From Candidatus Gottesmanbacteria bacterium (GTDB lineage: Bacteria; Patescibacteriota; Microgenomatia; JAMCYU01), in contig JAZDMI010000021.1 of the NCBI GenBank assembly GCA_043801155.1, forward strand, positions 194,683-258,682: a DNA stretch of 64,000 bases, read 5' to 3'. Positions 1-64,000 of the stretch are shown piece by piece. The notes below the pieces were generated by a model that saw only the letters and a list, made by a program, of their open reading frames with translations, searched no databases and had not been told where the DNA came from. How positions within the stretch are numbered: the stretch's first letter is position 1; every line of letters starts with the position of its first letter. Position numbers and translations under genes: made by a program.

Positions 1-327
1 ATTCCCGAAGGATTTACTGAAAATAATGAAGAACCATTAGATTCAGCTAAACGTGAGCTTATCGAGGAAACAGGTATTAAAGCACAAATATGGAAAGAGT
101 TAGGTTACGCCTATTTAGCAGTAGGCCATACTAATCAAAAATATTTTATTTTTATAGCGGAGAAATTAAATTTCCTTACTAAGATTAAGCCGGGGGACGA
201 GATAGAAGAAATTGCCAAATTTAATTTAAAACAGATTAGAGATATGATACTTAATAATATTATTACGGATGCAGTATCTCTTACATCTTTATATAAATAT
301 TTTCTAGTTTCAGGGAGGAGATTATGA
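1..327 (+). CDS. NUDIX hydrolase, C-terminal fragment (5' end outside window)
   Basis: Frame-1 ORF open from base 1; translation contains the Nudix box ...SAKRELIEETGI... (G-x5-E-x7-REUxEExGU pattern). It ends with TGA at 325-327, overlapping the next ATG (ATGA). Confidence 0.55.
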   Translation: MPEGFTENNEEPLDSAKRELIEETGIKAQIWKELGYAYLAVGHTNQKYFIFIAEKLNFLTKIKPGDEIEEIAKFNLKQIRDMILNNIITDAVSLTSLYKYFLVSGRRL

Positions 328-1337
328 AGCTACTTGTAACCGGTGGGGCGGGTTTTATTGGCGCTAATTTTATTCTTTTTTGGCTCAAAAGCCATCCACA
401 AGATCAAATTGTCAACCTTGATAATCTTACTTACGCCGGAAATTTAGATAATCTTAAAAGTATTGAGGACAAATCTAATTATCAATTTATCAAGGGTGAT
501 ATTTGTGATGGCAAGATCGTTAGCCAGGTAATGAAAGATATTGATATTGTTGTTCATTTTGCCGCGGAATCACATGTTGACCGTTCCATTTTGGGTCCGG
601 CTGTTTTTGTCCAAACTAATGTTGTCGGGACACAGGTTCTCTTAGAAAATGCGCTAAAACACAAGGTAAAACGGTTCCATCATATTTCTACTGATGAGGT
701 TTTCGGAAGCCTTGAACTTGACAATCCGAGTAAATTTAATGAACGAACAATTTATAATCCCAGAAGCCCATATTCAGCCAGCAAAGCAGGTTCAGATCAC
801 CTTGTTAGATCATATTATCATACATACGGACTACCAATAACTATCAGCAACTGTTCAAACAATTTTGGACCGTATCAATTCCCAGAAAAATTTATACCAT
901 TGGCAATAACAAATATTTTAGAGGATAAAAAGGTCCCTGTTTATGGCGATGGATTGTATGTACGGGATTGGTTATATGTCGAAGATCATTGCCGGGCCAT
1001 TGAAAAGATATTAATAAATGGGAAAATAGGGGAGACATATTGTGTTGGCGGTTTAACTGATGAGATTAATAATTTAACCATCATCAAGAAAATATTAAAA
1101 TTACTTAATAAAAATGAAGATTATATAGAATTTGTTAAAGACAGACCGGGTCATGACCGGCGTTATGCTGTTGATTGGACAAAAATTAACAATGAATTAA
1201 GTTGGCAGCCTCTCTATGACTTCGATACCTGGCTTGCTAAAACCGTGGATTGGTATAAAACTAACGAATCTTGGTGGTGCCGGGTTAGATCTGGGGAATA
1301 CCAAAAGTACTATAAAATCCAGTACGGGAGAAAATAA
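324..1337 (+). CDS. rfbB: dTDP-glucose 4,6-dehydratase (RmlB/RfbB)
   Basis: N-terminal Rossmann motif VTGGAGFIGANF, catalytic YSASKAGSDHLVRSY, conserved NLDNLTYAGNLDNL and DRPGHDRRYA segments typical of RmlB. GGAGG RBS 6 nt upstream. Confidence 0.85.
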   Translation: MKLLVTGGAGFIGANFILFWLKSHPQDQIVNLDNLTYAGNLDNLKSIEDKSNYQFIKGDICDGKIVSQVMKDIDIVVHFAAESHVDRSILGPAVFVQTNVVGTQVLLENALKHKVKRFHHISTDEVFGSLELDNPSKFNERTIYNPRSPYSASKAGSDHLVRSYYHTYGLPITISNCSNNFGPYQFPEKFIPLAITNILEDKKVPVYGDGLYVRDWLYVEDHCRAIEKILINGKIGETYCVGGLTDEINNLTIIKKILKLLNKNEDYIEFVKDRPGHDRRYAVDWTKINNELSWQPLYDFDTWLAKTVDWYKTNESWWCRVRSGEYQKYYKIQYGRK

Positions 1338-1346
1338 TCTTCAAAT

Positions 1347-2279
1347 ATGAAAATTAAAATACTAGGTACAGGTTTGACAGGATTAGTGGGATCGAGGATT
1401 GTCGAGTTACTAAGTGATCACTGCGAATTTGAGAATCTAAGTTTAGAGACGGGAGTTGATATTACCAATAGGGAACAGGTGAAAAAAAGAATAGTTGACT
1501 CCCCTGCCAGGGTAATACTGCATTTAGCTGCTAAAACAGATGTTGACGGGTGTGAAAATGATAGGGAAAAAGATATAAAAATATTAAAAAATAATGACTT
1601 TGACCAACAAAAAAATATTTGGCAAAAAGAAAAAACAGCCTGGTGGATTAATGTAGAAGGGACTAAAAATATTGTTGCAGCGGCTAAAAAATCTAACAAA
1701 AAAATGATCTATATTTCGACAGATTTTATTTTTGACGGAACGAAAGATTTTTATGATGAAAACGACATTCCTAATCCGGTAAATTGGTATGGTGTGACCA
1801 AATATGAAGGAGAAAAAATAATTCGAAAATCCGGACTATCATTTTTAATTTGCCGGATTGCATTTCCCTACCGAGCTAAATTTGCATTAAGAAAAGATTT
1901 TTTAAGAGGAATTTTAGAAAAATTACAGGCAGGTCAAAAGCTATCATTGGTAAAGGATGAAATTATTACACCAACCTTTATTGATGATATCGCCAACGCC
2001 TTGGATTTCTTGATAAACAAGAAGGCGACCGGTATTTATCATGTTGTTGGCAGTAGTTCACACACACCTTTAGAAATCGCTTATTCAATTACCAGACTGT
2101 TCTCTTTGGATAAAGAATTAATAAGCGAGACTACCCGAGATCTATATTTTTCCGGCCGCGCATCTCGCCCCTTTTCTTTAATATTAAAAAATGATAAACT
2201 AAAAAAATTAGGTATCACAATGTCCGTATTTACAGATGGACTTAATAAAATTAAATCCCAATTATTAATTTCAAATTAA
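1347..2279 (+). CDS. rfbD: dTDP-4-dehydrorhamnose reductase-like (RmlD family), with an internal insertion
   Basis: Short Rossmann start ILGTGLTGLVGSRIVELL, catalytic YGVTKYEGEK (YxxxK), about 310 aa, immediately downstream of rfbB. No rmlA or rmlC in the window. Confidence 0.6.
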   Translation: MKIKILGTGLTGLVGSRIVELLSDHCEFENLSLETGVDITNREQVKKRIVDSPARVILHLAAKTDVDGCENDREKDIKILKNNDFDQQKNIWQKEKTAWWINVEGTKNIVAAAKKSNKKMIYISTDFIFDGTKDFYDENDIPNPVNWYGVTKYEGEKIIRKSGLSFLICRIAFPYRAKFALRKDFLRGILEKLQAGQKLSLVKDEIITPTFIDDIANALDFLINKKATGIYHVVGSSSHTPLEIAYSITRLFSLDKELISETTRDLYFSGRASRPFSLILKNDKLKKLGITMSVFTDGLNKIKSQLLISN

Positions 2280-2280
2280 T

Positions 2281-3573
2281 ATGGTAATTTCAGTTATCGG
2301 TCATGGATATGTAGGTTTAGTAACAGCGGCAGTGTTTGCCGATTTAGGCAATACAATTTGGTGTGTTGGGAGAACAAAAGAGAAAATCGATTTGTTAAAA
2401 AAAGGAGCGATGCCTTTTTTTGAACCGGGTCTTACTGAATTAGTAGCTAAAAATATCGCTGCGGGGAGATTAAAATTTACCTTATCGTACAAGGACGCTA
2501 TCCCGTCATCTAACGTAATATTTATTTGCGTTGGTACGCCTTCCCTAGATAACGGAGAAGCTGATTTATCTCAAGTTTTTGCTGCGGCCAAAAGCATTGC
2601 CGAGAACTTAGTTGATGGAAAAACAATTGTTGTCAAAAGTACAGTCCCGGTAGGAACAACAAAAGAAGTAGCTAAAATTATTAATGACAATAAACCGAAA
2701 AAAGTTAATTTTGAAATAGCCTTTGTTCCGGAATTTTTAAGAGAAGGAAGTGCTCTTGACGATACTCTTCATCCTGACAGAATTGTTCTAGGTATGGAAT
2801 CGACTAATGCTCTCAAAGTTCTACTCAAGCTTCACAAACCAATCGACGGTCAATTCGTAATAACAAATATTCCATCAGCGGAAATTATAAAGTATGCGGC
2901 TAACTCACTTTTAGCCACTAAAATTTCTTTCAGTAATAATATTGCTTTTCTCTGTGAAAAAGTTGGCGCCGATGTTGAAAAAGTATTAGACGGGGTAGGT
3001 TTAGATAAACGATTGGGACGAAATTTCCTCTATCCGGGAGTTGGATATGGGGGAAGCTGTTTCCCCAAAGACGTTAAAGCATTAATTTCGACCTTGAACA
3101 AATATGAACTCCCAGCTAAGCTTTTTGAAGCCGTCGAAGAAGTTAATAAAATGGCGGCTGATAATTTTATTAATAAAATCACTGAGGTTTTAGGAAACAA
3201 TTTGACCGGTAAAACAATTGGAGTCTTAGGTCTTTCATTTAAACCAAATACTGACGATATGCGTGAAGCTCCCTCAATCAAAATTATTACTGCTTTGCAA
3301 CGAAAAGGAGCTAAAATCCGGGCTTTTGACCCGGTAGCGATGCCAAAAACCCAAGAAATTTTTAAAGATATTACTTATTGTAAAAATTCGGAAGATGTTT
3401 CCAGAGGCGCAGACGCATTATTAATTGTTACTGAATGGAATGATTTTAAACAACTCAATCTGGCAAAGATTAAAAAATTAATGAAAAGAGCGGTAATTAT
3501 TGATGGTCGAAATATATACAACCGCGCCGAGGTAGAAAAACTAGGATTTATATACCAAGGAGTTGGTAAATAA
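2281..3573 (+). CDS. ugd: UDP-glucose 6-dehydrogenase (nucleotide-sugar dehydrogenase family)
   Basis: N-terminal VIGHGYVGLVTAAVFADLGN dinucleotide fold, catalytic cysteine motif GGSCFPKDV, C-terminal UDP-binding domain, 430 aa. Confidence 0.8.
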   Translation: MVISVIGHGYVGLVTAAVFADLGNTIWCVGRTKEKIDLLKKGAMPFFEPGLTELVAKNIAAGRLKFTLSYKDAIPSSNVIFICVGTPSLDNGEADLSQVFAAAKSIAENLVDGKTIVVKSTVPVGTTKEVAKIINDNKPKKVNFEIAFVPEFLREGSALDDTLHPDRIVLGMESTNALKVLLKLHKPIDGQFVITNIPSAEIIKYAANSLLATKISFSNNIAFLCEKVGADVEKVLDGVGLDKRLGRNFLYPGVGYGGSCFPKDVKALISTLNKYELPAKLFEAVEEVNKMAADNFINKITEVLGNNLTGKTIGVLGLSFKPNTDDMREAPSIKIITALQRKGAKIRAFDPVAMPKTQEIFKDITYCKNSEDVSRGADALLIVTEWNDFKQLNLAKIKKLMKRAVIIDGRNIYNRAEVEKLGFIYQGVGK

Positions 3574-3579
3574 CATTTT

Positions 3580-3606
3580 CCCTAGCCTAAAAATCTAGGG
3601 TTTTTC
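3580..3606 (+). terminator. Putative intrinsic terminator after ugd
   Basis: CCCTAG-(9 nt loop)-CTAGGG hairpin immediately followed by TTTTT, 7 nt after the ugd stop codon. Confidence 0.5.
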
Positions 3607-3645
3607 AAACCTTTAAAGGAAAATGTTTAAACTGCTTCAATTCAT

Positions 3646-3665
3646 CCGCGCAATGAATTGCGCGG
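3646..3665. promoter_or_regulatory. Perfect 9-bp inverted repeat (CCGCGCAAT-GA-ATTGCGCGG), candidate operator upstream of the rmd-like gene
   Basis: GC-rich palindrome in an otherwise AT-rich 137-bp intergenic region. The flanks (CTTCAA ... TTGAAG) extend the symmetry. No following T-tract, so it is unlikely to be a terminator. TTGAAG and TATAAT-like hexamers and an AGGAGG RBS follow, before the ATG at 3711. Confidence 0.35.
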
Positions 3666-3710
3666 TATTCTTGAAGCATTATATAAAAATATTGATTATA
3701 ATCAGGAGGA

Positions 3711-4670
3711 ATGATGGTTAAGAAAGCACTGATAACGGGTATTACTGGTTTCGCCGGTAGTCATTTAGCCGAATTATTACTTAAAGAAGGTATTGAGGTC
3801 TATGGGACGACGAGACCACGAAGTAAAACAGACAATATCGATCTGATTAAAAATAAACTAAAACTTCAGGATGCCGATATAATGGATTCTCATAGTTTAT
3901 ATTCTGTATTTGTTGAGGTAAAACCTGATTATATTTTCCATTTAGCCGCTCAATCGTTTGTCCAGACCTCATGGGCTTCCCCAGCAACGACTATGGAGAT
4001 GAACGTTGTCGGTAGTGTTCATTTATTTGAAGCTATTAGAAGAGCCCAAATAAATCCGGTAATTCAAATTGCTTGTTCGTCAGAAGAATATGGATTAGTC
4101 TATCCTAACGAACTACCGATCAAAGAAGATAATCCTTTACGGCCTCAATCTCCATATGCTGTTTCTAAAGTAGCGATGGACTATTTGGGATATCAATATT
4201 GGCAAAGTTATAAAATGAGAATTATCAGAACGAGGGGTTTTAATCATACAGGACCGAGGAGAGGCGAAGTATTTGTTACCAGTAATTTTGCTAAACAAAT
4301 TGCCGAAATTGAAAAAAAGAAAAAAGAGCCGGTAATTGAAGTAGGAAATTTAGAAGCACAGAGAGACTGGACAGATGTTCGTGATATGGTGAGTGCATAT
4401 TTAATGGCAGTTGAAAAAGGGAAAGCCGGCGAAGTTTATAATATTTGCTCAGGTCAGACGATTAAAGTCAAAGATGTTCTTGATATGTTGTTAGCGATGA
4501 GTAAGGTTAAGGTTAAGATTAAACAAGATCCGGCCAGACTCCGGCCATCAGATGTGACGATTCTTTTAGGAGATAACAGTAAATTTCGGAAAGCAACGGG
4601 TTGGAAACCGAAGATTCCTTTTAAAAAGACCATGGAAGACCTTCTCAATTATTGGCGAGAAAGAGTCTAA
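3711..4670 (+). CDS. rmd: GDP-mannose 4,6-dehydratase-family short-chain dehydrogenase/reductase, most like GDP-4-dehydro-6-deoxy-D-mannose reductase (Rmd, makes GDP-D-rhamnose)
   Basis: ITGITGFAGSHLAE Rossmann motif, YAVSKVAMD (YxxxK), NHTGPRRGEVFVTSNFAKQIAEIE and GNLEAQRDWTDVRDMV blocks shared by GMD and Rmd. Length 319 aa without the GMD C-terminal extension favours Rmd. No gmd in the window. Confidence 0.55.
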   Translation: MMVKKALITGITGFAGSHLAELLLKEGIEVYGTTRPRSKTDNIDLIKNKLKLQDADIMDSHSLYSVFVEVKPDYIFHLAAQSFVQTSWASPATTMEMNVVGSVHLFEAIRRAQINPVIQIACSSEEYGLVYPNELPIKEDNPLRPQSPYAVSKVAMDYLGYQYWQSYKMRIIRTRGFNHTGPRRGEVFVTSNFAKQIAEIEKKKKEPVIEVGNLEAQRDWTDVRDMVSAYLMAVEKGKAGEVYNICSGQTIKVKDVLDMLLAMSKVKVKIKQDPARLRPSDVTILLGDNSKFRKATGWKPKIPFKKTMEDLLNYWRERV

Positions 4671-4688
4671 TTTCTTATCAAATGTCAA

Positions 4689-5648
4689 ATGTCAAACACG
4701 AAATATCTAATAGTTGGTGGAGCGGGATTTATCGGATCGCATCTTTGTGATGAACTTCTCAATAGGGGCGATGAGGTTTTTTGTATTGATAATTTTATTA
4801 CCGGAAATAAAAAAAACATCGAACACCTTATTAAAAACTCATCATTTCATCTTATCGAATGGGATATTACTAAAACATTAGATAAAAATCTTCAATCTCA
4901 AATATCTACTGTTCAGTTTATTTATCATTTAGCCTCGCCTGCCAGCCCGATACAGTATCAAAGATTCCCGATTGAAACTTTATTAGCCAACTCACTGGGA
5001 ACATACAATCTTTTAATGTTGGCTAAAGAAATTAATGCCAGATTTTTATATGCTTCCTCCAGCGAAATCTATGGTGATCCGTTACAACATCCTCAAAAAG
5101 AGCCATATTGGGGTAATGTCAATCCGATTGGTATTCGTTCTTGTTATGATGAAGGGAAAAGATTCGGTGAAGCGATTATAATGGCGTTTATTCGCAAGTT
5201 TGATCTTGATTGCCGGCTGGCAAGGATTTTTAATACTTATGGACCGAGAATGGAAAAAGAAGATGGTCGTGTTGTCTCTAATTTTATTGTCCAGGCATTG
5301 TTAGGCAAACCAATTACGGTGTATGGTGATGGTAGTCAAACAAGAAGCTTTTGTTTTGTATCTGATATGGTTGCGGGTTTAATGAAATTAATGGAAGAAG
5401 AAAAAGCTCGAGGAGAAGTTTTTAACTTGGGTAATCCTGAAGAATACACGATCCTAGAAATTGCGAGGAAAATTAAGGACCGAACCGCGTCTGTATCGGA
5501 AATAAAATTTAATGATTTACCAGAAGATGATCCTGTCCGGCGCCAACCGGATATTACTCGGGCTAAGCAGATTTTAGGATGGCAGCCGATCATTAGTATT
5601 GATCAGGGTCTTGGTCAAACGATTAAGTATTTTGAATCTATTTTATGA
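4689..5648 (+). CDS. uxs: UDP-glucuronate decarboxylase (UDP-xylose synthase, UXS/ArnA-decarboxylase family)
   Basis: VGGAGFIGSHLCDELL Rossmann motif and the UXS hallmark SCYDEGKRFGEA (catalytic YxxxK within YDEGKR), about 320 aa. Located downstream of ugd, which supplies UDP-GlcA. Confidence 0.75.
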   Translation: MSNTKYLIVGGAGFIGSHLCDELLNRGDEVFCIDNFITGNKKNIEHLIKNSSFHLIEWDITKTLDKNLQSQISTVQFIYHLASPASPIQYQRFPIETLLANSLGTYNLLMLAKEINARFLYASSSEIYGDPLQHPQKEPYWGNVNPIGIRSCYDEGKRFGEAIIMAFIRKFDLDCRLARIFNTYGPRMEKEDGRVVSNFIVQALLGKPITVYGDGSQTRSFCFVSDMVAGLMKLMEEEKARGEVFNLGNPEEYTILEIARKIKDRTASVSEIKFNDLPEDDPVRRQPDITRAKQILGWQPIISIDQGLGQTIKYFESIL

Positions 5649-6772
5649 AAGTTGTTATAATTTTACCTACTTATAATGAGAAAGGGAACATTAAACTTCT
5701 CATTGAGCAAATCGAAAAGATTTTTGATCGGATAAATAATTATTCATTTGATATTTTAGTTGTCGATGATTCATCTCCTGATGGGACAGCCTCGGAAGTT
5801 TCAATTGTTCAGAATACATATAAGAACGTTTATCTCTTGGTAAATAAAAAGAAAATCGGTTTAGGTAAAGCATTATTAGTTGGTATGGACTATGCTATCC
5901 AAAAATTGCACGCAGAAGTTCTTCTTGAAATGGATGCTGATTTATCTCATGATCCGAAAAAAATTCCGGAATTTCTTGAAAAAATTGACAAAGGTGCAGA
6001 TTTTGTTATCGGTAGTCGTTATATTAAAGGTGGTTCGATTCCGGAGCGGTGGGGAATTCACCGAAAACTTTTTAGCCGGATTGGTAATATACTGGTTAGG
6101 AGCATTTTGGGAATTTTCCGAATTCATGAATGGACCAGTGGTTTTAGAGCCGTAAGAAGTCGTTTTTTTGAAGACTCTAAAAATGATTTATCTGATTTTA
6201 GCGGCTATACTTTTCAAGTTGCCTTTCTTTATAAAAGTCTTATGAGAGGAGCTAAAATTGTCGAGGTCCCGATTAATTTTTCGGAACGATATTACGGCCG
6301 TTCTAAACTTGCCCCATTAGAATATATATCTAATTTACTTTTTTATCTTATAACTACCCGACTCAATGAATTATGGAAGAATGGATTTATAAAATTTTGT
6401 ATTGTCGGAACAATCGGTTTTTTGGTCAATCTAGTCGGTTTGGAATTCTTTTTCAATTTAGGTGTAAGACCAGGTCCGGCTGCTGCATTAGGAGCAGAAA
6501 TAGCCATTGTGTCGAATTTCTTGTTTAATAATTTTTGGACTTTTTCTGGCGAAAAAATAGTAACAATAACAAGATTAATTATGAAATTTATTCAATTTAA
6601 TGTAACCTCTGCAGGAGCGGTGCTTATACAAGGAATAGTCGTTGGATTAGGAACTCATATTTATGGGGATGAATCACGGCGAATTTTTTTAGTTCTGGCG
6701 ATTATTTTTTTCATTATTCCCTACAGCTGGTTTATCTATAACCGAATTATTTGGAAAACTCATGGAAAATGA
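5645..6772 (+). CDS. GT2 polyprenyl-phosphate glycosyltransferase (Dpm1/GtrB/ArnC-like) fused to a C-terminal GtrA-like 4-TM flippase domain
   Basis: N-terminal VVIILPTYNEKGNI...VVDDSSPDGT (GT2 DxD region), EMDADLSHDP, GSRY. The C-terminal 120 aa (FIKFCIVGTIGFLVNLVGLEFFF...) match GtrA-family topology. ATGA overlap with uxs. Confidence 0.7.
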   Translation: MKVVIILPTYNEKGNIKLLIEQIEKIFDRINNYSFDILVVDDSSPDGTASEVSIVQNTYKNVYLLVNKKKIGLGKALLVGMDYAIQKLHAEVLLEMDADLSHDPKKIPEFLEKIDKGADFVIGSRYIKGGSIPERWGIHRKLFSRIGNILVRSILGIFRIHEWTSGFRAVRSRFFEDSKNDLSDFSGYTFQVAFLYKSLMRGAKIVEVPINFSERYYGRSKLAPLEYISNLLFYLITTRLNELWKNGFIKFCIVGTIGFLVNLVGLEFFFNLGVRPGPAAALGAEIAIVSNFLFNNFWTFSGEKIVTITRLIMKFIQFNVTSAGAVLIQGIVVGLGTHIYGDESRRIFLVLAIIFFIIPYSWFIYNRIIWKTHGK

Positions 6773-8309
6773 AACGAATAATAATAAATTTAGAATTAAA
6801 AAGTTAATTCCTCTGATAGTCTTCTTAGGTATTTTTTTACTGGCTTCGGTTATTCGTTTATACAGGATTGCTGACTATATGACTTTTTTAGGTGATGAGG
6901 GCAGGGATGTTTTAGTTGTTAAACGGATGATTGTTGACCATAAACTTACTTTGTTAGGACCGACTGCGTCTGTCGGAGGATTTTTCTTAGGCCCGATATA
7001 TTACTATTTTATGCTGCCTTTTTTATGGCTTTTTCAACTGGATCCTGTTGGACCAGCAGTCATGGTGGCTCTTTTTGGGATTGCGACAGTTGTTTTAATT
7101 TATAAAGTCGGTAAAGATATGTTTAATACTAAAACCGGACTTACCGCTTCTATATTATACTCAATTTCACCACTGGTCATCGCCTATTCACGCTCGTCAT
7201 GGAATCCAAATCTGGTACCTTTTTTTTCGTTAGCTTTTATATATAGTTTATGGTTAACCGTGTGTGGCAAATGGCATTATTTATTTTTAACAGGCGTAAT
7301 TTTTGGTATTGGATTACAGCTTCACTACCTGTTTGCTTTTCTCCTGCCAATGGCTATAATTCTTTTTCTGATATATGGACGAAACCTGAAAAAGATTAAA
7401 TACTACCTATTGGGACTACTGGGATTTATTGTTGGATATTCACCTTTTTTAGCTTTTGAGTTTCGTCATGGATTCCCTAATACGCAAACCGTACTAAAAT
7501 TTATTTTTTCGGCAAAAGATACCGGATTCACCGGTGCAAAATTTACCTCAATTATTCAAGATGTGACATTCAGACTTTTTGGCAGACTGGTTGATAATTA
7601 TCCTGACCCGGGATGGTTAGCCAATATGCCAAAAAACGAACAGAGTTTTTATTGGATTCTTACGATTATTACCATAACTATTTCTCTAGGAACCTTATTA
7701 ATTAAATTGGTAAGAACCAAAGATAAATCTTATGTTCTTTTATTTTTATGGTTTTTAAGCGGAATTCTGCTCTTTGGTTTTTATAAGAAAGCAATTTATG
7801 ATTATTATTTAGGCTTTATGTTTACCCTACCATTTTTATTGGTTGGATCAGCTTTTTCCTTTTGGTTGCACAGAAAAAATACAATCATTAAATTGGCGAC
7901 CATTTCTATATTATGTTTAATTTTATGGGTTAATTGGGAAGGAAGGCCATTCAGATCTCCTCCTAATCGGCAGCTGGCACAAACTAAAGAAATCTCTCGT
8001 TTTGTATTAAATAAAACTGGCGGTAAGCCCTTCAATTTTGCCTTAGTGACCGGACAAAATTCTGATCATGCCTACCGATATTTTTTTGAAATCTGGGGGA
8101 ACAAGCCGACAACAATTGAGAATCCGGTAATAGATCCAAATAGAAAATCAGTTACACCACAGTTATTAGTTATTTGTGAAAACATAACGTGTCAACCCCT
8201 AGGAAATTCACTTTGGGAAATTGCTGGTTTCGGCCGAGCCGAAATCGAAGGTGAATGGGATGTCTCAGTAGTTAAAGTTTTCAAACTTGGACGTTATAAA
8301 GGGATTTGA
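6762..8309 (+). CDS. Polytopic membrane glycosyltransferase, GT-C superfamily ('family C' paralog 1)
   Basis: About 12 predicted TM helices. First-loop motif RLYRIADYMTFLGDEGRDVLVVKRMI, shared with ORFs 39842-41290(-), 51948-53426 and 55110-56672. It ends the ugd-uxs-GT2 module as ArnT does in Arn operons. Confidence 0.55.
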   Translation: MENETNNNKFRIKKLIPLIVFLGIFLLASVIRLYRIADYMTFLGDEGRDVLVVKRMIVDHKLTLLGPTASVGGFFLGPIYYYFMLPFLWLFQLDPVGPAVMVALFGIATVVLIYKVGKDMFNTKTGLTASILYSISPLVIAYSRSSWNPNLVPFFSLAFIYSLWLTVCGKWHYLFLTGVIFGIGLQLHYLFAFLLPMAIILFLIYGRNLKKIKYYLLGLLGFIVGYSPFLAFEFRHGFPNTQTVLKFIFSAKDTGFTGAKFTSIIQDVTFRLFGRLVDNYPDPGWLANMPKNEQSFYWILTIITITISLGTLLIKLVRTKDKSYVLLFLWFLSGILLFGFYKKAIYDYYLGFMFTLPFLLVGSAFSFWLHRKNTIIKLATISILCLILWVNWEGRPFRSPPNRQLAQTKEISRFVLNKTGGKPFNFALVTGQNSDHAYRYFFEIWGNKPTTIENPVIDPNRKSVTPQLLVICENITCQPLGNSLWEIAGFGRAEIEGEWDVSVVKVFKLGRYKGI

Positions 8310-8368
8310 AGTATATAATTATTATAAGATTCTATTATGTAATTGATATATCTTTAAAAAATTCTTCT

Positions 8369-8397
8369 TTGCAAAATAAATAGCTTTCCTTTACAAT
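8369..8397 (+). promoter_or_regulatory. Sigma70-like promoter TTGCAA-17-TACAAT upstream of the ABC transporter genes
   Basis: TTGCAA at 8369-8374, 17-bp spacer, TACAAT at 8392-8397. The ATG at 8405 is only 7 nt downstream, so the transcript has a very short leader or is leaderless. Confidence 0.45.
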
Positions 8398-8404
8398 TAA
8401 AATC

Positions 8405-9322
8405 ATGGATGTCCCCATTTTAGAGGTCAAAAACCTCACTAAAAAGTTTGCTGGTTTTACTGCAGTTGACGATATTTCCTTTGAGATTAAGGAAGGGGAG
8501 ATACTGGGTTTATTGGGGCCGAACGGTGCTGGTAAAACAACCACGATCGATATTCTTTTAAGCTTAACAAAACCGACAAGCGGAGAAATTCGGATATTTA
8601 ACCTTGATTTTGTAAAGTACAGAGAAACGATTCTCAAAATGATGAATTTTTCGGCTGCTTATATCAGTTTGCCGGCAAGATTAAAGGTGTTTGAAAATTT
8701 ATATACCTTTGCCAGACTTTATGAAGTACCGAATTATAGAAACAAGGTTGACCAACTACTTACAGAATTTCAGCTGATTGGTTTAAAAAATAAAATAACC
8801 ATGGATTTATCATCGGGCCAATTAGCCAGACTTTGTATTTGTAAGGCTTTTATAAATAATCCCAGATTACTTCTCCTTGATGAACCGACTGTTTACCTAG
8901 ATCCTGATATTGCTGATTTCACCAGGAAATATATTACTAAAAAAGTAAAAGAGGAACGGATGACAGTCCTTTTTACTTCTCATAATATGGCCGAAGTGAC
9001 AGAGCTATGCGACAGGGTTATATTTTTAAATAAAGGAAAAATAATCGCCCAAGATACCCCGGAAATGCTGGCAAAAAAAATTAAGTCTTGTCGGGTAAGG
9101 CTCCTATTTGACAATACCAAAGATAAAGCCTTGACACTTCTTAAAAATTATTTATATAACTTTTGGGAAGACGGAAAGGAAATAATTATTGAACTTAATG
9201 AAGAAAATATCGGTCAACTCTTGGGTAGGTTGTCTTTAGCCAAAATAAAATATTATCAAATTACTATCGAAAAACCAACGCTAGAGGACTTTTTCTTAAA
9301 GATCTCGAGAGAGTTTGTATGA
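8405..9322 (+). CDS. ABC transporter ATP-binding protein (ABC-2 / TagH-Wzt-like exporter ATPase)
   Basis: Walker A GPNGAGKTT, signature LSSGQ, Walker B LLLDEPT, H-loop TSHNM. Confidence 0.85.
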   Translation: MDVPILEVKNLTKKFAGFTAVDDISFEIKEGEILGLLGPNGAGKTTTIDILLSLTKPTSGEIRIFNLDFVKYRETILKMMNFSAAYISLPARLKVFENLYTFARLYEVPNYRNKVDQLLTEFQLIGLKNKITMDLSSGQLARLCICKAFINNPRLLLLDEPTVYLDPDIADFTRKYITKKVKEERMTVLFTSHNMAEVTELCDRVIFLNKGKIIAQDTPEMLAKKIKSCRVRLLFDNTKDKALTLLKNYLYNFWEDGKEIIIELNEENIGQLLGRLSLAKIKYYQITIEKPTLEDFFLKISREFV

Positions 9323-10110
9323 ATTTAACCAGGGTATTTGCTATTGTAATTAGACATTTATATCTATGGCCAAGAACTATCGAAAGGATGATGGGTGCCT
9401 TTGGGTGGCCAATTTTTGATCTTATCATTTGGGGATTAGTAACAACCTATATAATGAAAAGTTCAAATCTGTCATTTTCTTTAACCGGTTTTATTTTAGG
9501 CGGATTAATTCTTTGGACTATTGTTTGGCGGGTGCAAAATGATATTTCGGTAAACTTCCTCGATGAGGCCTGGAATAAAAATCTAATAAATATTTTTTCA
9601 ACACCATTAACCCCCAAAGAGTTCTTATCGGCAATGATAATATTAAGTTTAATTAAGATTTCTATGACAACTCTAAGTATTACCGTTGGCGCGTATATTT
9701 TATATCGTTTTAATTTTTTGGCAACATTTGGTTTATATATTCCCGTGTTGTTTATAAATTTATTATTGTTTGGGTGGATATATGGATTCTTAGTTAATGG
9801 TTTAATACTCCGCTACGGATATATGGTGGCTGAATTAGCCTGGGCGTTAATTGCTCTTGTCCAACCATTCGCTTGTGTTTTCTATCCATTAGCCTCGTTA
9901 CCTTTATGGGCTCAAAAAATCGGATTAATGATTCCAGTAACATATGTGTTTGAGGAAATGCGTAATATTTTATTTACCGGAAATATAAATTGGAATAACC
10001 TGTTAATTAGTTTTATTTTAAATATGATATATCTTGTATTATCCCTATGGTATTTCAGGTCAATGTTTGAGAAAGCCAGAGAATTCGGGCGTTTAGTAAA
10101 ACTAAATTAA
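9319..10110 (+). CDS. ABC-2 type transporter permease (TagG/Wzm-like)
   Basis: 263 aa, 6 predicted TM helices, ATGA-coupled to the ATPase gene; typical ABC-2 architecture. Confidence 0.7.
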   Translation: MNLTRVFAIVIRHLYLWPRTIERMMGAFGWPIFDLIIWGLVTTYIMKSSNLSFSLTGFILGGLILWTIVWRVQNDISVNFLDEAWNKNLINIFSTPLTPKEFLSAMIILSLIKISMTTLSITVGAYILYRFNFLATFGLYIPVLFINLLLFGWIYGFLVNGLILRYGYMVAELAWALIALVQPFACVFYPLASLPLWAQKIGLMIPVTYVFEEMRNILFTGNINWNNLLISFILNMIYLVLSLWYFRSMFEKAREFGRLVKLN

Positions 10111-10111
10111 T

Positions 10112-10876
10112 ATGAACAATAATAAAATCTACGTTTCTGTAATTATTCCTTGTTACAACGAGGAACAAAATATTAAAACAGGTATTCTTGATAAGGTCTA
10201 TGCTTATCTTGAGAAACAGAATTATTCCTGGGATGTAAATATTGTTGATGATGGTTCAAGTGATAATAGCGTTCGTCTGGTCGAAAAATTTATTAGTGGC
10301 CATCCCAATTTTTCATTAATCAGAAATCCTCATCAAGGAAAAGCAGCTACCGTTATTTCGGGCATGCTTCAAGCAAAGGGGAAATATGTCCTTTTTAGTG
10401 ATTTTGATCAAGCTACGCCAATTGAGGAAATCGAGAAAGTTTTACCATGGTTTGATCAAGGTTTTGATATAATAATTGGCTCTCGAAGTAGTCACCGGAA
10501 AGGAGCACCGTTATCTAGATTAATTATTGCCAGAGGATTTATGTTACTTAGGCATTTAGTATTAGGTCTTGAAGGAATTTCTGATACTCAATGCGGTTTT
10601 AAGGCTTTTAAAAATGATGTCGCCAATAAGCTATTTGGTTTTTTAAGATTATACGGAGAGAAAAAAAGTGTATCTGGCCCGCTTGTTACTGCCGGTTTTG
10701 ACATTGAACTTCTTTTTTTAGCTAAAAAATTAGGTTTTAAAATTAAAGAAGTGCCAGTTGAATGGCATTATGTTGAGACCAGAAGGGTAAATCCGGTAAA
10801 AGATTCATGGTATGGTTTTTGGGATTTAATTTTGATTCGGTTAAATGAGATCCGTGGTCTTTATGATAAAAAATAG
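10112..10876 (+). CDS. GT2 glycosyltransferase (polyprenyl-phosphate sugar synthase-like)
   Basis: VSVIIPCYNEEQNI...IVDDGSSDNS, DFDQATP, GSRS motifs of Dpm1/CsbB-type GT2. Confidence 0.7.
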   Translation: MNNNKIYVSVIIPCYNEEQNIKTGILDKVYAYLEKQNYSWDVNIVDDGSSDNSVRLVEKFISGHPNFSLIRNPHQGKAATVISGMLQAKGKYVLFSDFDQATPIEEIEKVLPWFDQGFDIIIGSRSSHRKGAPLSRLIIARGFMLLRHLVLGLEGISDTQCGFKAFKNDVANKLFGFLRLYGEKKSVSGPLVTAGFDIELLFLAKKLGFKIKEVPVEWHYVETRRVNPVKDSWYGFWDLILIRLNEIRGLYDKK

Positions 10877-12044
10877 ATTCTTATTATTTGTTATATTCTA
10901 TATATTTACCATTATTAGCCTTTTCTTTTACTCTTTTACGCAAGTAGACCTTAACTTAACCTTATCCAAATCTTCCAAAATTCAGGAACTTGAAAAAGCA
11001 TTTATCCAAATTGGATATTTTAATCGACCACTCTCAACAACTATTTTTATTATCTTAATTATTTTACTTTTTATGGCTTATTTTATTATTCTTTCGCTGG
11101 TATATAAGAAAATAATCCCACGCCGTCATATTTGGATATTGATTATAGTAACAACAATATTACTATTATTTTCGTATCCGGCATTTTCTCATGATATCTT
11201 TAATTATATGTTCTGGGCGAGGATTTTTACCCATTATGGTCTTTCTCCATATCAATTTCGCGCGCTTGATTTTCCGGCTGATACCTGGACCCGCTTTATG
11301 CATTGGACCCATACCACATATAATCACGGACCTTTATATCTTATTATTAGTTTTATTCCCTCCTTTTTGGGATTAAATAAATTTGTTTTGACACTGATGA
11401 ATTTTAAACTATTGAACATTGGTGCTTATTTGGGGAGTATCTTTTTTATTAATAAAATTACCAAAAAGATCGATAATCAACATAATTTATTAGCGGTTAG
11501 TTTTTTTGCCTTTAATCCGGTGGTGATAATTGAATCTTTAGTTAGCGCCCACAATGATATCTTAATGCTTTTCCTTGCCTTAATATCGATATATTTTTTA
11601 ATCAGCAAAAAATATATTGCCTCATTTGTATTTTTAATATTATCCGCCGGGATTAAGTTTGTGACAATTATATTTGTGCCGCTGTATATATATTTTTTAC
11701 TTAAGAAAAAGGAAGATTTTAATATGCTTTTAAAATTAACGATTGTTTTTTATTTAATCGGTTTAATCCCGTTGATTTATCAGCGGGAACCATATCCATG
11801 GTATTTTATTCCGCTAATCGGGTTTGCCAGTCTTTCTTTTAAGGATTATTTTATAAGATTAATTTTTATTGGTTTATCTTGCGGATTGTTATTAAGGTAT
11901 GCCCCATATCTATTTTTTGGTGACTATAAGCCACCAGTTCCTCTGATAACCCTTTGGCTTACCATCGCTGCCCTAGTTATCTCTATACTAGTTTGGATCA
12001 TTAGCCAACTTCATACTTTTAAGATTTTCAAAGAGGAAACATGA
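10845..12044 (+). CDS. Polytopic membrane protein, putative GT-C glycosyltransferase ('family E' paralog 1); start may be the internal ATG at 10863
   Basis: Multi-TM. Motifs FSHDIFNYMFWARIF and SAHNDILMLFLALISIYFLISKK are mirrored in ORF 58835-59959 (FSNDIFNYMATARV, SSHNDIVMMFFVLFSLLLIKK). Confidence 0.5.
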   Translation: MRSVVFMIKNRFLLFVIFYIFTIISLFFYSFTQVDLNLTLSKSSKIQELEKAFIQIGYFNRPLSTTIFIILIILLFMAYFIILSLVYKKIIPRRHIWILIIVTTILLLFSYPAFSHDIFNYMFWARIFTHYGLSPYQFRALDFPADTWTRFMHWTHTTYNHGPLYLIISFIPSFLGLNKFVLTLMNFKLLNIGAYLGSIFFINKITKKIDNQHNLLAVSFFAFNPVVIIESLVSAHNDILMLFLALISIYFLISKKYIASFVFLILSAGIKFVTIIFVPLYIYFLLKKKEDFNMLLKLTIVFYLIGLIPLIYQREPYPWYFIPLIGFASLSFKDYFIRLIFIGLSCGLLLRYAPYLFFGDYKPPVPLITLWLTIAALVISILVWIISQLHTFKIFKEET

Positions 12045-13123
12045 GGTTAAGACTCGAACTGATATTGTTGGTAATTATCCTGCTTATTAATCTTAGTTTC
12101 CGAATTTATAATTTTAGAATCGAATATCTAACAAAATTTGATCCTGTTTATTGGCAAAACCGTTATCTTCAATCACAATGGGTTGATCCTCAATCAAAGA
12201 ATTCAATCGGTGATGATGGTCTCTATGCGTACGCCGGATGGGCATATATTACTGGTCACGATCCGACGACTCTTAACGCGGAAATGCCCCCATTGGGGAA
12301 ATATATAATCGGACTTTCTATTTTAATCTTCCACAATCAGAATATATATGCTCTGACTATCGGTCTTTTATGCTTACTTTTCTTTTATAAATTAAATTTT
12401 CTTATACTAAAGAATAAACTGTGGTCTCTTATCCCGGTAGTAGTTTTTTCTTTTGAACCGTTGTTTTATCAACAATTGAGAGCGCCCTATCTTGATACTT
12501 TATATCTTCTTTTGCTGATGTTAACTTTCTTTAGTTTTTTAAAAAAGAAATTTTTCTTAACAGGTCTATTTATAGGACTAATGGCCTTGACTAAAAACTC
12601 TGCCTCTACATTTTTACTTTTGGGATTAACTTTAGTCGGGTATTTATTTATTACGGAACGTGAACAAATAATCAAATTTATTTTAAATCTGCCGGTGGCA
12701 ATAATAATATTCATTCTGGGGTACAGCCGATATTTTATATTGGGGCACAATTTAAGGGAATTTTTAGGTGTGCAAAAATGGATACTGAATTTCTATAGCA
12801 TCGGAGCAAAGGGTAGCCTGGGCATGGTTATGCCGATGTTTTTTAATCATTGGCAAACATGGTGGAATGGCGTGATTAAGATTTCTGAATGGCAAATTAC
12901 TTGGCCGGTAACGTTGGTATTCAGTATTTTGTATATAGTATTTAGTATTTTTCGACATAAGTTTGACGCAAGTTTGTTAATAGTTATTTGGCTTATTATT
13001 TTTATTTCCTTTTTAAGTTTTATTCCTGTTTGGCCGAGATATTTCTTGCTGATTTTACCATTTACTTATCTACTAACAATTAATTTGGTCAAAGAAACAG
13101 TTAGTAATATAATAAGTAGATAG
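12041..13123 (+). CDS. PMT/GT39-like membrane glycosyltransferase (short form)
   Basis: Loop motif DDGLYAYAGWAYITGHDPTTLNAEMPPLGKYIIG resembles the PMT-family D-E ... hPPLgK signature. 360 aa, multi-TM. Confidence 0.45.
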   Translation: MRLRLELILLVIILLINLSFRIYNFRIEYLTKFDPVYWQNRYLQSQWVDPQSKNSIGDDGLYAYAGWAYITGHDPTTLNAEMPPLGKYIIGLSILIFHNQNIYALTIGLLCLLFFYKLNFLILKNKLWSLIPVVVFSFEPLFYQQLRAPYLDTLYLLLLMLTFFSFLKKKFFLTGLFIGLMALTKNSASTFLLLGLTLVGYLFITEREQIIKFILNLPVAIIIFILGYSRYFILGHNLREFLGVQKWILNFYSIGAKGSLGMVMPMFFNHWQTWWNGVIKISEWQITWPVTLVFSILYIVFSIFRHKFDASLLIVIWLIIFISFLSFIPVWPRYFLLILPFTYLLTINLVKETVSNIISR

Positions 13124-13138
13124 GTACAAATAAAAGTT

Positions 13139-14620
13139 ATGCTAAAAAACCTTAAAAAAATCGAAATTATTTCCATTATTGGCATTCTAATAGTCTATTT
13201 TATCTCACGACTAATAAGTATAAATAATTTTCCCATTTTTACTGATGAGGCAATCTATCTTCGTTGGGCGCAAATTGCTAAAAACGACGCTAACTGGCGT
13301 TTTATATCTTTAACAGATGGAAAACAGCCTCTCTTTATATGGTTAACGATGATAAGTATGAGATTTATAACCGATCCAATTATTGCCGGAAGGTTTGTCT
13401 CGGTTATCGTCGGTGCATTTACTATTATTGGTTTAATTCTTTTGGGTAAGATTATTTTTGAAAAATGGGGAGTAGGTATTATAGCTGGATTAATTTATAC
13501 GATTCTTCCTTTTGCTCTGGTATATGATCGAATGGCTTTGATGGACGGACTACTTGGATGTGCAATTATTTGGGCGTTATTATTTGAGATAATCCTTGTT
13601 AAAACACTTAGATTAGATATTGCTTTAATTACTGGTGGTATTGTTGGTTTTGGTCTGTTGACAAAAACATCAGCTTTATTTGCCTTATATTTATTACCGT
13701 TTTCGTTATTATTATTTGATTGGCGAAAGCCGAGACGATTAAGAAGATTAACTATCTGGGTAGGACTTGCATTGGTAGTAATTATTATTTCGCAAATGAT
13801 GTATAGCATCTTAAGGCTTTCACCTTTTTTTCATATTATCGGCCAAAAGGATCAAACATTTATTTACAGCATTTCGCAATGGTTAACACATCCATTCAAA
13901 AATATTATTGGTAACCTAAATGGATTAATTAATTGGTTTACAATTTATCTAACTAAACCGATCGTGATTACTTTATTAGTCAGCTTGTTATGGGGTAAGA
14001 AATTTATTAAAGAAAAACTGTTACTTCTATTATGGTTTATTATTCCTTTTATGGCTTTAGCTCTTTTTGGCTTTGTCCTTTATCCCCGTTTTATTTTCTT
14101 TATGGTTATTCCATTATTAGTTCTCATCGGCTATGTAATCAATAGGCTTTTTGGCATAAGAAAATTATATGGCATATTATTACTAGTTATTTTATTTATT
14201 ATGCCTTTAATAATTGATTTAACTCTATTGGTTAAACCAACCGAAGCACAAGTTCCCCGATCTGATTCGAATCAATATTTTAATGATTGGCCTTCAGGAT
14301 GGGGAATTGAAGAAAGCATTGCTTTTTTCAAAGAAAAATCCAAAAATAATAAGATAGCCATTTATACCGAAGGAACTTTTGGGTTGCTACCTGCTGCCAT
14401 TGAGCTTTATTTAGCTGATAATCCAAATATTTATATACGGGGTATTTGGCCAGTACCGAATAAACTTCCTAATGAAATCGTCAAGATGGTTAGCAACCGA
14501 CCTACATATATTATTTTTTTCCAGAATCCACCGCCACCAGCATGGTCACTTGAAAAGGTATTAGAAATTCAAAAAGGGAAAAGTAAACGATTTAATACCG
14601 TTTATCAAATCAAACCTTAA
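13139..14620 (+). CDS. ArnT/PMT-like (GT83/GT39) lipid-carrier-dependent membrane glycosyltransferase
   Basis: First-loop FTDEAIYLRWAQIA (DExxY motif of ArnT/PMT_2) followed by GKQPLFIWL. About 12 TM helices and a C-terminal soluble domain. Confidence 0.6.
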   Translation: MLKNLKKIEIISIIGILIVYFISRLISINNFPIFTDEAIYLRWAQIAKNDANWRFISLTDGKQPLFIWLTMISMRFITDPIIAGRFVSVIVGAFTIIGLILLGKIIFEKWGVGIIAGLIYTILPFALVYDRMALMDGLLGCAIIWALLFEIILVKTLRLDIALITGGIVGFGLLTKTSALFALYLLPFSLLLFDWRKPRRLRRLTIWVGLALVVIIISQMMYSILRLSPFFHIIGQKDQTFIYSISQWLTHPFKNIIGNLNGLINWFTIYLTKPIVITLLVSLLWGKKFIKEKLLLLLWFIIPFMALALFGFVLYPRFIFFMVIPLLVLIGYVINRLFGIRKLYGILLLVILFIMPLIIDLTLLVKPTEAQVPRSDSNQYFNDWPSGWGIEESIAFFKEKSKNNKIAIYTEGTFGLLPAAIELYLADNPNIYIRGIWPVPNKLPNEIVKMVSNRPTYIIFFQNPPPPAWSLEKVLEIQKGKSKRFNTVYQIKP

Positions 14621-14622
14621 AG

Positions 14623-16980
14623 ATGATTTCCTCCTTAAAAAAAAGATGGCCAATATTATTTTTTCTCGTTTTCTTATTAATTTTCTTTCGTAAAACATTT
14701 TTTGCCGGGCTATTACCAATTCCATCTGACCTACTAGTCTCATGGTTTTTTCCTTATTCCTCAGGGGGGTTTATTGATTACAATTCCTGGACTACCCATA
14801 AAGGCTTAGTGGCCGACGATGCCGTGCGTCAACAATATCCATGGAAAACATTTAGTGCCAAGCAGTGGGAAAATGGCAATGCGCCGCTTTGGAATCCTTA
14901 TGCTTTTTCAGGTTACCCGCAGTTAGCGAATCTACAAACGGGAGCCTTTTATCCTCTAAATTTTTTATTTATTCTAATCGATCCAAAGATAGCCTGGACA
15001 ATACTAATTATGGCTCAACCACTATTGTCGTTTATTTTTATGTATCTTTTCTTGAAAACACTGCGTCTTTCTCAAATAAGTGCTGCCTTTGGCAGTCTTA
15101 TCTTTATAGGAATGACATTTGAAATGCTCTGGTTAGAACAAATGATAATTGGACATACGACTTTATGGTTACCTTTAGTTTTATTATGTATTCAAAAAGC
15201 ATCAGAGGGAAAAAAGAAATGGGCGGTTTTAGGAATCGTTGCCTTAACCATGTCTATTTTGGCTGGTTATGCCCAAACATCATTATATGTCGTTCTGATA
15301 GCCTTATCATATTTTATTTATAAATTATTTTACGTTAATAATAAAAAAGAATTTATTACTATTGGAATAGTGCTGTTTGTATTCCCACTTTTATTATCGG
15401 CAATACAATTATTACCGGTTTTTGAAATTTATAATTTTTCTGCCCGAGAGGGAGAAGCATCCCAAGCCTTATTTGGTAAATTTTTAGCTACCCCAAGACA
15501 ATTATTAACTCTATTTTCATCAGATATCTTTGGTAACGTTGCTACAAAAAATTTCTGGGGCGATCAATATACTGATTTTAACCTTTTTTTTGGCATAATA
15601 GCGTTATTAGTAATAGTGACCGGTATCAGAACAATGATAATTAGTAGATTCAATCTACGAGAATGCAAATTGTTTATTATTTTAGGATTGGTTGGTTTAG
15701 CCCTAGCGATTCCGCCGCTTGGTTTTCTTCCTCTTATTTTAAATATTCCGATACTTTCCACCGGAGTTCCGGCAAGATTTATCTTTATTTTTCAATTCTG
15801 TGCCTGTATTGTTGCAGCCTTTTGTTTTGATTGGATAATAAAGGAAAAATTAAATCGATTTTCGATTAAACCCGCGACTCTAATTTTTATTTTTATTATC
15901 TTATTATCCTTGAATTTCTTCTTTTTAGCTCGTGTTACTCCAAACATAGCCAATAAAACAAATTATCTTGTTAGTCTTCGTAATTTAGTTTTAACTATCG
16001 GTATTGCAGGTTCTGGTTTATTGGGATTATATAGTTTACGGTTTTCAAAGATAAGATATGCCGGAATGATATTTATCATCATATTGGCTGCACTAGAATA
16101 CCTCTATTTGGGAAATAAATACTTGCCATTTGCTAAAAAAGAATATTTATTTCCTGATCATGTACTTTTAACTTTTTTAAAAGAGCAACCGGGAATAGAC
16201 CGATTTTGGGGAGAAGGATCAGCAAAAATTGGCACAAATATACCTACCTACTATGGACTTTATTATCCCGAAGGTTACGATTCTCTATATATTAAGCGTT
16301 ATGGAGAGCTAGTAAATGCTGCATATGATGGTCAAATTACCAAAAAAATTCCCCGAAGTGATGTTAATATTAATGAAAAGTCTTTATATAAAGAAAGATT
16401 ACTTGACATACTAGGAGTAAAATTCATCTTAGACAAAAATGATATACCTAAATCGGAGTTTGAACCAGAAGACTGGAAGTTTACTCCGGATCGTTATAAA
16501 TTAATTTGGCAGCGTGAGAAATTTAAAGTTTATGAAAATCTTTATTCTTGGCCAAGGATCTATTTTGCCCAAGATATTATCGTTAAGGATAATGATCAGG
16601 AGATAATTAATGAAATTTATAAAAGTAAGGGAAAAAATATTGCCGTAATAGAAAAACCATTAGAGGAAAATTTTAAACCCGATAATCTGGGTAAAATAAA
16701 CCTACTCAAATATTCTCCAAATAAAATTATTATAAATAGCCAATCTCAGGAGCAAGGATTTTTAGTCATATCTGATAATTACTTTCCCGGGTGGGAAGCC
16801 TATATCGATAATCAAAAGACAACTATTTATCGGACAAATTATACTTTTCGTGGTATCAGTGTTCCTGCCGGAGATCATCAAATCATATTTTCTTATAATC
16901 CATTTTCTTTTCGTTTGGGATTTGTTATTTCATTAATTAGCTTATTTGGGATTATAGCAATTTACTTTATCGTCTTATGA
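14623..16980 (+). CDS. YfhO-family membrane glycosyltransferase (GT-C)
   Basis: 785 aa. N-terminal YfhO signature YPWKTF...NGNAPLWNPYAFSGYPQLANLQTGAFYPLNFLF. C-terminal YFPGWEAYIDNQKTTIY...AGDHQIIFSYNP module. Confidence 0.75.
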   Translation: MISSLKKRWPILFFLVFLLIFFRKTFFAGLLPIPSDLLVSWFFPYSSGGFIDYNSWTTHKGLVADDAVRQQYPWKTFSAKQWENGNAPLWNPYAFSGYPQLANLQTGAFYPLNFLFILIDPKIAWTILIMAQPLLSFIFMYLFLKTLRLSQISAAFGSLIFIGMTFEMLWLEQMIIGHTTLWLPLVLLCIQKASEGKKKWAVLGIVALTMSILAGYAQTSLYVVLIALSYFIYKLFYVNNKKEFITIGIVLFVFPLLLSAIQLLPVFEIYNFSAREGEASQALFGKFLATPRQLLTLFSSDIFGNVATKNFWGDQYTDFNLFFGIIALLVIVTGIRTMIISRFNLRECKLFIILGLVGLALAIPPLGFLPLILNIPILSTGVPARFIFIFQFCACIVAAFCFDWIIKEKLNRFSIKPATLIFIFIILLSLNFFFLARVTPNIANKTNYLVSLRNLVLTIGIAGSGLLGLYSLRFSKIRYAGMIFIIILAALEYLYLGNKYLPFAKKEYLFPDHVLLTFLKEQPGIDRFWGEGSAKIGTNIPTYYGLYYPEGYDSLYIKRYGELVNAAYDGQITKKIPRSDVNINEKSLYKERLLDILGVKFILDKNDIPKSEFEPEDWKFTPDRYKLIWQREKFKVYENLYSWPRIYFAQDIIVKDNDQEIINEIYKSKGKNIAVIEKPLEENFKPDNLGKINLLKYSPNKIIINSQSQEQGFLVISDNYFPGWEAYIDNQKTTIYRTNYTFRGISVPAGDHQIIFSYNPFSFRLGFVISLISLFGIIAIYFIVL

Positions 16981-18533
16981 AAAAAGAAATCCTATTTGTA
17001 CGTCTTCGTCAATTATTTTGGCCAATGTTATTCTTAATGTTATTTCTTATACCAATTATTTATCCCTTGTTTAAACAGGGAATGTTTATAAGCGACGATG
17101 GCGAATGGATGATTATCAGATTTTCTGCATTTCATCAGGCACTTCGTGAAGGTCAATTTCCGGTCCGCTGGTTAGGACGATTATGTTATGAATATGGTTA
17201 TCCGGTAGCTAATTTCCTATATCCTGGATTTATGTATCTAGCGGAAATACCAAAAATATTAGGTTTTAGTTTTATCAATTCAATTAAAATTATCTTAGGA
17301 TTTTCATTAATATCGTCTGCAGTATTTTCGTATTTATGGTTAAATAAATTCTTTACCCGAAAGACTGCCTTTCTTGGCGCCTTATTTTATCTTTATGCTC
17401 CTTACCATCTATGGGATGTCTATAAAAGAGGTTCGGTCGGAGAAGTTTTGGCCCTAGCAGTTGTTCCTTTTATTTTATGGGCCCTGGAGAAAAAAAGACT
17501 CTTTATATTTTCTTTAGGGATGGCTATACTTATTGTTTCCCATAACACACTAGCTCTATTATTTCTACCCCTAATTATAATTTATGCTTTTTTTAAAAAA
17601 ACCTTTTCTACCTACTTCTTGCTGTTTGCTACTGTTTTAGGCCTTGGTCTGGCGGCCTTTTTTTGGATTCCCGCGCTATATGATTTACAGTATACTCGTT
17701 TTAGCGATACTCAAGTATCAAATTTTAGCCATTTTTTTTCTAGTCTAGAATTATTAGGATGGCCGACAATAATTATTTTAGTAATAAGCGGATTAACTCT
17801 ACTTCCTTTCAAATATATTTATCATGATAATATCTTCTGGCTTTTCTGGTTAACCGGAATTAGTACCGCGTTCTTAGCTTTACCGCAAAGTTATATTATT
17901 TGGCAATACATACCAACCAATTTTATTCAGTTTCCTTTCCGGTTTTTGTCGATAACTATTATTTGTGGTGCATATTTAATCGGTTGGATAGTTGATCGAA
18001 TATTTATTAATAAACAAAGGCTTATGATTTCTCTTCTGGGAATAATATTATTAATCTATGCCTTTCCCTACTTAAGACCACCGGATTTTGTAAATAAAGG
18101 AGATATATTTTATACCACTAATGAAGATACGACGACAGTTCAAAGCGAGTATCTTCCTCTATGGGTAAAATCTAAGCCAAGTGAACGACCACAGACACTA
18201 TTTGAAATAAATAAAGGCCGAGGGAAAATTGACTATCAATACGCAAATTCACGTCAAATAAAACTTATTTATAATGCCCTGATTCCAATTCAGGTAAAAA
18301 TCAACCGTTTTTATTTTCCCGGATGGTACGCCACTATTGACGGTCAAAAGACAGCAATTTCTTTTGACAACCCGCAAGGTATAATGATAGTATCATCGCC
18401 AGCCGGCAAGCACTCAATGGAAATTGTCTGGAGAGAAACACCGATACGGAAATTAAGTAATTTAATCAGCCTATTAAGCGTGGGTATTTTGATAATTTGG
18501 TTTTTACAAAAGCACTTATCACCTAATGATTAA
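16977..18533 (+). CDS. 'Family B' polytopic membrane protein: distinct N-terminal domain plus YfhO-type C-terminal module (putative GT-C glycosyltransferase)
   Basis: N-terminal DDGEWMIIRFSAFHQALREGQFPVRWLGRLCYEYGYPVANFLYPGF. C-terminal FYFPGWYATIDGQKTAI...PAGKHSMEIVW. Shares FWIPA and FPFRF internal motifs with the other family B members. Confidence 0.55.
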   Translation: MKKEILFVRLRQLFWPMLFLMLFLIPIIYPLFKQGMFISDDGEWMIIRFSAFHQALREGQFPVRWLGRLCYEYGYPVANFLYPGFMYLAEIPKILGFSFINSIKIILGFSLISSAVFSYLWLNKFFTRKTAFLGALFYLYAPYHLWDVYKRGSVGEVLALAVVPFILWALEKKRLFIFSLGMAILIVSHNTLALLFLPLIIIYAFFKKTFSTYFLLFATVLGLGLAAFFWIPALYDLQYTRFSDTQVSNFSHFFSSLELLGWPTIIILVISGLTLLPFKYIYHDNIFWLFWLTGISTAFLALPQSYIIWQYIPTNFIQFPFRFLSITIICGAYLIGWIVDRIFINKQRLMISLLGIILLIYAFPYLRPPDFVNKGDIFYTTNEDTTTVQSEYLPLWVKSKPSERPQTLFEINKGRGKIDYQYANSRQIKLIYNALIPIQVKINRFYFPGWYATIDGQKTAISFDNPQGIMIVSSPAGKHSMEIVWRETPIRKLSNLISLLSVGILIIWFLQKHLSPND

Positions 18534-20232
18534 AAAGCTATTACCATTAATATTGATTATTATTTTAAGCTGGTGGGCAATAAATAGTCTTTTCCATACT
18601 GGTTTTTTCCCAATGCACGACGATGAGCAGATCGCCAGACTTTATGAGCTTCATCAGACGCTAATTAATGGTCAATTTCCTCCCCGGTGGATATCTAATT
18701 TGGGTTTTGGTTTTGGATATCCATTCTATAATTTTTATCCACCATTAGTTTATTATTTTGGCGAAGTTTTTCATCTGATCGGAATCAATCTTATCCTATC
18801 GACGAAACTAGTAATAATTTTAGGGACGTTATTATCAGGTATCTTTATTTATTTATTAGCTAAAGAATTTTTTGGTCGAATTGGAGGAATTATTGCGGCA
18901 ATATTTTATATTTATACCCCCTATCATGCTTTAGATTTATACGTTAGGGGAGCTTTGGCAGAATTTTTCTCTGGTGTCTTTATCCCGGCATGCCTTTGGT
19001 CAACGGTCAGGCTTATTCGTACCAAGGATATAAAATGGCTTATTATTAATAGTGTATTTTTATCATGTTTAGTATTAAGTCATAATTTAATCGCGATTGC
19101 GTTTATACCATTTTATTTATTATGGATAGTATTTTTTCTTTTTAAAGAACAAAAAAGAAAAAGATCAACTTATCTATTATTAGGGTCGATTATTTTAGCT
19201 TTTGGTTTAAGTGCCTATTTTGCGTTGCCAGCAATTATCGAGAAGAAATATACCTTGGTAGATACGATATTAACCGGAGAGCTAGCCTCATATAAACTTC
19301 ATTTTGTTTATCTTCGGCAATTTTGGAATTCGCCATGGGGTTATGGTGGCTCAATATACGGTCTTCATGACGGTATGTCTTTTGAGGTTGGCAAGATTCA
19401 TTTAATTTTAGCTATCCTAGGAGGGATACTGGGTTTTTACCATATCTTTAAAAAAGAAAAAACTGGTTTACAATTTACCTTTTTCTTTATATTATTTTTA
19501 CTTTCATTATTCATGGCTAGTTTTCACTCTGATTTTATCTGGAGCAAAATTCAACCATTATGGTATTTACAATTTCCCTGGCGTTTTTTAATATTTGCAT
19601 CCATTTTTGCCTCTTTATTGGCTGGTCGAATAATTGATTATTTTATGAGGATTACCAGAATTCATAGAGGAATCAAATGGAGCTTGGTAATTATAGTTAT
19701 TGTCACCGTCATTATCCTTAACAAAGATTATTTTCAGCCAGCCCGCTATTTAGAAGTCAGTGACAGAAATTACACCTCTAAAGAAGATTTGCAATGGCGG
19801 GTAAGCAAGATGTCATTTGAATACGTCCCCAAGGGAGTAAGGACTGTATATTCTGATATCGGGACAACCCAGATAGACATTACTAAGGCAGAATTACCGG
19901 AAAAATCCTTTAAATCTTCAGCTGTGGCAACGATTATTGAAATAGTAAACAAACCGCATTTTAAAAAATATCAAGTTTCCGGGAGTGGCACAATTCTAAC
20001 AATTAATACCTATAATTTCCCGGGTTGGGAAGTTACCCTTGACGATCAAAAAGTTGACATTAATGATAACAATAAATTTAAATTGATCACGATTAAGGTC
20101 CCCAAGGGCGAGCATATGGTTATTGCCCAATTTAACAATACCCCAATAAGAACGATAGGAAATTCTATAACATTATCTAGTATAATTTTATTGATATTAT
20201 TAATAATATGGAGAAAAAACAAAAAGTTTTAA
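18526..20232 (+). CDS. 'Family B' polytopic membrane protein (paralog 2)
   Basis: FPMHDDEQIARLYELHQTLINGQFPPRWISNLGFGFGYPFYNFYPPL; internal YFALPA and QFPWRF; C-terminal YNFPGWEVTLDDQKVDI...PKGEHMVIAQF. Confidence 0.55.
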   Translation: MIKKLLPLILIIILSWWAINSLFHTGFFPMHDDEQIARLYELHQTLINGQFPPRWISNLGFGFGYPFYNFYPPLVYYFGEVFHLIGINLILSTKLVIILGTLLSGIFIYLLAKEFFGRIGGIIAAIFYIYTPYHALDLYVRGALAEFFSGVFIPACLWSTVRLIRTKDIKWLIINSVFLSCLVLSHNLIAIAFIPFYLLWIVFFLFKEQKRKRSTYLLLGSIILAFGLSAYFALPAIIEKKYTLVDTILTGELASYKLHFVYLRQFWNSPWGYGGSIYGLHDGMSFEVGKIHLILAILGGILGFYHIFKKEKTGLQFTFFFILFLLSLFMASFHSDFIWSKIQPLWYLQFPWRFLIFASIFASLLAGRIIDYFMRITRIHRGIKWSLVIIVIVTVIILNKDYFQPARYLEVSDRNYTSKEDLQWRVSKMSFEYVPKGVRTVYSDIGTTQIDITKAELPEKSFKSSAVATIIEIVNKPHFKKYQVSGSGTILTINTYNFPGWEVTLDDQKVDINDNNKFKLITIKVPKGEHMVIAQFNNTPIRTIGNSITLSSIILLILLIIWRKNKKF

Positions 20233-20930
20233 TTGTTATTCCTGTATTTAATGAAGAGAAAGATCTTCTCGAGTGTATTCAACGTCTAAAAAAGGTATTA
20301 GAAATTATTGATACCGTAACCTGGCAAATTGTTATTGCTGATAATGCCTCCAATGACAATACCCCTGATATTGCAAGGTTAATATCCAAAGATGATACAA
20401 GACTAATTTATCTGCGCCTGGAACAAAAGGGACGTGGCCGGGCAATAAAAAAAGCCTGGACACAATTTCCTTCAGATATATATGTATATATGGATGTAGA
20501 TTTATCAACCGATCTTAAACATCTTCCAGCCCTTATTAAAGCGATCGATAAATATGATATTGCTATAGGTTCTAGGCTCCATCTTGGGTCAAAAGTTGTC
20601 GGTAGATCACTAAAGCGGGAGATTATATCCCGCACTTATAATATATTAATCGGGCTTATGTTCTTAACTCATTTTTCCGACGCTCAATGCGGCTTCAAAG
20701 CTGTCAATGATAATATTGTCAAGAATTTATTACCAAAAATCATCGATAACGATTGGTTTTTTGACAGTGAACTCCTGATCGTTGGCGAAAAAAGTGGTTA
20801 TAAAATTTATGAAGAACCGGTTTTTTGGGTTGATAATCCGGGCTCAACAGTACGGGTATTAAAGACAATCACCGGCGATCTACGAGGATTGCTACGACTC
20901 TTCATTTCTAGGCCTTGGAATAAGGAGTAA
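20208..20930 (+). CDS. GT2 glycosyltransferase (polyprenyl-phosphate sugar synthase-like)
   Basis: VLIVIPVFNEEKDL...IADNASNDNT, YMDVDLSTD, GSRL motifs; 240 aa. Confidence 0.7.
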   Translation: MEKKQKVLIVIPVFNEEKDLLECIQRLKKVLEIIDTVTWQIVIADNASNDNTPDIARLISKDDTRLIYLRLEQKGRGRAIKKAWTQFPSDIYVYMDVDLSTDLKHLPALIKAIDKYDIAIGSRLHLGSKVVGRSLKREIISRTYNILIGLMFLTHFSDAQCGFKAVNDNIVKNLLPKIIDNDWFFDSELLIVGEKSGYKIYEEPVFWVDNPGSTVRVLKTITGDLRGLLRLFISRPWNKE

Positions 20931-20942
20931 ATATATCTTTGT

Positions 20943-22430
20943 TTGGAGATAAAATCGCTACCTGTTATAATTTATGTTATGGACGAAATCGGGATTGAGG
21001 AAGTTAAAAAGCGTGCCGTTAAGGGAATTCTTGCTTTAACATCTCGGACTTTCATTCTGCAACTGATATCGTTTTTAACTACCTTCCTATTAACTATTTT
21101 TTTAGCACCATCTATTTTCGGTGTTTTCTTCGTGGTTTCAGCCGTCATATCTTTTTTAGGTTACTTTTCCGATATCGGACTAGCGGCAGCATTAGTTCAG
21201 AAGCAAGAACCAGTAAGCGATGATGATTTAAAGACTACCTTTACCATCCAGCAAATCCTTGTTGGTATAGTTGTTATTGTTGCCCTTGTATTATCTAGGC
21301 CTTTTAGTCTATTTTATAATTTAGATTCAACAGGCCTATGGTTATTTAGAGCTCTAGTTATATCTTTTTTCTTATCTTCATTAAAAACTATACCCTCCGT
21401 TTTGTTAGAGAGGCGATTAGACTTTAATCGTTTAGTCATTCCCCAGATAATAGAAACAGCTCTTTTTGGTTTTGTGGCTGTTGTATTAGCCATGAAGGGT
21501 TTTGGAATTATGTCCTTTACTTGGGCTGTATTAGTGAGGGGGACTAGCGGTTTAATTGCCATCTATATTTTATCACCTTGGTCTATTGGATTTGGTTTCT
21601 CTAGAGGCACTGCCAATAAGCTTCTTTCTTTTGGTATTCCGTTTCAGGTAAATTCATTATTGGCTTTAATTAAAGATGACTTGTTTACGATATTTTTAGG
21701 TAAGATCTTACCCTTTGCCCAGGTAGGTTACATTGGTTGGGCTAAAAAATGGGCGGAGTTTCCACTAAGACTGGTAATGGATAATGTCATCCGGGTAACA
21801 TTTCCAGCGTACGCACGATTGCAAAAATCTCCAACTGATCTTTCTAAAGCATTAGAGAAATCAATATTTTTCTTAGCCTTTTTGATTTTACCAATAAGTG
21901 TCGCCTTAATTTTTTTGATAAAACCATTAGTTTCTATAATCCCCAGGTATAGTAAATGGGATCCGGCGCTTTTTTCCTTTTATCTTTTTGTTATTACTGG
22001 CATTTTTGCCGGTCTATCGACACCATTAACTAATATCTTAAATGCAATCGGGAAAATTAAAATTACCCTTTGGTTAATGGTGATGTGGACGATACTGACA
22101 TGGATTATTTCACCTTTGTTAGTTTTTAAATTCGGATTTAATGGCGTAGCCATGGGAGGATTATTAATCGGAACAACTGTTTTTGTTCCAATAATAGCGA
22201 CCAAGAGATTTATAAGTTTTAATATCTTTAGCCAAATAATTTCTCCATTGATGGCATCATTGGTATTAGCCTTTTTCTTATATTTTGCAGGTTCTTCTGT
22301 TAAATCAATATTTTCTTTAATTACTATAGCTTTAATCGGTAGTCTGATCTACTTAATTTTTATTTATATCTTTACTAAGGGTAAAATATTGAAGGAGGTA
22401 AAAAAATTATGGCAAAACTCTCGGTCGTAA
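20943..22430 (+). CDS. Polysaccharide/oligosaccharide flippase (Wzx-like, MOP superfamily)
   Basis: About 495 aa with 12-14 TM helices; KKRAVKGILALTSRTF N-terminal pattern typical of 'polysaccharide biosynthesis protein' flippases. The true start may be the internal Met (MDEIG...). Confidence 0.65.
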   Translation: MEIKSLPVIIYVMDEIGIEEVKKRAVKGILALTSRTFILQLISFLTTFLLTIFLAPSIFGVFFVVSAVISFLGYFSDIGLAAALVQKQEPVSDDDLKTTFTIQQILVGIVVIVALVLSRPFSLFYNLDSTGLWLFRALVISFFLSSLKTIPSVLLERRLDFNRLVIPQIIETALFGFVAVVLAMKGFGIMSFTWAVLVRGTSGLIAIYILSPWSIGFGFSRGTANKLLSFGIPFQVNSLLALIKDDLFTIFLGKILPFAQVGYIGWAKKWAEFPLRLVMDNVIRVTFPAYARLQKSPTDLSKALEKSIFFLAFLILPISVALIFLIKPLVSIIPRYSKWDPALFSFYLFVITGIFAGLSTPLTNILNAIGKIKITLWLMVMWTILTWIISPLLVFKFGFNGVAMGGLLIGTTVFVPIIATKRFISFNIFSQIISPLMASLVLAFFLYFAGSSVKSIFSLITIALIGSLIYLIFIYIFTKGKILKEVKKLWQNSRS

Positions 22431-23314
22431 TATCAGCCTTTAATGAAGAAAGAAATATCATTGATTGTCTTGTGTCGGTCCACGGCTTAGCCGACGAAAT
22501 TATCTTAGTTGATAATACGTCAACTGATAAAACAGTAGAGATAGCCAAAGAGTTCCAGGCAAAAATCTACAGTCAACCCAATAAACCGATGCTTAATATT
22601 AATAAAAATTATGGTTTTTCCAAAGCAACCGGTGACTGGATATTGAATTTAGACGCTGATGAAAGAATTACTCCCCAATTAAGGGAAGAAATTCTGACGA
22701 TACTTCATTCACCGAGTTCCGATATTAACGGCTATTGGATTCCACGGAAAAATATTATTTTCGGAAAATGGATTCAGCATTCTCTTTGGTGGCCGGATGA
22801 ACAACTGCGACTCTTTAAGAACGGTAAAGGTAAATTTCCCGAGCAGCATGTTCATGAATATATTCAGGTTGATGGTAAGACCGGCCACTTAAAAAATCCA
22901 ATGGACCACCAAAACTATTCTTCGGTCTCACAGTGGCTATATAAGATGGATAATATTTATAGTAATAATGAGGTGGAGAATTTTCTGACATCTAAAAAAG
23001 AGCTGCATTGGACAGACGCACTAAAATGGCCGGTTAGTGATTTTTTAAAAACATATTTTTCTCAGCAAGGATACAAAGATGGATTACATGGTTTGGTTCT
23101 AAGTATGTTGCAGGCTTTTTATATGGAAATCGTTTTTGCCAAGATTTGGGAAAGACAAGGTTTCAAAAAGGAAGAACCAGATAAGAATATGATTGCCGGG
23201 GAGATCATCAGCTTACATAAAGATATGAATTATTGGTTAAGAACGATGGAATTAGAGAATTCAAAAGGTTTTAAGCGATTAATATTGCGAATTCTTCGTA
23301 AAATTAGAATTTAA
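22409..23314 (+). CDS. GT2 glycosyltransferase (WaaE/KdtX-like subfamily), paralog 1 of 3
   Basis: LSVVISAFNEERNIIDCL...ILVDNTSTDKT, NLDADER; conserved C-terminal GYKDGLHGL block shared with ORFs 26219 and 46318 (GFRDGTPGL, GFMDSWQG). Confidence 0.65.
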   Translation: MAKLSVVISAFNEERNIIDCLVSVHGLADEIILVDNTSTDKTVEIAKEFQAKIYSQPNKPMLNINKNYGFSKATGDWILNLDADERITPQLREEILTILHSPSSDINGYWIPRKNIIFGKWIQHSLWWPDEQLRLFKNGKGKFPEQHVHEYIQVDGKTGHLKNPMDHQNYSSVSQWLYKMDNIYSNNEVENFLTSKKELHWTDALKWPVSDFLKTYFSQQGYKDGLHGLVLSMLQAFYMEIVFAKIWERQGFKKEEPDKNMIAGEIISLHKDMNYWLRTMELENSKGFKRLILRILRKIRI

Positions 23315-23315
23315 T

Positions 23316-24233
23316 ATGCCCAAAGTATTTATTATTATTCTTAATTGGAATGGGAAGAAAGATACCATCGAGTGTCTAGAATCCATAAAAAACATGGAAC
23401 ATGAAACATGGAACATGAAACCTGTTGTGGTAGACAATGGCTCGGCAGATGGATCGGTAAACGAAATTGAGAAATTGAGAAATTTAGAATTGAAGGATTT
23501 AAAAATAATTGCCAATAAGACTAATTTAGGTTTTGCAGAAGGAAATAATGTTGGAATAAGATATGCATTGGAAAATGGAGCAGATTATATTTTATTTCTA
23601 AATAACGATACGATTGTAGATCAGAATTTGGTAAAACAGTTGCTAAAGGTAATGGAAGAAAATCCGAGCGTTGGCATAGCCGGACCTAAAATTTATTTTG
23701 CTTCTGGTTTTGAATTTCATCATGATCGTTATCGAGAAGAGGACAGGGGAAAAGTTATTTGGTACGCCGGAGGAATAATTGACTGGATGAATGTTTACGC
23801 CAGCCATCGGGGAGTCGACGAAGTTGATCACGGTCAATATAATCAGACGATGGAGACTGATTTTGTGAGTGGGTGTGCGATGATAGTTCGATGTGATGTA
23901 TTTAAAAGAATTGGGCTTTTTGATAAAAAGTATTTCCTTTATTGGGAGGATAATGATTTTTGTCAGCGAGCTAAAAAGAAAGGCTTTAAAATCTTTTATT
24001 ATCCACCAGCATTTTTATGGCACAAAAATGCTGCTTCGTCAAACAAACCAGGTTCTAATATCCATCTGTATTATCAAACACGCAATCGTCTTCTTTTTGG
24101 ATTAAAATATGCTCCGTGGAAAAGTAAGCTAGCTCTATTTCGAGAAAGTATAAAATTTCTTTTCGAACATAATATTTGTCAGCAAGCAATAAAAGATTTT
24201 TATCTAGCAAGATTCGGAGCTAAACATTCATAG
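23316..24233 (+). CDS. GT2 glycosyltransferase (rhamnosyl/hexosyl-transferase-like, WbbL-type fold)
   Basis: IIILNWNGKKDTIECLESI ... VVDNGSADGS ... GFAEGNN ... FLNNDT ... WEDNDFCQRAKKKGF: canonical GT2 family-2 motifs. Confidence 0.7.
   Translation: MPKVFIIILNWNGKKDTIECLESIKNMEHETWNMKPVVVDNGSADGSVNEIEKLRNLELKDLKIIANKTNLGFAEGNNVGIRYALENGADYILFLNNDTIVDQNLVKQLLKVMEENPSVGIAGPKIYFASGFEFHHDRYREEDRGKVIWYAGGIIDWMNVYASHRGVDEVDHGQYNQTMETDFVSGCAMIVRCDVFKRIGLFDKKYFLYWEDNDFCQRAKKKGFKIFYYPPAFLWHKNAASSNKPGSNIHLYYQTRNRLLFGLKYAPWKSKLALFRESIKFLFEHNICQQAIKDFYLARFGAKHS
23392..23419 (+). repeat. Tandem heptanucleotide repeat (ACATGGA/ACATGAA)x2, i.e. a 14-bp unit x2, inside the GT2 coding sequence
   Basis: Read directly: ACATGGAACATGAA ACATGGAACATGAA; encodes MEHETWNMK in the loop before the VVDNGS motif. 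Confidence 0.6.
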
Positions 24234-24257
24234 CCACTATAAGAAAGAGGCAATATC

Positions 24258-26222
24258 TTGATCTTTCTTGACAGTATCTTCATAAAATCTTTTCTTACCA
24301 ATACCTTATTTTTCTTCTGGTTTATAGCGGCATCAATTTTAGCTTTTTATATTCCGGCTGATATTGTTCTTGGAAAGAGACTTTCTAGCTTATCTTCGAT
24401 ATTAGAAAAAATATCGATTAGATTATCAATTGGTCTGGTACTTTGGGCTTACCAGACAATTATTTTTGGCTATCTTAAATTAAGATTTCTAAGTTATTTA
24501 TATATTATATTATTCTTAATTATATGGTTTCATAAAAAGTTTTATTTGTCGATTAATATTAAGGAATTTTTTAAATTAAAGACGAATTATCTACTTCTTT
24601 TAGTTTTTATTCTCGGAATATTCGGACAAGTATTGCAATTTTTACCCCTAGGTTTTAAGTTTACTGAAGGTATATACTCAACAGCCTCAGCTAATGATGA
24701 TGCTCTTTGGCATGCTGCTCTGACAACGCAAATTATTAACCGTTATCCACCCTTTGAACCTGGTTTAGCTGGAGTTGAGGTTCACAATTATCATTATTGG
24801 GCAAATATTGTTATGGGGGATTTCATCCGTGTGTTTAAACTACCAATAATGCCAACAATATTTATATATTTTTCACTATTTCTTTCTTTCTTACTAGGTG
24901 GAGTAAGTTATGTTTTGGGTAAGATCTTAAATTTTTCAAAAGTGGGTATCATTATTTTTGTCTATCTCCAGTATTTTTCTTCAGACATAATTTATCTTCT
25001 AATAATGTTTACACGCCATACTTTAGATTTTACAGTTCAGCCTCTTGAGGCCGGAACGATGTTCCTAGAAAATCCTCCACGGGCTTTTTCCATCATTGTT
25101 GCCTTATCAAGCATCGTTCTATTAGTTTCCTGGTTAAGGAAACAGGATAGACGAATTTTAATAGTCTTAATACTTCTATCATCATCAATCATTGGTTTTA
25201 AGGTGAATACAGGCATAATGGTTTTGGGGGGATTTTGTTGCTTGAGTCTATATTATCTTTTCAGAAAGAATTTTAATATTTTGATAATTACCATCAGCAT
25301 AATAATTTTAAGCCTTTTGATATATCTACCGGTTAATCGTAATTCTGGTACCCTTTTTTATGCTCCATTTGAAATGTCGAGAATGTTTGCTGTCCAGCCT
25401 AACATAAACTTAAGCAGATTGGAATTAGCACGCCGAATCTATGAAAGTAATTTTAATTATTTTCAGGCGCGACGGATGGATTTAATGATGTTAACTTTAT
25501 TTTTAATCAGCGAATTCGGCGTCAGAAATTTAGGTTGGTTACCGCTACGAGTTACTCTCATTAGTATAGGTTATCCATTGCTGATATTTCTCTATGGTGG
25601 GATATTCATGGCAATTTTTTTAGGAACATTTTTTTATCAAACGACTGGAGGAGCAAATATTTTTAATTTCTATTTAGCAGCTAGTTTATTTTTATCTATT
25701 TTATCTGTACCAATTCTAAGTCAATTAATTCAATCAAAAAAATCATTAATAAAGGCTATCATAATTATTTTATTACTTTTATCAACACAACCCAGATGGA
25801 TTAGTAGTGTTTCATCATATTATGAATCCTTTTTATATGTATATAGGGAAAAAAGAACTGTTCTTGATACCAGCGAATTGGAAGCATTAAATTTTATCAA
25901 TAAGAATACAGAGAAAAACTCAATAATTATGGTTGTCAGTCAGGGTTTACATCCGGCAGTTTTTACTCAAAGGAACCTTTTTCTTGCCGGCAAAGGGATA
26001 CTGGAGAGCCATGTAGTTCCTTTTAAATCCCGTGAAGAAGTCGTGGAGATAGTTTTATTTAGTCCAAGTGCTAAAATAGTTAAAGAGACATTAAAAAATA
26101 ACCAGATTGATTATTTATTATTTAATACTGGTCAACCATCGATACCGGCTGGATTTGAGAACGTTTCATTAAAAAAGGTATTCCAAAATAAACAGAATAC
26201 GGTTTTTAAATTTTCAAATTGA
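24258..26222 (+). CDS. Large polytopic membrane protein of unknown function (TTG start; RBS AAGAAAGAGG upstream)
   Basis: 654 aa, more than 12 hydrophobic segments and a C-terminal soluble domain; no motif I can assign. Confidence 0.45.
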   Translation: MIFLDSIFIKSFLTNTLFFFWFIAASILAFYIPADIVLGKRLSSLSSILEKISIRLSIGLVLWAYQTIIFGYLKLRFLSYLYIILFLIIWFHKKFYLSINIKEFFKLKTNYLLLLVFILGIFGQVLQFLPLGFKFTEGIYSTASANDDALWHAALTTQIINRYPPFEPGLAGVEVHNYHYWANIVMGDFIRVFKLPIMPTIFIYFSLFLSFLLGGVSYVLGKILNFSKVGIIIFVYLQYFSSDIIYLLIMFTRHTLDFTVQPLEAGTMFLENPPRAFSIIVALSSIVLLVSWLRKQDRRILIVLILLSSSIIGFKVNTGIMVLGGFCCLSLYYLFRKNFNILIITISIIILSLLIYLPVNRNSGTLFYAPFEMSRMFAVQPNINLSRLELARRIYESNFNYFQARRMDLMMLTLFLISEFGVRNLGWLPLRVTLISIGYPLLIFLYGGIFMAIFLGTFFYQTTGGANIFNFYLAASLFLSILSVPILSQLIQSKKSLIKAIIIILLLLSTQPRWISSVSSYYESFLYVYREKRTVLDTSELEALNFINKNTEKNSIIMVVSQGLHPAVFTQRNLFLAGKGILESHVVPFKSREEVVEIVLFSPSAKIVKETLKNNQIDYLLFNTGQPSIPAGFENVSLKKVFQNKQNTVFKFSN

Positions 26223-26989
26223 AAGATGATATGATTTCGGTAATTATTATCGCTAAAAACGAAGAAAATAATATTGCGCAATGTTTAAAATCAGTATCAT
26301 TTGCCGACGAAAAAATAGTTATTGATTCAGGATCGTCAGATAATACAGCTAATATTGCTGGACATTTCGGAGCAAAAGTTTTTGTTCATGATTTCAAAGA
26401 CTTTTCTAACCAGAGAAATTTTGCCCTTTCGAAGTCTTCGGGAGACTGGATATTGTATATTGATGCCGATGAGCGTGTGACCGATAATCTTCGTGACGAA
26501 ATGATGAAAATAATTTCTTCCGCGCAATCCGATAGTGCATATAATATTCCTAGACAAAATATTCGTCTTGGCGGTCATATAATGCATTTTGGTGGTTGGT
26601 GGCCTGATTATGTCACCCGCTTATTTAAAAGAAGTGAATTAAAGAATTGGTACGGTGAAGTTCATGAAAGTCCGAATATCAACGGATCAGTAGGTCGATT
26701 AGCTAACCCCTTACTGCATTACGGTCGTGATCTTAATCGAATCGTTGAAAAAACAATCGAGTGGTCCGCTGTAGAAGCAAGATTATTGTATAAGGCGAAT
26801 CACCCACCGGTTGCTTGGTGGCGATTATTAAAAATTAGCCTTGATGAATTTTTTCGTCGTTATATTATCCTTCAGGGATTTCGTGATGGTACACCCGGCT
26901 TGATAGAGGCAATCTACCAGTCGTTTAGCCGATTTATAACATATGCCAGATTATGGGAGCTTCAACAAAATAATGAGATTAAAACATGA
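26219..26989 (+). CDS. GT2 glycosyltransferase (WaaE/KdtX-like), paralog 2 of 3
   Basis: ISVIIIAKNEENNIAQCL...VIDSGSSDNT, YIDADER, GFRDGTPGLIEA. Confidence 0.65.
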   Translation: MKDDMISVIIIAKNEENNIAQCLKSVSFADEKIVIDSGSSDNTANIAGHFGAKVFVHDFKDFSNQRNFALSKSSGDWILYIDADERVTDNLRDEMMKIISSAQSDSAYNIPRQNIRLGGHIMHFGGWWPDYVTRLFKRSELKNWYGEVHESPNINGSVGRLANPLLHYGRDLNRIVEKTIEWSAVEARLLYKANHPPVAWWRLLKISLDEFFRRYIILQGFRDGTPGLIEAIYQSFSRFITYARLWELQQNNEIKT

Positions 26990-29301
26990 AAGGTTATTTA
27001 CAGAAGTTATGGCCGGTTTTATTTATACTACTTTTGTGGTTGATCTTCGCTTACCCATATTTTTTAGATAATAAAATTCCTTACCCCGCAACATATCAAG
27101 TTAACTTTTTTCCTCCCTGGAATGTTGAAGCGAAATTTTGGGGGCCGGTTAAAAATGGGGCTATGCCGGATTTGGTTACACAAATAATACCCTGGAAAAA
27201 ATTTACTATAGAGACACTTAAAAAAGGACAAATACCACTTTGGAATCCCTATAGCTTTGCTGGTAATCCGCACCTGGCAAATTTTCAATCGGCCGTACTT
27301 TCACCATTCAATATATTATTTTTTGTTTTACCGTTTGTCGATGCTTGGAGTCTTATAGTTATTGCGCAGCCTCTCTTAGCGGCTGTTTTTGTCTATCTAC
27401 TACTGCGAGAACTGGGAGTAAGCAAGATTGGGTCTTTAATTGCTTGTATATCCTTTATGTACTCCGGATTTATGGTTGTTTGGATGGCCTATGGTACATT
27501 ATCAATGGCTTTCTTATTCTTACCGTTAATGTTACTAGCCTTAGAAAAATTTTTAAAAAATCAAAATAGATCTTGGTTAATTATTTTTAGTTTATGTTTG
27601 CCGTTGTCTTTCTTTTCCGGACATTTCCAAACAAGTATGTACATGGTGATCTACTGTTTGATTTATCTTCTTCTGAAGTTAAATTATATTAAAAACTTTA
27701 AAAAATTATTCCCGATAGGTTTGGCGTTATTATTTGGACTTCTTCTGACATTACCTCAAGTATTACCCTCAATTGAACTTTATCAACAATCGATTAGAAA
27801 TGAACTTTTTGTAAAAAGTGGCGGGATACCGTTTTTTTATTTAATAAATATTTTCGCACCCGATTTTTTTGGGAATCCGGTAACCCGTAATGACTGGTTT
27901 GGTTATTACGCTGAATGGGCAAGTTTTATCGGTATTATTCCTTTAGTTCTTGGATTTTTTGCTATTGTTAAAAGGAAAAATAATACCCCGATGGTATTTT
28001 TTATTTCTGGAATTGTTGCCCTAATTTTAGCCATTGATTCACCCCTTCAATCATTTATAGGTAGTCTAAAAATCCCCGTGATATCGACTTCTGATCAAAA
28101 TAGAATTATTGTTCTTTTTAGTTTTTCGTTTAGTGTTCTGGCGGGTTTTGGTCTTGATAGGCTGGTTGAGTTAATTTCTCTTAAAGAAATAAAAAAAATC
28201 TTTATCAGACTAGGTTTAGTTAGTATTATCTTTGGGATTATTTGGATAATATTAATGTTTTCTCAACCAGTGCCTAATGTAAATCTGCAAATTGCTAGAA
28301 ATAATTTTATCCTACCGACATGTTTATTCATTTTCATGATAATACTTATATGTTTGTCTTTAAAAAATAAATCATTGTTATTACTAGTTTGTTTCTGTTT
28401 ATTGTTTGCAACATCATTTGACAGTTGGCGGTTCGCCAAAAAATGGATGCCGTTTGACTCTAGAGATTTGTTTTTTCCTGAAAGTCCAGTTGTAAATTTT
28501 ATCAAGAAAAATATTAATGGGAAAAGAATCTACGGTAATATTGAAGGCCAGGTCGGTAATTACTACAATATTAACTTAATCGAGGGATACGATCCTTTAT
28601 ATATTAAACGCTACGGAGAATTTATTAGAAGCGCTGTCAATGGTGAATTTTTAGAAAGTGAAAGATCAATTGTCCATCTTGACAGGCGAGGCTTATATAC
28701 TAAGCGGGTTCTTGATTTTCTTGCTGTGGACCTAGTTTTTCAACCCCTGGCTGATAAAGGCAAAAATTGGGCTTTTCCGGTATGGGCCGATAAAAATCAT
28801 TTTACGTCGATTTATAACGATGGAAAATTTGAACTTTATCGTAATAATTTAGCGTTACCAAAAGTAAAACTCTTTTATAATTATATAACCATTTCTGATG
28901 ATAAAAAAACACTTAAGTCATTTTATAATGAAAAATTTGATTTTAGAAATACGTTAATTTTTAAGCAAGATATCAATGAAAAAGTTACTAAAGGAGTAGG
29001 TAGCGCTACGATTGTCCAAGAATTACCAAACATGACTAGAATTAAGGTTAAATCTAATACTCCCGGCTTATTATTATTTACTGACAACAATTTCCCAGGA
29101 TGGAATGCAATAGTTGATAGTATTAATACTCCTATATATCCGGCTAATTTTAATTTTAAGGCAATTAAAATCGCTAAAGGAGACCATGATGTTTTATTTA
29201 TATACGAACCATTGAGCTTTCGAATAGGAATAATATTAGCACTCTTCGGAAGTTTAGGATTGGCGTTAACAGTTTTGTTAGCTAAAAAGACAAAAAATTG
29301 A
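26986..29301 (+). CDS. YfhO-family membrane glycosyltransferase (GT-C)
   Basis: LWNPYSFAGNPHLANFQSAVLSPFNILFF; C-terminal NFPGWNAIVDSINTPIY...KGDHDVLFIYEP; 771 aa. Confidence 0.75.
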   Translation: MKGYLQKLWPVLFILLLWLIFAYPYFLDNKIPYPATYQVNFFPPWNVEAKFWGPVKNGAMPDLVTQIIPWKKFTIETLKKGQIPLWNPYSFAGNPHLANFQSAVLSPFNILFFVLPFVDAWSLIVIAQPLLAAVFVYLLLRELGVSKIGSLIACISFMYSGFMVVWMAYGTLSMAFLFLPLMLLALEKFLKNQNRSWLIIFSLCLPLSFFSGHFQTSMYMVIYCLIYLLLKLNYIKNFKKLFPIGLALLFGLLLTLPQVLPSIELYQQSIRNELFVKSGGIPFFYLINIFAPDFFGNPVTRNDWFGYYAEWASFIGIIPLVLGFFAIVKRKNNTPMVFFISGIVALILAIDSPLQSFIGSLKIPVISTSDQNRIIVLFSFSFSVLAGFGLDRLVELISLKEIKKIFIRLGLVSIIFGIIWIILMFSQPVPNVNLQIARNNFILPTCLFIFMIILICLSLKNKSLLLLVCFCLLFATSFDSWRFAKKWMPFDSRDLFFPESPVVNFIKKNINGKRIYGNIEGQVGNYYNINLIEGYDPLYIKRYGEFIRSAVNGEFLESERSIVHLDRRGLYTKRVLDFLAVDLVFQPLADKGKNWAFPVWADKNHFTSIYNDGKFELYRNNLALPKVKLFYNYITISDDKKTLKSFYNEKFDFRNTLIFKQDINEKVTKGVGSATIVQELPNMTRIKVKSNTPGLLLFTDNNFPGWNAIVDSINTPIYPANFNFKAIKIAKGDHDVLFIYEPLSFRIGIILALFGSLGLALTVLLAKKTKN

Positions 29302-29310
29302 TAAAATATT

Positions 29311-30372
29311 ATGGTGAAGATTGGTTTTTACGATCCTTATCTTGATAGTCTCGGTGGGGGAGAGCGTTATATATTAACACTGGCTCAAGATTTAAGTCAG
29401 AATAATCTAGTTGATATTTTTTGGGGTAATCAGGATATAAAGGACGGCGTAAAAAAGATTTTAGGTCTAAACATAGACAAAACGAGATTAGTGGAAAATA
29501 TTTTTACTCGTAAAAAAAATTTACTCGAAAAATTGAGTATAACTAGTAAGTATGACCTGATTTTTTTCCTAAGCGACGGAAGCATTCCCAGCACCCTAGC
29601 TAAAAAGAACATTCTTCATTTCCAAATACCGTTTAATCATCTAAAAACAAATACGATTATTAATAAAATAAAACTTTTTCGATTTAATAAAATCATCTGT
29701 AATTCTCTTTTTACCAAAAAATTTATCGATATTACTTACGGAGTAGATAGTCTAGTCATATATCCTCCAGTTAATACAATAAATTACCCTGAACTTTCGA
29801 AAAAGAATCTAATATTAAACGTTGGTCGATTTACCAGCTATCATGAATGCAAAAAACAACAGGTTATGATTGATATTTTTAAAACAATGGTTGATCAGGG
29901 ATTAAAAAAATGGGATTTCTATTTGGCTGGAGGTCTGTTAGATGCCGATAAACCATATTTTCAAAAATTAAAAGAGCAGATTAACGGTTATCCGATTAAA
30001 CTGTTTCCAAATATTCCTTTAACTGATCTTAGAAGTCTATATAGTCAGGCAAGAATTTATTGGCACGCAAATGGTTTTGGCGAAGATGAGCAGGTGAATC
30101 CGGAACTTTTTGAACATTTTGGTATTTCTGCAGTTGAAGCTATGGCCGCCGGAGCGGTTCCCTTTCTTTATGATGGCGGCGGGCATAAAGAAATCATAAA
30201 TAAAGAATGTGGTTTTCTTTGGCGAAATAAAGAAGAGTTGATTGTTCAGACAAATTCAGTTTTATATGATGACAGTATCCTTCTCAAATATTCGATCGAG
30301 GCTAGAAAAAGAGCTCAAGACTTTTCTTGCGAAACCTTCTTAAGGAGAATGAATGAGACCATTTTTAACTAA
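29311..30372 (+). CDS. GT4 (GT-B fold) glycosyltransferase
   Basis: C-terminal EHFGISAVEAMAAGAVPF (E-x7-E motif of retaining GT4 enzymes); 353 aa, no TM. Confidence 0.65.
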   Translation: MVKIGFYDPYLDSLGGGERYILTLAQDLSQNNLVDIFWGNQDIKDGVKKILGLNIDKTRLVENIFTRKKNLLEKLSITSKYDLIFFLSDGSIPSTLAKKNILHFQIPFNHLKTNTIINKIKLFRFNKIICNSLFTKKFIDITYGVDSLVIYPPVNTINYPELSKKNLILNVGRFTSYHECKKQQVMIDIFKTMVDQGLKKWDFYLAGGLLDADKPYFQKLKEQINGYPIKLFPNIPLTDLRSLYSQARIYWHANGFGEDEQVNPELFEHFGISAVEAMAAGAVPFLYDGGGHKEIINKECGFLWRNKEELIVQTNSVLYDDSILLKYSIEARKRAQDFSCETFLRRMNETIFN

Positions 30373-32671
30373 ATACTGGCCCCTTATCTTTATCTTGCTG
30401 GTTAATATAATTTTTTTTAAATCCTGGTTACTTGATAAAAAACTTCCAATTCCAGCAGACACAATCGTTGGTATGTATCATCCCTGGAGAGATTTTTACC
30501 GCCAAGAATATCCCAATGGAATACCTTTTAAAAATTTTCTTATCACGGATCCGGTTCGGCAACAATATGTTTGGCGAAAACAAGTAATCGAGCTTTTGCA
30601 AGATCGACAATTGCCCTTATGGAATCCTTATAATTTTTCCGGGATGCCGCTTTTAGCCAATTTCCAATCAGCCTCTTTCTACCCATTAAATATATTATTT
30701 TTCTTACTTCCATTTAATTCCGCTTGGAGTTTTTTAGTTTTTCTTCAACCTTTGTTAGCCGGGATTTTCTTGTATCTATATCTTAAGAATTTACACCTTA
30801 ACCAATGGTCAAGTTTATTTGGTAGCATAATATTTTCTTTTGGTGGTTTTTCGATTGCTTGGCTTGAATGGAATACTATCCTGCATGTAGGATTATGGTT
30901 ACCTTTGATCATGCTTTCAATCGATAAAATCATAAATAATTCTAAAAAGATAGAAAAGGAAAAACCGCAATTGCTTTTAAAAAATAGGAATATGGCAAGA
31001 TGGTCTTTTATTTTTGTTTTAAGCTTATGTTCCTCATTTTTTGCCGGCCACCTTCAGGTCTTTTTTTATATCGCTAGCTTTTCTCTCATTTATTTATTAG
31101 CTAAATGGTGGTATTACGGCCACAATCGAAGAATACTATCAATCTTTGTTATCTGCTATTTACTATTTGTTGTCATTACTTCAATTCAGTGGTTACCTAC
31201 ATGGCAATTAATAAATTTTAGCGCTCGAGATTTTAACCAAATGAATTGGCAGCAGGTCGGATGGTTTGTTCCCTGGCAAAATCTTATTCAGTTTATTGCG
31301 CCTGATTTTTTTGGTAATCCGACTACCTTAAATTATTGGGGGGAATGGAATTATGGCGAGTTTATTGGTTATATTGGAATTATACCGCTTATCTTTACGT
31401 TACCAATTCTTATATGGAAAAGAAATAAAAATATTCTCTTTTTTGGTGGTATTTTGATCATTTCATTATCTTTAGTCCTGCCGACCCCTATTGCAAAAAT
31501 TCCCTATTTATTACAAATCCCTTTGTTGTCAACCAGCCAACCAACCCGGCTGTTATTCTTAATTGATTTCTTATTATCTATTTTAGCGGCGTTAGGACTG
31601 GAACAGTTAATTAATGAGATAGATAATCCGAATCAGATAAAGAAGCTCATAAAAACCTGTCTATTGCTGGGATTTTTCTTTGGAGGATTATGGTTATTAA
31701 TTTTATTTGGACAAAAATGGGTAAATATATCTTTAGAAAATATTATGATTGCTAAACGCAATCTGATTCTACCGACAATCTTATTTATCGGCAGCGCGAT
31801 TTTTTTTATATGCTTATTATTTGTTCGTGTTAAACAAAAATACACGACAATAATATGTATCGTGATTTTAATTATTACTGTTTTTGATTTATTCAGATTC
31901 GGATGGAAATTTACTCCATTTACTAAAGAGAATTGGCTTTTTCCGCAAACAAAAATAACACAATTTTTATTGAATCAGACTAAGCCGTACCGCATTATGG
32001 CAATTGATAGCCGTATTTTTCCACCTAATTTTGCATCTTTTTATCAGTTAGAAGACGTATCCGGCTATGATCCTTTATACCTTAAGGCCTATGGTCAATT
32101 AGTCTCATCTTGGAATAGTGGTAAGCCCGATTTTTCACCTGTTTCTTTTAATCGGATTTTAACACCGCAGAATTATGATTCTCGTATAACTGACCTTTTA
32201 AATATCAAGTATATATTAAGCCTTAAAAATGAATCATCAGTAAAATTGAAATTAGTTTACACTGAAGGTGAGACAAGAATATATGAGAATATTAATGCTT
32301 TTCCGCGTGCTTTTTTAACCTTTGACTATATAAACGCTGATAGCGATAATCAGGCGCTGCAAATGCTATTCAATAAGAATATTAATTTGAGAAAAACAGC
32401 CATTATCACTCATGCTCAAGGTATTAAGCTTGATGGCGAAGATAACCAAAGCAAAATACGGATAATTGAATATAAACCGCAAGAAATTACATTTGCTACA
32501 ACAACTGCAAAACCGGCGATATTAGTTTTGTCACAAATTTATTACCCGGGTTGGCAGGTAAAAATAGACGGTATAAAAGATAAATTAGGTCTTTTAAAGG
32601 TTAATTACGCGTTAAGTGGTATATTTATCCCCTCAGGAAACCACCAAATTAATATTTATTCATTGTTATGA
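30353..32671 (+). CDS. YfhO-family membrane glycosyltransferase (GT-C)
   Basis: LPLWNPYNFSGMPLLANFQSASFYPLNILFF; C-terminal YYPGWQVKIDGIKDKL...SGNHQINIY; 772 aa. Confidence 0.75.
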   Translation: MRPFLTKYWPLIFILLVNIIFFKSWLLDKKLPIPADTIVGMYHPWRDFYRQEYPNGIPFKNFLITDPVRQQYVWRKQVIELLQDRQLPLWNPYNFSGMPLLANFQSASFYPLNILFFLLPFNSAWSFLVFLQPLLAGIFLYLYLKNLHLNQWSSLFGSIIFSFGGFSIAWLEWNTILHVGLWLPLIMLSIDKIINNSKKIEKEKPQLLLKNRNMARWSFIFVLSLCSSFFAGHLQVFFYIASFSLIYLLAKWWYYGHNRRILSIFVICYLLFVVITSIQWLPTWQLINFSARDFNQMNWQQVGWFVPWQNLIQFIAPDFFGNPTTLNYWGEWNYGEFIGYIGIIPLIFTLPILIWKRNKNILFFGGILIISLSLVLPTPIAKIPYLLQIPLLSTSQPTRLLFLIDFLLSILAALGLEQLINEIDNPNQIKKLIKTCLLLGFFFGGLWLLILFGQKWVNISLENIMIAKRNLILPTILFIGSAIFFICLLFVRVKQKYTTIICIVILIITVFDLFRFGWKFTPFTKENWLFPQTKITQFLLNQTKPYRIMAIDSRIFPPNFASFYQLEDVSGYDPLYLKAYGQLVSSWNSGKPDFSPVSFNRILTPQNYDSRITDLLNIKYILSLKNESSVKLKLVYTEGETRIYENINAFPRAFLTFDYINADSDNQALQMLFNKNINLRKTAIITHAQGIKLDGEDNQSKIRIIEYKPQEITFATTTAKPAILVLSQIYYPGWQVKIDGIKDKLGLLKVNYALSGIFIPSGNHQINIYSLL

Positions 32672-35142
32672 AGCTCCAGCAAATTTTTGATCCCTTTAGA
32701 AAATTCTTAGTTCCGTCTGTCTTGTTGATAATTATATTTATCTATTTTTATCCTTATATCGTTAACAAACAGCCATTATTATCGGGTAACCTATTAATAT
32801 CTTTTTATAGCCCATGGAAGTATGAGCCTTTTATAGGCTGGGAGCATGGAATACCAAATAAACCTTTAGGGATTGATGGCCTGCGGTTTTTTTACCCGCT
32901 TAAGAAAGAAATCCTAAATCAGCTTAATGAAAATAAAATTCCGTTATGGAATCCTTACAATTTCAGTGGTAATGTTCTTTTGGGGAATTTACAGTCAGCG
33001 GTTCTTTACCCGATAAATCTATTATATTTCTTTACTTCTTTTAACAATGCCTGGTCTTTATCAATTATCTTGGTTCCTTTAATAAGTGGGATTTTTACAT
33101 ACCTACTGCTTAGGTCATATTTATTATCGAAAGCATCATCGTTTTTTGGAGCAATCAGCTTTGCTTTTTGCGGTTTTCTTATTAGCTGGGATCTGGAAAA
33201 CCCTGCCGTTACCCATTCGGCAATCTGGCTACCGGCGGTTATTTATGGTGTTAAAAAATTTGTTGAATCTAAGCGCCTGCTTTTTTGGTATTTAAGTATT
33301 TTTGGAATAATATTTTCGATATTAGCAGGCTTTTTACAATTCTCAATTTATTTATGGCTATACTCACTGTCATTTACAATAGCCGTTTTTCTTAAATTAA
33401 AAAAAACTGAGCAAAAAAGATTACTTACACCCTTATCATTAATTTTCTTATTATCATTAGTAATTACAGCGGTTCAGTTACTGCCCTCTTTAGAAGCATA
33501 TTTTAATTCTACAAGGGAGACGTCATCGGCTGAATATCTATTGCATCAATATCTTTTGCCTATTACCTCTTTAATGACATTGGTTATCCCGGATATTTTT
33601 GGCAACCCCGGCACATATAATTATTATAGCAGCGGTTTTTATTACGACAAGATTATTTATGTTGGTTTATTACCCTTATTATTTTCATTCTATCAATTTT
33701 ACAGTAATCGGAAAGTGGTTAGTTTTTTTCTGATTTGGGTATATATTTGTTTCCTGCTGGGTATAAATAATCCTTTGTCACAGCTTTTTTACCACCTTAA
33801 GATTCCTTTCCTATCAGCTGTATCACCAAGCCGGATTTTTTACCTGTCATCTTTTTCTATTGCGGTAATATCTGCTTTTGGTTTTGAAAGCTGGAAGAAC
33901 GAATTTAATATACGTAAACTGTTTAAAGCTATTGTATCGGTATCTGTTTTATTTGGCATAGGTGGTGTTTTTATTGTTCTTAAAACGTTAACGCAGTTAA
34001 CTGATATACCGATAAATCCAATATCAAAAGATATTTATCTATCGATTTTTCCTGGGGTTTCGTTAGAAAGCAAATATACAATAATTGCTTTAAGAAATTT
34101 CATATTTCCGTTGGCCATTTTTATTATTACCGTTATATCTCTTTTATTAATGAAGAAAATAAAATCTTTAAAGAATATATTTATTCTTTTATTAATTACT
34201 TTATTAATATGGCATCAATATTATTTATTCAAAAAACACTTCTTTTCTACTAATGAAAACTTTATTTTTCCCGAAACTAAAGCAATATCTTTTTTAAAAG
34301 AAAATTCAGGTATAGATCGTATCTTGGGAATTGGTTCAGCGCAGATTAGTCCTAATTTATTATCGGTATATCACCTATTCTCAACGGACGGAATGGATCC
34401 GCTATGTCCAAAAAGATACGGTGAATTAATCTATTATATAAATAACGGCTATTCTAATACCGACATCCCCAGAATTGAAGCAAAAATCGATATTCTGACT
34501 CCCGATGATATTCTCAACCAAAGAAAAATTAAAGCCATTTCTTTTATGGGTATTAAATATTTGCTTGTTCCAACTACCGGACAAGACCAAAAGGCGGAAA
34601 AATATACTTTACCCACAACTAATTTTATTAAAGTATGGGCTCAAGATAATCTGGAAATATGGCAAAATAAACAATATTTCCCCCGGTGCTGGATTGTAAA
34701 TAATATATCAGTCATAAATGACGACAATGCGATTCTTAAGCAGATGTTTGCCGACGATTTTGATTTACGAAATAAAGCTATCCTGGAAGAAGAACCACAA
34801 CTTAGTTTAGGTTATAATAATACTAGACCGAATAATGTCCGAATAATAAGTTACCAAGCCGACCGGATTAGTATCACAACGAAAACAGAAGAAAATGGAA
34901 TTCTTGTTTGTAGCGATAATTATTATCCCGGTTGGCAGGCAAGTATTGATGGGCAACAGACAAAAATCTATCGAGCTAATTATTCTTTCAGGGCGATAAT
35001 CATTCCGGCAGGAGAACATAGAATTTCTTTTATATATAAACCTTTCGTGTTAAAGATTGGATTGATAATATCAATAGCGGGTTTTATAGTATTAATTACA
35101 TATGGTGGGTATTCTAGAATAATTCAAAAAAGAAGAAAATAA
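32668..35142 (+). CDS. YfhO-family membrane glycosyltransferase (GT-C)
   Basis: IPLWNPYNFSGNVLLGNLQSAVLYPINLLYF; C-terminal YYPGWQASIDGQQTKIYRANYSFRAIIIPAGEHRISFIYKP; 824 aa. Confidence 0.75.
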   Translation: MKLQQIFDPFRKFLVPSVLLIIIFIYFYPYIVNKQPLLSGNLLISFYSPWKYEPFIGWEHGIPNKPLGIDGLRFFYPLKKEILNQLNENKIPLWNPYNFSGNVLLGNLQSAVLYPINLLYFFTSFNNAWSLSIILVPLISGIFTYLLLRSYLLSKASSFFGAISFAFCGFLISWDLENPAVTHSAIWLPAVIYGVKKFVESKRLLFWYLSIFGIIFSILAGFLQFSIYLWLYSLSFTIAVFLKLKKTEQKRLLTPLSLIFLLSLVITAVQLLPSLEAYFNSTRETSSAEYLLHQYLLPITSLMTLVIPDIFGNPGTYNYYSSGFYYDKIIYVGLLPLLFSFYQFYSNRKVVSFFLIWVYICFLLGINNPLSQLFYHLKIPFLSAVSPSRIFYLSSFSIAVISAFGFESWKNEFNIRKLFKAIVSVSVLFGIGGVFIVLKTLTQLTDIPINPISKDIYLSIFPGVSLESKYTIIALRNFIFPLAIFIITVISLLLMKKIKSLKNIFILLLITLLIWHQYYLFKKHFFSTNENFIFPETKAISFLKENSGIDRILGIGSAQISPNLLSVYHLFSTDGMDPLCPKRYGELIYYINNGYSNTDIPRIEAKIDILTPDDILNQRKIKAISFMGIKYLLVPTTGQDQKAEKYTLPTTNFIKVWAQDNLEIWQNKQYFPRCWIVNNISVINDDNAILKQMFADDFDLRNKAILEEEPQLSLGYNNTRPNNVRIISYQADRISITTKTEENGILVCSDNYYPGWQASIDGQQTKIYRANYSFRAIIIPAGEHRISFIYKPFVLKIGLIISIAGFIVLITYGGYSRIIQKRRK

Positions 35143-35144
35143 AT

Positions 35145-36062
35145 ATGTTAACCTCAATCATTATTCCCAATTTTAACGGCGGAGAACTGCTTGAAAAAAA
35201 CCTACCAGAGATTCTTAAAACAGGTGTCGATGAAGTAATTATAGTTGACGATGGCTCATCTGATAATAGCCTTGAAAGAATTAAAAAGATAAAACAGGAA
35301 TCCAGTGATAACATATGTAATCTGAAAATTATTGAGAATAATAAAAACTTAGGATTTGCTTCATCTGTTAACCGAGGGGTAGCAGCAGCGATTGGAGATA
35401 TTGTTATACTTCTAAATACTGATATCACTCCTGAAGCAAATTTTATCAAACCTCTGATTGATGATTTCCAGGATCAAAACATTTTCGCGGTTGGCTGTAT
35501 GGATAAAAGTATCGAAGACAATTACACTATTTTACGAGGCCGAGGTGTCGCCAAATGGGAAAGGGGTTTATTGGTTCATGATCGTGGTGAAATTGACAGC
35601 TCTGATACATTTTGGGTATCAGGAGGGAGTGGTGCCTTCCGTAGGCGTATGTGGATTGAACTTGGCGGTATGGATAATATTTATTTTCCCTTTTATTGGG
35701 AGGATATTGATCTTTCCTATAGGGCACTAAAAGCTGGCTATCAAATTTTATTTGATTCCAGAAGCGTTGTTGTCCACCAACATGAAGAGGGAATTATTAA
35801 GAAAAAATATAAACCTTTATATATAAAGACTGTTTCATATCGAAACCAATTCATATTCGTTTGGAAGAATATTACAGATTTTAAAATGCTTTCGTCTAAC
35901 GTTTTTTGGCTACCGTATTATCTAATCAAATCGTTATTAACTTGTGATTTTTCATTTTATATTGGTCTACTATGGTTTTTGCTTAAACTTCCCCAGGTTA
36001 TAACTACTCGCAGAAACGTTAGGAAATTCTTTGTTAAGCTGGATAAAGAAATAATTTTATGA
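35145..36062 (+). CDS. GT2 glycosyltransferase
   Basis: TSIIIPNFNGGELL...IIVDDGSSDNS...GFASSVNRG...LLNTD...WEDIDLSYR motifs. Confidence 0.7.
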   Translation: MLTSIIIPNFNGGELLEKNLPEILKTGVDEVIIVDDGSSDNSLERIKKIKQESSDNICNLKIIENNKNLGFASSVNRGVAAAIGDIVILLNTDITPEANFIKPLIDDFQDQNIFAVGCMDKSIEDNYTILRGRGVAKWERGLLVHDRGEIDSSDTFWVSGGSGAFRRRMWIELGGMDNIYFPFYWEDIDLSYRALKAGYQILFDSRSVVVHQHEEGIIKKKYKPLYIKTVSYRNQFIFVWKNITDFKMLSSNVFWLPYYLIKSLLTCDFSFYIGLLWFLLKLPQVITTRRNVRKFFVKLDKEIIL

Positions 36063-37588
36063 TCATGAGAACATTTTATTCCCTTAAGACATTATATGTT
36101 TTGATTATATTAATTTTTTTTGCTTTTAGCTGGAAATCTTTTCAGTCACACATCTTTAATATTCATTTTGTCGATGAGGATGAAAACATAGTAGCCGGAT
36201 ACTATATGGCTAGGGGTGAAAAATTATATTCTGACATTTTTTCCCACAAGCAGCCTTTACCGGCGATAACGAGTATGGCTCTTCAAAAAACGGTTGACCC
36301 GCCCAACCTGTTTATGTTAATGAAAAGACACCGCGAAATAGTTTTTTTTTATTCAATTATTTGGTCGTTAATATTTATCTGGGTATTTGGGATACCGGGG
36401 TTTATATATAGTATTAGTATCGAAATTATAAAACCATTTCTTCTTGGAAATCTCTTTTTAGGGGAGTCTCTGGCAATTTTCCCGGCAGTATATATCATGG
36501 GATTTTTTTGGAAGCTGTTGCGACGGGAAAAATATATTCATCGACTTGAAAAGACTATATTTATTGCCAGTCTCGGGCTGTTATTGTTTTTACTTTTTAC
36601 ACTGATTCCGTACCTCATTTTGTCCACCATAGTCATTCTCATTTTTTCTAAAAGTAGAAGAAAATATATATTGTCGATTATATCGTTTATCCTATTATTA
36701 TTTATTTGTACTATTCCTTTTGTGAATTACCTAAAATATTTTGCCAATACCGTCCTGGCACTACAGACGCTTTATCTTAAAGATACCGCCGGAGCCGGGC
36801 TATGGACAATTATTACCAATTCCTTTTTTCGACCGATTATTGCCCTGACAAGTGTTGACAACTCTGATTTTGCACGTCTAATTAAAATAATTTCCGCGAC
36901 ATATATCATTAGCTTCATTTATCTTTTTTTAGTGAAGAAACAAGTAAGAAAATTTTTAATAATTTCGTTGATACTTTTAGGAATTTCCAGTACCAGGTTA
37001 ATCGTTCCGACAACTGCTCTCTATGATGGCTTTCATGGCCTGCCCTGGCTTGCCTTGATATTATTTTTATCGATACTGTATTTATGGGAAATTTGGCAGA
37101 CGAAGTTGATTATGAAATTCTTGGTAATTATATTAATGGGATATATCGGATTATCCGGTAGATTCATGGTTACGGACTATTATCAAAAAGTGGATCGTGA
37201 AAGAGATTTTTATATAAATTTTTCTCCTTATCGGGATTTTGGGGAAATAATAAAACAACGGGCAAAACCAACAGATACTCTTATAGTTTTACCTATTAAT
37301 CAATTGATTTATTGGCAAAGCGGACTTCGACATGCCACTAGATTTTTATATGGTTATGAATGGTTGTTCGTTAATCCATCAATTAGACAGGAAATTAAGA
37401 ATAGTATTAATAAAGAATCTCCAGTATTTATTTATTATGATCGAGCGATCATGGGTAAAGATGCTTGGAGTATTTTTGATAAGTATGTAGATAGTTATAC
37501 CAGGTATAAACAAGGAGATACACAAACACCTCTTTTTATTCGTAAAGACAGATTTAACAATATAATATCCGACACCAAGAATGAGTAA
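36059..37588 (+). CDS. Polytopic membrane protein, unknown function
   Basis: 509 aa, about 10 hydrophobic helices plus a C-terminal soluble domain; ATGA-coupled to the GT2 upstream. Confidence 0.4.
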   Translation: MIMRTFYSLKTLYVLIILIFFAFSWKSFQSHIFNIHFVDEDENIVAGYYMARGEKLYSDIFSHKQPLPAITSMALQKTVDPPNLFMLMKRHREIVFFYSIIWSLIFIWVFGIPGFIYSISIEIIKPFLLGNLFLGESLAIFPAVYIMGFFWKLLRREKYIHRLEKTIFIASLGLLLFLLFTLIPYLILSTIVILIFSKSRRKYILSIISFILLLFICTIPFVNYLKYFANTVLALQTLYLKDTAGAGLWTIITNSFFRPIIALTSVDNSDFARLIKIISATYIISFIYLFLVKKQVRKFLIISLILLGISSTRLIVPTTALYDGFHGLPWLALILFLSILYLWEIWQTKLIMKFLVIILMGYIGLSGRFMVTDYYQKVDRERDFYINFSPYRDFGEIIKQRAKPTDTLIVLPINQLIYWQSGLRHATRFLYGYEWLFVNPSIRQEIKNSINKESPVFIYYDRAIMGKDAWSIFDKYVDSYTRYKQGDTQTPLFIRKDRFNNIISDTKNE

Positions 37589-38261
37589 TAGAAATAAGAT
37601 AATAATTTTTGTAATCTGCTTTTTAATTTTAACTTTAGCTATTATCGGGAATAATTCCTTAAAAAGAAAATTTCTCCTAACGGATAATCACGGTATAGTT
37701 TACTTTGATTCTGTAGTTAAAAAACCATTAGCAAAAATAAAACAAAATCAAATCGTTCCCGAAAATGATTTAAAAAGTTATATACAACTAACAAATAAAA
37801 GCTTCCCCTTTACATTTTATTATCCGAAAACATTGCTTCGAGAAGATTCTGATCTTAATGTCAATTTAAAAATTAGTGGTTTTGAAGAATATTTTACTTT
37901 ACCCCCGATATTAGCCGCCGAAGCTTATTCGTATCCTGGCAAATTAGGGAATCCGGAAAAAACTGAAAATAATTGGACAACATTGTTACGGGTGATTTCG
38001 TGTATAGGTGATTCAAAAAATATTGAATTATGGCTGGACGATTTTTACGATAAAGATTCAATTAAAAACATTATTACGGTTAACGGAAATCAGTTTATTC
38101 AATATGAAAAACTATTTGGTCAAAAATTAAACAAGATATTAATAGCAAACAGGAATGGTTATATAGCCATGATTATGCTTTCGTCCAACAATAGTAAAGA
38201 TTTCCTCGAGGGAGAGAAGATGTTAAATATAATAATTAATACTTTTAAATGGATAAAATGA
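37581..38261 (+). CDS. Small N-terminally anchored or secreted protein, unknown function
   Basis: 226 aa; single N-terminal hydrophobic segment (IIIFVICFLILTLAIIGNN), then a hydrophilic domain. Confidence 0.4.
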   Translation: MSNRNKIIIFVICFLILTLAIIGNNSLKRKFLLTDNHGIVYFDSVVKKPLAKIKQNQIVPENDLKSYIQLTNKSFPFTFYYPKTLLREDSDLNVNLKISGFEEYFTLPPILAAEAYSYPGKLGNPEKTENNWTTLLRVISCIGDSKNIELWLDDFYDKDSIKNIITVNGNQFIQYEKLFGQKLNKILIANRNGYIAMIMLSSNNSKDFLEGEKMLNIIINTFKWIK

Positions 38262-39892
38262 GAAATAAGCTATTTGATTTTTTCGGATTAATAATTGCTC
38301 TTTTTGTTTTGACTATTACTACTCGTCCCTTATTTCATCCGGGATTATTCCCAACTGCTGATAATATATCGGTTGTTCGTATTGAAGAAATGAAAAATGA
38401 GATCAATTCTGGTCAGTTTCCAGTACGATATGTTAAGAATTTAGGTAAGGGTCATGGATATATGTTATTTAATTATTATGCACCATTACCATTTTATGTT
38501 GGAGCTTTATTCAATAATATCGGGACAAACTTAGTTGGTTCGTTAAAAAGGACATACTTAATAGCTTTTGTTATTGGAACAGTCTCGACATATTTTTTAG
38601 TAAAAAGACTCTATGGAAGATGGTCTGGTATCATCGCCTCATGGTTTTTTAGTTTAAATCCGTTTCTAGGAGTTGATACATATTCTCGTGGAGGACTAGG
38701 AGAAGTATGGGCTATTTCTCTGATTCCCACTGTTATTTATTTTTTAATTAGCTACCTTAGTTATCCAAAGATCATTTACCTTATCTTTTCATCAATCTCG
38801 ATCGCTGCGTTAATTTTAAGCCATAATTTAACTTCATATCTAGGAATGGTATTTATATTAGCCTTTATCTTTTTGACACAAAGAACAAGGCGGATATTTG
38901 CTTTGTTATTGCCAATACTATTGGGGTTGGGTCTTGCTTCTTTTTTTTGGCTTCCGTCTTTTATTGAAAAGAATTATGTTTGGGTATGGTATATGGAAAA
39001 AAACATTTCTCAATATAATGAGAACTTTCTACCATTATCAATTCTGTATTCTCCAGACTCGATTTTCAGAATAAATTATTTAAATCCCCTCTACGGTTTA
39101 GCCTTTATTTGGGTAGGAGTAATTATCTATTGGTTTAAAAAGAAAATTGATCGAACATTTATTGTTAGTTTTTCGTTTGCCCTGATTACTTTATTGATGA
39201 CGATATCAATCTCAAAACCCGTTTGGGATAATTTTAGCGGGATTTTGTCGATAGTACAATTCCCCTGGAGATTTTTAACCATTAATATGATCTTTATTTC
39301 ATTAGTAATAGGCTTTCTGGTTAGTGGTAATAAGAAAGTAAATTATATCATCGGTACAATTATTCTTTTTTTGGCAGTAATTAACTCTTTTAATAGTTTT
39401 CGACCGAAAACATACGAGTTTGTTGATAAATATCGCGCCGAAGATCCCTGCGGTACCAGCTGGGGTTATGAATATCTTCCCATCTGGACCAAGGTTTGTC
39501 TTAAATTATATCCTGATGTAAAATTTGACTTTTTTGAGGGTGGCGGAGAAATAAAAAGTATTGTTGATAAAAGTGGGTACTATAAATTTACGGTGGCTAC
39601 TAATCAAGATTCGATTTTAAGAATAAATGAATATTATTATCCTGGCTGGCATGCTTATATTAACGGTCAAGCAACAACAATTAATTATCACAATCTTTAT
39701 GGAATAATATCGTTTCCTTTAAAAAAGGGGAATAGTATTATCGAGTTAAAACTTTTTGAAACACCATTGGCTGACTTAGCTAATAAAATATCACTGATTT
39801 CACTATTTTTACTAATATTATTGTTTTTTTGGCAAGTCTGTTTATGGCTGAAGTTTAAACCACCAACGGGTAACATCATTAAAAATTCCTAA
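38249..39892 (+). CDS. 'Family B' polytopic membrane protein (paralog 3); start may be the ATG at 38258 (ATGA overlap)
   Basis: FPTADNISVVRIEEMKNEINSGQFPVRYVKNLGKGHGYMLFNYYAPL; FFWLPS and QFPWRF; C-terminal YYYPGWHAYINGQATTI...KKGNSIIELK. Confidence 0.55.
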   Translation: MDKMRNKLFDFFGLIIALFVLTITTRPLFHPGLFPTADNISVVRIEEMKNEINSGQFPVRYVKNLGKGHGYMLFNYYAPLPFYVGALFNNIGTNLVGSLKRTYLIAFVIGTVSTYFLVKRLYGRWSGIIASWFFSLNPFLGVDTYSRGGLGEVWAISLIPTVIYFLISYLSYPKIIYLIFSSISIAALILSHNLTSYLGMVFILAFIFLTQRTRRIFALLLPILLGLGLASFFWLPSFIEKNYVWVWYMEKNISQYNENFLPLSILYSPDSIFRINYLNPLYGLAFIWVGVIIYWFKKKIDRTFIVSFSFALITLLMTISISKPVWDNFSGILSIVQFPWRFLTINMIFISLVIGFLVSGNKKVNYIIGTIILFLAVINSFNSFRPKTYEFVDKYRAEDPCGTSWGYEYLPIWTKVCLKLYPDVKFDFFEGGGEIKSIVDKSGYYKFTVATNQDSILRINEYYYPGWHAYINGQATTINYHNLYGIISFPLKKGNSIIELKLFETPLADLANKISLISLFLLILLFFWQVCLWLKFKPPTGNIIKNS

Positions 39893-41290
39893 TGGTGAAA
39901 GTAAATACCAGTTAGTTTCAGTTATGGCTGTAGGTGTTGCTTCATTAATATCTACCAGATCGCCAAATTTAGCATACGGTAATAGTGCAACATTTTTCGG
40001 TAACGAACACTTTAAACCAACGCCAATCTTTCGTCCTTCTTCGCTATAGCGATTATCCATATCAAGTAATAGTGTCATCGCCTGAGCCGGTTCACGATCT
40101 TGCTGACAGTAATATATTGAAAATTTGTCACCCGGATACTTTTGATAAAGCAGATTAACTCTTCGTTTGGCATCAGGATGGGCCCAGTCAGTAACCAAAA
40201 GCGGTTTGATATTGATAAGTGCTATTAAAAAATAAACACCGAGTAAAACTGCGCCGATGGCTTTTGACCTTTTTATAATTTGGTATAGAACATATCCGGT
40301 AAATAGAAAAATGTAGGGATGGAAAAACTGTAAATACCCAAATGATTTTTCACCACGCCAATAACGAAGATAAAATACCATAATCAAAAAGTGGATGAAA
40401 AAAATTATCCAGGGAGTTGCTAAATGCTTTTTTAGTATACTTTGGATAAATATGATTAAAAAAATTCCAATAATGAGTATGGAAAATATTGGATGTATAC
40501 CGGTGACATACGACCAAAAGCTTGGCCAAAAATTTCCCAAATATGTAAGCCAGCGGGTACTTGTCCATAAACGGTATTGATCGTATAAGAAAAATTGTAC
40601 TAAACCTCGCGTATTAAACCAATGGTTGGTAAATTCAAAAAAAAGTAGCGGCAGAAAGCTTAAAAAAAGCCCTAAAAAAACTAGAGGCAGAAATTTCCTT
40701 TTATCTTTATAAAATAATAAACACAACGGTAGAAGAAGGAAGAGAACCGCCTGATAATGCATATTGATCATCAGTCCCAAAGAGAAACCTAATAATATTC
40801 CCCACCAAAGAGGAACGCTTTTTTTAAAAATTTGCATAAATAAAATTAAACTAAGAACCCCAAAAGGAGAAACAAATGACGGTTGTAGTAATGACGTACT
40901 AGCAGAAATTTGAGCTGGAGAAAATGCGGTTAAGGCCGCAACAAGAAGGCCAAACATAGGACCAATAAGCAGATTCCCTATAATAAACATACCAAAAATA
41001 GTAAACAATGACAGAAAGCCATTGGTTATCCATGGCGCCCAGATAAACGGAAATATTCGTTGAAAGAAAATTAGTATATAGTAGTACCAAGGACCAAACG
41101 TAAACGGACCCAAAGACGAAAATGATCCGGTCAATGGTAACTGGAATTGTTGAGCACCCTCTCGGGCGACTATAGCATCCCGTCCGCTATCACCACCCAG
41201 TGACCAACGACCTGGTGTATTGTAAAATCGAAAATATAATCCAACGAGCAGAATTAAAATAAAAATGATAAAAAGGTATTTTTTTCTCAC
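39842..41290 (-). CDS. Polytopic membrane glycosyltransferase, GT-C ('family C' paralog 2), minus strand
   Basis: RFYNTPGRWSLGGDSGRDAIVAREGAQ...GPFTFGPWYY, parallel to LGDEGRDVLVVKRM...GPIYYY in ORF 6762. 482 aa. Its 3' end overlaps the 3' end of the convergent + strand gene by 51 bp. Confidence 0.5.
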   Translation of the reverse strand: MRKKYLFIIFILILLVGLYFRFYNTPGRWSLGGDSGRDAIVAREGAQQFQLPLTGSFSSLGPFTFGPWYYYILIFFQRIFPFIWAPWITNGFLSLFTIFGMFIIGNLLIGPMFGLLVAALTAFSPAQISASTSLLQPSFVSPFGVLSLILFMQIFKKSVPLWWGILLGFSLGLMINMHYQAVLFLLLPLCLLFYKDKRKFLPLVFLGLFLSFLPLLFFEFTNHWFNTRGLVQFFLYDQYRLWTSTRWLTYLGNFWPSFWSYVTGIHPIFSILIIGIFLIIFIQSILKKHLATPWIIFFIHFLIMVFYLRYWRGEKSFGYLQFFHPYIFLFTGYVLYQIIKRSKAIGAVLLGVYFLIALINIKPLLVTDWAHPDAKRRVNLLYQKYPGDKFSIYYCQQDREPAQAMTLLLDMDNRYSEEGRKIGVGLKCSLPKNVALLPYAKFGDLVDINEATPTAITETNWYLLSPLGIFNDVTRWWFKLQP

Positions 41291-41311
41291 AATATGTTTA
41301 TTTAAAAATAT

Positions 41312-43009
41312 TTAATCAACTGATATTTCTTCTTTATAATCTAATTGTTCATAAATCTTCGACGTACCTTCAGGAAAATCGACGACAATTAAAGATATAG
41401 CCCCATCTGAAAAAGCGATTTTTTTAATAATTCTTGAGGTTCGAGGAAGTTTACAGTTAACCTTGTAGACTACCAAAATATTCCCTTTCATTTGAGAATC
41501 GATAATAGGGCACTCTTCTCTTATTATTTTAATATTGTCGATATTATTCCAGGTATATTCTAAACCCTTTTCTTTAATTAATTTTTGATATATATTTGGA
41601 TTTGTTTGGTTATAAAACAAAAAATATACATAAGGTTCGGTAGAGTTAAATGTTAAATAAACACTCGTATATTTATTTTTAACTGAATTTACATAAGACA
41701 CCAGCTCTTTCATATCATAAAAACGATACCAAGGACGACGAAGGAAAGTGTGAACAGTATATTGATGAATAAAATATGAGCAGTTCCAAATAATAATCAT
41801 CGAAAGTACGGTAATAGTAACCATTTTTTTAAAATAACGTAGATTAATGAATAAATCTAATAACCCCAGGGCGACTACCCACTGTAAAGCTGGCAATATG
41901 AATAATGCTCTTTGAAGATTGGGTGTTTCTTCTATAGTTAAAGAGGATGAAAATAATCCCAATATGATCCATAGAAAGATTATAAAGGTATTTTCTATTC
42001 GATAGCGTTTCGAAAACAATACAATAAAACCCCATAGAAGAAAAGGCAGCTCCCAAAAATATAGAATTCCCATATTTGGGACATAATATCGGATAGGTAA
42101 ACCACCTTTAAATATTAAAAAATCAGCGGTAAAATAAGAAGAAAAATTCTCAACGGCTTTTAAAGAAAAATTTATAATCTTATTATGGAAAACCCTTGTT
42201 AAGAAAATAGGGAAACTGTTACCATCCTCCCTTATCTGTTCCTCAAGTATGAGCTTAGTTCCGTGTTCATTAATTATACTTACTTGGTTAAAACGGCCAG
42301 TTGAAGATGCCCAAAAAACCGTGAATGGGAAAATAAGATAAATTATGGTAACCCCTAAAAAGGCTAAACTTACCTGTTTTTTTGCCCTGACAGCCATAAG
42401 AAAGAAGATAAATAAGATTATCGGAATCATTATTCTGGTTGATAAATAGGAAAAAAAGGCTAAAACGAAAAAGAGATAAGAGAAGAAGACAGAGTATTTT
42501 GATTCCTTTTCATAAGCACGCCAAGAGAATAAGAACCCTAGAATATAAAAGAATAAAGCTATGACTGCGTCTGACGTTGCCCTGGATAGCATAACGTGCC
42601 ATGGTGAAATAGTGAATAAAAAAGATGACAGGAGAGATAATGCCTTATTCTTAAATAATGATTGTGTTAACAAAAACACCAGTAAAATAGAAATAGTTCC
42701 TATAACTGAAGTATCGATACGCGTTCCAAATTCTGATAGACCGAAAACTACAATACCAGGAATAGTTAAATATGTAGGAAGTAATGGTCTCTCGTAATTC
42801 CAAATCTTGATGTGAACAGGTAAAAAATTACCTAGTTCATCCCGGCCAGTCTTTAAAAGGGAAAAAGCATTGTATCCAAGTTGGGCCTCATCTATATGAA
42901 GACCGATAGGAATTTCAGATAACCTATAGTATCTAAGCAGAAAACCTAATAAAACAACAATGATAAGAATTATTGTCGAGTTTGAGACTAACTTCTTTAA
43001 AAAAATCAT
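41312..43009 (-). CDS. PMT/ArnT-like GT-C membrane glycosyltransferase ('family D' paralog 1), minus strand
   Basis: IGLHIDEAQLGYNAFSLLKTGRDELGNFLPVH first-loop motif; VFHNKIINFSL...FTADFLIF; 565 aa. It lies upstream of and co-directional with 39842-41290. Confidence 0.55.
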   Translation of the reverse strand: MIFLKKLVSNSTIILIIVVLLGFLLRYYRLSEIPIGLHIDEAQLGYNAFSLLKTGRDELGNFLPVHIKIWNYERPLLPTYLTIPGIVVFGLSEFGTRIDTSVIGTISILLVFLLTQSLFKNKALSLLSSFLFTISPWHVMLSRATSDAVIALFFYILGFLFSWRAYEKESKYSVFFSYLFFVLAFFSYLSTRIMIPIILFIFFLMAVRAKKQVSLAFLGVTIIYLIFPFTVFWASSTGRFNQVSIINEHGTKLILEEQIREDGNSFPIFLTRVFHNKIINFSLKAVENFSSYFTADFLIFKGGLPIRYYVPNMGILYFWELPFLLWGFIVLFSKRYRIENTFIIFLWIILGLFSSSLTIEETPNLQRALFILPALQWVVALGLLDLFINLRYFKKMVTITVLSMIIIWNCSYFIHQYTVHTFLRRPWYRFYDMKELVSYVNSVKNKYTSVYLTFNSTEPYVYFLFYNQTNPNIYQKLIKEKGLEYTWNNIDNIKIIREECPIIDSQMKGNILVVYKVNCKLPRTSRIIKKIAFSDGAISLIVVDFPEGTSKIYEQLDYKEEISVD

Positions 43010-43036
43010 CTAATTAAGGTATAATTACTAATAACA

Positions 43037-44680
43037 TTGAAAATGATTAAGAAATTCTTAACAAGTTGGTGCTTAATTCTTCTAATTTTTATATTAGCAT
43101 CCATTCTTAGGTTTAACAAGCTTGGGGAGATACCATTATCTCTTTCGTGGGATGAGGTAGCCCAAGGTTACAACGCGTATGCTTTAGCAACGACGGGTAA
43201 AGATGAATTTGGTAGAGCCTGGCCAATCGATTATTTAGAATCGTTTGGTGACTTCAAGCCGGTACTTTACACCTATATGACAATTATGCCGGTTAAAATC
43301 TGGGGTTTAAATGAATTTTCAACCAGATTTGCTTCAGCATTTTTCGGATCAGTCACAGTTTTAATCACCTATTTTTTGGTCTTACAGTTATTCTTCAAAA
43401 GTGAAAATAAAAAGACCTTGGCTCTTCTAACATCATTATTTTTAGCTATATCTCCATGGCATATCAACCTTTCAAGAGCGGCTTTCGAAGCAAACCTTGG
43501 CCTTTTTTGGATAGTATTGGCGATGTATTTACTCTTACGTGGTTTAAATGGACAACGGCTTAGTTTTATATTAAGTGCCTTTCCTTTTGCCGCAGTATTT
43601 TATACCTTTAATGCCACACGTACTTTTGTACCATTATTTTTAATAAGTATAGCTGTAATTCTTATAAAAGATTGGAAAATTTTGTGGAAAAAAGGAATAA
43701 TCTTCGGGGTAGTTCTTTTTATTTTGCTAATACCAATAATTCCTCATCTTTTTTCTCCACAAGCACAACTGCGATTTCGTGAAGTAAATATTTTTTCTGA
43801 TCTTAAACCGATTAAGATTAGTAATGCTCGAATAAAAACCGATAATGATATTTGGTGGGCAAAAATATTACATAATCGTCGCCTGATGTTTTCTTTAGAA
43901 TTTATTAAGCATTATAGTGATAATCTAAATTTAGATTTTCTTTTTATACATGGGGATGGCAATCCAAAATTTTCAATTCAGGATGTCGGACAACTTTACC
44001 TTTTTGATTTACCGTTATTTTTTATCGGAATAGTCTTCCTAATTAAAAAATATCCTCCAGCAGCCAAAATTATTTTTGTTTGGTTATTGATAGGTATAGT
44101 TCCTGCAGCCACAGCCAGAGAGACGCCGCATGCCTTAAGAATTCTTCACACATTACCAACCTGGCAGATAATATTAGCTGTCGGTTGGTATGAAGCGTGG
44201 TTGTGGTTAAAATTTAAAAAACGGGGTGTTATCATTATAATTGTCGCCATACTCGGGCTGACTGGGAATTTTTTCTGGTATATTCATAATTATTATGCTC
44301 ATTATCCAAAAGAGTATGCTGGCCAATGGGAATATGGATATAAACAAGCGATCAGTTATATAAATAGGGTTTATAAACAATACGATAGAATCGTTATTAC
44401 CAATAATATGGGTCGGCCTTATATATATTTTTTATATTATAATCAATATTCTCCTTATAAATTTCGCCAAACGGCCACGATAAAAAGAGATACCTTTGGT
44501 TTTGTTGATGTTTTAGGTTTTGATAAATATATATTTACTAATAATTTTGACTTACCTGCAAAACCTGGTCAGAAGACTTTATTTATTGTTTTTCCTCAAG
44601 ACGTACCCAAGACAAAAGCCGTGAAAGAAACAATTAACTTACCTAATGGGAGCACAATATTAAATTCATATGAACAGTAG
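43037..44680 (+). CDS. PMT/ArnT-like GT-C membrane glycosyltransferase ('family D' paralog 2)
   Basis: LSLSWDEVAQGYNAYALATTGKDEFGRAWPIDY; LHNRRLMFSLEFIKHYSDNLNLDFLF; PHALRILHTLP. Confidence 0.55.
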   Translation: MKMIKKFLTSWCLILLIFILASILRFNKLGEIPLSLSWDEVAQGYNAYALATTGKDEFGRAWPIDYLESFGDFKPVLYTYMTIMPVKIWGLNEFSTRFASAFFGSVTVLITYFLVLQLFFKSENKKTLALLTSLFLAISPWHINLSRAAFEANLGLFWIVLAMYLLLRGLNGQRLSFILSAFPFAAVFYTFNATRTFVPLFLISIAVILIKDWKILWKKGIIFGVVLFILLIPIIPHLFSPQAQLRFREVNIFSDLKPIKISNARIKTDNDIWWAKILHNRRLMFSLEFIKHYSDNLNLDFLFIHGDGNPKFSIQDVGQLYLFDLPLFFIGIVFLIKKYPPAAKIIFVWLLIGIVPAATARETPHALRILHTLPTWQIILAVGWYEAWLWLKFKKRGVIIIIVAILGLTGNFFWYIHNYYAHYPKEYAGQWEYGYKQAISYINRVYKQYDRIVITNNMGRPYIYFLYYNQYSPYKFRQTATIKRDTFGFVDVLGFDKYIFTNNFDLPAKPGQKTLFIVFPQDVPKTKAVKETINLPNGSTILNSYEQ

Positions 44681-46316
44681 AAAAGAACTAATTCTTGTTC
44701 TCTTTATTTTTCTTTTAGCTTTAGCATTAAGAATTTATCAGTTGGGGATCGTACCGCCAAGTCCGGACTGGGATGAAGCAGCTATCGGTTATAATGCCTA
44801 TTCTTTACTAAAAACAGGCCGTGATGAGTATGGCAAGTTTTTGCCTATTGTTTTTCGTTCATTTGACGACTATAAACCGCCGGTATATTTTTATCTGGCA
44901 ATTCCTTCGATAGCCATATTTGGTTTGAACGTTTTTGCCGTCAGACTTCCTTCGGCTATCCTAGGTTCTCTGACGGTCCTTATTACTTATTTCCTGGTTA
45001 AAAGATTATTTGCAGACCGAAAATCCTCTAATAAAACTTTGATAAACAGCAGTCTCTTGGCTTTTATAAGTGCTTTGTTGCTGGCGATTTCACCTTGGCA
45101 TCTACAGTTTTCCCGGGTCGCCTTTGAAACAAATATCGCCTTATTTTTTAATGTTACCGGTGTCTGGTTGTTTTTAGAAGGGCTTAAAAAACCAAAAATA
45201 TGGTTAATATCGGCTTTATTCTTTGCTTTGGCTCCATATAGTTATCATAGCGCCAGGGTATTTACACCATTACTGATTCTCGGTCTTTTTATAGTTTTTC
45301 GCGCTGATATTTTTAAACAAAGAAAATGGACAATTATTTCTGGATTGATCTTTAGCATATTGATGCTGCCTCTTATCTTGACCCTGCTTTCGCCTGAAGG
45401 ACGATTACGTTTGTCAGGAGTAAGCGCTCTGGCTGACCAAACAAATATCTTAACCAGAGATATCAAAAAAATTCAAGATGATAATAAAAATAATTTCCTC
45501 CCGGCTAAATTATTCCATAATCGGCGAATAACCTACGCCTTAATTGTTATTACCGGGTATTTACGACATTTTGATCTAAACTGGTTATTTTTAAATGGAG
45601 ATATTCCCCGGCACCATGCGCCAGGAGTCGGGATTCTTTACCTATGGGAATTGCCGTTTCTCTTTATTGGTATTTATCAGCTGATTTTTAATGAAAAAAA
45701 GGCGAGGAATATTCTTGTTTGGTGGATTTTAATTGCCCCAATCGCAGCCGCACCAACAGTTGAATTACCCCATGCAGTCAGGACTCTAACTTTTTTACCA
45801 ACATTCCAGATTATAACTGCCTATGGCTTAATATTTACAGCTAAATATATTTTAGCCAGGAACGTCTTATATAAAATTTCCATGATCCCTTATATTATTT
45901 TTATTGTTTTTAATATAATTTATTATTTCCATCAATACTATATTCACCTTTCAATTGAAACATCTCAGTATTGGCAATACGGTTATGAACAAGCCGTGGT
46001 TGGGGTAAAAAAAGTCTATAATCAATATAATAAAATTATTGTATCAACTAAACTGGAGCAATCACACATGTTTTTCCTTTTCTATTTAAGATATGATCCG
46101 CAAAAATATCTTCAAGAGGGAGGATCATCTAGTGGCGGCTTCAAAGAAAAAAGAAACGGATTTGCTAAATTTGAATTTCGGCCGCTCGATATCGACCATG
46201 ATCAATATCCAGCTAAAACTCTTTTAGTTGGTACGCCTGACGAATTAACTATTGGAAGTATCGAAACAATCTATAATTTAGATGGTTCAGAGGCCATTAA
46301 ATTAGTCGAAAGGTGA
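44670..46316 (+). CDS. PMT/ArnT-like GT-C membrane glycosyltransferase ('family D' paralog 3)
   Basis: PSPDWDEAAIGYNAYSLLKTGRDEYGKFLPIVF; FHNRRITYALIVITGYLRHFDLNWLF; PHAVRTLTFLP. Confidence 0.55.
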   Translation: MNSRKELILVLFIFLLALALRIYQLGIVPPSPDWDEAAIGYNAYSLLKTGRDEYGKFLPIVFRSFDDYKPPVYFYLAIPSIAIFGLNVFAVRLPSAILGSLTVLITYFLVKRLFADRKSSNKTLINSSLLAFISALLLAISPWHLQFSRVAFETNIALFFNVTGVWLFLEGLKKPKIWLISALFFALAPYSYHSARVFTPLLILGLFIVFRADIFKQRKWTIISGLIFSILMLPLILTLLSPEGRLRLSGVSALADQTNILTRDIKKIQDDNKNNFLPAKLFHNRRITYALIVITGYLRHFDLNWLFLNGDIPRHHAPGVGILYLWELPFLFIGIYQLIFNEKKARNILVWWILIAPIAAAPTVELPHAVRTLTFLPTFQIITAYGLIFTAKYILARNVLYKISMIPYIIFIVFNIIYYFHQYYIHLSIETSQYWQYGYEQAVVGVKKVYNQYNKIIVSTKLEQSHMFFLFYLRYDPQKYLQEGGSSSGGFKEKRNGFAKFEFRPLDIDHDQYPAKTLLVGTPDELTIGSIETIYNLDGSEAIKLVER

Positions 46317-46317
46317 A

Positions 46318-47112
46318 ATGAAATTATCAGTAGTTTTAGCAACCTATAACGAAGAAAATAATATCGGGCAATGTCTACAATCGGTTCGGGATTTGGCCGA
46401 TGAGATAATTATAGTTGATGGAAAATCAACAGATAGAACAGTTGAAATTGCTAAACAATATGATGCAAAGATAATTGTTACTGATAATCCGCCAATATTT
46501 CATATTAATAAACAAAAAGCAATTGATTTAGCTACCGGAGATTGGATTTTACAGCTCGATGCCGATGAAAGAGTAACGCTGGAGTTAAAAAAAGAAATTC
46601 TATCTGCTATCTGCTTACCACTATCTACTATCAACGGTTACTGGATTCCTAGAAAAAATTGGTTTTTGGGCAGATTTTTAATGAAGGGCGGTCAATATCC
46701 AGATTATACACTCCGGCTATACCGAAAAGGTAAAGGCAAACTTCCGTGTAAAAACGTTCATGAACAAGCCATCGTTGATGGTGAAGTGGGATATTTAAAA
46801 AATCCCTTGATTCATATGGCTGATATTAATATTAACCGTTATCTAAAGCGCTGGGACAGGTATACAAATTTATTAGCGGGTGAAATAAAAGATATACTAC
46901 AACAACAGAATATATTTATGAGGATAAGTACAGGAGGGATATATTTAATTATCAAGCCCTGGTATTGGTTTTTACTGACTTATTTTCGCCATAAAGGCTT
47001 TATGGATTCCTGGCAAGGATTTGTTTTTTCGCTATTTTCTGCTTGGCGTTTTCCGGTAGCCTATATTAAATATCTAATAAGGGGAGGTAAAATAACTTAT
47101 GAAAAATCCTAA
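46318..47112 (+). CDS. GT2 glycosyltransferase (WaaE/KdtX-like), paralog 3 of 3
   Basis: LSVVLATYNEENNIGQCL...IIVDGKSTDRT, QLDADER, GYWIPRKNWF. Confidence 0.65.
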   Translation: MKLSVVLATYNEENNIGQCLQSVRDLADEIIIVDGKSTDRTVEIAKQYDAKIIVTDNPPIFHINKQKAIDLATGDWILQLDADERVTLELKKEILSAICLPLSTINGYWIPRKNWFLGRFLMKGGQYPDYTLRLYRKGKGKLPCKNVHEQAIVDGEVGYLKNPLIHMADININRYLKRWDRYTNLLAGEIKDILQQQNIFMRISTGGIYLIIKPWYWFLLTYFRHKGFMDSWQGFVFSLFSAWRFPVAYIKYLIRGGKITYEKS

Positions 47113-47839
47113 TATTATTGTGGTCATGCCCGCTTTTAATGCCGAAAAAACCATTGAAAAAACTTATCAGGATCTTCCCCGTGACCTGATTAATGAAGTT
47201 ATTGTTGTCGACGATCAAAGTCGTGATAAAACTGTTGAAATAGCCAAAAAATTACACATTAAAACTTTTGTTCATCCGCAGAATCTTGGGTACGGAGGAA
47301 ACCAAAAAACCTGTTATTGGGAAGCATTAAAGAAAAATCCGGATGTCGTAGTCATGCTTCATCCCGATTATCAATATGATGCTACCAAAACCGCAGAATT
47401 AATTAAACCAATTCTGAATGGTGAATACGACTTGATGTTTGGTTCAAGAATTAGGACTAGAGAAGAGGCTTTAAAGGGAGGAATGCCATTAACAAAATAT
47501 CTTCTCAATCGAATTTTTTGTGTCATTGAAAATATTGTTTTAGGAGTTAACTTTACTGAGCATTTCAGTGGTTTCCGCGCTTACAGCCGTAAAGTATTAG
47601 AAACCGTTCCGTTCCAAAGATTTTCTAATGATTTCGTTTTTGATCAGGAAATGATGGCCTCCGCGATTGCGTTAGGTTTTAGGGTTGGCGAGACACCAAT
47701 TCCGGTTCGTTATTTTTCCGAAAGTTCTTCGATAAAGTATTTAGCCGGCTCAAAATTTCTTATGGAAACACTGCTTGTCCTTCTGCGATTTATACTAAAT
47801 AAAAATAACATTATCAAGGATAATATTTTTCGGGACTAA
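47099..47839 (+). CDS. GT2 glycosyltransferase (Dpm1/GtrB-like polyprenyl-phosphate sugar synthase)
   Basis: IIVVMPAFNAEKTI...VVDDQSRDKT, HPDYQYD, GSRI. Confidence 0.7.
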   Translation: MKNPNIIVVMPAFNAEKTIEKTYQDLPRDLINEVIVVDDQSRDKTVEIAKKLHIKTFVHPQNLGYGGNQKTCYWEALKKNPDVVVMLHPDYQYDATKTAELIKPILNGEYDLMFGSRIRTREEALKGGMPLTKYLLNRIFCVIENIVLGVNFTEHFSGFRAYSRKVLETVPFQRFSNDFVFDQEMMASAIALGFRVGETPIPVRYFSESSSIKYLAGSKFLMETLLVLLRFILNKNNIIKDNIFRD

Positions 47840-47860
47840 TTTTTTAATGCTTCTTTTTTA

Positions 47861-49498
47861 ATGAAACGAAAAACGCTAGTTATAATTTTAATAATATTTT
47901 TTGGGCTGATAGGGATAAAAGCTCTATTCCATCCTGGATTTTACACTAATCATGATGGTGAACATCAGGTCATCAGACTCTATCATTTTGATCAGAGCCT
48001 AAAGGATGGTCAGGTCTCGCCTAGATGGGCAGGAACAGCGGATAATGGTTATGGATATCCCTTATTTATTTTTTCCTACCAGTCTCCTTGGTTTATCGGA
48101 GTACCGCTTCTAAAATTAGGATTATCTTTAACCGACGCGGTAAAAGGAGTGTTTGTAATCGGATTTATTATTTCGGGCATTACCATGCTACTGTGGCTTT
48201 CACAAATGTTAGGAACCCTTCCCGGTTTAGTTGGTGCATTCCTCTATCTGTGGGCACCGTTTAGATTTTCTAATATTTTTGTCAGGGCTTCACTAGGAGA
48301 AGCAACGGCATATTTATTCATTCCTCTTGTTTTTTGGGGAATTTGGCGAAGTATTCATCATAAAAAAAGCATGATATTAATTAGTATAGGATTAGCCGGA
48401 ATTATACTTTCTCACATGATGGTTCTGATTGTATTTTCACTTCCGATCATCATCTGGTCATTGATACAGGTATGGGAATCAAAACAAAAAATAACAGTCG
48501 CTAGAAGAATATTTATTGGTGGTTTATTCGGAACTGGATTATCCGCCTATTATTTTCTCCCGGCAATTTTAGAGATGAATTATACGGTTGCTAGTCAAAC
48601 TCTTCAGTCGCATTTTTTAGACCATTTCGTTACTCTGGAACAACTTGTATATTCAAAATGGGGCTATGGATTTGATTTTCCAGGGTCCGTTAACGACGCC
48701 ATGTCTTTTCAAGTAGGTATTGGCCAATGGCTTGCAGTAGGATTACTTTGTATTTTTATAATAATAGATTGGTGGCGAAGAAAAAAAATCGATATAGTTG
48801 CATCATTTTCAGTTGGTATTTTCCTTTTTTCTATTTTAATGATGATTCCAATTTCTAAACCAATTTGGGAATTTATGGTGAAGTATGCTTATTTTGATTT
48901 TCCCTGGAGATATTTAGGATTAGCAGTGTTCTCCGGTAGTTTGGCAGCCGCAATTCTTATAAGCAAACTCGGTAAACTTGGATGGATATTCACTTTCGTA
49001 TTTTTTATTATCGCATTTTATACTAATAGGAATCATCTTAATGTTAATCAATATATTTATAATAATGATTCTTATTATTCGGCTAATCTGCAGACGACGA
49101 ATATGTATGATGAATACCGTCCAAAAACAATTAATAGCGAATACTTAAAACAAAAGAGAAACCGGTTTGAATACGATAAAAAAGAAATTATAGTTAATCA
49201 ACTTATTTCTAAATCAAATTATCTTAAGGTTGAAGGACAGGCAAACCAACAGACGAAGTCAATAATAAACATTAGTTATTACCCCGGGTGGAATATTTGG
49301 CTTAACAAAGTTAAACAACCAAAATCAGTTAATGGAGATGGGGTTATGGAAGTAATTTTACCAAAAGGCAAGTTTGATTTGCAGGTGATATTTCAGAATA
49401 CCTTACTGCGAACAATTTCTAATATTATTTCATTGATTTCAGTAAGCCTTATTGTAATTTGGTTAATACCTAAAAATAAAACCTTTTCTAAAAACTGA
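47861..49498 (+). CDS. 'Family B' polytopic membrane protein (paralog 4)
   Basis: FYTNHDGEHQVIRLYHFDQSLKDGQVSPRWAGTADNGYGYPLFIFSYQSPWF; YYFLPA and DFPWRY; C-terminal SYYPGWNIWLN...ILPKGKFDLQVIF. Confidence 0.55.
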   Translation: MKRKTLVIILIIFFGLIGIKALFHPGFYTNHDGEHQVIRLYHFDQSLKDGQVSPRWAGTADNGYGYPLFIFSYQSPWFIGVPLLKLGLSLTDAVKGVFVIGFIISGITMLLWLSQMLGTLPGLVGAFLYLWAPFRFSNIFVRASLGEATAYLFIPLVFWGIWRSIHHKKSMILISIGLAGIILSHMMVLIVFSLPIIIWSLIQVWESKQKITVARRIFIGGLFGTGLSAYYFLPAILEMNYTVASQTLQSHFLDHFVTLEQLVYSKWGYGFDFPGSVNDAMSFQVGIGQWLAVGLLCIFIIIDWWRRKKIDIVASFSVGIFLFSILMMIPISKPIWEFMVKYAYFDFPWRYLGLAVFSGSLAAAILISKLGKLGWIFTFVFFIIAFYTNRNHLNVNQYIYNNDSYYSANLQTTNMYDEYRPKTINSEYLKQKRNRFEYDKKEIIVNQLISKSNYLKVEGQANQQTKSIINISYYPGWNIWLNKVKQPKSVNGDGVMEVILPKGKFDLQVIFQNTLLRTISNIISLISVSLIVIWLIPKNKTFSKN

Positions 49499-49507
49499 AT
49501 AATTAAA

Positions 49508-50602
49508 ATGAGATTTGTAATAATAAGTTTTATAATCTGGCGGTTGTTACTTACATTAATTACTCTGATCAGTATAAATATTTTACCATTAAGAACTGGC
49601 TTTTTAGGCGGTGGGCTAGAAAAGTATGCACCGAATCCGCTACTTTGGGGATGGGCTAATATGGATGGTGTACATTATCTTTCAATTGCTCAAAACGGAT
49701 ATTTCCAATTCGAACAAGCCTTCTTTCCGTTATATCCTTTACTGATAAGGTTAATTTCCAAAATCAGCAGTTTGGATAACATTATTTCTGGTTTAATGAT
49801 TTCACATATTAGCACCCTTTTAGGAATTATTATTTTTTATAAATTTATTGAGAAACAATTCTCTGCAAACTTAGCTAAACAAGCAATTGTTATATTTCTT
49901 ATTTTTCCTGGGTCATTTTTTTTGGTTAGTGTTTATACCGAAGGATTATTTTTTTTCTTAATTATTGCTTCAATTTATTTTACCAACCAAAAAAAGTGGT
50001 TTTTGGCTTCAATATTTGCCGGTTTAGCCAGTGCAACCAGATTGGCGGGGATCTTTTTACTCCCGGTCATGCTTTATATATGGTTAAAAGATAATAAGAA
50101 ATCATGGCAGCAGATACCGATTATTTTATTAAGCTCATCGGGTTTATTATTTTATTTATATTATCTATGGAAAATATATAATGATCCGTTACTTTTTTTC
50201 CACGTTCAGCCGGCATTTGGAGCTAATAGGTCTGGAGAATCTATTATTATTTTACCGCAAGTTTTGTTTCGTTACATAAAGATATTTGTAACCGCAAGTT
50301 TTTCATATGATTATTTAATTGCCGGTCTTGAGTTTGGCTTTTTTTTGTCAGCAATAATTTTGCTGATTAGATGTATTCATAAAATCCCTATTAGTTATCA
50401 GATTTTTGCCTGGTTGAGTCTGCTTGTTCCGACTTTAACCGGAAGTTTATCATCAATGCCCAGATATCTATTAACTATTTTTCCTCTATTTATTTGTCTA
50501 GCCTTAGAAAAAAAACCGGTGAAAATCTCTTACATAGCTATATCGGCAATCATTCTAGTATTTACAATGATGTTCTTTTTCCGAGGTTATTTTATATCTT
50601 AA
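49508..50602 (+). CDS. PIG-V/Gpi18-like (GT76-type) membrane mannosyltransferase homologue
   Basis: WANMDGVHYLSIAQNGYFQFEQAFFPLYPLL resembles the PIG-V family WDxxHFxxIAxxGYxxExxxAFFP signature; 364 aa, multi-TM. Confidence 0.45.
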   Translation: MRFVIISFIIWRLLLTLITLISINILPLRTGFLGGGLEKYAPNPLLWGWANMDGVHYLSIAQNGYFQFEQAFFPLYPLLIRLISKISSLDNIISGLMISHISTLLGIIIFYKFIEKQFSANLAKQAIVIFLIFPGSFFLVSVYTEGLFFFLIIASIYFTNQKKWFLASIFAGLASATRLAGIFLLPVMLYIWLKDNKKSWQQIPIILLSSSGLLFYLYYLWKIYNDPLLFFHVQPAFGANRSGESIIILPQVLFRYIKIFVTASFSYDYLIAGLEFGFFLSAIILLIRCIHKIPISYQIFAWLSLLVPTLTGSLSSMPRYLLTIFPLFICLALEKKPVKISYIAISAIILVFTMMFFFRGYFIS

Positions 50603-50621
50603 TCATTTTTATACAATATAA

Positions 50622-51335
50622 ATGTTATTATCAATAATTATTCCCGTTTATAACGAAGAAAAAACGATTGGCCAGCTTTTAAAGCTATTAAACTCAGTAA
50701 ATATTCCTTCAGTGCAAAAAGAGATTATCCTTATTGATGATGGTTCAAAAGACCGGACATCAATAGAGATTGACAAGATTAAATCCTCAATCGCCGGACT
50801 TAAAATAATTCATCACCAACAGAACTCTGGTAAAGGATCCGCGATAAGAAGCGGATGCGAGTTAGCCACAGGTAACTATATTATTGTTCAAGACGCCGAT
50901 CTTGAGTATCAACCATCAGATATCGTTCGCTTACTGGATCCGATCATCAATCACAAAGCGGAAGTAGTTTATGGTACTAGACTTAATCGTCTTCCTCATA
51001 TATTTAAAGAAGAAAGGAGTACCCTTTTTTTTCTTCATTATCTCGGTAATAGAATTTTAAGTTTATTAACAAGTATACTTTATGGTCAGTGGCTTACTGA
51101 CATGGAGACAGGTTATAAGGTATTTCCCCGGTCAGCTTTAAAGAAGATTACTCTTAAAGCAAACGGTTTTGATATTGAACCTGAGCTTACAAGTAAACTT
51201 ATAAAGGCTGGTTATCACATTCTTGAAATTCCAATTTCGGCTAATCCGCGGAATTATAAACAAGGTAAAAAATTTAATACCATAAAAGATGGATTTATGG
51301 CTTTTTGGAAGATTCTGTTATATCGGTTTACTTAA
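50622..51335 (+). CDS. GT2 glycosyltransferase (Dpm1-like polyprenyl-phosphate sugar synthase)
   Basis: LLSIIIPVYNEEKTI...LIDDGSKDRT, VQDADLEYQP, GTRL. Confidence 0.7.
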   Translation: MLLSIIIPVYNEEKTIGQLLKLLNSVNIPSVQKEIILIDDGSKDRTSIEIDKIKSSIAGLKIIHHQQNSGKGSAIRSGCELATGNYIIVQDADLEYQPSDIVRLLDPIINHKAEVVYGTRLNRLPHIFKEERSTLFFLHYLGNRILSLLTSILYGQWLTDMETGYKVFPRSALKKITLKANGFDIEPELTSKLIKAGYHILEIPISANPRNYKQGKKFNTIKDGFMAFWKILLYRFT

Positions 51336-51339
51336 GAAT

Positions 51340-51951
51340 ATGAATCTCAATTTTAAAATTCCCGATAATCTCACCCGCGGATATGGACTTTTTGAGAATT
51401 TTCTGGCAAAAAAAAGAGCGCAAAAAGCAGATAAACTTATCGATAACAACTTAAGAAGTGGTCGAATTCTTGATATCGGTTGCGGTTCATATCCATATTT
51501 TTTATCGTTAACCAGATTTCAGGAAAAATATGGGTTGGACAATACTTATAATCACGAAATTATTAATAACCAAAAAATAAATATTTTAAAACTGGATATC
51601 GAGCAGACACTCCTTCCCTTTCCTGATCAATATTTTGATGTAGTCACGATGTTGGCCTTTATTGAACACGTAAATCCGGATAGATTACCAATACTCTTAC
51701 AAGAGATTAAGCGAGTTTTGAAAAAAAACGGACAATTAATAATAACGACTCCGCCTTCATGGGTAAAACGATTATTATTTGTGTTGTCAATTATCAATTT
51801 TGTAAGTAAAGTTGAAATTAAAGACCACAAAAACTCATTTACCGAAAAAAGCTTAGTCGGAATTGTCGAGAAGGCTAATTTCCCATCAGAAAAAATACGA
51901 TGTGGTTTATTTCTTTATCACTTAAATAGATGGCTTACTGCTAGAAAATGA
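51340..51951 (+). CDS. Class I SAM-dependent methyltransferase
   Basis: Motif I ILDIGCGSYPYF, post-I acidic DIEQ, VVTMLAFIEHV, KKNGQLIITTP. The track ORF starts at 51289, but the internal ATG at 51340 avoids a 47-bp overlap. Confidence 0.6.
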   Translation: MNLNFKIPDNLTRGYGLFENFLAKKRAQKADKLIDNNLRSGRILDIGCGSYPYFLSLTRFQEKYGLDNTYNHEIINNQKINILKLDIEQTLLPFPDQYFDVVTMLAFIEHVNPDRLPILLQEIKRVLKKNGQLIITTPPSWVKRLLFVLSIINFVSKVEIKDHKNSFTEKSLVGIVEKANFPSEKIRCGLFLYHLNRWLTARK

Positions 51952-53426
51952 TTAAAAATTTATTAAGCAAATATTACCAACAAGTTGTATTCTTAATTTT
52001 ACTTTTAAGTTTTATCTTAAGGTTTTTCAATTATGAAAATCGTTGGGGATTAGCATATGATCAAGCCCATGATGCCCTTGTTGCTAGATACGCTGTCGAG
52101 AATCTAAAATTACCATTGGTTGGGCCGTTTTCTTCTGGTGCTCAATTTCAGACATCAGGTATTTGGTATTGGTTGTTAATGTTAGCTACCTTATTATATC
52201 GGAATTCAATAATTACTCCCTGGATTATTATTACGATAATTTCCCTTATATTTATTTGGTTAATGATCATTGTGGGTAATGAACTTGTTGATAAAGAATT
52301 TGGATTATTAGCTGGGTTATTATCGTCTGTGTCTACGGCCCAGATAGCTCAATCAACAAATTTAACACTGACGGCTCCAATGGCGGTAATATCACTTTTA
52401 ATAATTTTTTCAATGATAAAATACATAAAAACAAAAAATTATCGATATATTTTTTTATTGGGATTTTTTACTGCGTTAGCCCCGACGATACATCTTCAGG
52501 GAGTGGTTTTGATAATATTCTCCATAATTACTTTTATATACCTAAGACATCTTGATATCAAAGCTTATATTTTATTTTTTATCGGCTTATTCTTACCACT
52601 TACGCCACTTATAATATTTGATCTACAAAATAATTTTGTTAATATATCAGGTCTTGTTAATTACATACTTTTCGTCCAATACAGGATTTCTTACGAAGAG
52701 CTTGGGCGACGATGGTTGACATATCTAGGTGTTTTTTGGCCTGCTTCGTGGGCGAGAATTATCGGTGGGGAGGTGATATTAGGTTATGCTACTATATTAA
52801 GTTTAATAACTTTTTCTTTCTACCGTATGGTTAAAAAACAGCTAACGAAAGAATGGTTAATTATTATGTCATCTTTTGCGATATTTATATTGGGTTTAAG
52901 ATACGTACGGACTCCATTATTTGATAGTTATCTTGTTTTTTTACACCCCTTTATTTTGTTTTTAACCACATGGTTATTATTACAATTCAAAAGGAAAAAT
53001 TTGATTATATTTATTTTTGTATTACTAATAGTTATTTTTGCATCCCTTAGAATTGATATTTTAGAAATTAAAAACAGTGGAAATTCTACTGCAAAACTAA
53101 GCCAAGATTGGCGGGAACTTATCCTTAATAAGTTTCCAGGTAAGAAATTTGCCGTCTATGATCATGATTATAAATCAGCTGGCTTAAGTTTACCGATAGT
53201 ACTATACTTATATGAACAAGATAAAATTGCCAACGATGGCATTAAGATTGGTTTTTCTAATATCATCGAAGCGTCAAGCAGTGGTTTGGTAAAAGTATTG
53301 AATGGCCCCGGTGGTCTTAATCTCTATCAGCTAAACAAATCAACCTCTAATTTAGTAAAAGATCGATGGGTGTCTGTAAATCCAAGTAGTATTTATCAAT
53401 CAACCGAAGAATGGAATTTTTACTAA
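51948..53426 (+). CDS. Polytopic membrane glycosyltransferase, GT-C ('family C' paralog 3)
   Basis: RFFNYENRWGLAYDQAHDALVARYAVENLKLPLVGPFSSGAQFQTSGIWYW; C-terminal soluble domain. Confidence 0.5.
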   Translation: MIKNLLSKYYQQVVFLILLLSFILRFFNYENRWGLAYDQAHDALVARYAVENLKLPLVGPFSSGAQFQTSGIWYWLLMLATLLYRNSIITPWIIITIISLIFIWLMIIVGNELVDKEFGLLAGLLSSVSTAQIAQSTNLTLTAPMAVISLLIIFSMIKYIKTKNYRYIFLLGFFTALAPTIHLQGVVLIIFSIITFIYLRHLDIKAYILFFIGLFLPLTPLIIFDLQNNFVNISGLVNYILFVQYRISYEELGRRWLTYLGVFWPASWARIIGGEVILGYATILSLITFSFYRMVKKQLTKEWLIIMSSFAIFILGLRYVRTPLFDSYLVFLHPFILFLTTWLLLQFKRKNLIIFIFVLLIVIFASLRIDILEIKNSGNSTAKLSQDWRELILNKFPGKKFAVYDHDYKSAGLSLPIVLYLYEQDKIANDGIKIGFSNIIEASSSGLVKVLNGPGGLNLYQLNKSTSNLVKDRWVSVNPSSIYQSTEEWNFY

Positions 53427-53465
53427 ATAAGTATTTTTTATCAGGAACGATTATAGGAGAAAACC

Positions 53466-53494
53466 TTGGACTTTAGTCTAGGGAAGCTTATAAT
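53466..53494 (+). promoter_or_regulatory. Sigma70-like promoter TTGGAC-17-TATAAT directly abutting the ATG at 53501
   Basis: TTGGAC at 53466-53471, 17-bp spacer, TATAAT at 53489-53494; only 6 nt before the start codon, which suggests a leaderless mRNA. Confidence 0.45.
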
Positions 53495-53500
53495 ATATCT

Positions 53501-55174
53501 ATGCCTAGATATATAAGAAATAACCTTTTTCTTATTTTAATTTTAGTCTTATCTTTTTGCCTGCGGTTTTGGCAGTTAGGCAGTATTCCGTCCGGGATTC
53601 ATGCAGATGAAGCTGTTACTGGTTATACTGCTTATAGTTTAGGTAAAATAGGAGTTGATCTTGGGGGTACCTTTAATCTATTTGGAATAACTGATGTTAA
53701 TATTGGCGGGACTGCACCGCCAATATATACTTTTATATTAGTTCCCTTAGTTAAGATCTTTGGACTTAGTATTGGGATTATTAGATTACCATCAGCTATA
53801 TTTGGAGTTCTCTCGGTCATTTTAGTATATTTAATTAGTAAGAATTTGTTTAAATCTCAGCAACTTTCTCTTCTAATTACTTTCCTTTTTGCCGTTAATC
53901 CTTGGGCAATCCATATTTCCCGGCAAGGGATGCTAGAATCAATATCCTTACTTTTTGTTCTAGCCGGAATATTTTTTTTCCTTTATAGTGATAATAAAAA
54001 ATATTTATTTATTATTTCTGCTTTATTTTTAGGTTTATCTTTTTTTGTTTACGATGCCCCAAAAATCTTCTTGCCTCTGTTTGTGTTAGCCCTGTTTTTT
54101 TATAAAAAAGATATGATTTTTAGGAATAAAAAATACTTTTTAATATTTATTATCGTATTTTCAATTTTTCTTTTAGTATTATTTCAACAGACTTTTTTAG
54201 TCGGAGAATATAAGGAATTTACCAAATCTAGCATAATTAATATTAACAAGATTGCTGAAATGGTTGATGTTGAGAGAAATCTTTCACTGGCACCCCTTTG
54301 GTTAACAAAAATTTTTCATAACAAGTTGACAGTAGGTTTTAAAACTTTTTTAAACAGCTATTCTACAGTTTTTTCCTTAAACTGGTTTTTCTTTAATGGT
54401 TCAAATAATCTTCAGCAATCGGTCGGACGTCATGGGCAATTCTATTTTTTTGAATTGCCTTTTTTCTTCTATGGATTATATTTATTGTTCAAGACCAATA
54501 AAAAATTGTTCCTCTTTTTATTATCTTGGATTTTCATCGGAGCCTTACCCGGTGGATTAACTAGTGGTAATTATGCCTATCGTTCAGTGCATATTTTACC
54601 AGCGCCGATATTCTTTTCCGGTTTAGGATTATATAGTTTTTGGCACATGTTAAAAAAATCATCGGTTGTTAAGCAATTGATTTTAAAATTAATTCTAATT
54701 ATTATTTGTTTTTCATTTATAACTAGTTATTTTCTAACATATTACTTTGACTACCCTGTCTATGCATCAGAATGGTGGGCTAAGCAGCAAAACCAAGCAT
54801 TAGAATATGCTCAATCACGGGAACATTCTTATCAAAAGATATTTATTGATGGTGAAGGATCTTGGGTTGTTATGTACGCCTTCCAAAATAAAATTGATCC
54901 CAGTATGTATAGACAGGCATATCAAAACCAAGTTTTAGTCAATAACACAAAAACTATCCAATTGGGTAAATTTTACTTTGGACAACTAATCCCTTCGGAA
55001 GAAAGTGATACTTTTAAATGCTCATACGTTAAAAATTGTACTCCGTCCATCTATTTTCCTAAAAATTCATTGGTTATTACTAATGCATTGAATTTTCCAA
55101 AAGAAAAATATGTTAAAGCTTTTTATGACCCCGGTGCGGTACGTATTATCTTTAAAGCATTCGCCGTCAAATAA
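53501..55174 (+). CDS. PMT/ArnT-like GT-C membrane glycosyltransferase ('family D' paralog 4)
   Basis: SGIHADEAVTGYTAYSLGKIGVDLGG; IFHNKLTVGFKTFLNSYSTVFSLNWFFF; 557 aa. Confidence 0.5.
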   Translation: MPRYIRNNLFLILILVLSFCLRFWQLGSIPSGIHADEAVTGYTAYSLGKIGVDLGGTFNLFGITDVNIGGTAPPIYTFILVPLVKIFGLSIGIIRLPSAIFGVLSVILVYLISKNLFKSQQLSLLITFLFAVNPWAIHISRQGMLESISLLFVLAGIFFFLYSDNKKYLFIISALFLGLSFFVYDAPKIFLPLFVLALFFYKKDMIFRNKKYFLIFIIVFSIFLLVLFQQTFLVGEYKEFTKSSIININKIAEMVDVERNLSLAPLWLTKIFHNKLTVGFKTFLNSYSTVFSLNWFFFNGSNNLQQSVGRHGQFYFFELPFFFYGLYLLFKTNKKLFLFLLSWIFIGALPGGLTSGNYAYRSVHILPAPIFFSGLGLYSFWHMLKKSSVVKQLILKLILIIICFSFITSYFLTYYFDYPVYASEWWAKQQNQALEYAQSREHSYQKIFIDGEGSWVVMYAFQNKIDPSMYRQAYQNQVLVNNTKTIQLGKFYFGQLIPSEESDTFKCSYVKNCTPSIYFPKNSLVITNALNFPKEKYVKAFYDPGAVRIIFKAFAVK

Positions 55175-56672
55175 GAATTTTATTATATCGTACCAATTCC
55201 TTATTCTATCTATAATTATTCTTCTAATTGGTAGTATTCCTCGGGTGATCGAACTGCTAACTGGTAACTATCTATTTGAATATGACCAGGGAGTTATTTT
55301 TCAATCAATTAAAAAAATTGTCGTTGATTATAAATTAACCCTAATTGGAACAGAAGTGGGAGGTATTGGTGGTTTTTTCCAAGGACCTGGTTGGTATTAT
55401 CTCCTATCCATTCCGTTTATAATAAGCGGTGGTAACCCTTATGGTGCGATGATTTTAATGTATATATTAGGATTTATAACAATATCTTTATCAATAATTA
55501 CCGTTACTCATATATATGGCAAAAATACTGCCTTAATTGTTGGATTTTTTATTGCTATTTCGCCGGCAATTATTTCCCAATCTCGTTTTATTTGGGCTCC
55601 ATTTCCAATTTCGCTTTTAACTGTTTTATTTCTTTATTATCTTTACCGGGTTTTTAATAACCAAAAAGAATTTCTTCCACAATCAACACTAATGCTAGGA
55701 TTAATGACTCATTTTGAAACAGCAGTAGCGGTTACTCTTTTAGTTACGGTACTTATTCTTATTCCTATTTTTATATTCAAAAAATTAACAACTTGGAAAA
55801 TGCTTTTTTTATCTGGGATTATATTAGTAGTATCTCAATTACCGCTAATCCTTTTTGACTTACGACATAATTTTTTGAATCTAAAAGGAATATTACGATT
55901 AATATTAACTACTGGGGGATCAAATCATAATTTAATGACGCTATTATATAATCGATTAGATATTTTTAAAGGCGTTTTATTAGACTCATTCCCCATGACC
56001 TACTACTGGTGGCCGTTTCTTCTTATTATATTAATTGGGATATTGATGTTTTTAAGTGATAATAAAAAATCTCCAAGTCAAAAAATGATGATTTTTTATT
56101 TAGTCTTTTGTCCATTTCTAATTTTTTTATTATTTTTAGGATATAATAAAGCAATTTGGACGTGGTGGATAATCGAGTTACATATTTTTTATTGCTATCT
56201 TATTGGAATAATATTGGCTTATTTTTGGGAGAAAAATTATTTAAGAATTCTCGTCAAAATAACTTTAGTATTTTTCTTTTTATTGAGTGTATATCAAACT
56301 TATAATTTATATAATAATGATTATAATGATTTTGGTGGTGTCCACAAAATTAAAGGTAAAATTCAGGCCTTAGATTATATTTATCACGATGCTAATAATA
56401 AGCCTTTCAACATAATGATTTTTTCGCCGCCAATTTATACCGACCCTTATGATTATTTACTTTGGTGGTATGGTAAAAGTAAATATAGATATGTCCCGGA
56501 AAAGAAAATTGCCGGAACCCTTTATCTATTAATCGAGCCAGATTCATATAAACCATGGTCGTATAATGGGTGGTTAGAGACGGTAATTAAAAAAGGAACG
56601 GTCATCAATAGAAAAAATCTTCCGAGTGGTTTTATAATTGAGAAAAGGTTGATAGGAGATAATAAGATATGA
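55110..56672 (+). CDS. Polytopic membrane glycosyltransferase, GT-C ('family C' paralog 4); start uncertain
   Basis: ELLTGNYLFEYDQGVIFQSIKKIVVDYKLTLIGTEVGGIGGFFQGPGWYY. The ATG at 55110 gives a 65-bp same-strand overlap with the upstream gene. No in-frame ATG exists after the upstream stop until far downstream, so either the overlap is real or a non-ATG start is used. Confidence 0.45.
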   Translation: MLKLFMTPVRYVLSLKHSPSNKNFIISYQFLILSIIILLIGSIPRVIELLTGNYLFEYDQGVIFQSIKKIVVDYKLTLIGTEVGGIGGFFQGPGWYYLLSIPFIISGGNPYGAMILMYILGFITISLSIITVTHIYGKNTALIVGFFIAISPAIISQSRFIWAPFPISLLTVLFLYYLYRVFNNQKEFLPQSTLMLGLMTHFETAVAVTLLVTVLILIPIFIFKKLTTWKMLFLSGIILVVSQLPLILFDLRHNFLNLKGILRLILTTGGSNHNLMTLLYNRLDIFKGVLLDSFPMTYYWWPFLLIILIGILMFLSDNKKSPSQKMMIFYLVFCPFLIFLLFLGYNKAIWTWWIIELHIFYCYLIGIILAYFWEKNYLRILVKITLVFFFLLSVYQTYNLYNNDYNDFGGVHKIKGKIQALDYIYHDANNKPFNIMIFSPPIYTDPYDYLLWWYGKSKYRYVPEKKIAGTLYLLIEPDSYKPWSYNGWLETVIKKGTVINRKNLPSGFIIEKRLIGDNKI

Positions 56673-58306
56673 AAAAGCATCTCCCTCTTTTTATTCTTCT
56701 TATACTAGCGTTTATACCAATGCTTGATTTCTTTTATCCGGGATTACCTTTAACTCATGATGGTCAAGATCACGTTGCCCGGATAGCCAGTTTTTATCAA
56801 TCGTTGGTTGAAGGAAACCTCATTCCTAGATGGGCAGGTAATCTAAATTGGGGCTATGGACATCCAATCCTAATGTTTCTTTATCCCTTGTCATCCTACA
56901 CTGCGTCTTTTTTCCATATTCTTGGCCTAGACTTAGTTAATAGTATCAAAGTAGTTTTTGTTATAAGTTTTGTTTTTTCCGGATTATCGATGTATTTGTG
57001 GATAAGTAGTCTATGGGGACGGAAAGCAGGATTAGTATCAGGATTACTTTATATGTTTGCTCCTTACCATTTTGTAGATATATACGTTAGAGGTGCTATT
57101 GGGGAGAATTTGGCTTTTGTTTGGCCACCGCTAATATGTTATTTTGCCTATACATTATCAAAAAAAGTTAAATATCGTCATTTGCTGGGCTTAGCATTAT
57201 CATTTGCCGCTTTGATTTTATCCCACAATGCTTTAAGTATAATGTTTTTTCTTCCGATAATAGGTTATATGGTATTTTTAGTAATCGAGTCAAATAATAA
57301 AAAGCTGACCGCTTTCTGCTTTCTGCTTTCTTCGATTATCGGTTTAGGATTAAGCGCATTTTTTTGGATTCCTGCTTATTTTGAAGGCAAATACACTCTT
57401 CGAGATATTGTGACCAAAAATAATATTACTGGTTTTGTTGAGAATATCCAGCGTTTAATCTGGTTTCCTTGGAGTTATGATGGAGCCGATAATATTCCAG
57501 TCCAGCTTGGTATCATGCAATGGATAATAATTTTAATTAGCCCGCTCGTAATTTGGTTTTTTAGGCGAAAGAAGATGAGTTTTTGGAAATTTTTAGTATT
57601 TCTTCTATTTATATTTTGGGTGTCAATATTTATGATCCTGCCGGTATCCCGTCCGCTCTATAACGTTTTCCCGGCATTACAAAAGCTTCAGTTTAGCTGG
57701 CGTTTTTTATCATTGGCAATATTTACTCCGGCGATATTCGTCGGTGCATTAATATATTTATTTCCAGACAGGATCGGGACACTTTTTACATCAATAATAG
57801 TTATCGGAATATTGTTATTAAATAAAAATTATTGGCATGCTCAAAGTTATCTATATCAAAATGAATCATTTTACCAAGGAATTTATAATGGAACTACGGA
57901 TACTGGTGAAAGTGCACCCCGTTGGTCGGTTCGATTTATGGAAAAACGTCCAAAATCACATATAGAAGTTATTGATGGTCAGGCGAACATTAAAGAAATT
58001 AAGAGAAATACAAATGAACATCAATATGAGATCAATACCACCACAAAAACAAGAATCCGTGAAAATACTCTCTATTTCCCAGGCTGGCAGGTACTTATAG
58101 ATAATCAACCATCAGCAATTGAATTTCAAGACGAACACAACCGGGGATTAATAACATTTTTCGTCAAACCCGGTAAACATGTAGTTACCGTAAAATTTGG
58201 AGAAACAAAATTACGTTTGGTATCTGATATTATCAGTTTCATGAGTCTACTATTTTTAATAGGGACATTTTTCTTTAAAAAAAGAATATTAAATATTTCA
58301 AAATAA
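56669..58306 (+). CDS. 'Family B' polytopic membrane protein (paralog 5)
   Basis: LTHDGQDHVARIASFYQSLVEGNLIPRWAGNLNWGYGHPILMFLYPL; FFWIPA and QFSWRF; C-terminal LYFPGWQVLIDNQPSAI...KPGKHVVTVKF. Confidence 0.55.
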   Translation: MKKHLPLFILLILAFIPMLDFFYPGLPLTHDGQDHVARIASFYQSLVEGNLIPRWAGNLNWGYGHPILMFLYPLSSYTASFFHILGLDLVNSIKVVFVISFVFSGLSMYLWISSLWGRKAGLVSGLLYMFAPYHFVDIYVRGAIGENLAFVWPPLICYFAYTLSKKVKYRHLLGLALSFAALILSHNALSIMFFLPIIGYMVFLVIESNNKKLTAFCFLLSSIIGLGLSAFFWIPAYFEGKYTLRDIVTKNNITGFVENIQRLIWFPWSYDGADNIPVQLGIMQWIIILISPLVIWFFRRKKMSFWKFLVFLLFIFWVSIFMILPVSRPLYNVFPALQKLQFSWRFLSLAIFTPAIFVGALIYLFPDRIGTLFTSIIVIGILLLNKNYWHAQSYLYQNESFYQGIYNGTTDTGESAPRWSVRFMEKRPKSHIEVIDGQANIKEIKRNTNEHQYEINTTTKTRIRENTLYFPGWQVLIDNQPSAIEFQDEHNRGLITFFVKPGKHVVTVKFGETKLRLVSDIISFMSLLFLIGTFFFKKRILNISK

Positions 58307-58310
58307 TATA

Positions 58311-58838
58311 ATGAAAAAGATTCTTATTATATTTATTTATATTTTCGTAATTTATTTATTTTCCACTACGATATATGCTCAATCGTCGTACGTTTTGCCT
58401 TATCCATCTTATATGCCAGGAAGTATTTTATATAAACCTCATCTTCTATGGGAAGAAATCTCAAGTTATTGGTATTTCGGGACCTTATCTCAATTTAAAT
58501 ATAATTTAAAACTAGCAGATAAATACTTAGTTGAAGCAAAAATCCTATTTGAGTACCAACAGTACCCATTGGCAATAAATGCACTTGAAAAGTCTGATAA
58601 ATATTTTCAAGAAGCGACCGTTAGTTTAAAATTTGCCAAACAACAAGGGAAAAATATTAATCTTAAACAAGATATATATAATCAGGCTGCACTTAAACAT
58701 ACAGAAACACTCGATGATTTGGAATCATTTTTACCGAGCAAATTTACCTGGTTACCGGAAAAAGCAGCCGCCACAATATTGAATATAAAACCAATCATTG
58801 ATAATTCTATAAAAATACGTAGAAAATCATATTTATGA
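58311..58838 (+). CDS. Small secreted protein with cleavable signal peptide, unknown function
   Basis: MKKILIIFIYIFVIYLFSTTIYAQS, then a hydrophilic 150-aa domain rich in predicted helices (LKLADKYLVEAKILFEYQQYPLAINALEKSDKYFQEA). Confidence 0.45.
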   Translation: MKKILIIFIYIFVIYLFSTTIYAQSSYVLPYPSYMPGSILYKPHLLWEEISSYWYFGTLSQFKYNLKLADKYLVEAKILFEYQQYPLAINALEKSDKYFQEATVSLKFAKQQGKNINLKQDIYNQAALKHTETLDDLESFLPSKFTWLPEKAAATILNIKPIIDNSIKIRRKSYL

Positions 58839-59959
58839 TAATAAGTTTATATTTAATAATATTATCCTTTTTAACTGTTTTTTCCTATAGATTCATCGAT
58901 GATAATTTCCCCCTAACACTTCCTCCTTATATTCATGATTTTACACATCTCGAAAGATCAATAACGACAATAATTTTTATCGTAATTTTATTCTTTATGT
59001 TCACGGGATTTACCATTTTGTGGCGTCAAGTAGTACAAAAAAGAATCTCTACGATTAAACTTAAATATTTAATTACCTTTACTGTAATAATACTGATTTT
59101 TGCATATCCAGCGTTTTCAAATGATATTTTTAATTACATGGCCACGGCCCGGGTCAGTTATTTTTATCAAGAAAATCCATATATTATGATGCCGATTGAA
59201 TTTATTGGTGAACCGATGCTTAAATTCATGCACGCGGCTAATAAGATCGCTCTTTATGGTCCAATCTGGATTGGTTTAACCTTTTTACCGTTTTTAACTG
59301 GATTGGGAAATATTATTTTAACGCTTATCTCTTTTAAGATTTTTATTACATTATTTTATGTTGGGATTATTTGCCTAATATGGAAGTTATCAAATCATAA
59401 TCTTTCCAGTTTAGTTTTTTTCAGTCTTAACCCGTTAGTATTAATCGAAACGCTAATTTCATCACACAATGATATCGTGATGATGTTTTTTGTTTTATTT
59501 AGCCTGCTGCTTATTAAAAAATATAAAGTTTTTGCTTTATTTATGTTTTTATTTTCAATACTAATAAAATATTCGACGATAACACTTATACCAATATATT
59601 TATATATTTTATGGAAAAATATAAAAAAACAAAAAATTGATTGGGAAAATATATATTTATACGCTGCTATTTTAATGTTCCTAACAATGCTAATAGTAGC
59701 TCCACTACGAGAGGAAATTTATCCCTGGTATGGGATTTGGTTTTTGACATTTCTATCATTAGTTCCAAAAATAGAACTACAATTTTTATCACTAGTATTT
59801 TCCCTTGGATTATTATTACGATATGTACCCTTTATGCTCTGGGGAACTTATTTCGGACCAACACCAGTAGCAAAAACCATCTTAATGATTACCCCAATTG
59901 GTTTAATGTTATTTCTCCATATATTTCGAAAGTTATGGTTAAAAAAATTTCTCCGCTAG
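58835..59959 (+). CDS. Polytopic membrane protein, putative GT-C glycosyltransferase ('family E' paralog 2)
   Basis: FSNDIFNYMATARVSYFYQENPY; SSHNDIVMMFFVLFSLLLIKK; YGPIWIGL. Collinear with ORF 10845-12044. Confidence 0.5.
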   Translation: MIISLYLIILSFLTVFSYRFIDDNFPLTLPPYIHDFTHLERSITTIIFIVILFFMFTGFTILWRQVVQKRISTIKLKYLITFTVIILIFAYPAFSNDIFNYMATARVSYFYQENPYIMMPIEFIGEPMLKFMHAANKIALYGPIWIGLTFLPFLTGLGNIILTLISFKIFITLFYVGIICLIWKLSNHNLSSLVFFSLNPLVLIETLISSHNDIVMMFFVLFSLLLIKKYKVFALFMFLFSILIKYSTITLIPIYLYILWKNIKKQKIDWENIYLYAAILMFLTMLIVAPLREEIYPWYGIWFLTFLSLVPKIELQFLSLVFSLGLLLRYVPFMLWGTYFGPTPVAKTILMITPIGLMLFLHIFRKLWLKKFLR

Positions 59960-61611
59960 CCATAGTAATATTTTTTACTGTGTTGGCAGGTTTAGGGTTA
60001 TTGCACTCTGGATTAATACCTACCCACGATGGTGAATATCATATTGTAAGGTTTTATGAATTTAACCAGTCATTGCAGGATGGAAATTGGTATCCTCGTT
60101 GGGCTCCAGATTTAAATTATGGTTTTGGAGTACCATTATTTAATTATGTTTACCCTTTCCCAAATTATATTGCTTCATGTATCCATACTCTTGGTTTTAG
60201 TTTTATTGATGCATTTAAGCTTAATTTATTTATGGCTACCATTGTTGGAGGAATATTTTTCTATTTATGGGCGAAAATGTTTTGGGGGGAAATCGGAGGA
60301 ATAGTTTCTTCAACTTTCTATTCATTTTCACCTTATCGCCTTGTTGATATTTATATTCGTGGTTCGGTGGGCGAAGTGTGGGCATTATCTTTTTTCCCAG
60401 CATTTTTGTGGTCAGCTACTTCTTTTTTCCAGAAAAGAAACGAATACTATCTTCTCTTATCAAGTATATTTCTTGCTTTAACAATTCTTTCTCATAATAT
60501 TTTAGCTTTAATGTTTTTCTTTTTTGATTGTTCGTATATTGTTTTCCTAATTTTTACAGTAAAAAAGAGAAGTGACTATGTATATCAATCAATTTTTTTA
60601 ATTCTGTTGGGTCTTGGTTTATCATCGATATTTTGGATTCCGGCATTAATAGAAAAGAATTTTGTTACCGGACTGGAAATTTTTGATTACCAGGCTCATT
60701 TTCCAGAAGTTTATCAATTATTAATTCCTTCATGGGGTTCTGGATTTTCCGGAGGAAATTTGGGTGAACAAATGTCATTTCAAATCGGTTTAGCCAACCT
60801 CTTTGCCGTTACTTTAGGTATCTTATGCATCATTCTATATTTTTCGCGTAAGCAGGTTTTTTTAGCTAAAACTATTATTTTTTCGTTATTATTTTTTTCA
60901 TTTATATTTTTTATGATGACCAGATTATCTATACCTATTTGGGAAAAGATATCGCTTTTGAGGTATTTTCAATTTCCTTGGCGTTTTTTAAGTATAACGA
61001 TATTGTTAACATCCTTTTTAGCTGGCGGAATTTTTCCATTATTAAGAAAAAATCAAAAACTTTTTATGGGTAGTTTTATGATTTTAGTAACATTTCTATT
61101 AGGCTACGGCTATGCTAAACCTGCTTACTATCAAAACCGAAATGATGATTATTATCTCAATAAATCAATCTTTATCGATGGAACAAATAGCCCCGGTAAT
61201 TATTTTAATACAATTTGGATTAATACCAGACCAAAAAGAGAACCTGAGAAATTAAAAATTAATAAAGGAAAAGGTTCAATTAAAATTAATTTTATTAAAT
61301 CGACTCATTATAATTTTTCTACCCATGCCGAAACCCAGATAGAAATTCTGGTTAATACAGCATTTTTTCCTGGTTGGGCAGCTTATATTGATAATAAACA
61401 ACAAGAATTATCAAAAAGTACTGCCGGTTTATTTATGTTTAATATCCCTTCAGGTGATCATCAGGTCGAAGTTAAATTTGAAAATACTTTGACTAGAAAT
61501 ATTAGCCAAATATTATCCGGCATGGCTCTTATTTATATTAGTTATCAGTTGTTATTCAATCTAAAAAGGCAAAAAAAATATGGAAACGACAAATCAACTC
61601 ATCTGATATAA
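59935..61611 (+). CDS. 'Family B' polytopic membrane protein (paralog 6)
   Basis: Start chosen at the internal ATG (MVKKISPLAIVIFF...) instead of the track ORF start 59641, which would overlap the upstream gene by more than 300 bp. IPTHDGEYHIVRFYEFNQSLQDGNWYPRWAPDLNYGFGVPLFNYVYPF; FWIPA and QFPWRF; C-terminal AFFPGWAAYIDNKQQEL...PSGDHQVEVKF. Confidence 0.55.
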   Translation: MVKKISPLAIVIFFTVLAGLGLLHSGLIPTHDGEYHIVRFYEFNQSLQDGNWYPRWAPDLNYGFGVPLFNYVYPFPNYIASCIHTLGFSFIDAFKLNLFMATIVGGIFFYLWAKMFWGEIGGIVSSTFYSFSPYRLVDIYIRGSVGEVWALSFFPAFLWSATSFFQKRNEYYLLLSSIFLALTILSHNILALMFFFFDCSYIVFLIFTVKKRSDYVYQSIFLILLGLGLSSIFWIPALIEKNFVTGLEIFDYQAHFPEVYQLLIPSWGSGFSGGNLGEQMSFQIGLANLFAVTLGILCIILYFSRKQVFLAKTIIFSLLFFSFIFFMMTRLSIPIWEKISLLRYFQFPWRFLSITILLTSFLAGGIFPLLRKNQKLFMGSFMILVTFLLGYGYAKPAYYQNRNDDYYLNKSIFIDGTNSPGNYFNTIWINTRPKREPEKLKINKGKGSIKINFIKSTHYNFSTHAETQIEILVNTAFFPGWAAYIDNKQQELSKSTAGLFMFNIPSGDHQVEVKFENTLTRNISQILSGMALIYISYQLLFNLKRQKKYGNDKSTHLI

Positions 61612-61627
61612 TCTATATATACATAGA

Positions 61628-62683
61628 ATGAATATAGCTATCGATACTACACCATTGCGAAAGGATCATTTCCTTCAGCACAGAGTACGTGGTACTGGTT
61701 TTTATATTGAGAATCTAAAAAGAGCTTTATTAAAATATTTTCCCCAAGATAAGTACATTTTTATTACTCGAGGAGAAAAAGTACCCAAAGATATTAATCT
61801 GATTCATTATCCTTATTTTGAACCGTTTTTCTTAACGTTACCATTTAAAAAGCAAACAAAAACTGTCGTCACAGTGCATGATTTGATACCATTAGTTTTT
61901 CCCGATTATTTTCCATCGGGTATTAAAGGTAAAATTAAATGGTTAATCCAAAAATACTCACTCCGACAAACAAATGAAATTATTACAGATTCGCAGTCCT
62001 CTAAAAGGGATATTATTAAATACACTGATATTAATTCTGAAAAGGTTCACGTTGTCTATCTGGCAGCTGGAGAAAACTTCCGCTCAACCAATGATAATGA
62101 AATAAAAACTGATATTATACGGAAACTTAATTTACCCAAAGATTATATTCTTTATGTGGGCGATGCGACCTGGAATAAAAATTTACCCAGGTTGGCAAAA
62201 GCGATCAAGAAAATTAACTTACCTTTAGTAATGGTTGGCCAAGCATTGGTTAATACCGACATTGATGCCAATAATCCCTGGAATCGAGACCTAATTGAGG
62301 TTAAAAATCTAATTAAGAACGAACCGCAAATTATATTAACCGGATTTGTCTCGGAAAATGATCTTATCTGCCTATATCAATCTGCTAAGGTTTTTATTAT
62401 GCCTTCGCTATATGAGGGTTTTGGTTTACCCGTGCTGGAGGCGTTAAGCTGTGGTTGTCCTGTAATAACCGCGGAAAAAGGTTCCTTAGAGGAAATTGCC
62501 GGAGATGCGCCATTCTATATAAATCCCTATAGTGAAGACGATATTGCCAATGGTATAAGTACTGTTTATTATAACGATGCACTAAGATCTGAGATGATTA
62601 ATAAGGGAATTATTCAATCGAAGAAATTTACATGGCAAAAAACTGCCGCTGCGACAATGGCTGTCTATGAAAAAACAATTTAA
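61628..62683 (+). CDS. GT4 (GT-B fold) glycosyltransferase
   Basis: MPSLYEGFGLPVLEALSCGCPVI (E-x7-E region); TVHDLIP; no TM; 351 aa. Confidence 0.7.
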   Translation: MNIAIDTTPLRKDHFLQHRVRGTGFYIENLKRALLKYFPQDKYIFITRGEKVPKDINLIHYPYFEPFFLTLPFKKQTKTVVTVHDLIPLVFPDYFPSGIKGKIKWLIQKYSLRQTNEIITDSQSSKRDIIKYTDINSEKVHVVYLAAGENFRSTNDNEIKTDIIRKLNLPKDYILYVGDATWNKNLPRLAKAIKKINLPLVMVGQALVNTDIDANNPWNRDLIEVKNLIKNEPQIILTGFVSENDLICLYQSAKVFIMPSLYEGFGLPVLEALSCGCPVITAEKGSLEEIAGDAPFYINPYSEDDIANGISTVYYNDALRSEMINKGIIQSKKFTWQKTAAATMAVYEKTI

Positions 62684-63935
62684 AGACATATTATCCCACC
62701 CCTTAATATCTGGAAGTTTGATATTTTCTGCTGGTTCGTTTTTCTTCAGCATTTTAAATTACCTATTTAATTTATTAATGGGCCGCGTTCTATCTGTTGC
62801 CGACTATGGAGTCCTTATTGCTTTAACGACGACGATTAATATTTTATCTATTTTTGCTCAATCAGTTATAACTGTTTTTACAAAATTTTCTGCTTCATTA
62901 ATTGGTCAAAATAAGGGCGGAGCGATCAGGGAGTTATTTAAAAAAGGGACTTTTTGGATCGCGATTTTTGGTTTTATTATCTCTGTTATTATTTTTATTT
63001 TACGTAGTACTATATGTCAATTCTTTCATATACAGGAAACGATATATATTGATTTTGTTATTCTGATAATATTTTTATCGTTTATGCAATCAGTCGGTTT
63101 TGGTATTCTTCAGGGACTCCTCCGCTTTGGTACTTATTCAATTATTAATATATTTATAACAATAATTAAGTTATCACTTGGGCTATTATTTGTATATTTA
63201 GGAGGTAGGACATTGGGAGCTTTAAGCGCCTATTTAATATCAGCCTTTATTGGATATATTTTGATTTTTATACCATTAAAAAAATATTTAAACCAAAAAG
63301 ATCAATTTCATTTACCATATGAGAATTTACCGAATAAACTAATTATCTATGGTATCCCTGTTTTTCTATCAAGTATTGGCGTGTCTGGCTTTATGTCGGT
63401 AGATGTTATACTGGTCAAACATTTCTATTCGGCAAACGATGCTGGATTGTATTCGGCTTTATCGTTGATGGGACGCTCAATTTTTTATTTACTTGCCCCA
63501 ATCAATTATGTACTTTTTCCGTTAGTTGCGCAAAAGAAGGAAAAAGGCGAAAATCTATCGAAAATACTGATAATGACACTGATATTGACTGGTTTACCAA
63601 CAATCTGTTTAACTATAATCTATTTTATTTTCCCTAAGCTTATTCTGACAATATTTTTTCCTGCCCCGGCATATAGTGGTCTGATTACATACTTAGGTCC
63701 CTTTTCCGTATTCATATTATTTTTTACGCTGGCTTCAATCTTGAATAATTTTTACTTATCAATTGGTAAAACCCGGGTTTTTATTTTAACAACAATTGGT
63801 TTAATAACGGAAATTATCTATATACTTTATTTCCATAACAGTTTCACTCAATTAATCACCGGATTGATTGTGACAAGTTTTTTACTTCTTTTTGGGCTTT
63901 TGTTATACTACCCATATGCAACCAGAAAAAACTAG
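62667..63935 (+). CDS. Oligosaccharide flippase (Wzx/MOP-family 'polysaccharide biosynthesis protein')
   Basis: 422 aa, about 12 TM helices; N-terminal LISGSLIFSAGSFFFSILNYLFNLLMGRVLSVADYGVLIALTT pattern typical of this family. Confidence 0.6.
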   Translation: MKKQFKDILSHPLISGSLIFSAGSFFFSILNYLFNLLMGRVLSVADYGVLIALTTTINILSIFAQSVITVFTKFSASLIGQNKGGAIRELFKKGTFWIAIFGFIISVIIFILRSTICQFFHIQETIYIDFVILIIFLSFMQSVGFGILQGLLRFGTYSIINIFITIIKLSLGLLFVYLGGRTLGALSAYLISAFIGYILIFIPLKKYLNQKDQFHLPYENLPNKLIIYGIPVFLSSIGVSGFMSVDVILVKHFYSANDAGLYSALSLMGRSIFYLLAPINYVLFPLVAQKKEKGENLSKILIMTLILTGLPTICLTIIYFIFPKLILTIFFPAPAYSGLITYLGPFSVFILFFTLASILNNFYLSIGKTRVFILTTIGLITEIIYILYFHNSFTQLITGLIVTSFLLLFGLLLYYPYATRKN

Positions 63936-64000
63936 ATTGCTTTCGATTATTATCCCCGTTTATAAAGAAGAAAAAACAATTCTCAATAACTTAAAATCTA
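63916..64000 (+). CDS. GT2 glycosyltransferase, 5' fragment (continues beyond the window)
   Basis: ATG at 63916; translation MQPEKTRLLSIIIPVYKEEKTILNNLKS shows the GT2 N-terminal strand-loop motif. Confidence 0.5.
   Translation, partial: MQPEKTRLLSIIIPVYKEEKTILNNLKS

Follow-up and report, generated by a model that had tools for sequence, protein, structure and literature searches.

Closest described systems

YfhO proteins transfer GlcNAc onto lipoteichoic acid in B. subtilis and S. aureus and modify wall teichoic acid in L. monocytogenes, and the multi-component YfhO/CsbB/GtcA mechanism has been reviewed (PMC8035078). A further point of reference is GT136, i.e., ORF12 of Citrobacter youngae O1, a GT-C enzyme without a prior CAZy family that adds ribofuranose as part of a three-component system, its partners being a flippase and a lipid-sugar synthase (PMC11127046). 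Its proposed catalytic Asp lies beside the first membrane-spanning helix, and in solved GT-C enzymes the proposed catalytic Asp follows TM1 (PMC11127046). The Pfam family PF10131 ('PTPS_related') is a member of the GT-C clan CL0111; our search of the literature for its function returned nothing beyond the statement 'function unknown' (PMC7801869).

We analyzed 64 kb of DNA (the window) from a metagenome assembled genome of Candidatus Gottesmanbacteria (Patescibacteria/CPR). A preliminary description of this DNA had singled out six GT-C-like paralogs, here called family B, and left them without a named family. Our best overall explanation, which we consider likely, is that they are membrane glycosyltransferases, polytopic and with the GT-C(A) fold, belonging to PF10131.

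Six family-B paralogs in the window

The six open reading frames were all found where they had been described, on the forward strand, and the GenBank protein calls agree with them (Table 1). For paralog 6, the mechanical reading frame begins at a TTG at 59641, and the ATG at 59935 reproduces exactly the GenBank protein. Paralogs 1 and 2 overlap their neighbors: the start of paralog 1 shares 4 nt with the YfhO gene upstream, 8 nt are common to paralogs 1 and 2, and 25 nt to paralog 2 and the GT2 gene downstream. When the 49 ORFs of the window were compared all against all with BLASTP, the six proteins formed one tight cluster, distinct from the four YfhO paralogs that had also been reported and are indeed present. 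Their pairwise alignments run end to end (E 1e-36 to 1e-80, 26-32% identity), a similarity that we judge from the sequences to be far beyond chance. Every paralog stands for an old subfamily and has orthologues of its own; those of paralog 5 are around 60% identical across Microgenomates. These ancient subfamilies probably differ in donor sugar, acceptor site, or both.

Table 1. Positions of family-B genes, their domains, and neighboring genes in the window.
Feature	Position	Strand	Remarks
GT2 fused to GtrA/DPMS transmembrane domain	5645..6772	+	Candidate lipid-sugar synthase with flippase-type module
GT2, DPMS-like	10112..10876	+	254 aa
YfhO paralog	14623..16980	+	785 aa; directly upstream of paralog 1; represents sister family
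Family-B paralog 1	16977..18533	+	518 aa; GenBank 'hypothetical protein'; PF10131 20.2 bits, below gathering score
EL1 block, paralog 1	17079..17237	+	Residues 35-87: GMFISDDGEWMIIRFSAFHQALREGQFPVRWLGRLCYEYGYP...YP
Family-B paralog 2	18526..20232	+	568 aa; GenBank 'glycosyltransferase family 39 protein'; PF10131 38 bits, PMT_2 34 bits
GT2	20208..20930	+	240 aa; directly downstream of paralog 2; closest solved relatives DPMS (5mlz), ArnC
Wzx/MOP-type flippase candidate (Polysacc_synt_3)	20943..22430	+	
Other YfhO paralogs	26986-29301, 30353-32671, 32668-35142		
Family-B paralog 3	38249..39892	+	547 aa; PF10131 76.5 bits, E 2e-21, highest of the six
GT2, 'GT2b' type	46318..47112	+	264 aa
GT2, DPMS-like	47099..47839	+	246 aa; directly upstream of paralog 4; closest solved relatives DPMS (5mlz), ArnC
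Family-B paralog 4	47861..49498	+	545 aa; GenBank 'hypothetical protein'; YfhO model 29.4 bits, PF10131 20 bits
Family-B paralog 5	56669..58306	+	545 aa; structure-modelled member; 12 TM helices, N-in/C-in
EL1 block, paralog 5	56741..56899	+	Residues 25-77: G..THDGQDHVARIASFYQSLVEGNLIPRWAGNLNWGYGHP...YP; near-invariant D31, R38, R54, G64; proposed catalytic loop
C-terminal beta-sandwich, extracytoplasmic, paralog 5	57824..58210	+	Residues 386-514; N..YFPGW, G.H
Family-B paralog 6	59935..61611	+	558 aa; above thresholds for PF10131 (53.6 bits) and YfhO (43.2 bits)

A family name does exist, since PF10131 is the top Pfam match of five paralogs; the earlier view of these proteins as functionally uncharacterised stands. 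Relative to the gathering score of 26.4 bits, four paralogs lie above and two below. The GenBank labels are PTPS_related for three of the six, GT39 for one, and hypothetical protein for two. All six cover only positions 1 to around 330 of the 621 of the PF10131 model, whose first position maps to residues 68-74, i.e., past the conserved D...R...PRW loop. Hence, the model misses the probable catalytic loop. Most database relatives are annotated as PF10131, and about a quarter of those listed have no precomputed Pfam match.

Fold and topology

The AlphaFold (AF2) model of paralog 5 has a pLDDT of 93 and a pTM of 0.93. When it was compared with the PDB using Foldseek, the 31 best-ranked matches were all GT-C enzymes, including STT3 (E 4e-6), PglB, AftD, Pmt4, ArnT, DPY19, AftA, EmbB, and ALG9/12. 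Together with the Pfam clan, the matches to STT3/PglB, AftD, Pmt4, ArnT, and DPY19 bear out the earlier description of the family as GT-C-like. A search for a solved structure detectably related to family B by sequence found none.

The 12 transmembrane helices place both termini in the cytoplasm, consistent with the positive-inside rule. Every family-B paralog is assigned this architecture, together with a conserved first loop outside and a C-terminal beta-sandwich that the last helix anchors at the outer side. In three homologues (P0261, P0301, and P0174) a cytoplasmic GT2 domain is fused to the N-terminus of the family-B protein, which fixes this terminus inside and ties the family functionally to GT2 enzymes. 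The domain in the metagenome protein P0261 is 42% identical to the GT2 encoded at 10112..10876. The last transmembrane helix of paralog 5 (residues 514-535) directly follows the C-terminal beta-sandwich. No structural match of this sandwich was significant (best E 0.06), so that one can only guess at a role in acceptor binding.

Conserved residues of the first extracytoplasmic loop

The conserved block reported after the first transmembrane helix is real and occurs in all six members, yet its strict signature holds only as a consensus. 'HDG' is exact in three of them, the others reading DDG, HDD, and ADN. 'PRW' is found in five, with VRY in the ORF at 38249, and G-x-G-Y-P is degenerate (EYGYP, GFGYP, GHGYM, GYGYP, GYGHP, and GFGVP). 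The block of paralog 3 (TADN...VRY...GHGYM) is the furthest from those of the other members. The FFWIPA-like and QFPWRF-like motifs described further downstream were found in all six, with substitutions.

We measured conservation over 412 aligned domains from 392 proteins, using the numbering of the ORF at 56669. The residues D31, R38, R54, G64, K94, P132, R141, E146, P154, H186, P235, R345, P471, W473, and G502 are conserved in at least 92% of these domains, and the block residues D31, R38, G49, R54, and G64 are invariant in the six paralogs. The His of 'HDG', previously described as invariant, is conserved in less than 85% of the 412 domains and varies among the six, and therefore cannot be counted as such. 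The conserved Asp and Arg residues do lie in the first extracytoplasmic loop (EL1), as follows from the 12-helix topology with its N-terminus inside and the N-terminal GT2 fusions. In this topology D31, R38, R54, K94, R141, E146, H186, and R345 are all at the outer face.

The preliminary description set the block apart from the N-terminal signature of YfhO, a distinction that did not survive profile comparison. hhalign aligns both blocks (99.2% probability, E 1.3e-19), such that the family-B EGQ..PRW...GyGyP falls on the YfhO nGn.PLWNPY.FsGyP. The residue pairs, family B first, include D31/D66 (invariant in both families), PRW/PLW, G.P/G.P, P235/P265, and R345/R385. Both families also have the C-terminal YFPGW...G.H sandwich and the last transmembrane helix. 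This alignment shows the family-B D...PRW...G.GYP to be homologous to the YfhO D...PLWNPY.F.G.P.

Gene neighborhood and proposed function

Besides the DPMS-like GT2 genes next to paralogs 2 and 4, the window carries Wzx-like genes, a GtrA domain, an ABC-2 exporter, and nucleotide-sugar genes. Most likely, family B attaches lipid-carried sugars to the cell surface. A co-encoded cytoplasmic GT2 resembling DPMS and ArnC would put the sugar on polyprenyl phosphate, a GtrA- or Wzx-type flippase would carry the lipid-sugar across the membrane, and the family-B enzyme would pass the sugar to an acceptor at the outer face. One candidate for the polyprenyl-phosphate sugar synthase that would supply the donor is the GT2 encoded directly downstream of paralog 2. 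In related genomes the commonest GT2 neighbor is of the GT2b type; of 73 related loci, 46 have it directly downstream of the family-B gene. Since GT2b resembles GmaR and SunS, not DPMS, the donor-supplying partner is not certain.

D31, the invariant Asp right after TM1, may act as the catalytic base. The invariant basic residues R38, R54, K94, R141, H186, and R345, all at the outer boundary of the membrane, would along with E146 keep the sugar and the lipid phosphate in place. The PMT DE motif falls three residues off D31 in the alignment with the PMT-like paralogs of the window, which counts against the assignment of D31. As acceptor, a surface glycopolymer is most likely, perhaps one that contains rhamnose and leaves the cell through the ABC-2 or Wzx systems of the locus; alternatively, the acceptor would be a surface protein.

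Alternative explanations and comparison with known systems

Family B might instead consist of chain-building enzymes like AftD, Emb, and Mpt, which would use lipid-linked monosaccharides to build the backbone or branches of a surface glycan outside the cell, instead of adding side sugars as decoration. We regard this as unlikely, even if the significant fold matches include both AftD and AftA and the old subfamilies with their own orthologues are as expected of linkage-specific steps. The 64 kb also contain at least 22 genes of the GT-C clan, from several families, and five DPMS-like GT2 genes, seemingly more than a decoration system needs. However, the cytoplasmic GT2 and GT4, the ABC-2 exporter, and the Wzx genes of the locus fit assembly inside, followed by decoration outside.

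Somewhat less probable is that family B is simply a divergent YfhO, moving GlcNAc or another monosaccharide from a C55-P-sugar to lipoteichoic or wall teichoic acid. The profile homology to the YfhO proteins of the window is strong and includes both the EL1 motif and the C-terminal domain, two of the six paralogs pass the Pfam YfhO threshold, the paralog 1 and YfhO genes overlap, and YfhO adjoins family B in 21 of 80 related loci. Against this, the six cluster apart, and their BLAST similarity to YfhO is confined to the last 35-120 residues. They are around 270 residues shorter and lack the extra helices and the large outside domain of YfhO, they have RW where YfhO has WNPY (PRW in place of PLWNPY), and their own invariants R38, R54, K94, R141, E146, and H186 have no YfhO counterpart. 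The two families lie side by side in one locus, which argues for distinct roles. These bacteria are not known to have teichoic acids, which also counts against a divergent YfhO.

STT3, PglB, and AglB have a GT-C(A) transmembrane core in common with family B and are its closest solved structures (Foldseek E 4e-6 to 1.5e-3). Family B could be read as oligosaccharyltransferases passing a preassembled glycan from polyprenyl diphosphate to proteins, for example pilins or S-layer proteins. STT3 and PglB are the top structural matches (E 4e-6 to 5e-4), and a few homologues have a precomputed match to PF02516 (STT3). Yet the identity is 11-14%, the TM-scores of only around 0.45 cover just the common GT-C core, and none of the six has WWDxG-type or DxD motifs. 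In place of the large C-terminal alpha/beta periplasmic domain there is only a sandwich of around 125 residues. EL1 has a single invariant acidic residue and is dominated by basic ones, which would bring family B nearer to the monophosphate-sugar users ArnT and PMT. We consider such an oligosaccharyltransferase very improbable. The inherited GenBank product name, the only point in favor of relatives of 6-pyruvoyl-tetrahydropterin synthase or of non-enzymatic membrane proteins or transporters, is misleading, as is the name of PF10131, and this reading is effectively refuted by Pfam scans with no PTPS catalytic domain at E up to 1, by the GT-C fold, with transporter matches in Foldseek non-significant (E > 0.1, probability at most 0.14), and by polar residues whose strong conservation at the outer membrane face is typical of active sites.

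Returning to glycosyltransferases that use lipid-carried sugars, ArnT, PMT/Pmt4, DPY19, and AftD, which use polyprenyl-phosphate monosaccharides, have the GT-C(A) fold in common with family B, whose Asp after TM1 sits where several solved GT-C structures have their proposed catalytic Asp. The donors of such enzymes are lipid-monophosphate sugars made by GT2 enzymes (ArnC, DPMS), homologues of which flank family-B genes. Family B differs from them in lacking the DE motif and MIR domains and in having another C-terminal domain, and its similarity to the PMT-like paralogs of the window is at the profile level only (hhalign 91.5% probability, E 9e-7). GT136 is a model for characterisation and classification only. 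The nearest relative of this already catalogued, functionally uncharacterised family is YfhO (PF09586), whose function, unlike the predicted one of family B, has been described. Both belong to the GT-C clan, both have an EL1 with an Asp, around 21 residues, P-x-W, and then G-x-P, and the genes of both adjoin GT2 genes; family B forms a compact lineage that is sister to YfhO.

Six divergent paralogs of an uncharacterised Pfam family

The six family-B genes were recovered as described earlier among the window's 49 ORFs of 150 aa or more, almost all of which lie on the forward strand. The products of five of the six are exact GenBank proteins of the Candidatus Gottesmanbacteria metagenome-assembled genome, from a contig of 272,544 bp. 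The product of 59935 begins at the ATG chosen in the preliminary description, and the ORF at 38249 matches a 544-aa GenBank protein with 100% identity across 99% of its length. When all ORFs of the window were compared with one another by BLASTP, the six fell into a single cluster whose members align along their full length (E 1e-36 to 1e-80). A MAFFT alignment gives 26-32% identity to the first member and 28 invariant columns. Relatives of each paralog in other organisms share 48-62% identity with it, above its identity to its siblings in the window. Hence, the paralogs represent old subfamilies rather than products of recent duplication. Between 16977 and 20930, paralog 1 shares 4 nt with the YfhO gene before it and 8 nt with paralog 2, whose end in turn overlaps the following GT2 gene by 25 nt. 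These overlaps suggest translational coupling inside one operon.

Family B is part of a catalogued yet uncharacterised family, PF10131 ("PTPS_related"). This is the best Pfam family for five of the six proteins, with scores of 20 to 76.5 bits; four exceed its curated gathering score of 26.4 bits (see table). The match is confined to model positions 1 to about 290-333 out of 621 in all six proteins and in their database relatives. The model starts at residues 68-74, just past the D...R...PRW loop, so that the likely catalytic loop is left out. Secondary Pfam matches were to PMT_2, YfhO (two of the six above the cut-off), and DUF6541, and a scan of the six against NCBIfam returned no matches. 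The only paper that we found to mention PF10131 lists it in the GT-C clan with "function unknown" (PMC7801869). Our literature search on PF10131/PTPS_related, YfhO in Candidate Phyla Radiation (CPR) bacteria, and GT-C enzymes of Patescibacteria found no functional study. In GenBank, three of the six are labelled "6-pyruvoyl-tetrahydropterin synthase-related", one "glycosyltransferase family 39", and two "hypothetical"; such a spread of product names across one set of paralogs is an annotation problem. The PTPS name is a misnomer, since no PTPS catalytic domain was found in the six by Pfam at E-values up to 1 and their fold is that of GT-C enzymes.

The family is large. A profile built from the six paralogs matched 25,805 cluster representatives (50% identity) at E <= 1e-3, and at least 8,385 at E <= 1e-30. 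All matches with an organism name were from Patescibacteria (Gottesman-, Shapiro-, Levy-, Woese-, Beckwith-, and Roizmanbacteria). Among the best 80 related loci, taken from species-representative genomes with a 76-sequence alignment, we found only Patescibacteria/Microgenomates-type names or titles reading "uncultured Gammaproteobacteria". The latter, which include L008, L011, L012, L016, and many others, are typical Microgenomates-type family-B loci with 44-51% identity, and their titles are probably taxonomic mislabels. A tblastn search of plasmids gave two marginal, uninformative matches.

Family-B paralogs and other features of the window discussed in the text (single positions are ORF starts; scores in bits)
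Position	Strand	Feature	Length (aa)	PF10131 score	Other
16977-18533	+	family-B paralog 1		20.2	below PF10131 gathering score
18526-20232	+	family-B paralog 2		38.0	PMT_2 34
38249-39892	+	family-B paralog 3	547	76.5
47861-49498	+	family-B paralog 4		20.0	below PF10131 gathering score; YfhO 29.4
56669-58306	+	family-B paralog 5		49.1	modelled by AlphaFold2
59935-61611	+	family-B paralog 6	558	53.6	YfhO 43.2
14623; 26986; 30353; 32668		YfhO paralogs
20208; 47099		GT2, directly flanking family-B genes
46318		GT2 of the 46318 type
10112		GT2, DPMS-like
5645-6772		GtrA domain fused to GT2
20943; 62667		Wzx-like flippase candidates
12041-13123		polytopic membrane ORF	360		no Pfam match
24258-26222		polytopic membrane ORF	654		no Pfam match
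36059-37588		polytopic membrane ORF	509		no Pfam match
37581-38261		ORF among glycosyltransferase genes	226		no Pfam match
10845-12044		multi-TM protein			weak GT87 match
58835-59959		multi-TM protein, paralog of 10845-12044			weak GT87 match
49508-50602		PIG-V-like protein
58311-58838		DUF5667 protein, one TM helix	175
39842-41290	-	PMT_2/PMT-like GT-C
41312-43009	-	PMT_2/PMT-like GT-C

A GT-C fold with near-invariant residues at the outer face

The GT-C-like nature proposed in the preliminary description was borne out by structure prediction. The AlphaFold2 model of the 56669 protein, computed from the 76-sequence alignment, has a mean pLDDT of 93 and a pTM of 0.93. In a Foldseek search of the PDB, all 31 best-ranked matches were GT-C enzymes, among them STT3 (E 4e-6, TM about 0.45), PglB, AftD, Pmt4, ArnT, DPY19, AftA, EmbB, and ALG9/12. 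The model has a polytopic core similar to that of solved GT-C(A) enzymes. Searching all PDB sequences with a profile retrieved no relative, only a chance match of 33 residues (E 2.4), so that the family has no solved structure that can be detected at the sequence level. From secondary structure, hydropathy, and the positive-inside rule combined, we derive a topology of 12 TM helices in which the N- and C-termini are both cytoplasmic. The first extracytoplasmic loop (EL1) spans 66 residues (23-88; here and below, residues of the 56669 protein), further outside segments lie at residues 229-281 and 324-342, and an outside beta-sandwich (389-513) is tethered by the last helix. Modelled alone, this sandwich reaches a pLDDT of 71.5 (core about 90). 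The isolated model had no significant match in the PDB, the best (E 0.06) being accessory domains of glycoside hydrolases, so a carbohydrate-binding role has no support beyond analogy.

The motif block that the preliminary description had placed after the first TM helix is genuine, and it is looser than originally written: HDG occurs in three of the six and PRW in five, and G-x-G-Y-P is degenerate. Strictly invariant in the block are D31, R38, G49, R54, and G64. In an alignment of 412 domains belonging to 392 proteins, D31, R38, R54, G64, K94, P132, R141, E146, P154, H186, P235, R345, P471, W473, and G502 are at least 92% conserved. The histidine of HDG, initially thought invariant, falls below 85% in this sample. 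All near-invariant polar residues lie at the outer face. D31 (94% of the 412 domains) is found 9 residues past TM1, on the outside as judged from the topology and from natural fusions (see below). It is an acidic residue conserved in the first extracytoplasmic loop just past TM1, as in GT-C(A) enzymes; in solved GT-C enzymes the proposed catalytic Asp follows TM1 (PMC11127046).

A compact sister lineage of YfhO

The block had been presented as separate from the YfhO signature. Profile-profile alignment (hhalign) of family B with the window's four YfhO paralogs overturned this (99.2% probability, E 1.3e-19). The family-B stretch "EGQ..PRW...GyGyP" pairs with "nGn.PLWNPY.FsGyP" of YfhO, and the invariant D31 falls on the invariant Asp66 of YfhO when the balanced profile of the six paralogs is used. 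A second profile, dominated by 56669, paired the subfamily-specific D34 with YfhO D66 and the PMT DE instead, and we treated this as an artefact of profile composition. P235/P265 and R345/R385 are also aligned. Family B has the C-terminal N..YFPGW...G.H beta-sandwich and final TM helix of YfhO, and the two C-termini match both in BLASTP (E 1e-4 to 3e-8) and in hhalign. The aligned block, Asp, core Pro and Arg, and C-terminus indicate that the block is homologous to the YfhO signature.

These similarities could mean that family B simply performs the function of YfhO. We disfavour this reading because the six cluster separately, lack a domain, and have different invariant residues. YfhO proteins are about 770-830 aa long and contain additional helices as well as a large outside domain ahead of the C-terminal sandwich, whereas family B has 518-568 aa, and about 270 YfhO residues have no family-B counterpart. 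The signature PLWNPY.F.G.P.LAN.Q is not reproduced either: P(R)W......G.G(Y)P keeps the W and G.P but lacks NPY and LAN.Q, and family B has an invariant set of its own (R38, R54, K94, R141, E146, H186). Only paralogs 4 and 6 pass the gathering score of YfhO PF09586 (28.5 bits), and no YfhO match was reported for the remaining four. On these sequence comparisons, we consider family B a compact sister lineage of YfhO, neither unrelated to it nor merely a divergent form of it.

Family B aligns less well with the PMT-like paralogs of the window than with YfhO (hhalign, 91.5% probability, E 9e-7). The PMT DE motif falls 3 residues from D31, most paralogs lack DE there, and paralog 2 alone passes the PMT_2 threshold, so the proteins do not qualify as PMT/GT39. 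An oligosaccharyltransferase activity (STT3/PglB/AglB), to which the best Foldseek matches might point, is rejected since a regular-expression search found neither WWDxG nor DxD in any of the six, and family B lacks the large periplasmic domain.

Genetic context and GT2 partners

The whole window forms a single large glycan locus, unusually dense for a CPR genome. It contains nucleotide-sugar genes (rhamnose/UDP-GlcA, among others RmlD-like and UDP-glucose dehydrogenase genes), ten GT2, two GT4, an ABC-2 exporter pair, a methyltransferase, and flippase-type candidates (Wzx-like and GtrA). GT-C-clan genes account for at least 22 of the 49 ORFs (6 PF10131, 4 YfhO, about 9 PMT/PMT_2-like, and 3 PIG-V/GT87-like). 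Our literature search yielded no paper on an expansion of GT-C genes in Patescibacteria. The closest solved relatives of the GT2 enzymes encoded next to family-B genes, 20208 and 47099, are dolichol-phosphate mannose synthase (DPMS) and ArnC. Hence, a polyprenyl-phosphate-GT-like GT2 and GtrA/Wzx-type flippases are co-located with the GT-C genes, as in multi-component systems made of a GT-A enzyme, a flippase, and a GT-C enzyme. Among the 73 related loci with enough sequence, 46 have a 46318-type GT2 directly downstream of family B, overlapping or within 80 nt; this type is closer to GmaR and SunS than to DPMS. PMT-like genes occur in 50 of the 80 related loci and YfhO in 21.

Predicted metagenome proteins include natural fusions. 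P0261, P0301, and P0174 carry an N-terminal GT2 fused to family B, the GT2 domain of P0261 sharing 42% identity with the product of the window's DPMS-like gene at 10112, and P0154 and P0221 join family B to PMT_2. The GT2 fusions support a cytoplasmic N-terminus and a functional connection of family B with GT2 enzymes. Four other predicted multi-domain proteins (P0121-P0124; 1,100-3,300 aa) have 2-5 stretches matching the family-B profile.

Several other genes of the locus deserve mention. Four ORFs among the glycosyltransferase genes (12041, 24258, 36059, and 37581) had no Pfam match even at E 0.1; they may encode additional GT-C or polymerase/ligase-like proteins that have escaped recognition. 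The multi-TM proteins 10845 and 58835 are 36% identical paralogs with only a weak GT87 match; the former is weakly similar, by BLAST, to the PIG-V-like protein, and the gene of the latter lies directly upstream of paralog 6 and overlaps it. The DUF5667 gene sits between paralog 5 and this membrane protein. The two minus-strand genes are the only ones of the window, which suggests a local inversion in an otherwise co-directional locus.

A possible role in surface glycan assembly

The YfhO/CsbB/GtcA and Gtr systems (PMC8035078) provide a template for a mechanism. The DPMS/ArnC-like GT2 neighbours and the GT2 fusions make a lipid-phosphate-linked sugar a candidate donor for family B. By analogy, cytoplasmic GT2 enzymes would make polyprenyl-phosphate sugars, a flippase would bring them to the outer leaflet, and each family-B paralog would transfer its own sugar onto an outside acceptor. 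D31 would be the base, in keeping with where the proposed catalytic Asp of solved GT-C enzymes lies (PMC11127046), the conserved basic residues and E146 would bind phosphate and sugar, and the C-terminal sandwich may position the acceptor. A chain-building role like that of Aft/Emb enzymes, some of which are among the structural matches, seems to us unlikely.

The sister status to YfhO, the short list of outward-facing near-invariant residues, and the GT2 fusions and neighbours make family B amenable to mutagenesis and lipid-sugar transfer assays. So dense a GT-C array in a genome of roughly 1 Mb suggests a large investment in surface glycans, of interest for the biology of CPR/Patescibacteria, and these glycans may matter for an epibiotic lifestyle. 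As a speculation that we rate as unlikely yet worth stating, the Patescibacteria branch of PF10131 could found a new GT-C family of the CAZy type, have the active-site signature D-x6-R...P-R-W...K...YVRG..GE...SHN...QFPWRF and, with the other GT-C genes of the locus, form a largely extracytoplasmic assembly line. If true, this envelope-building logic would be new for ultra-small CPR bacteria: lipid-linked monosaccharides would be built into a complex surface glycan, as in the synthesis of mycobacterial arabinan and mannan.
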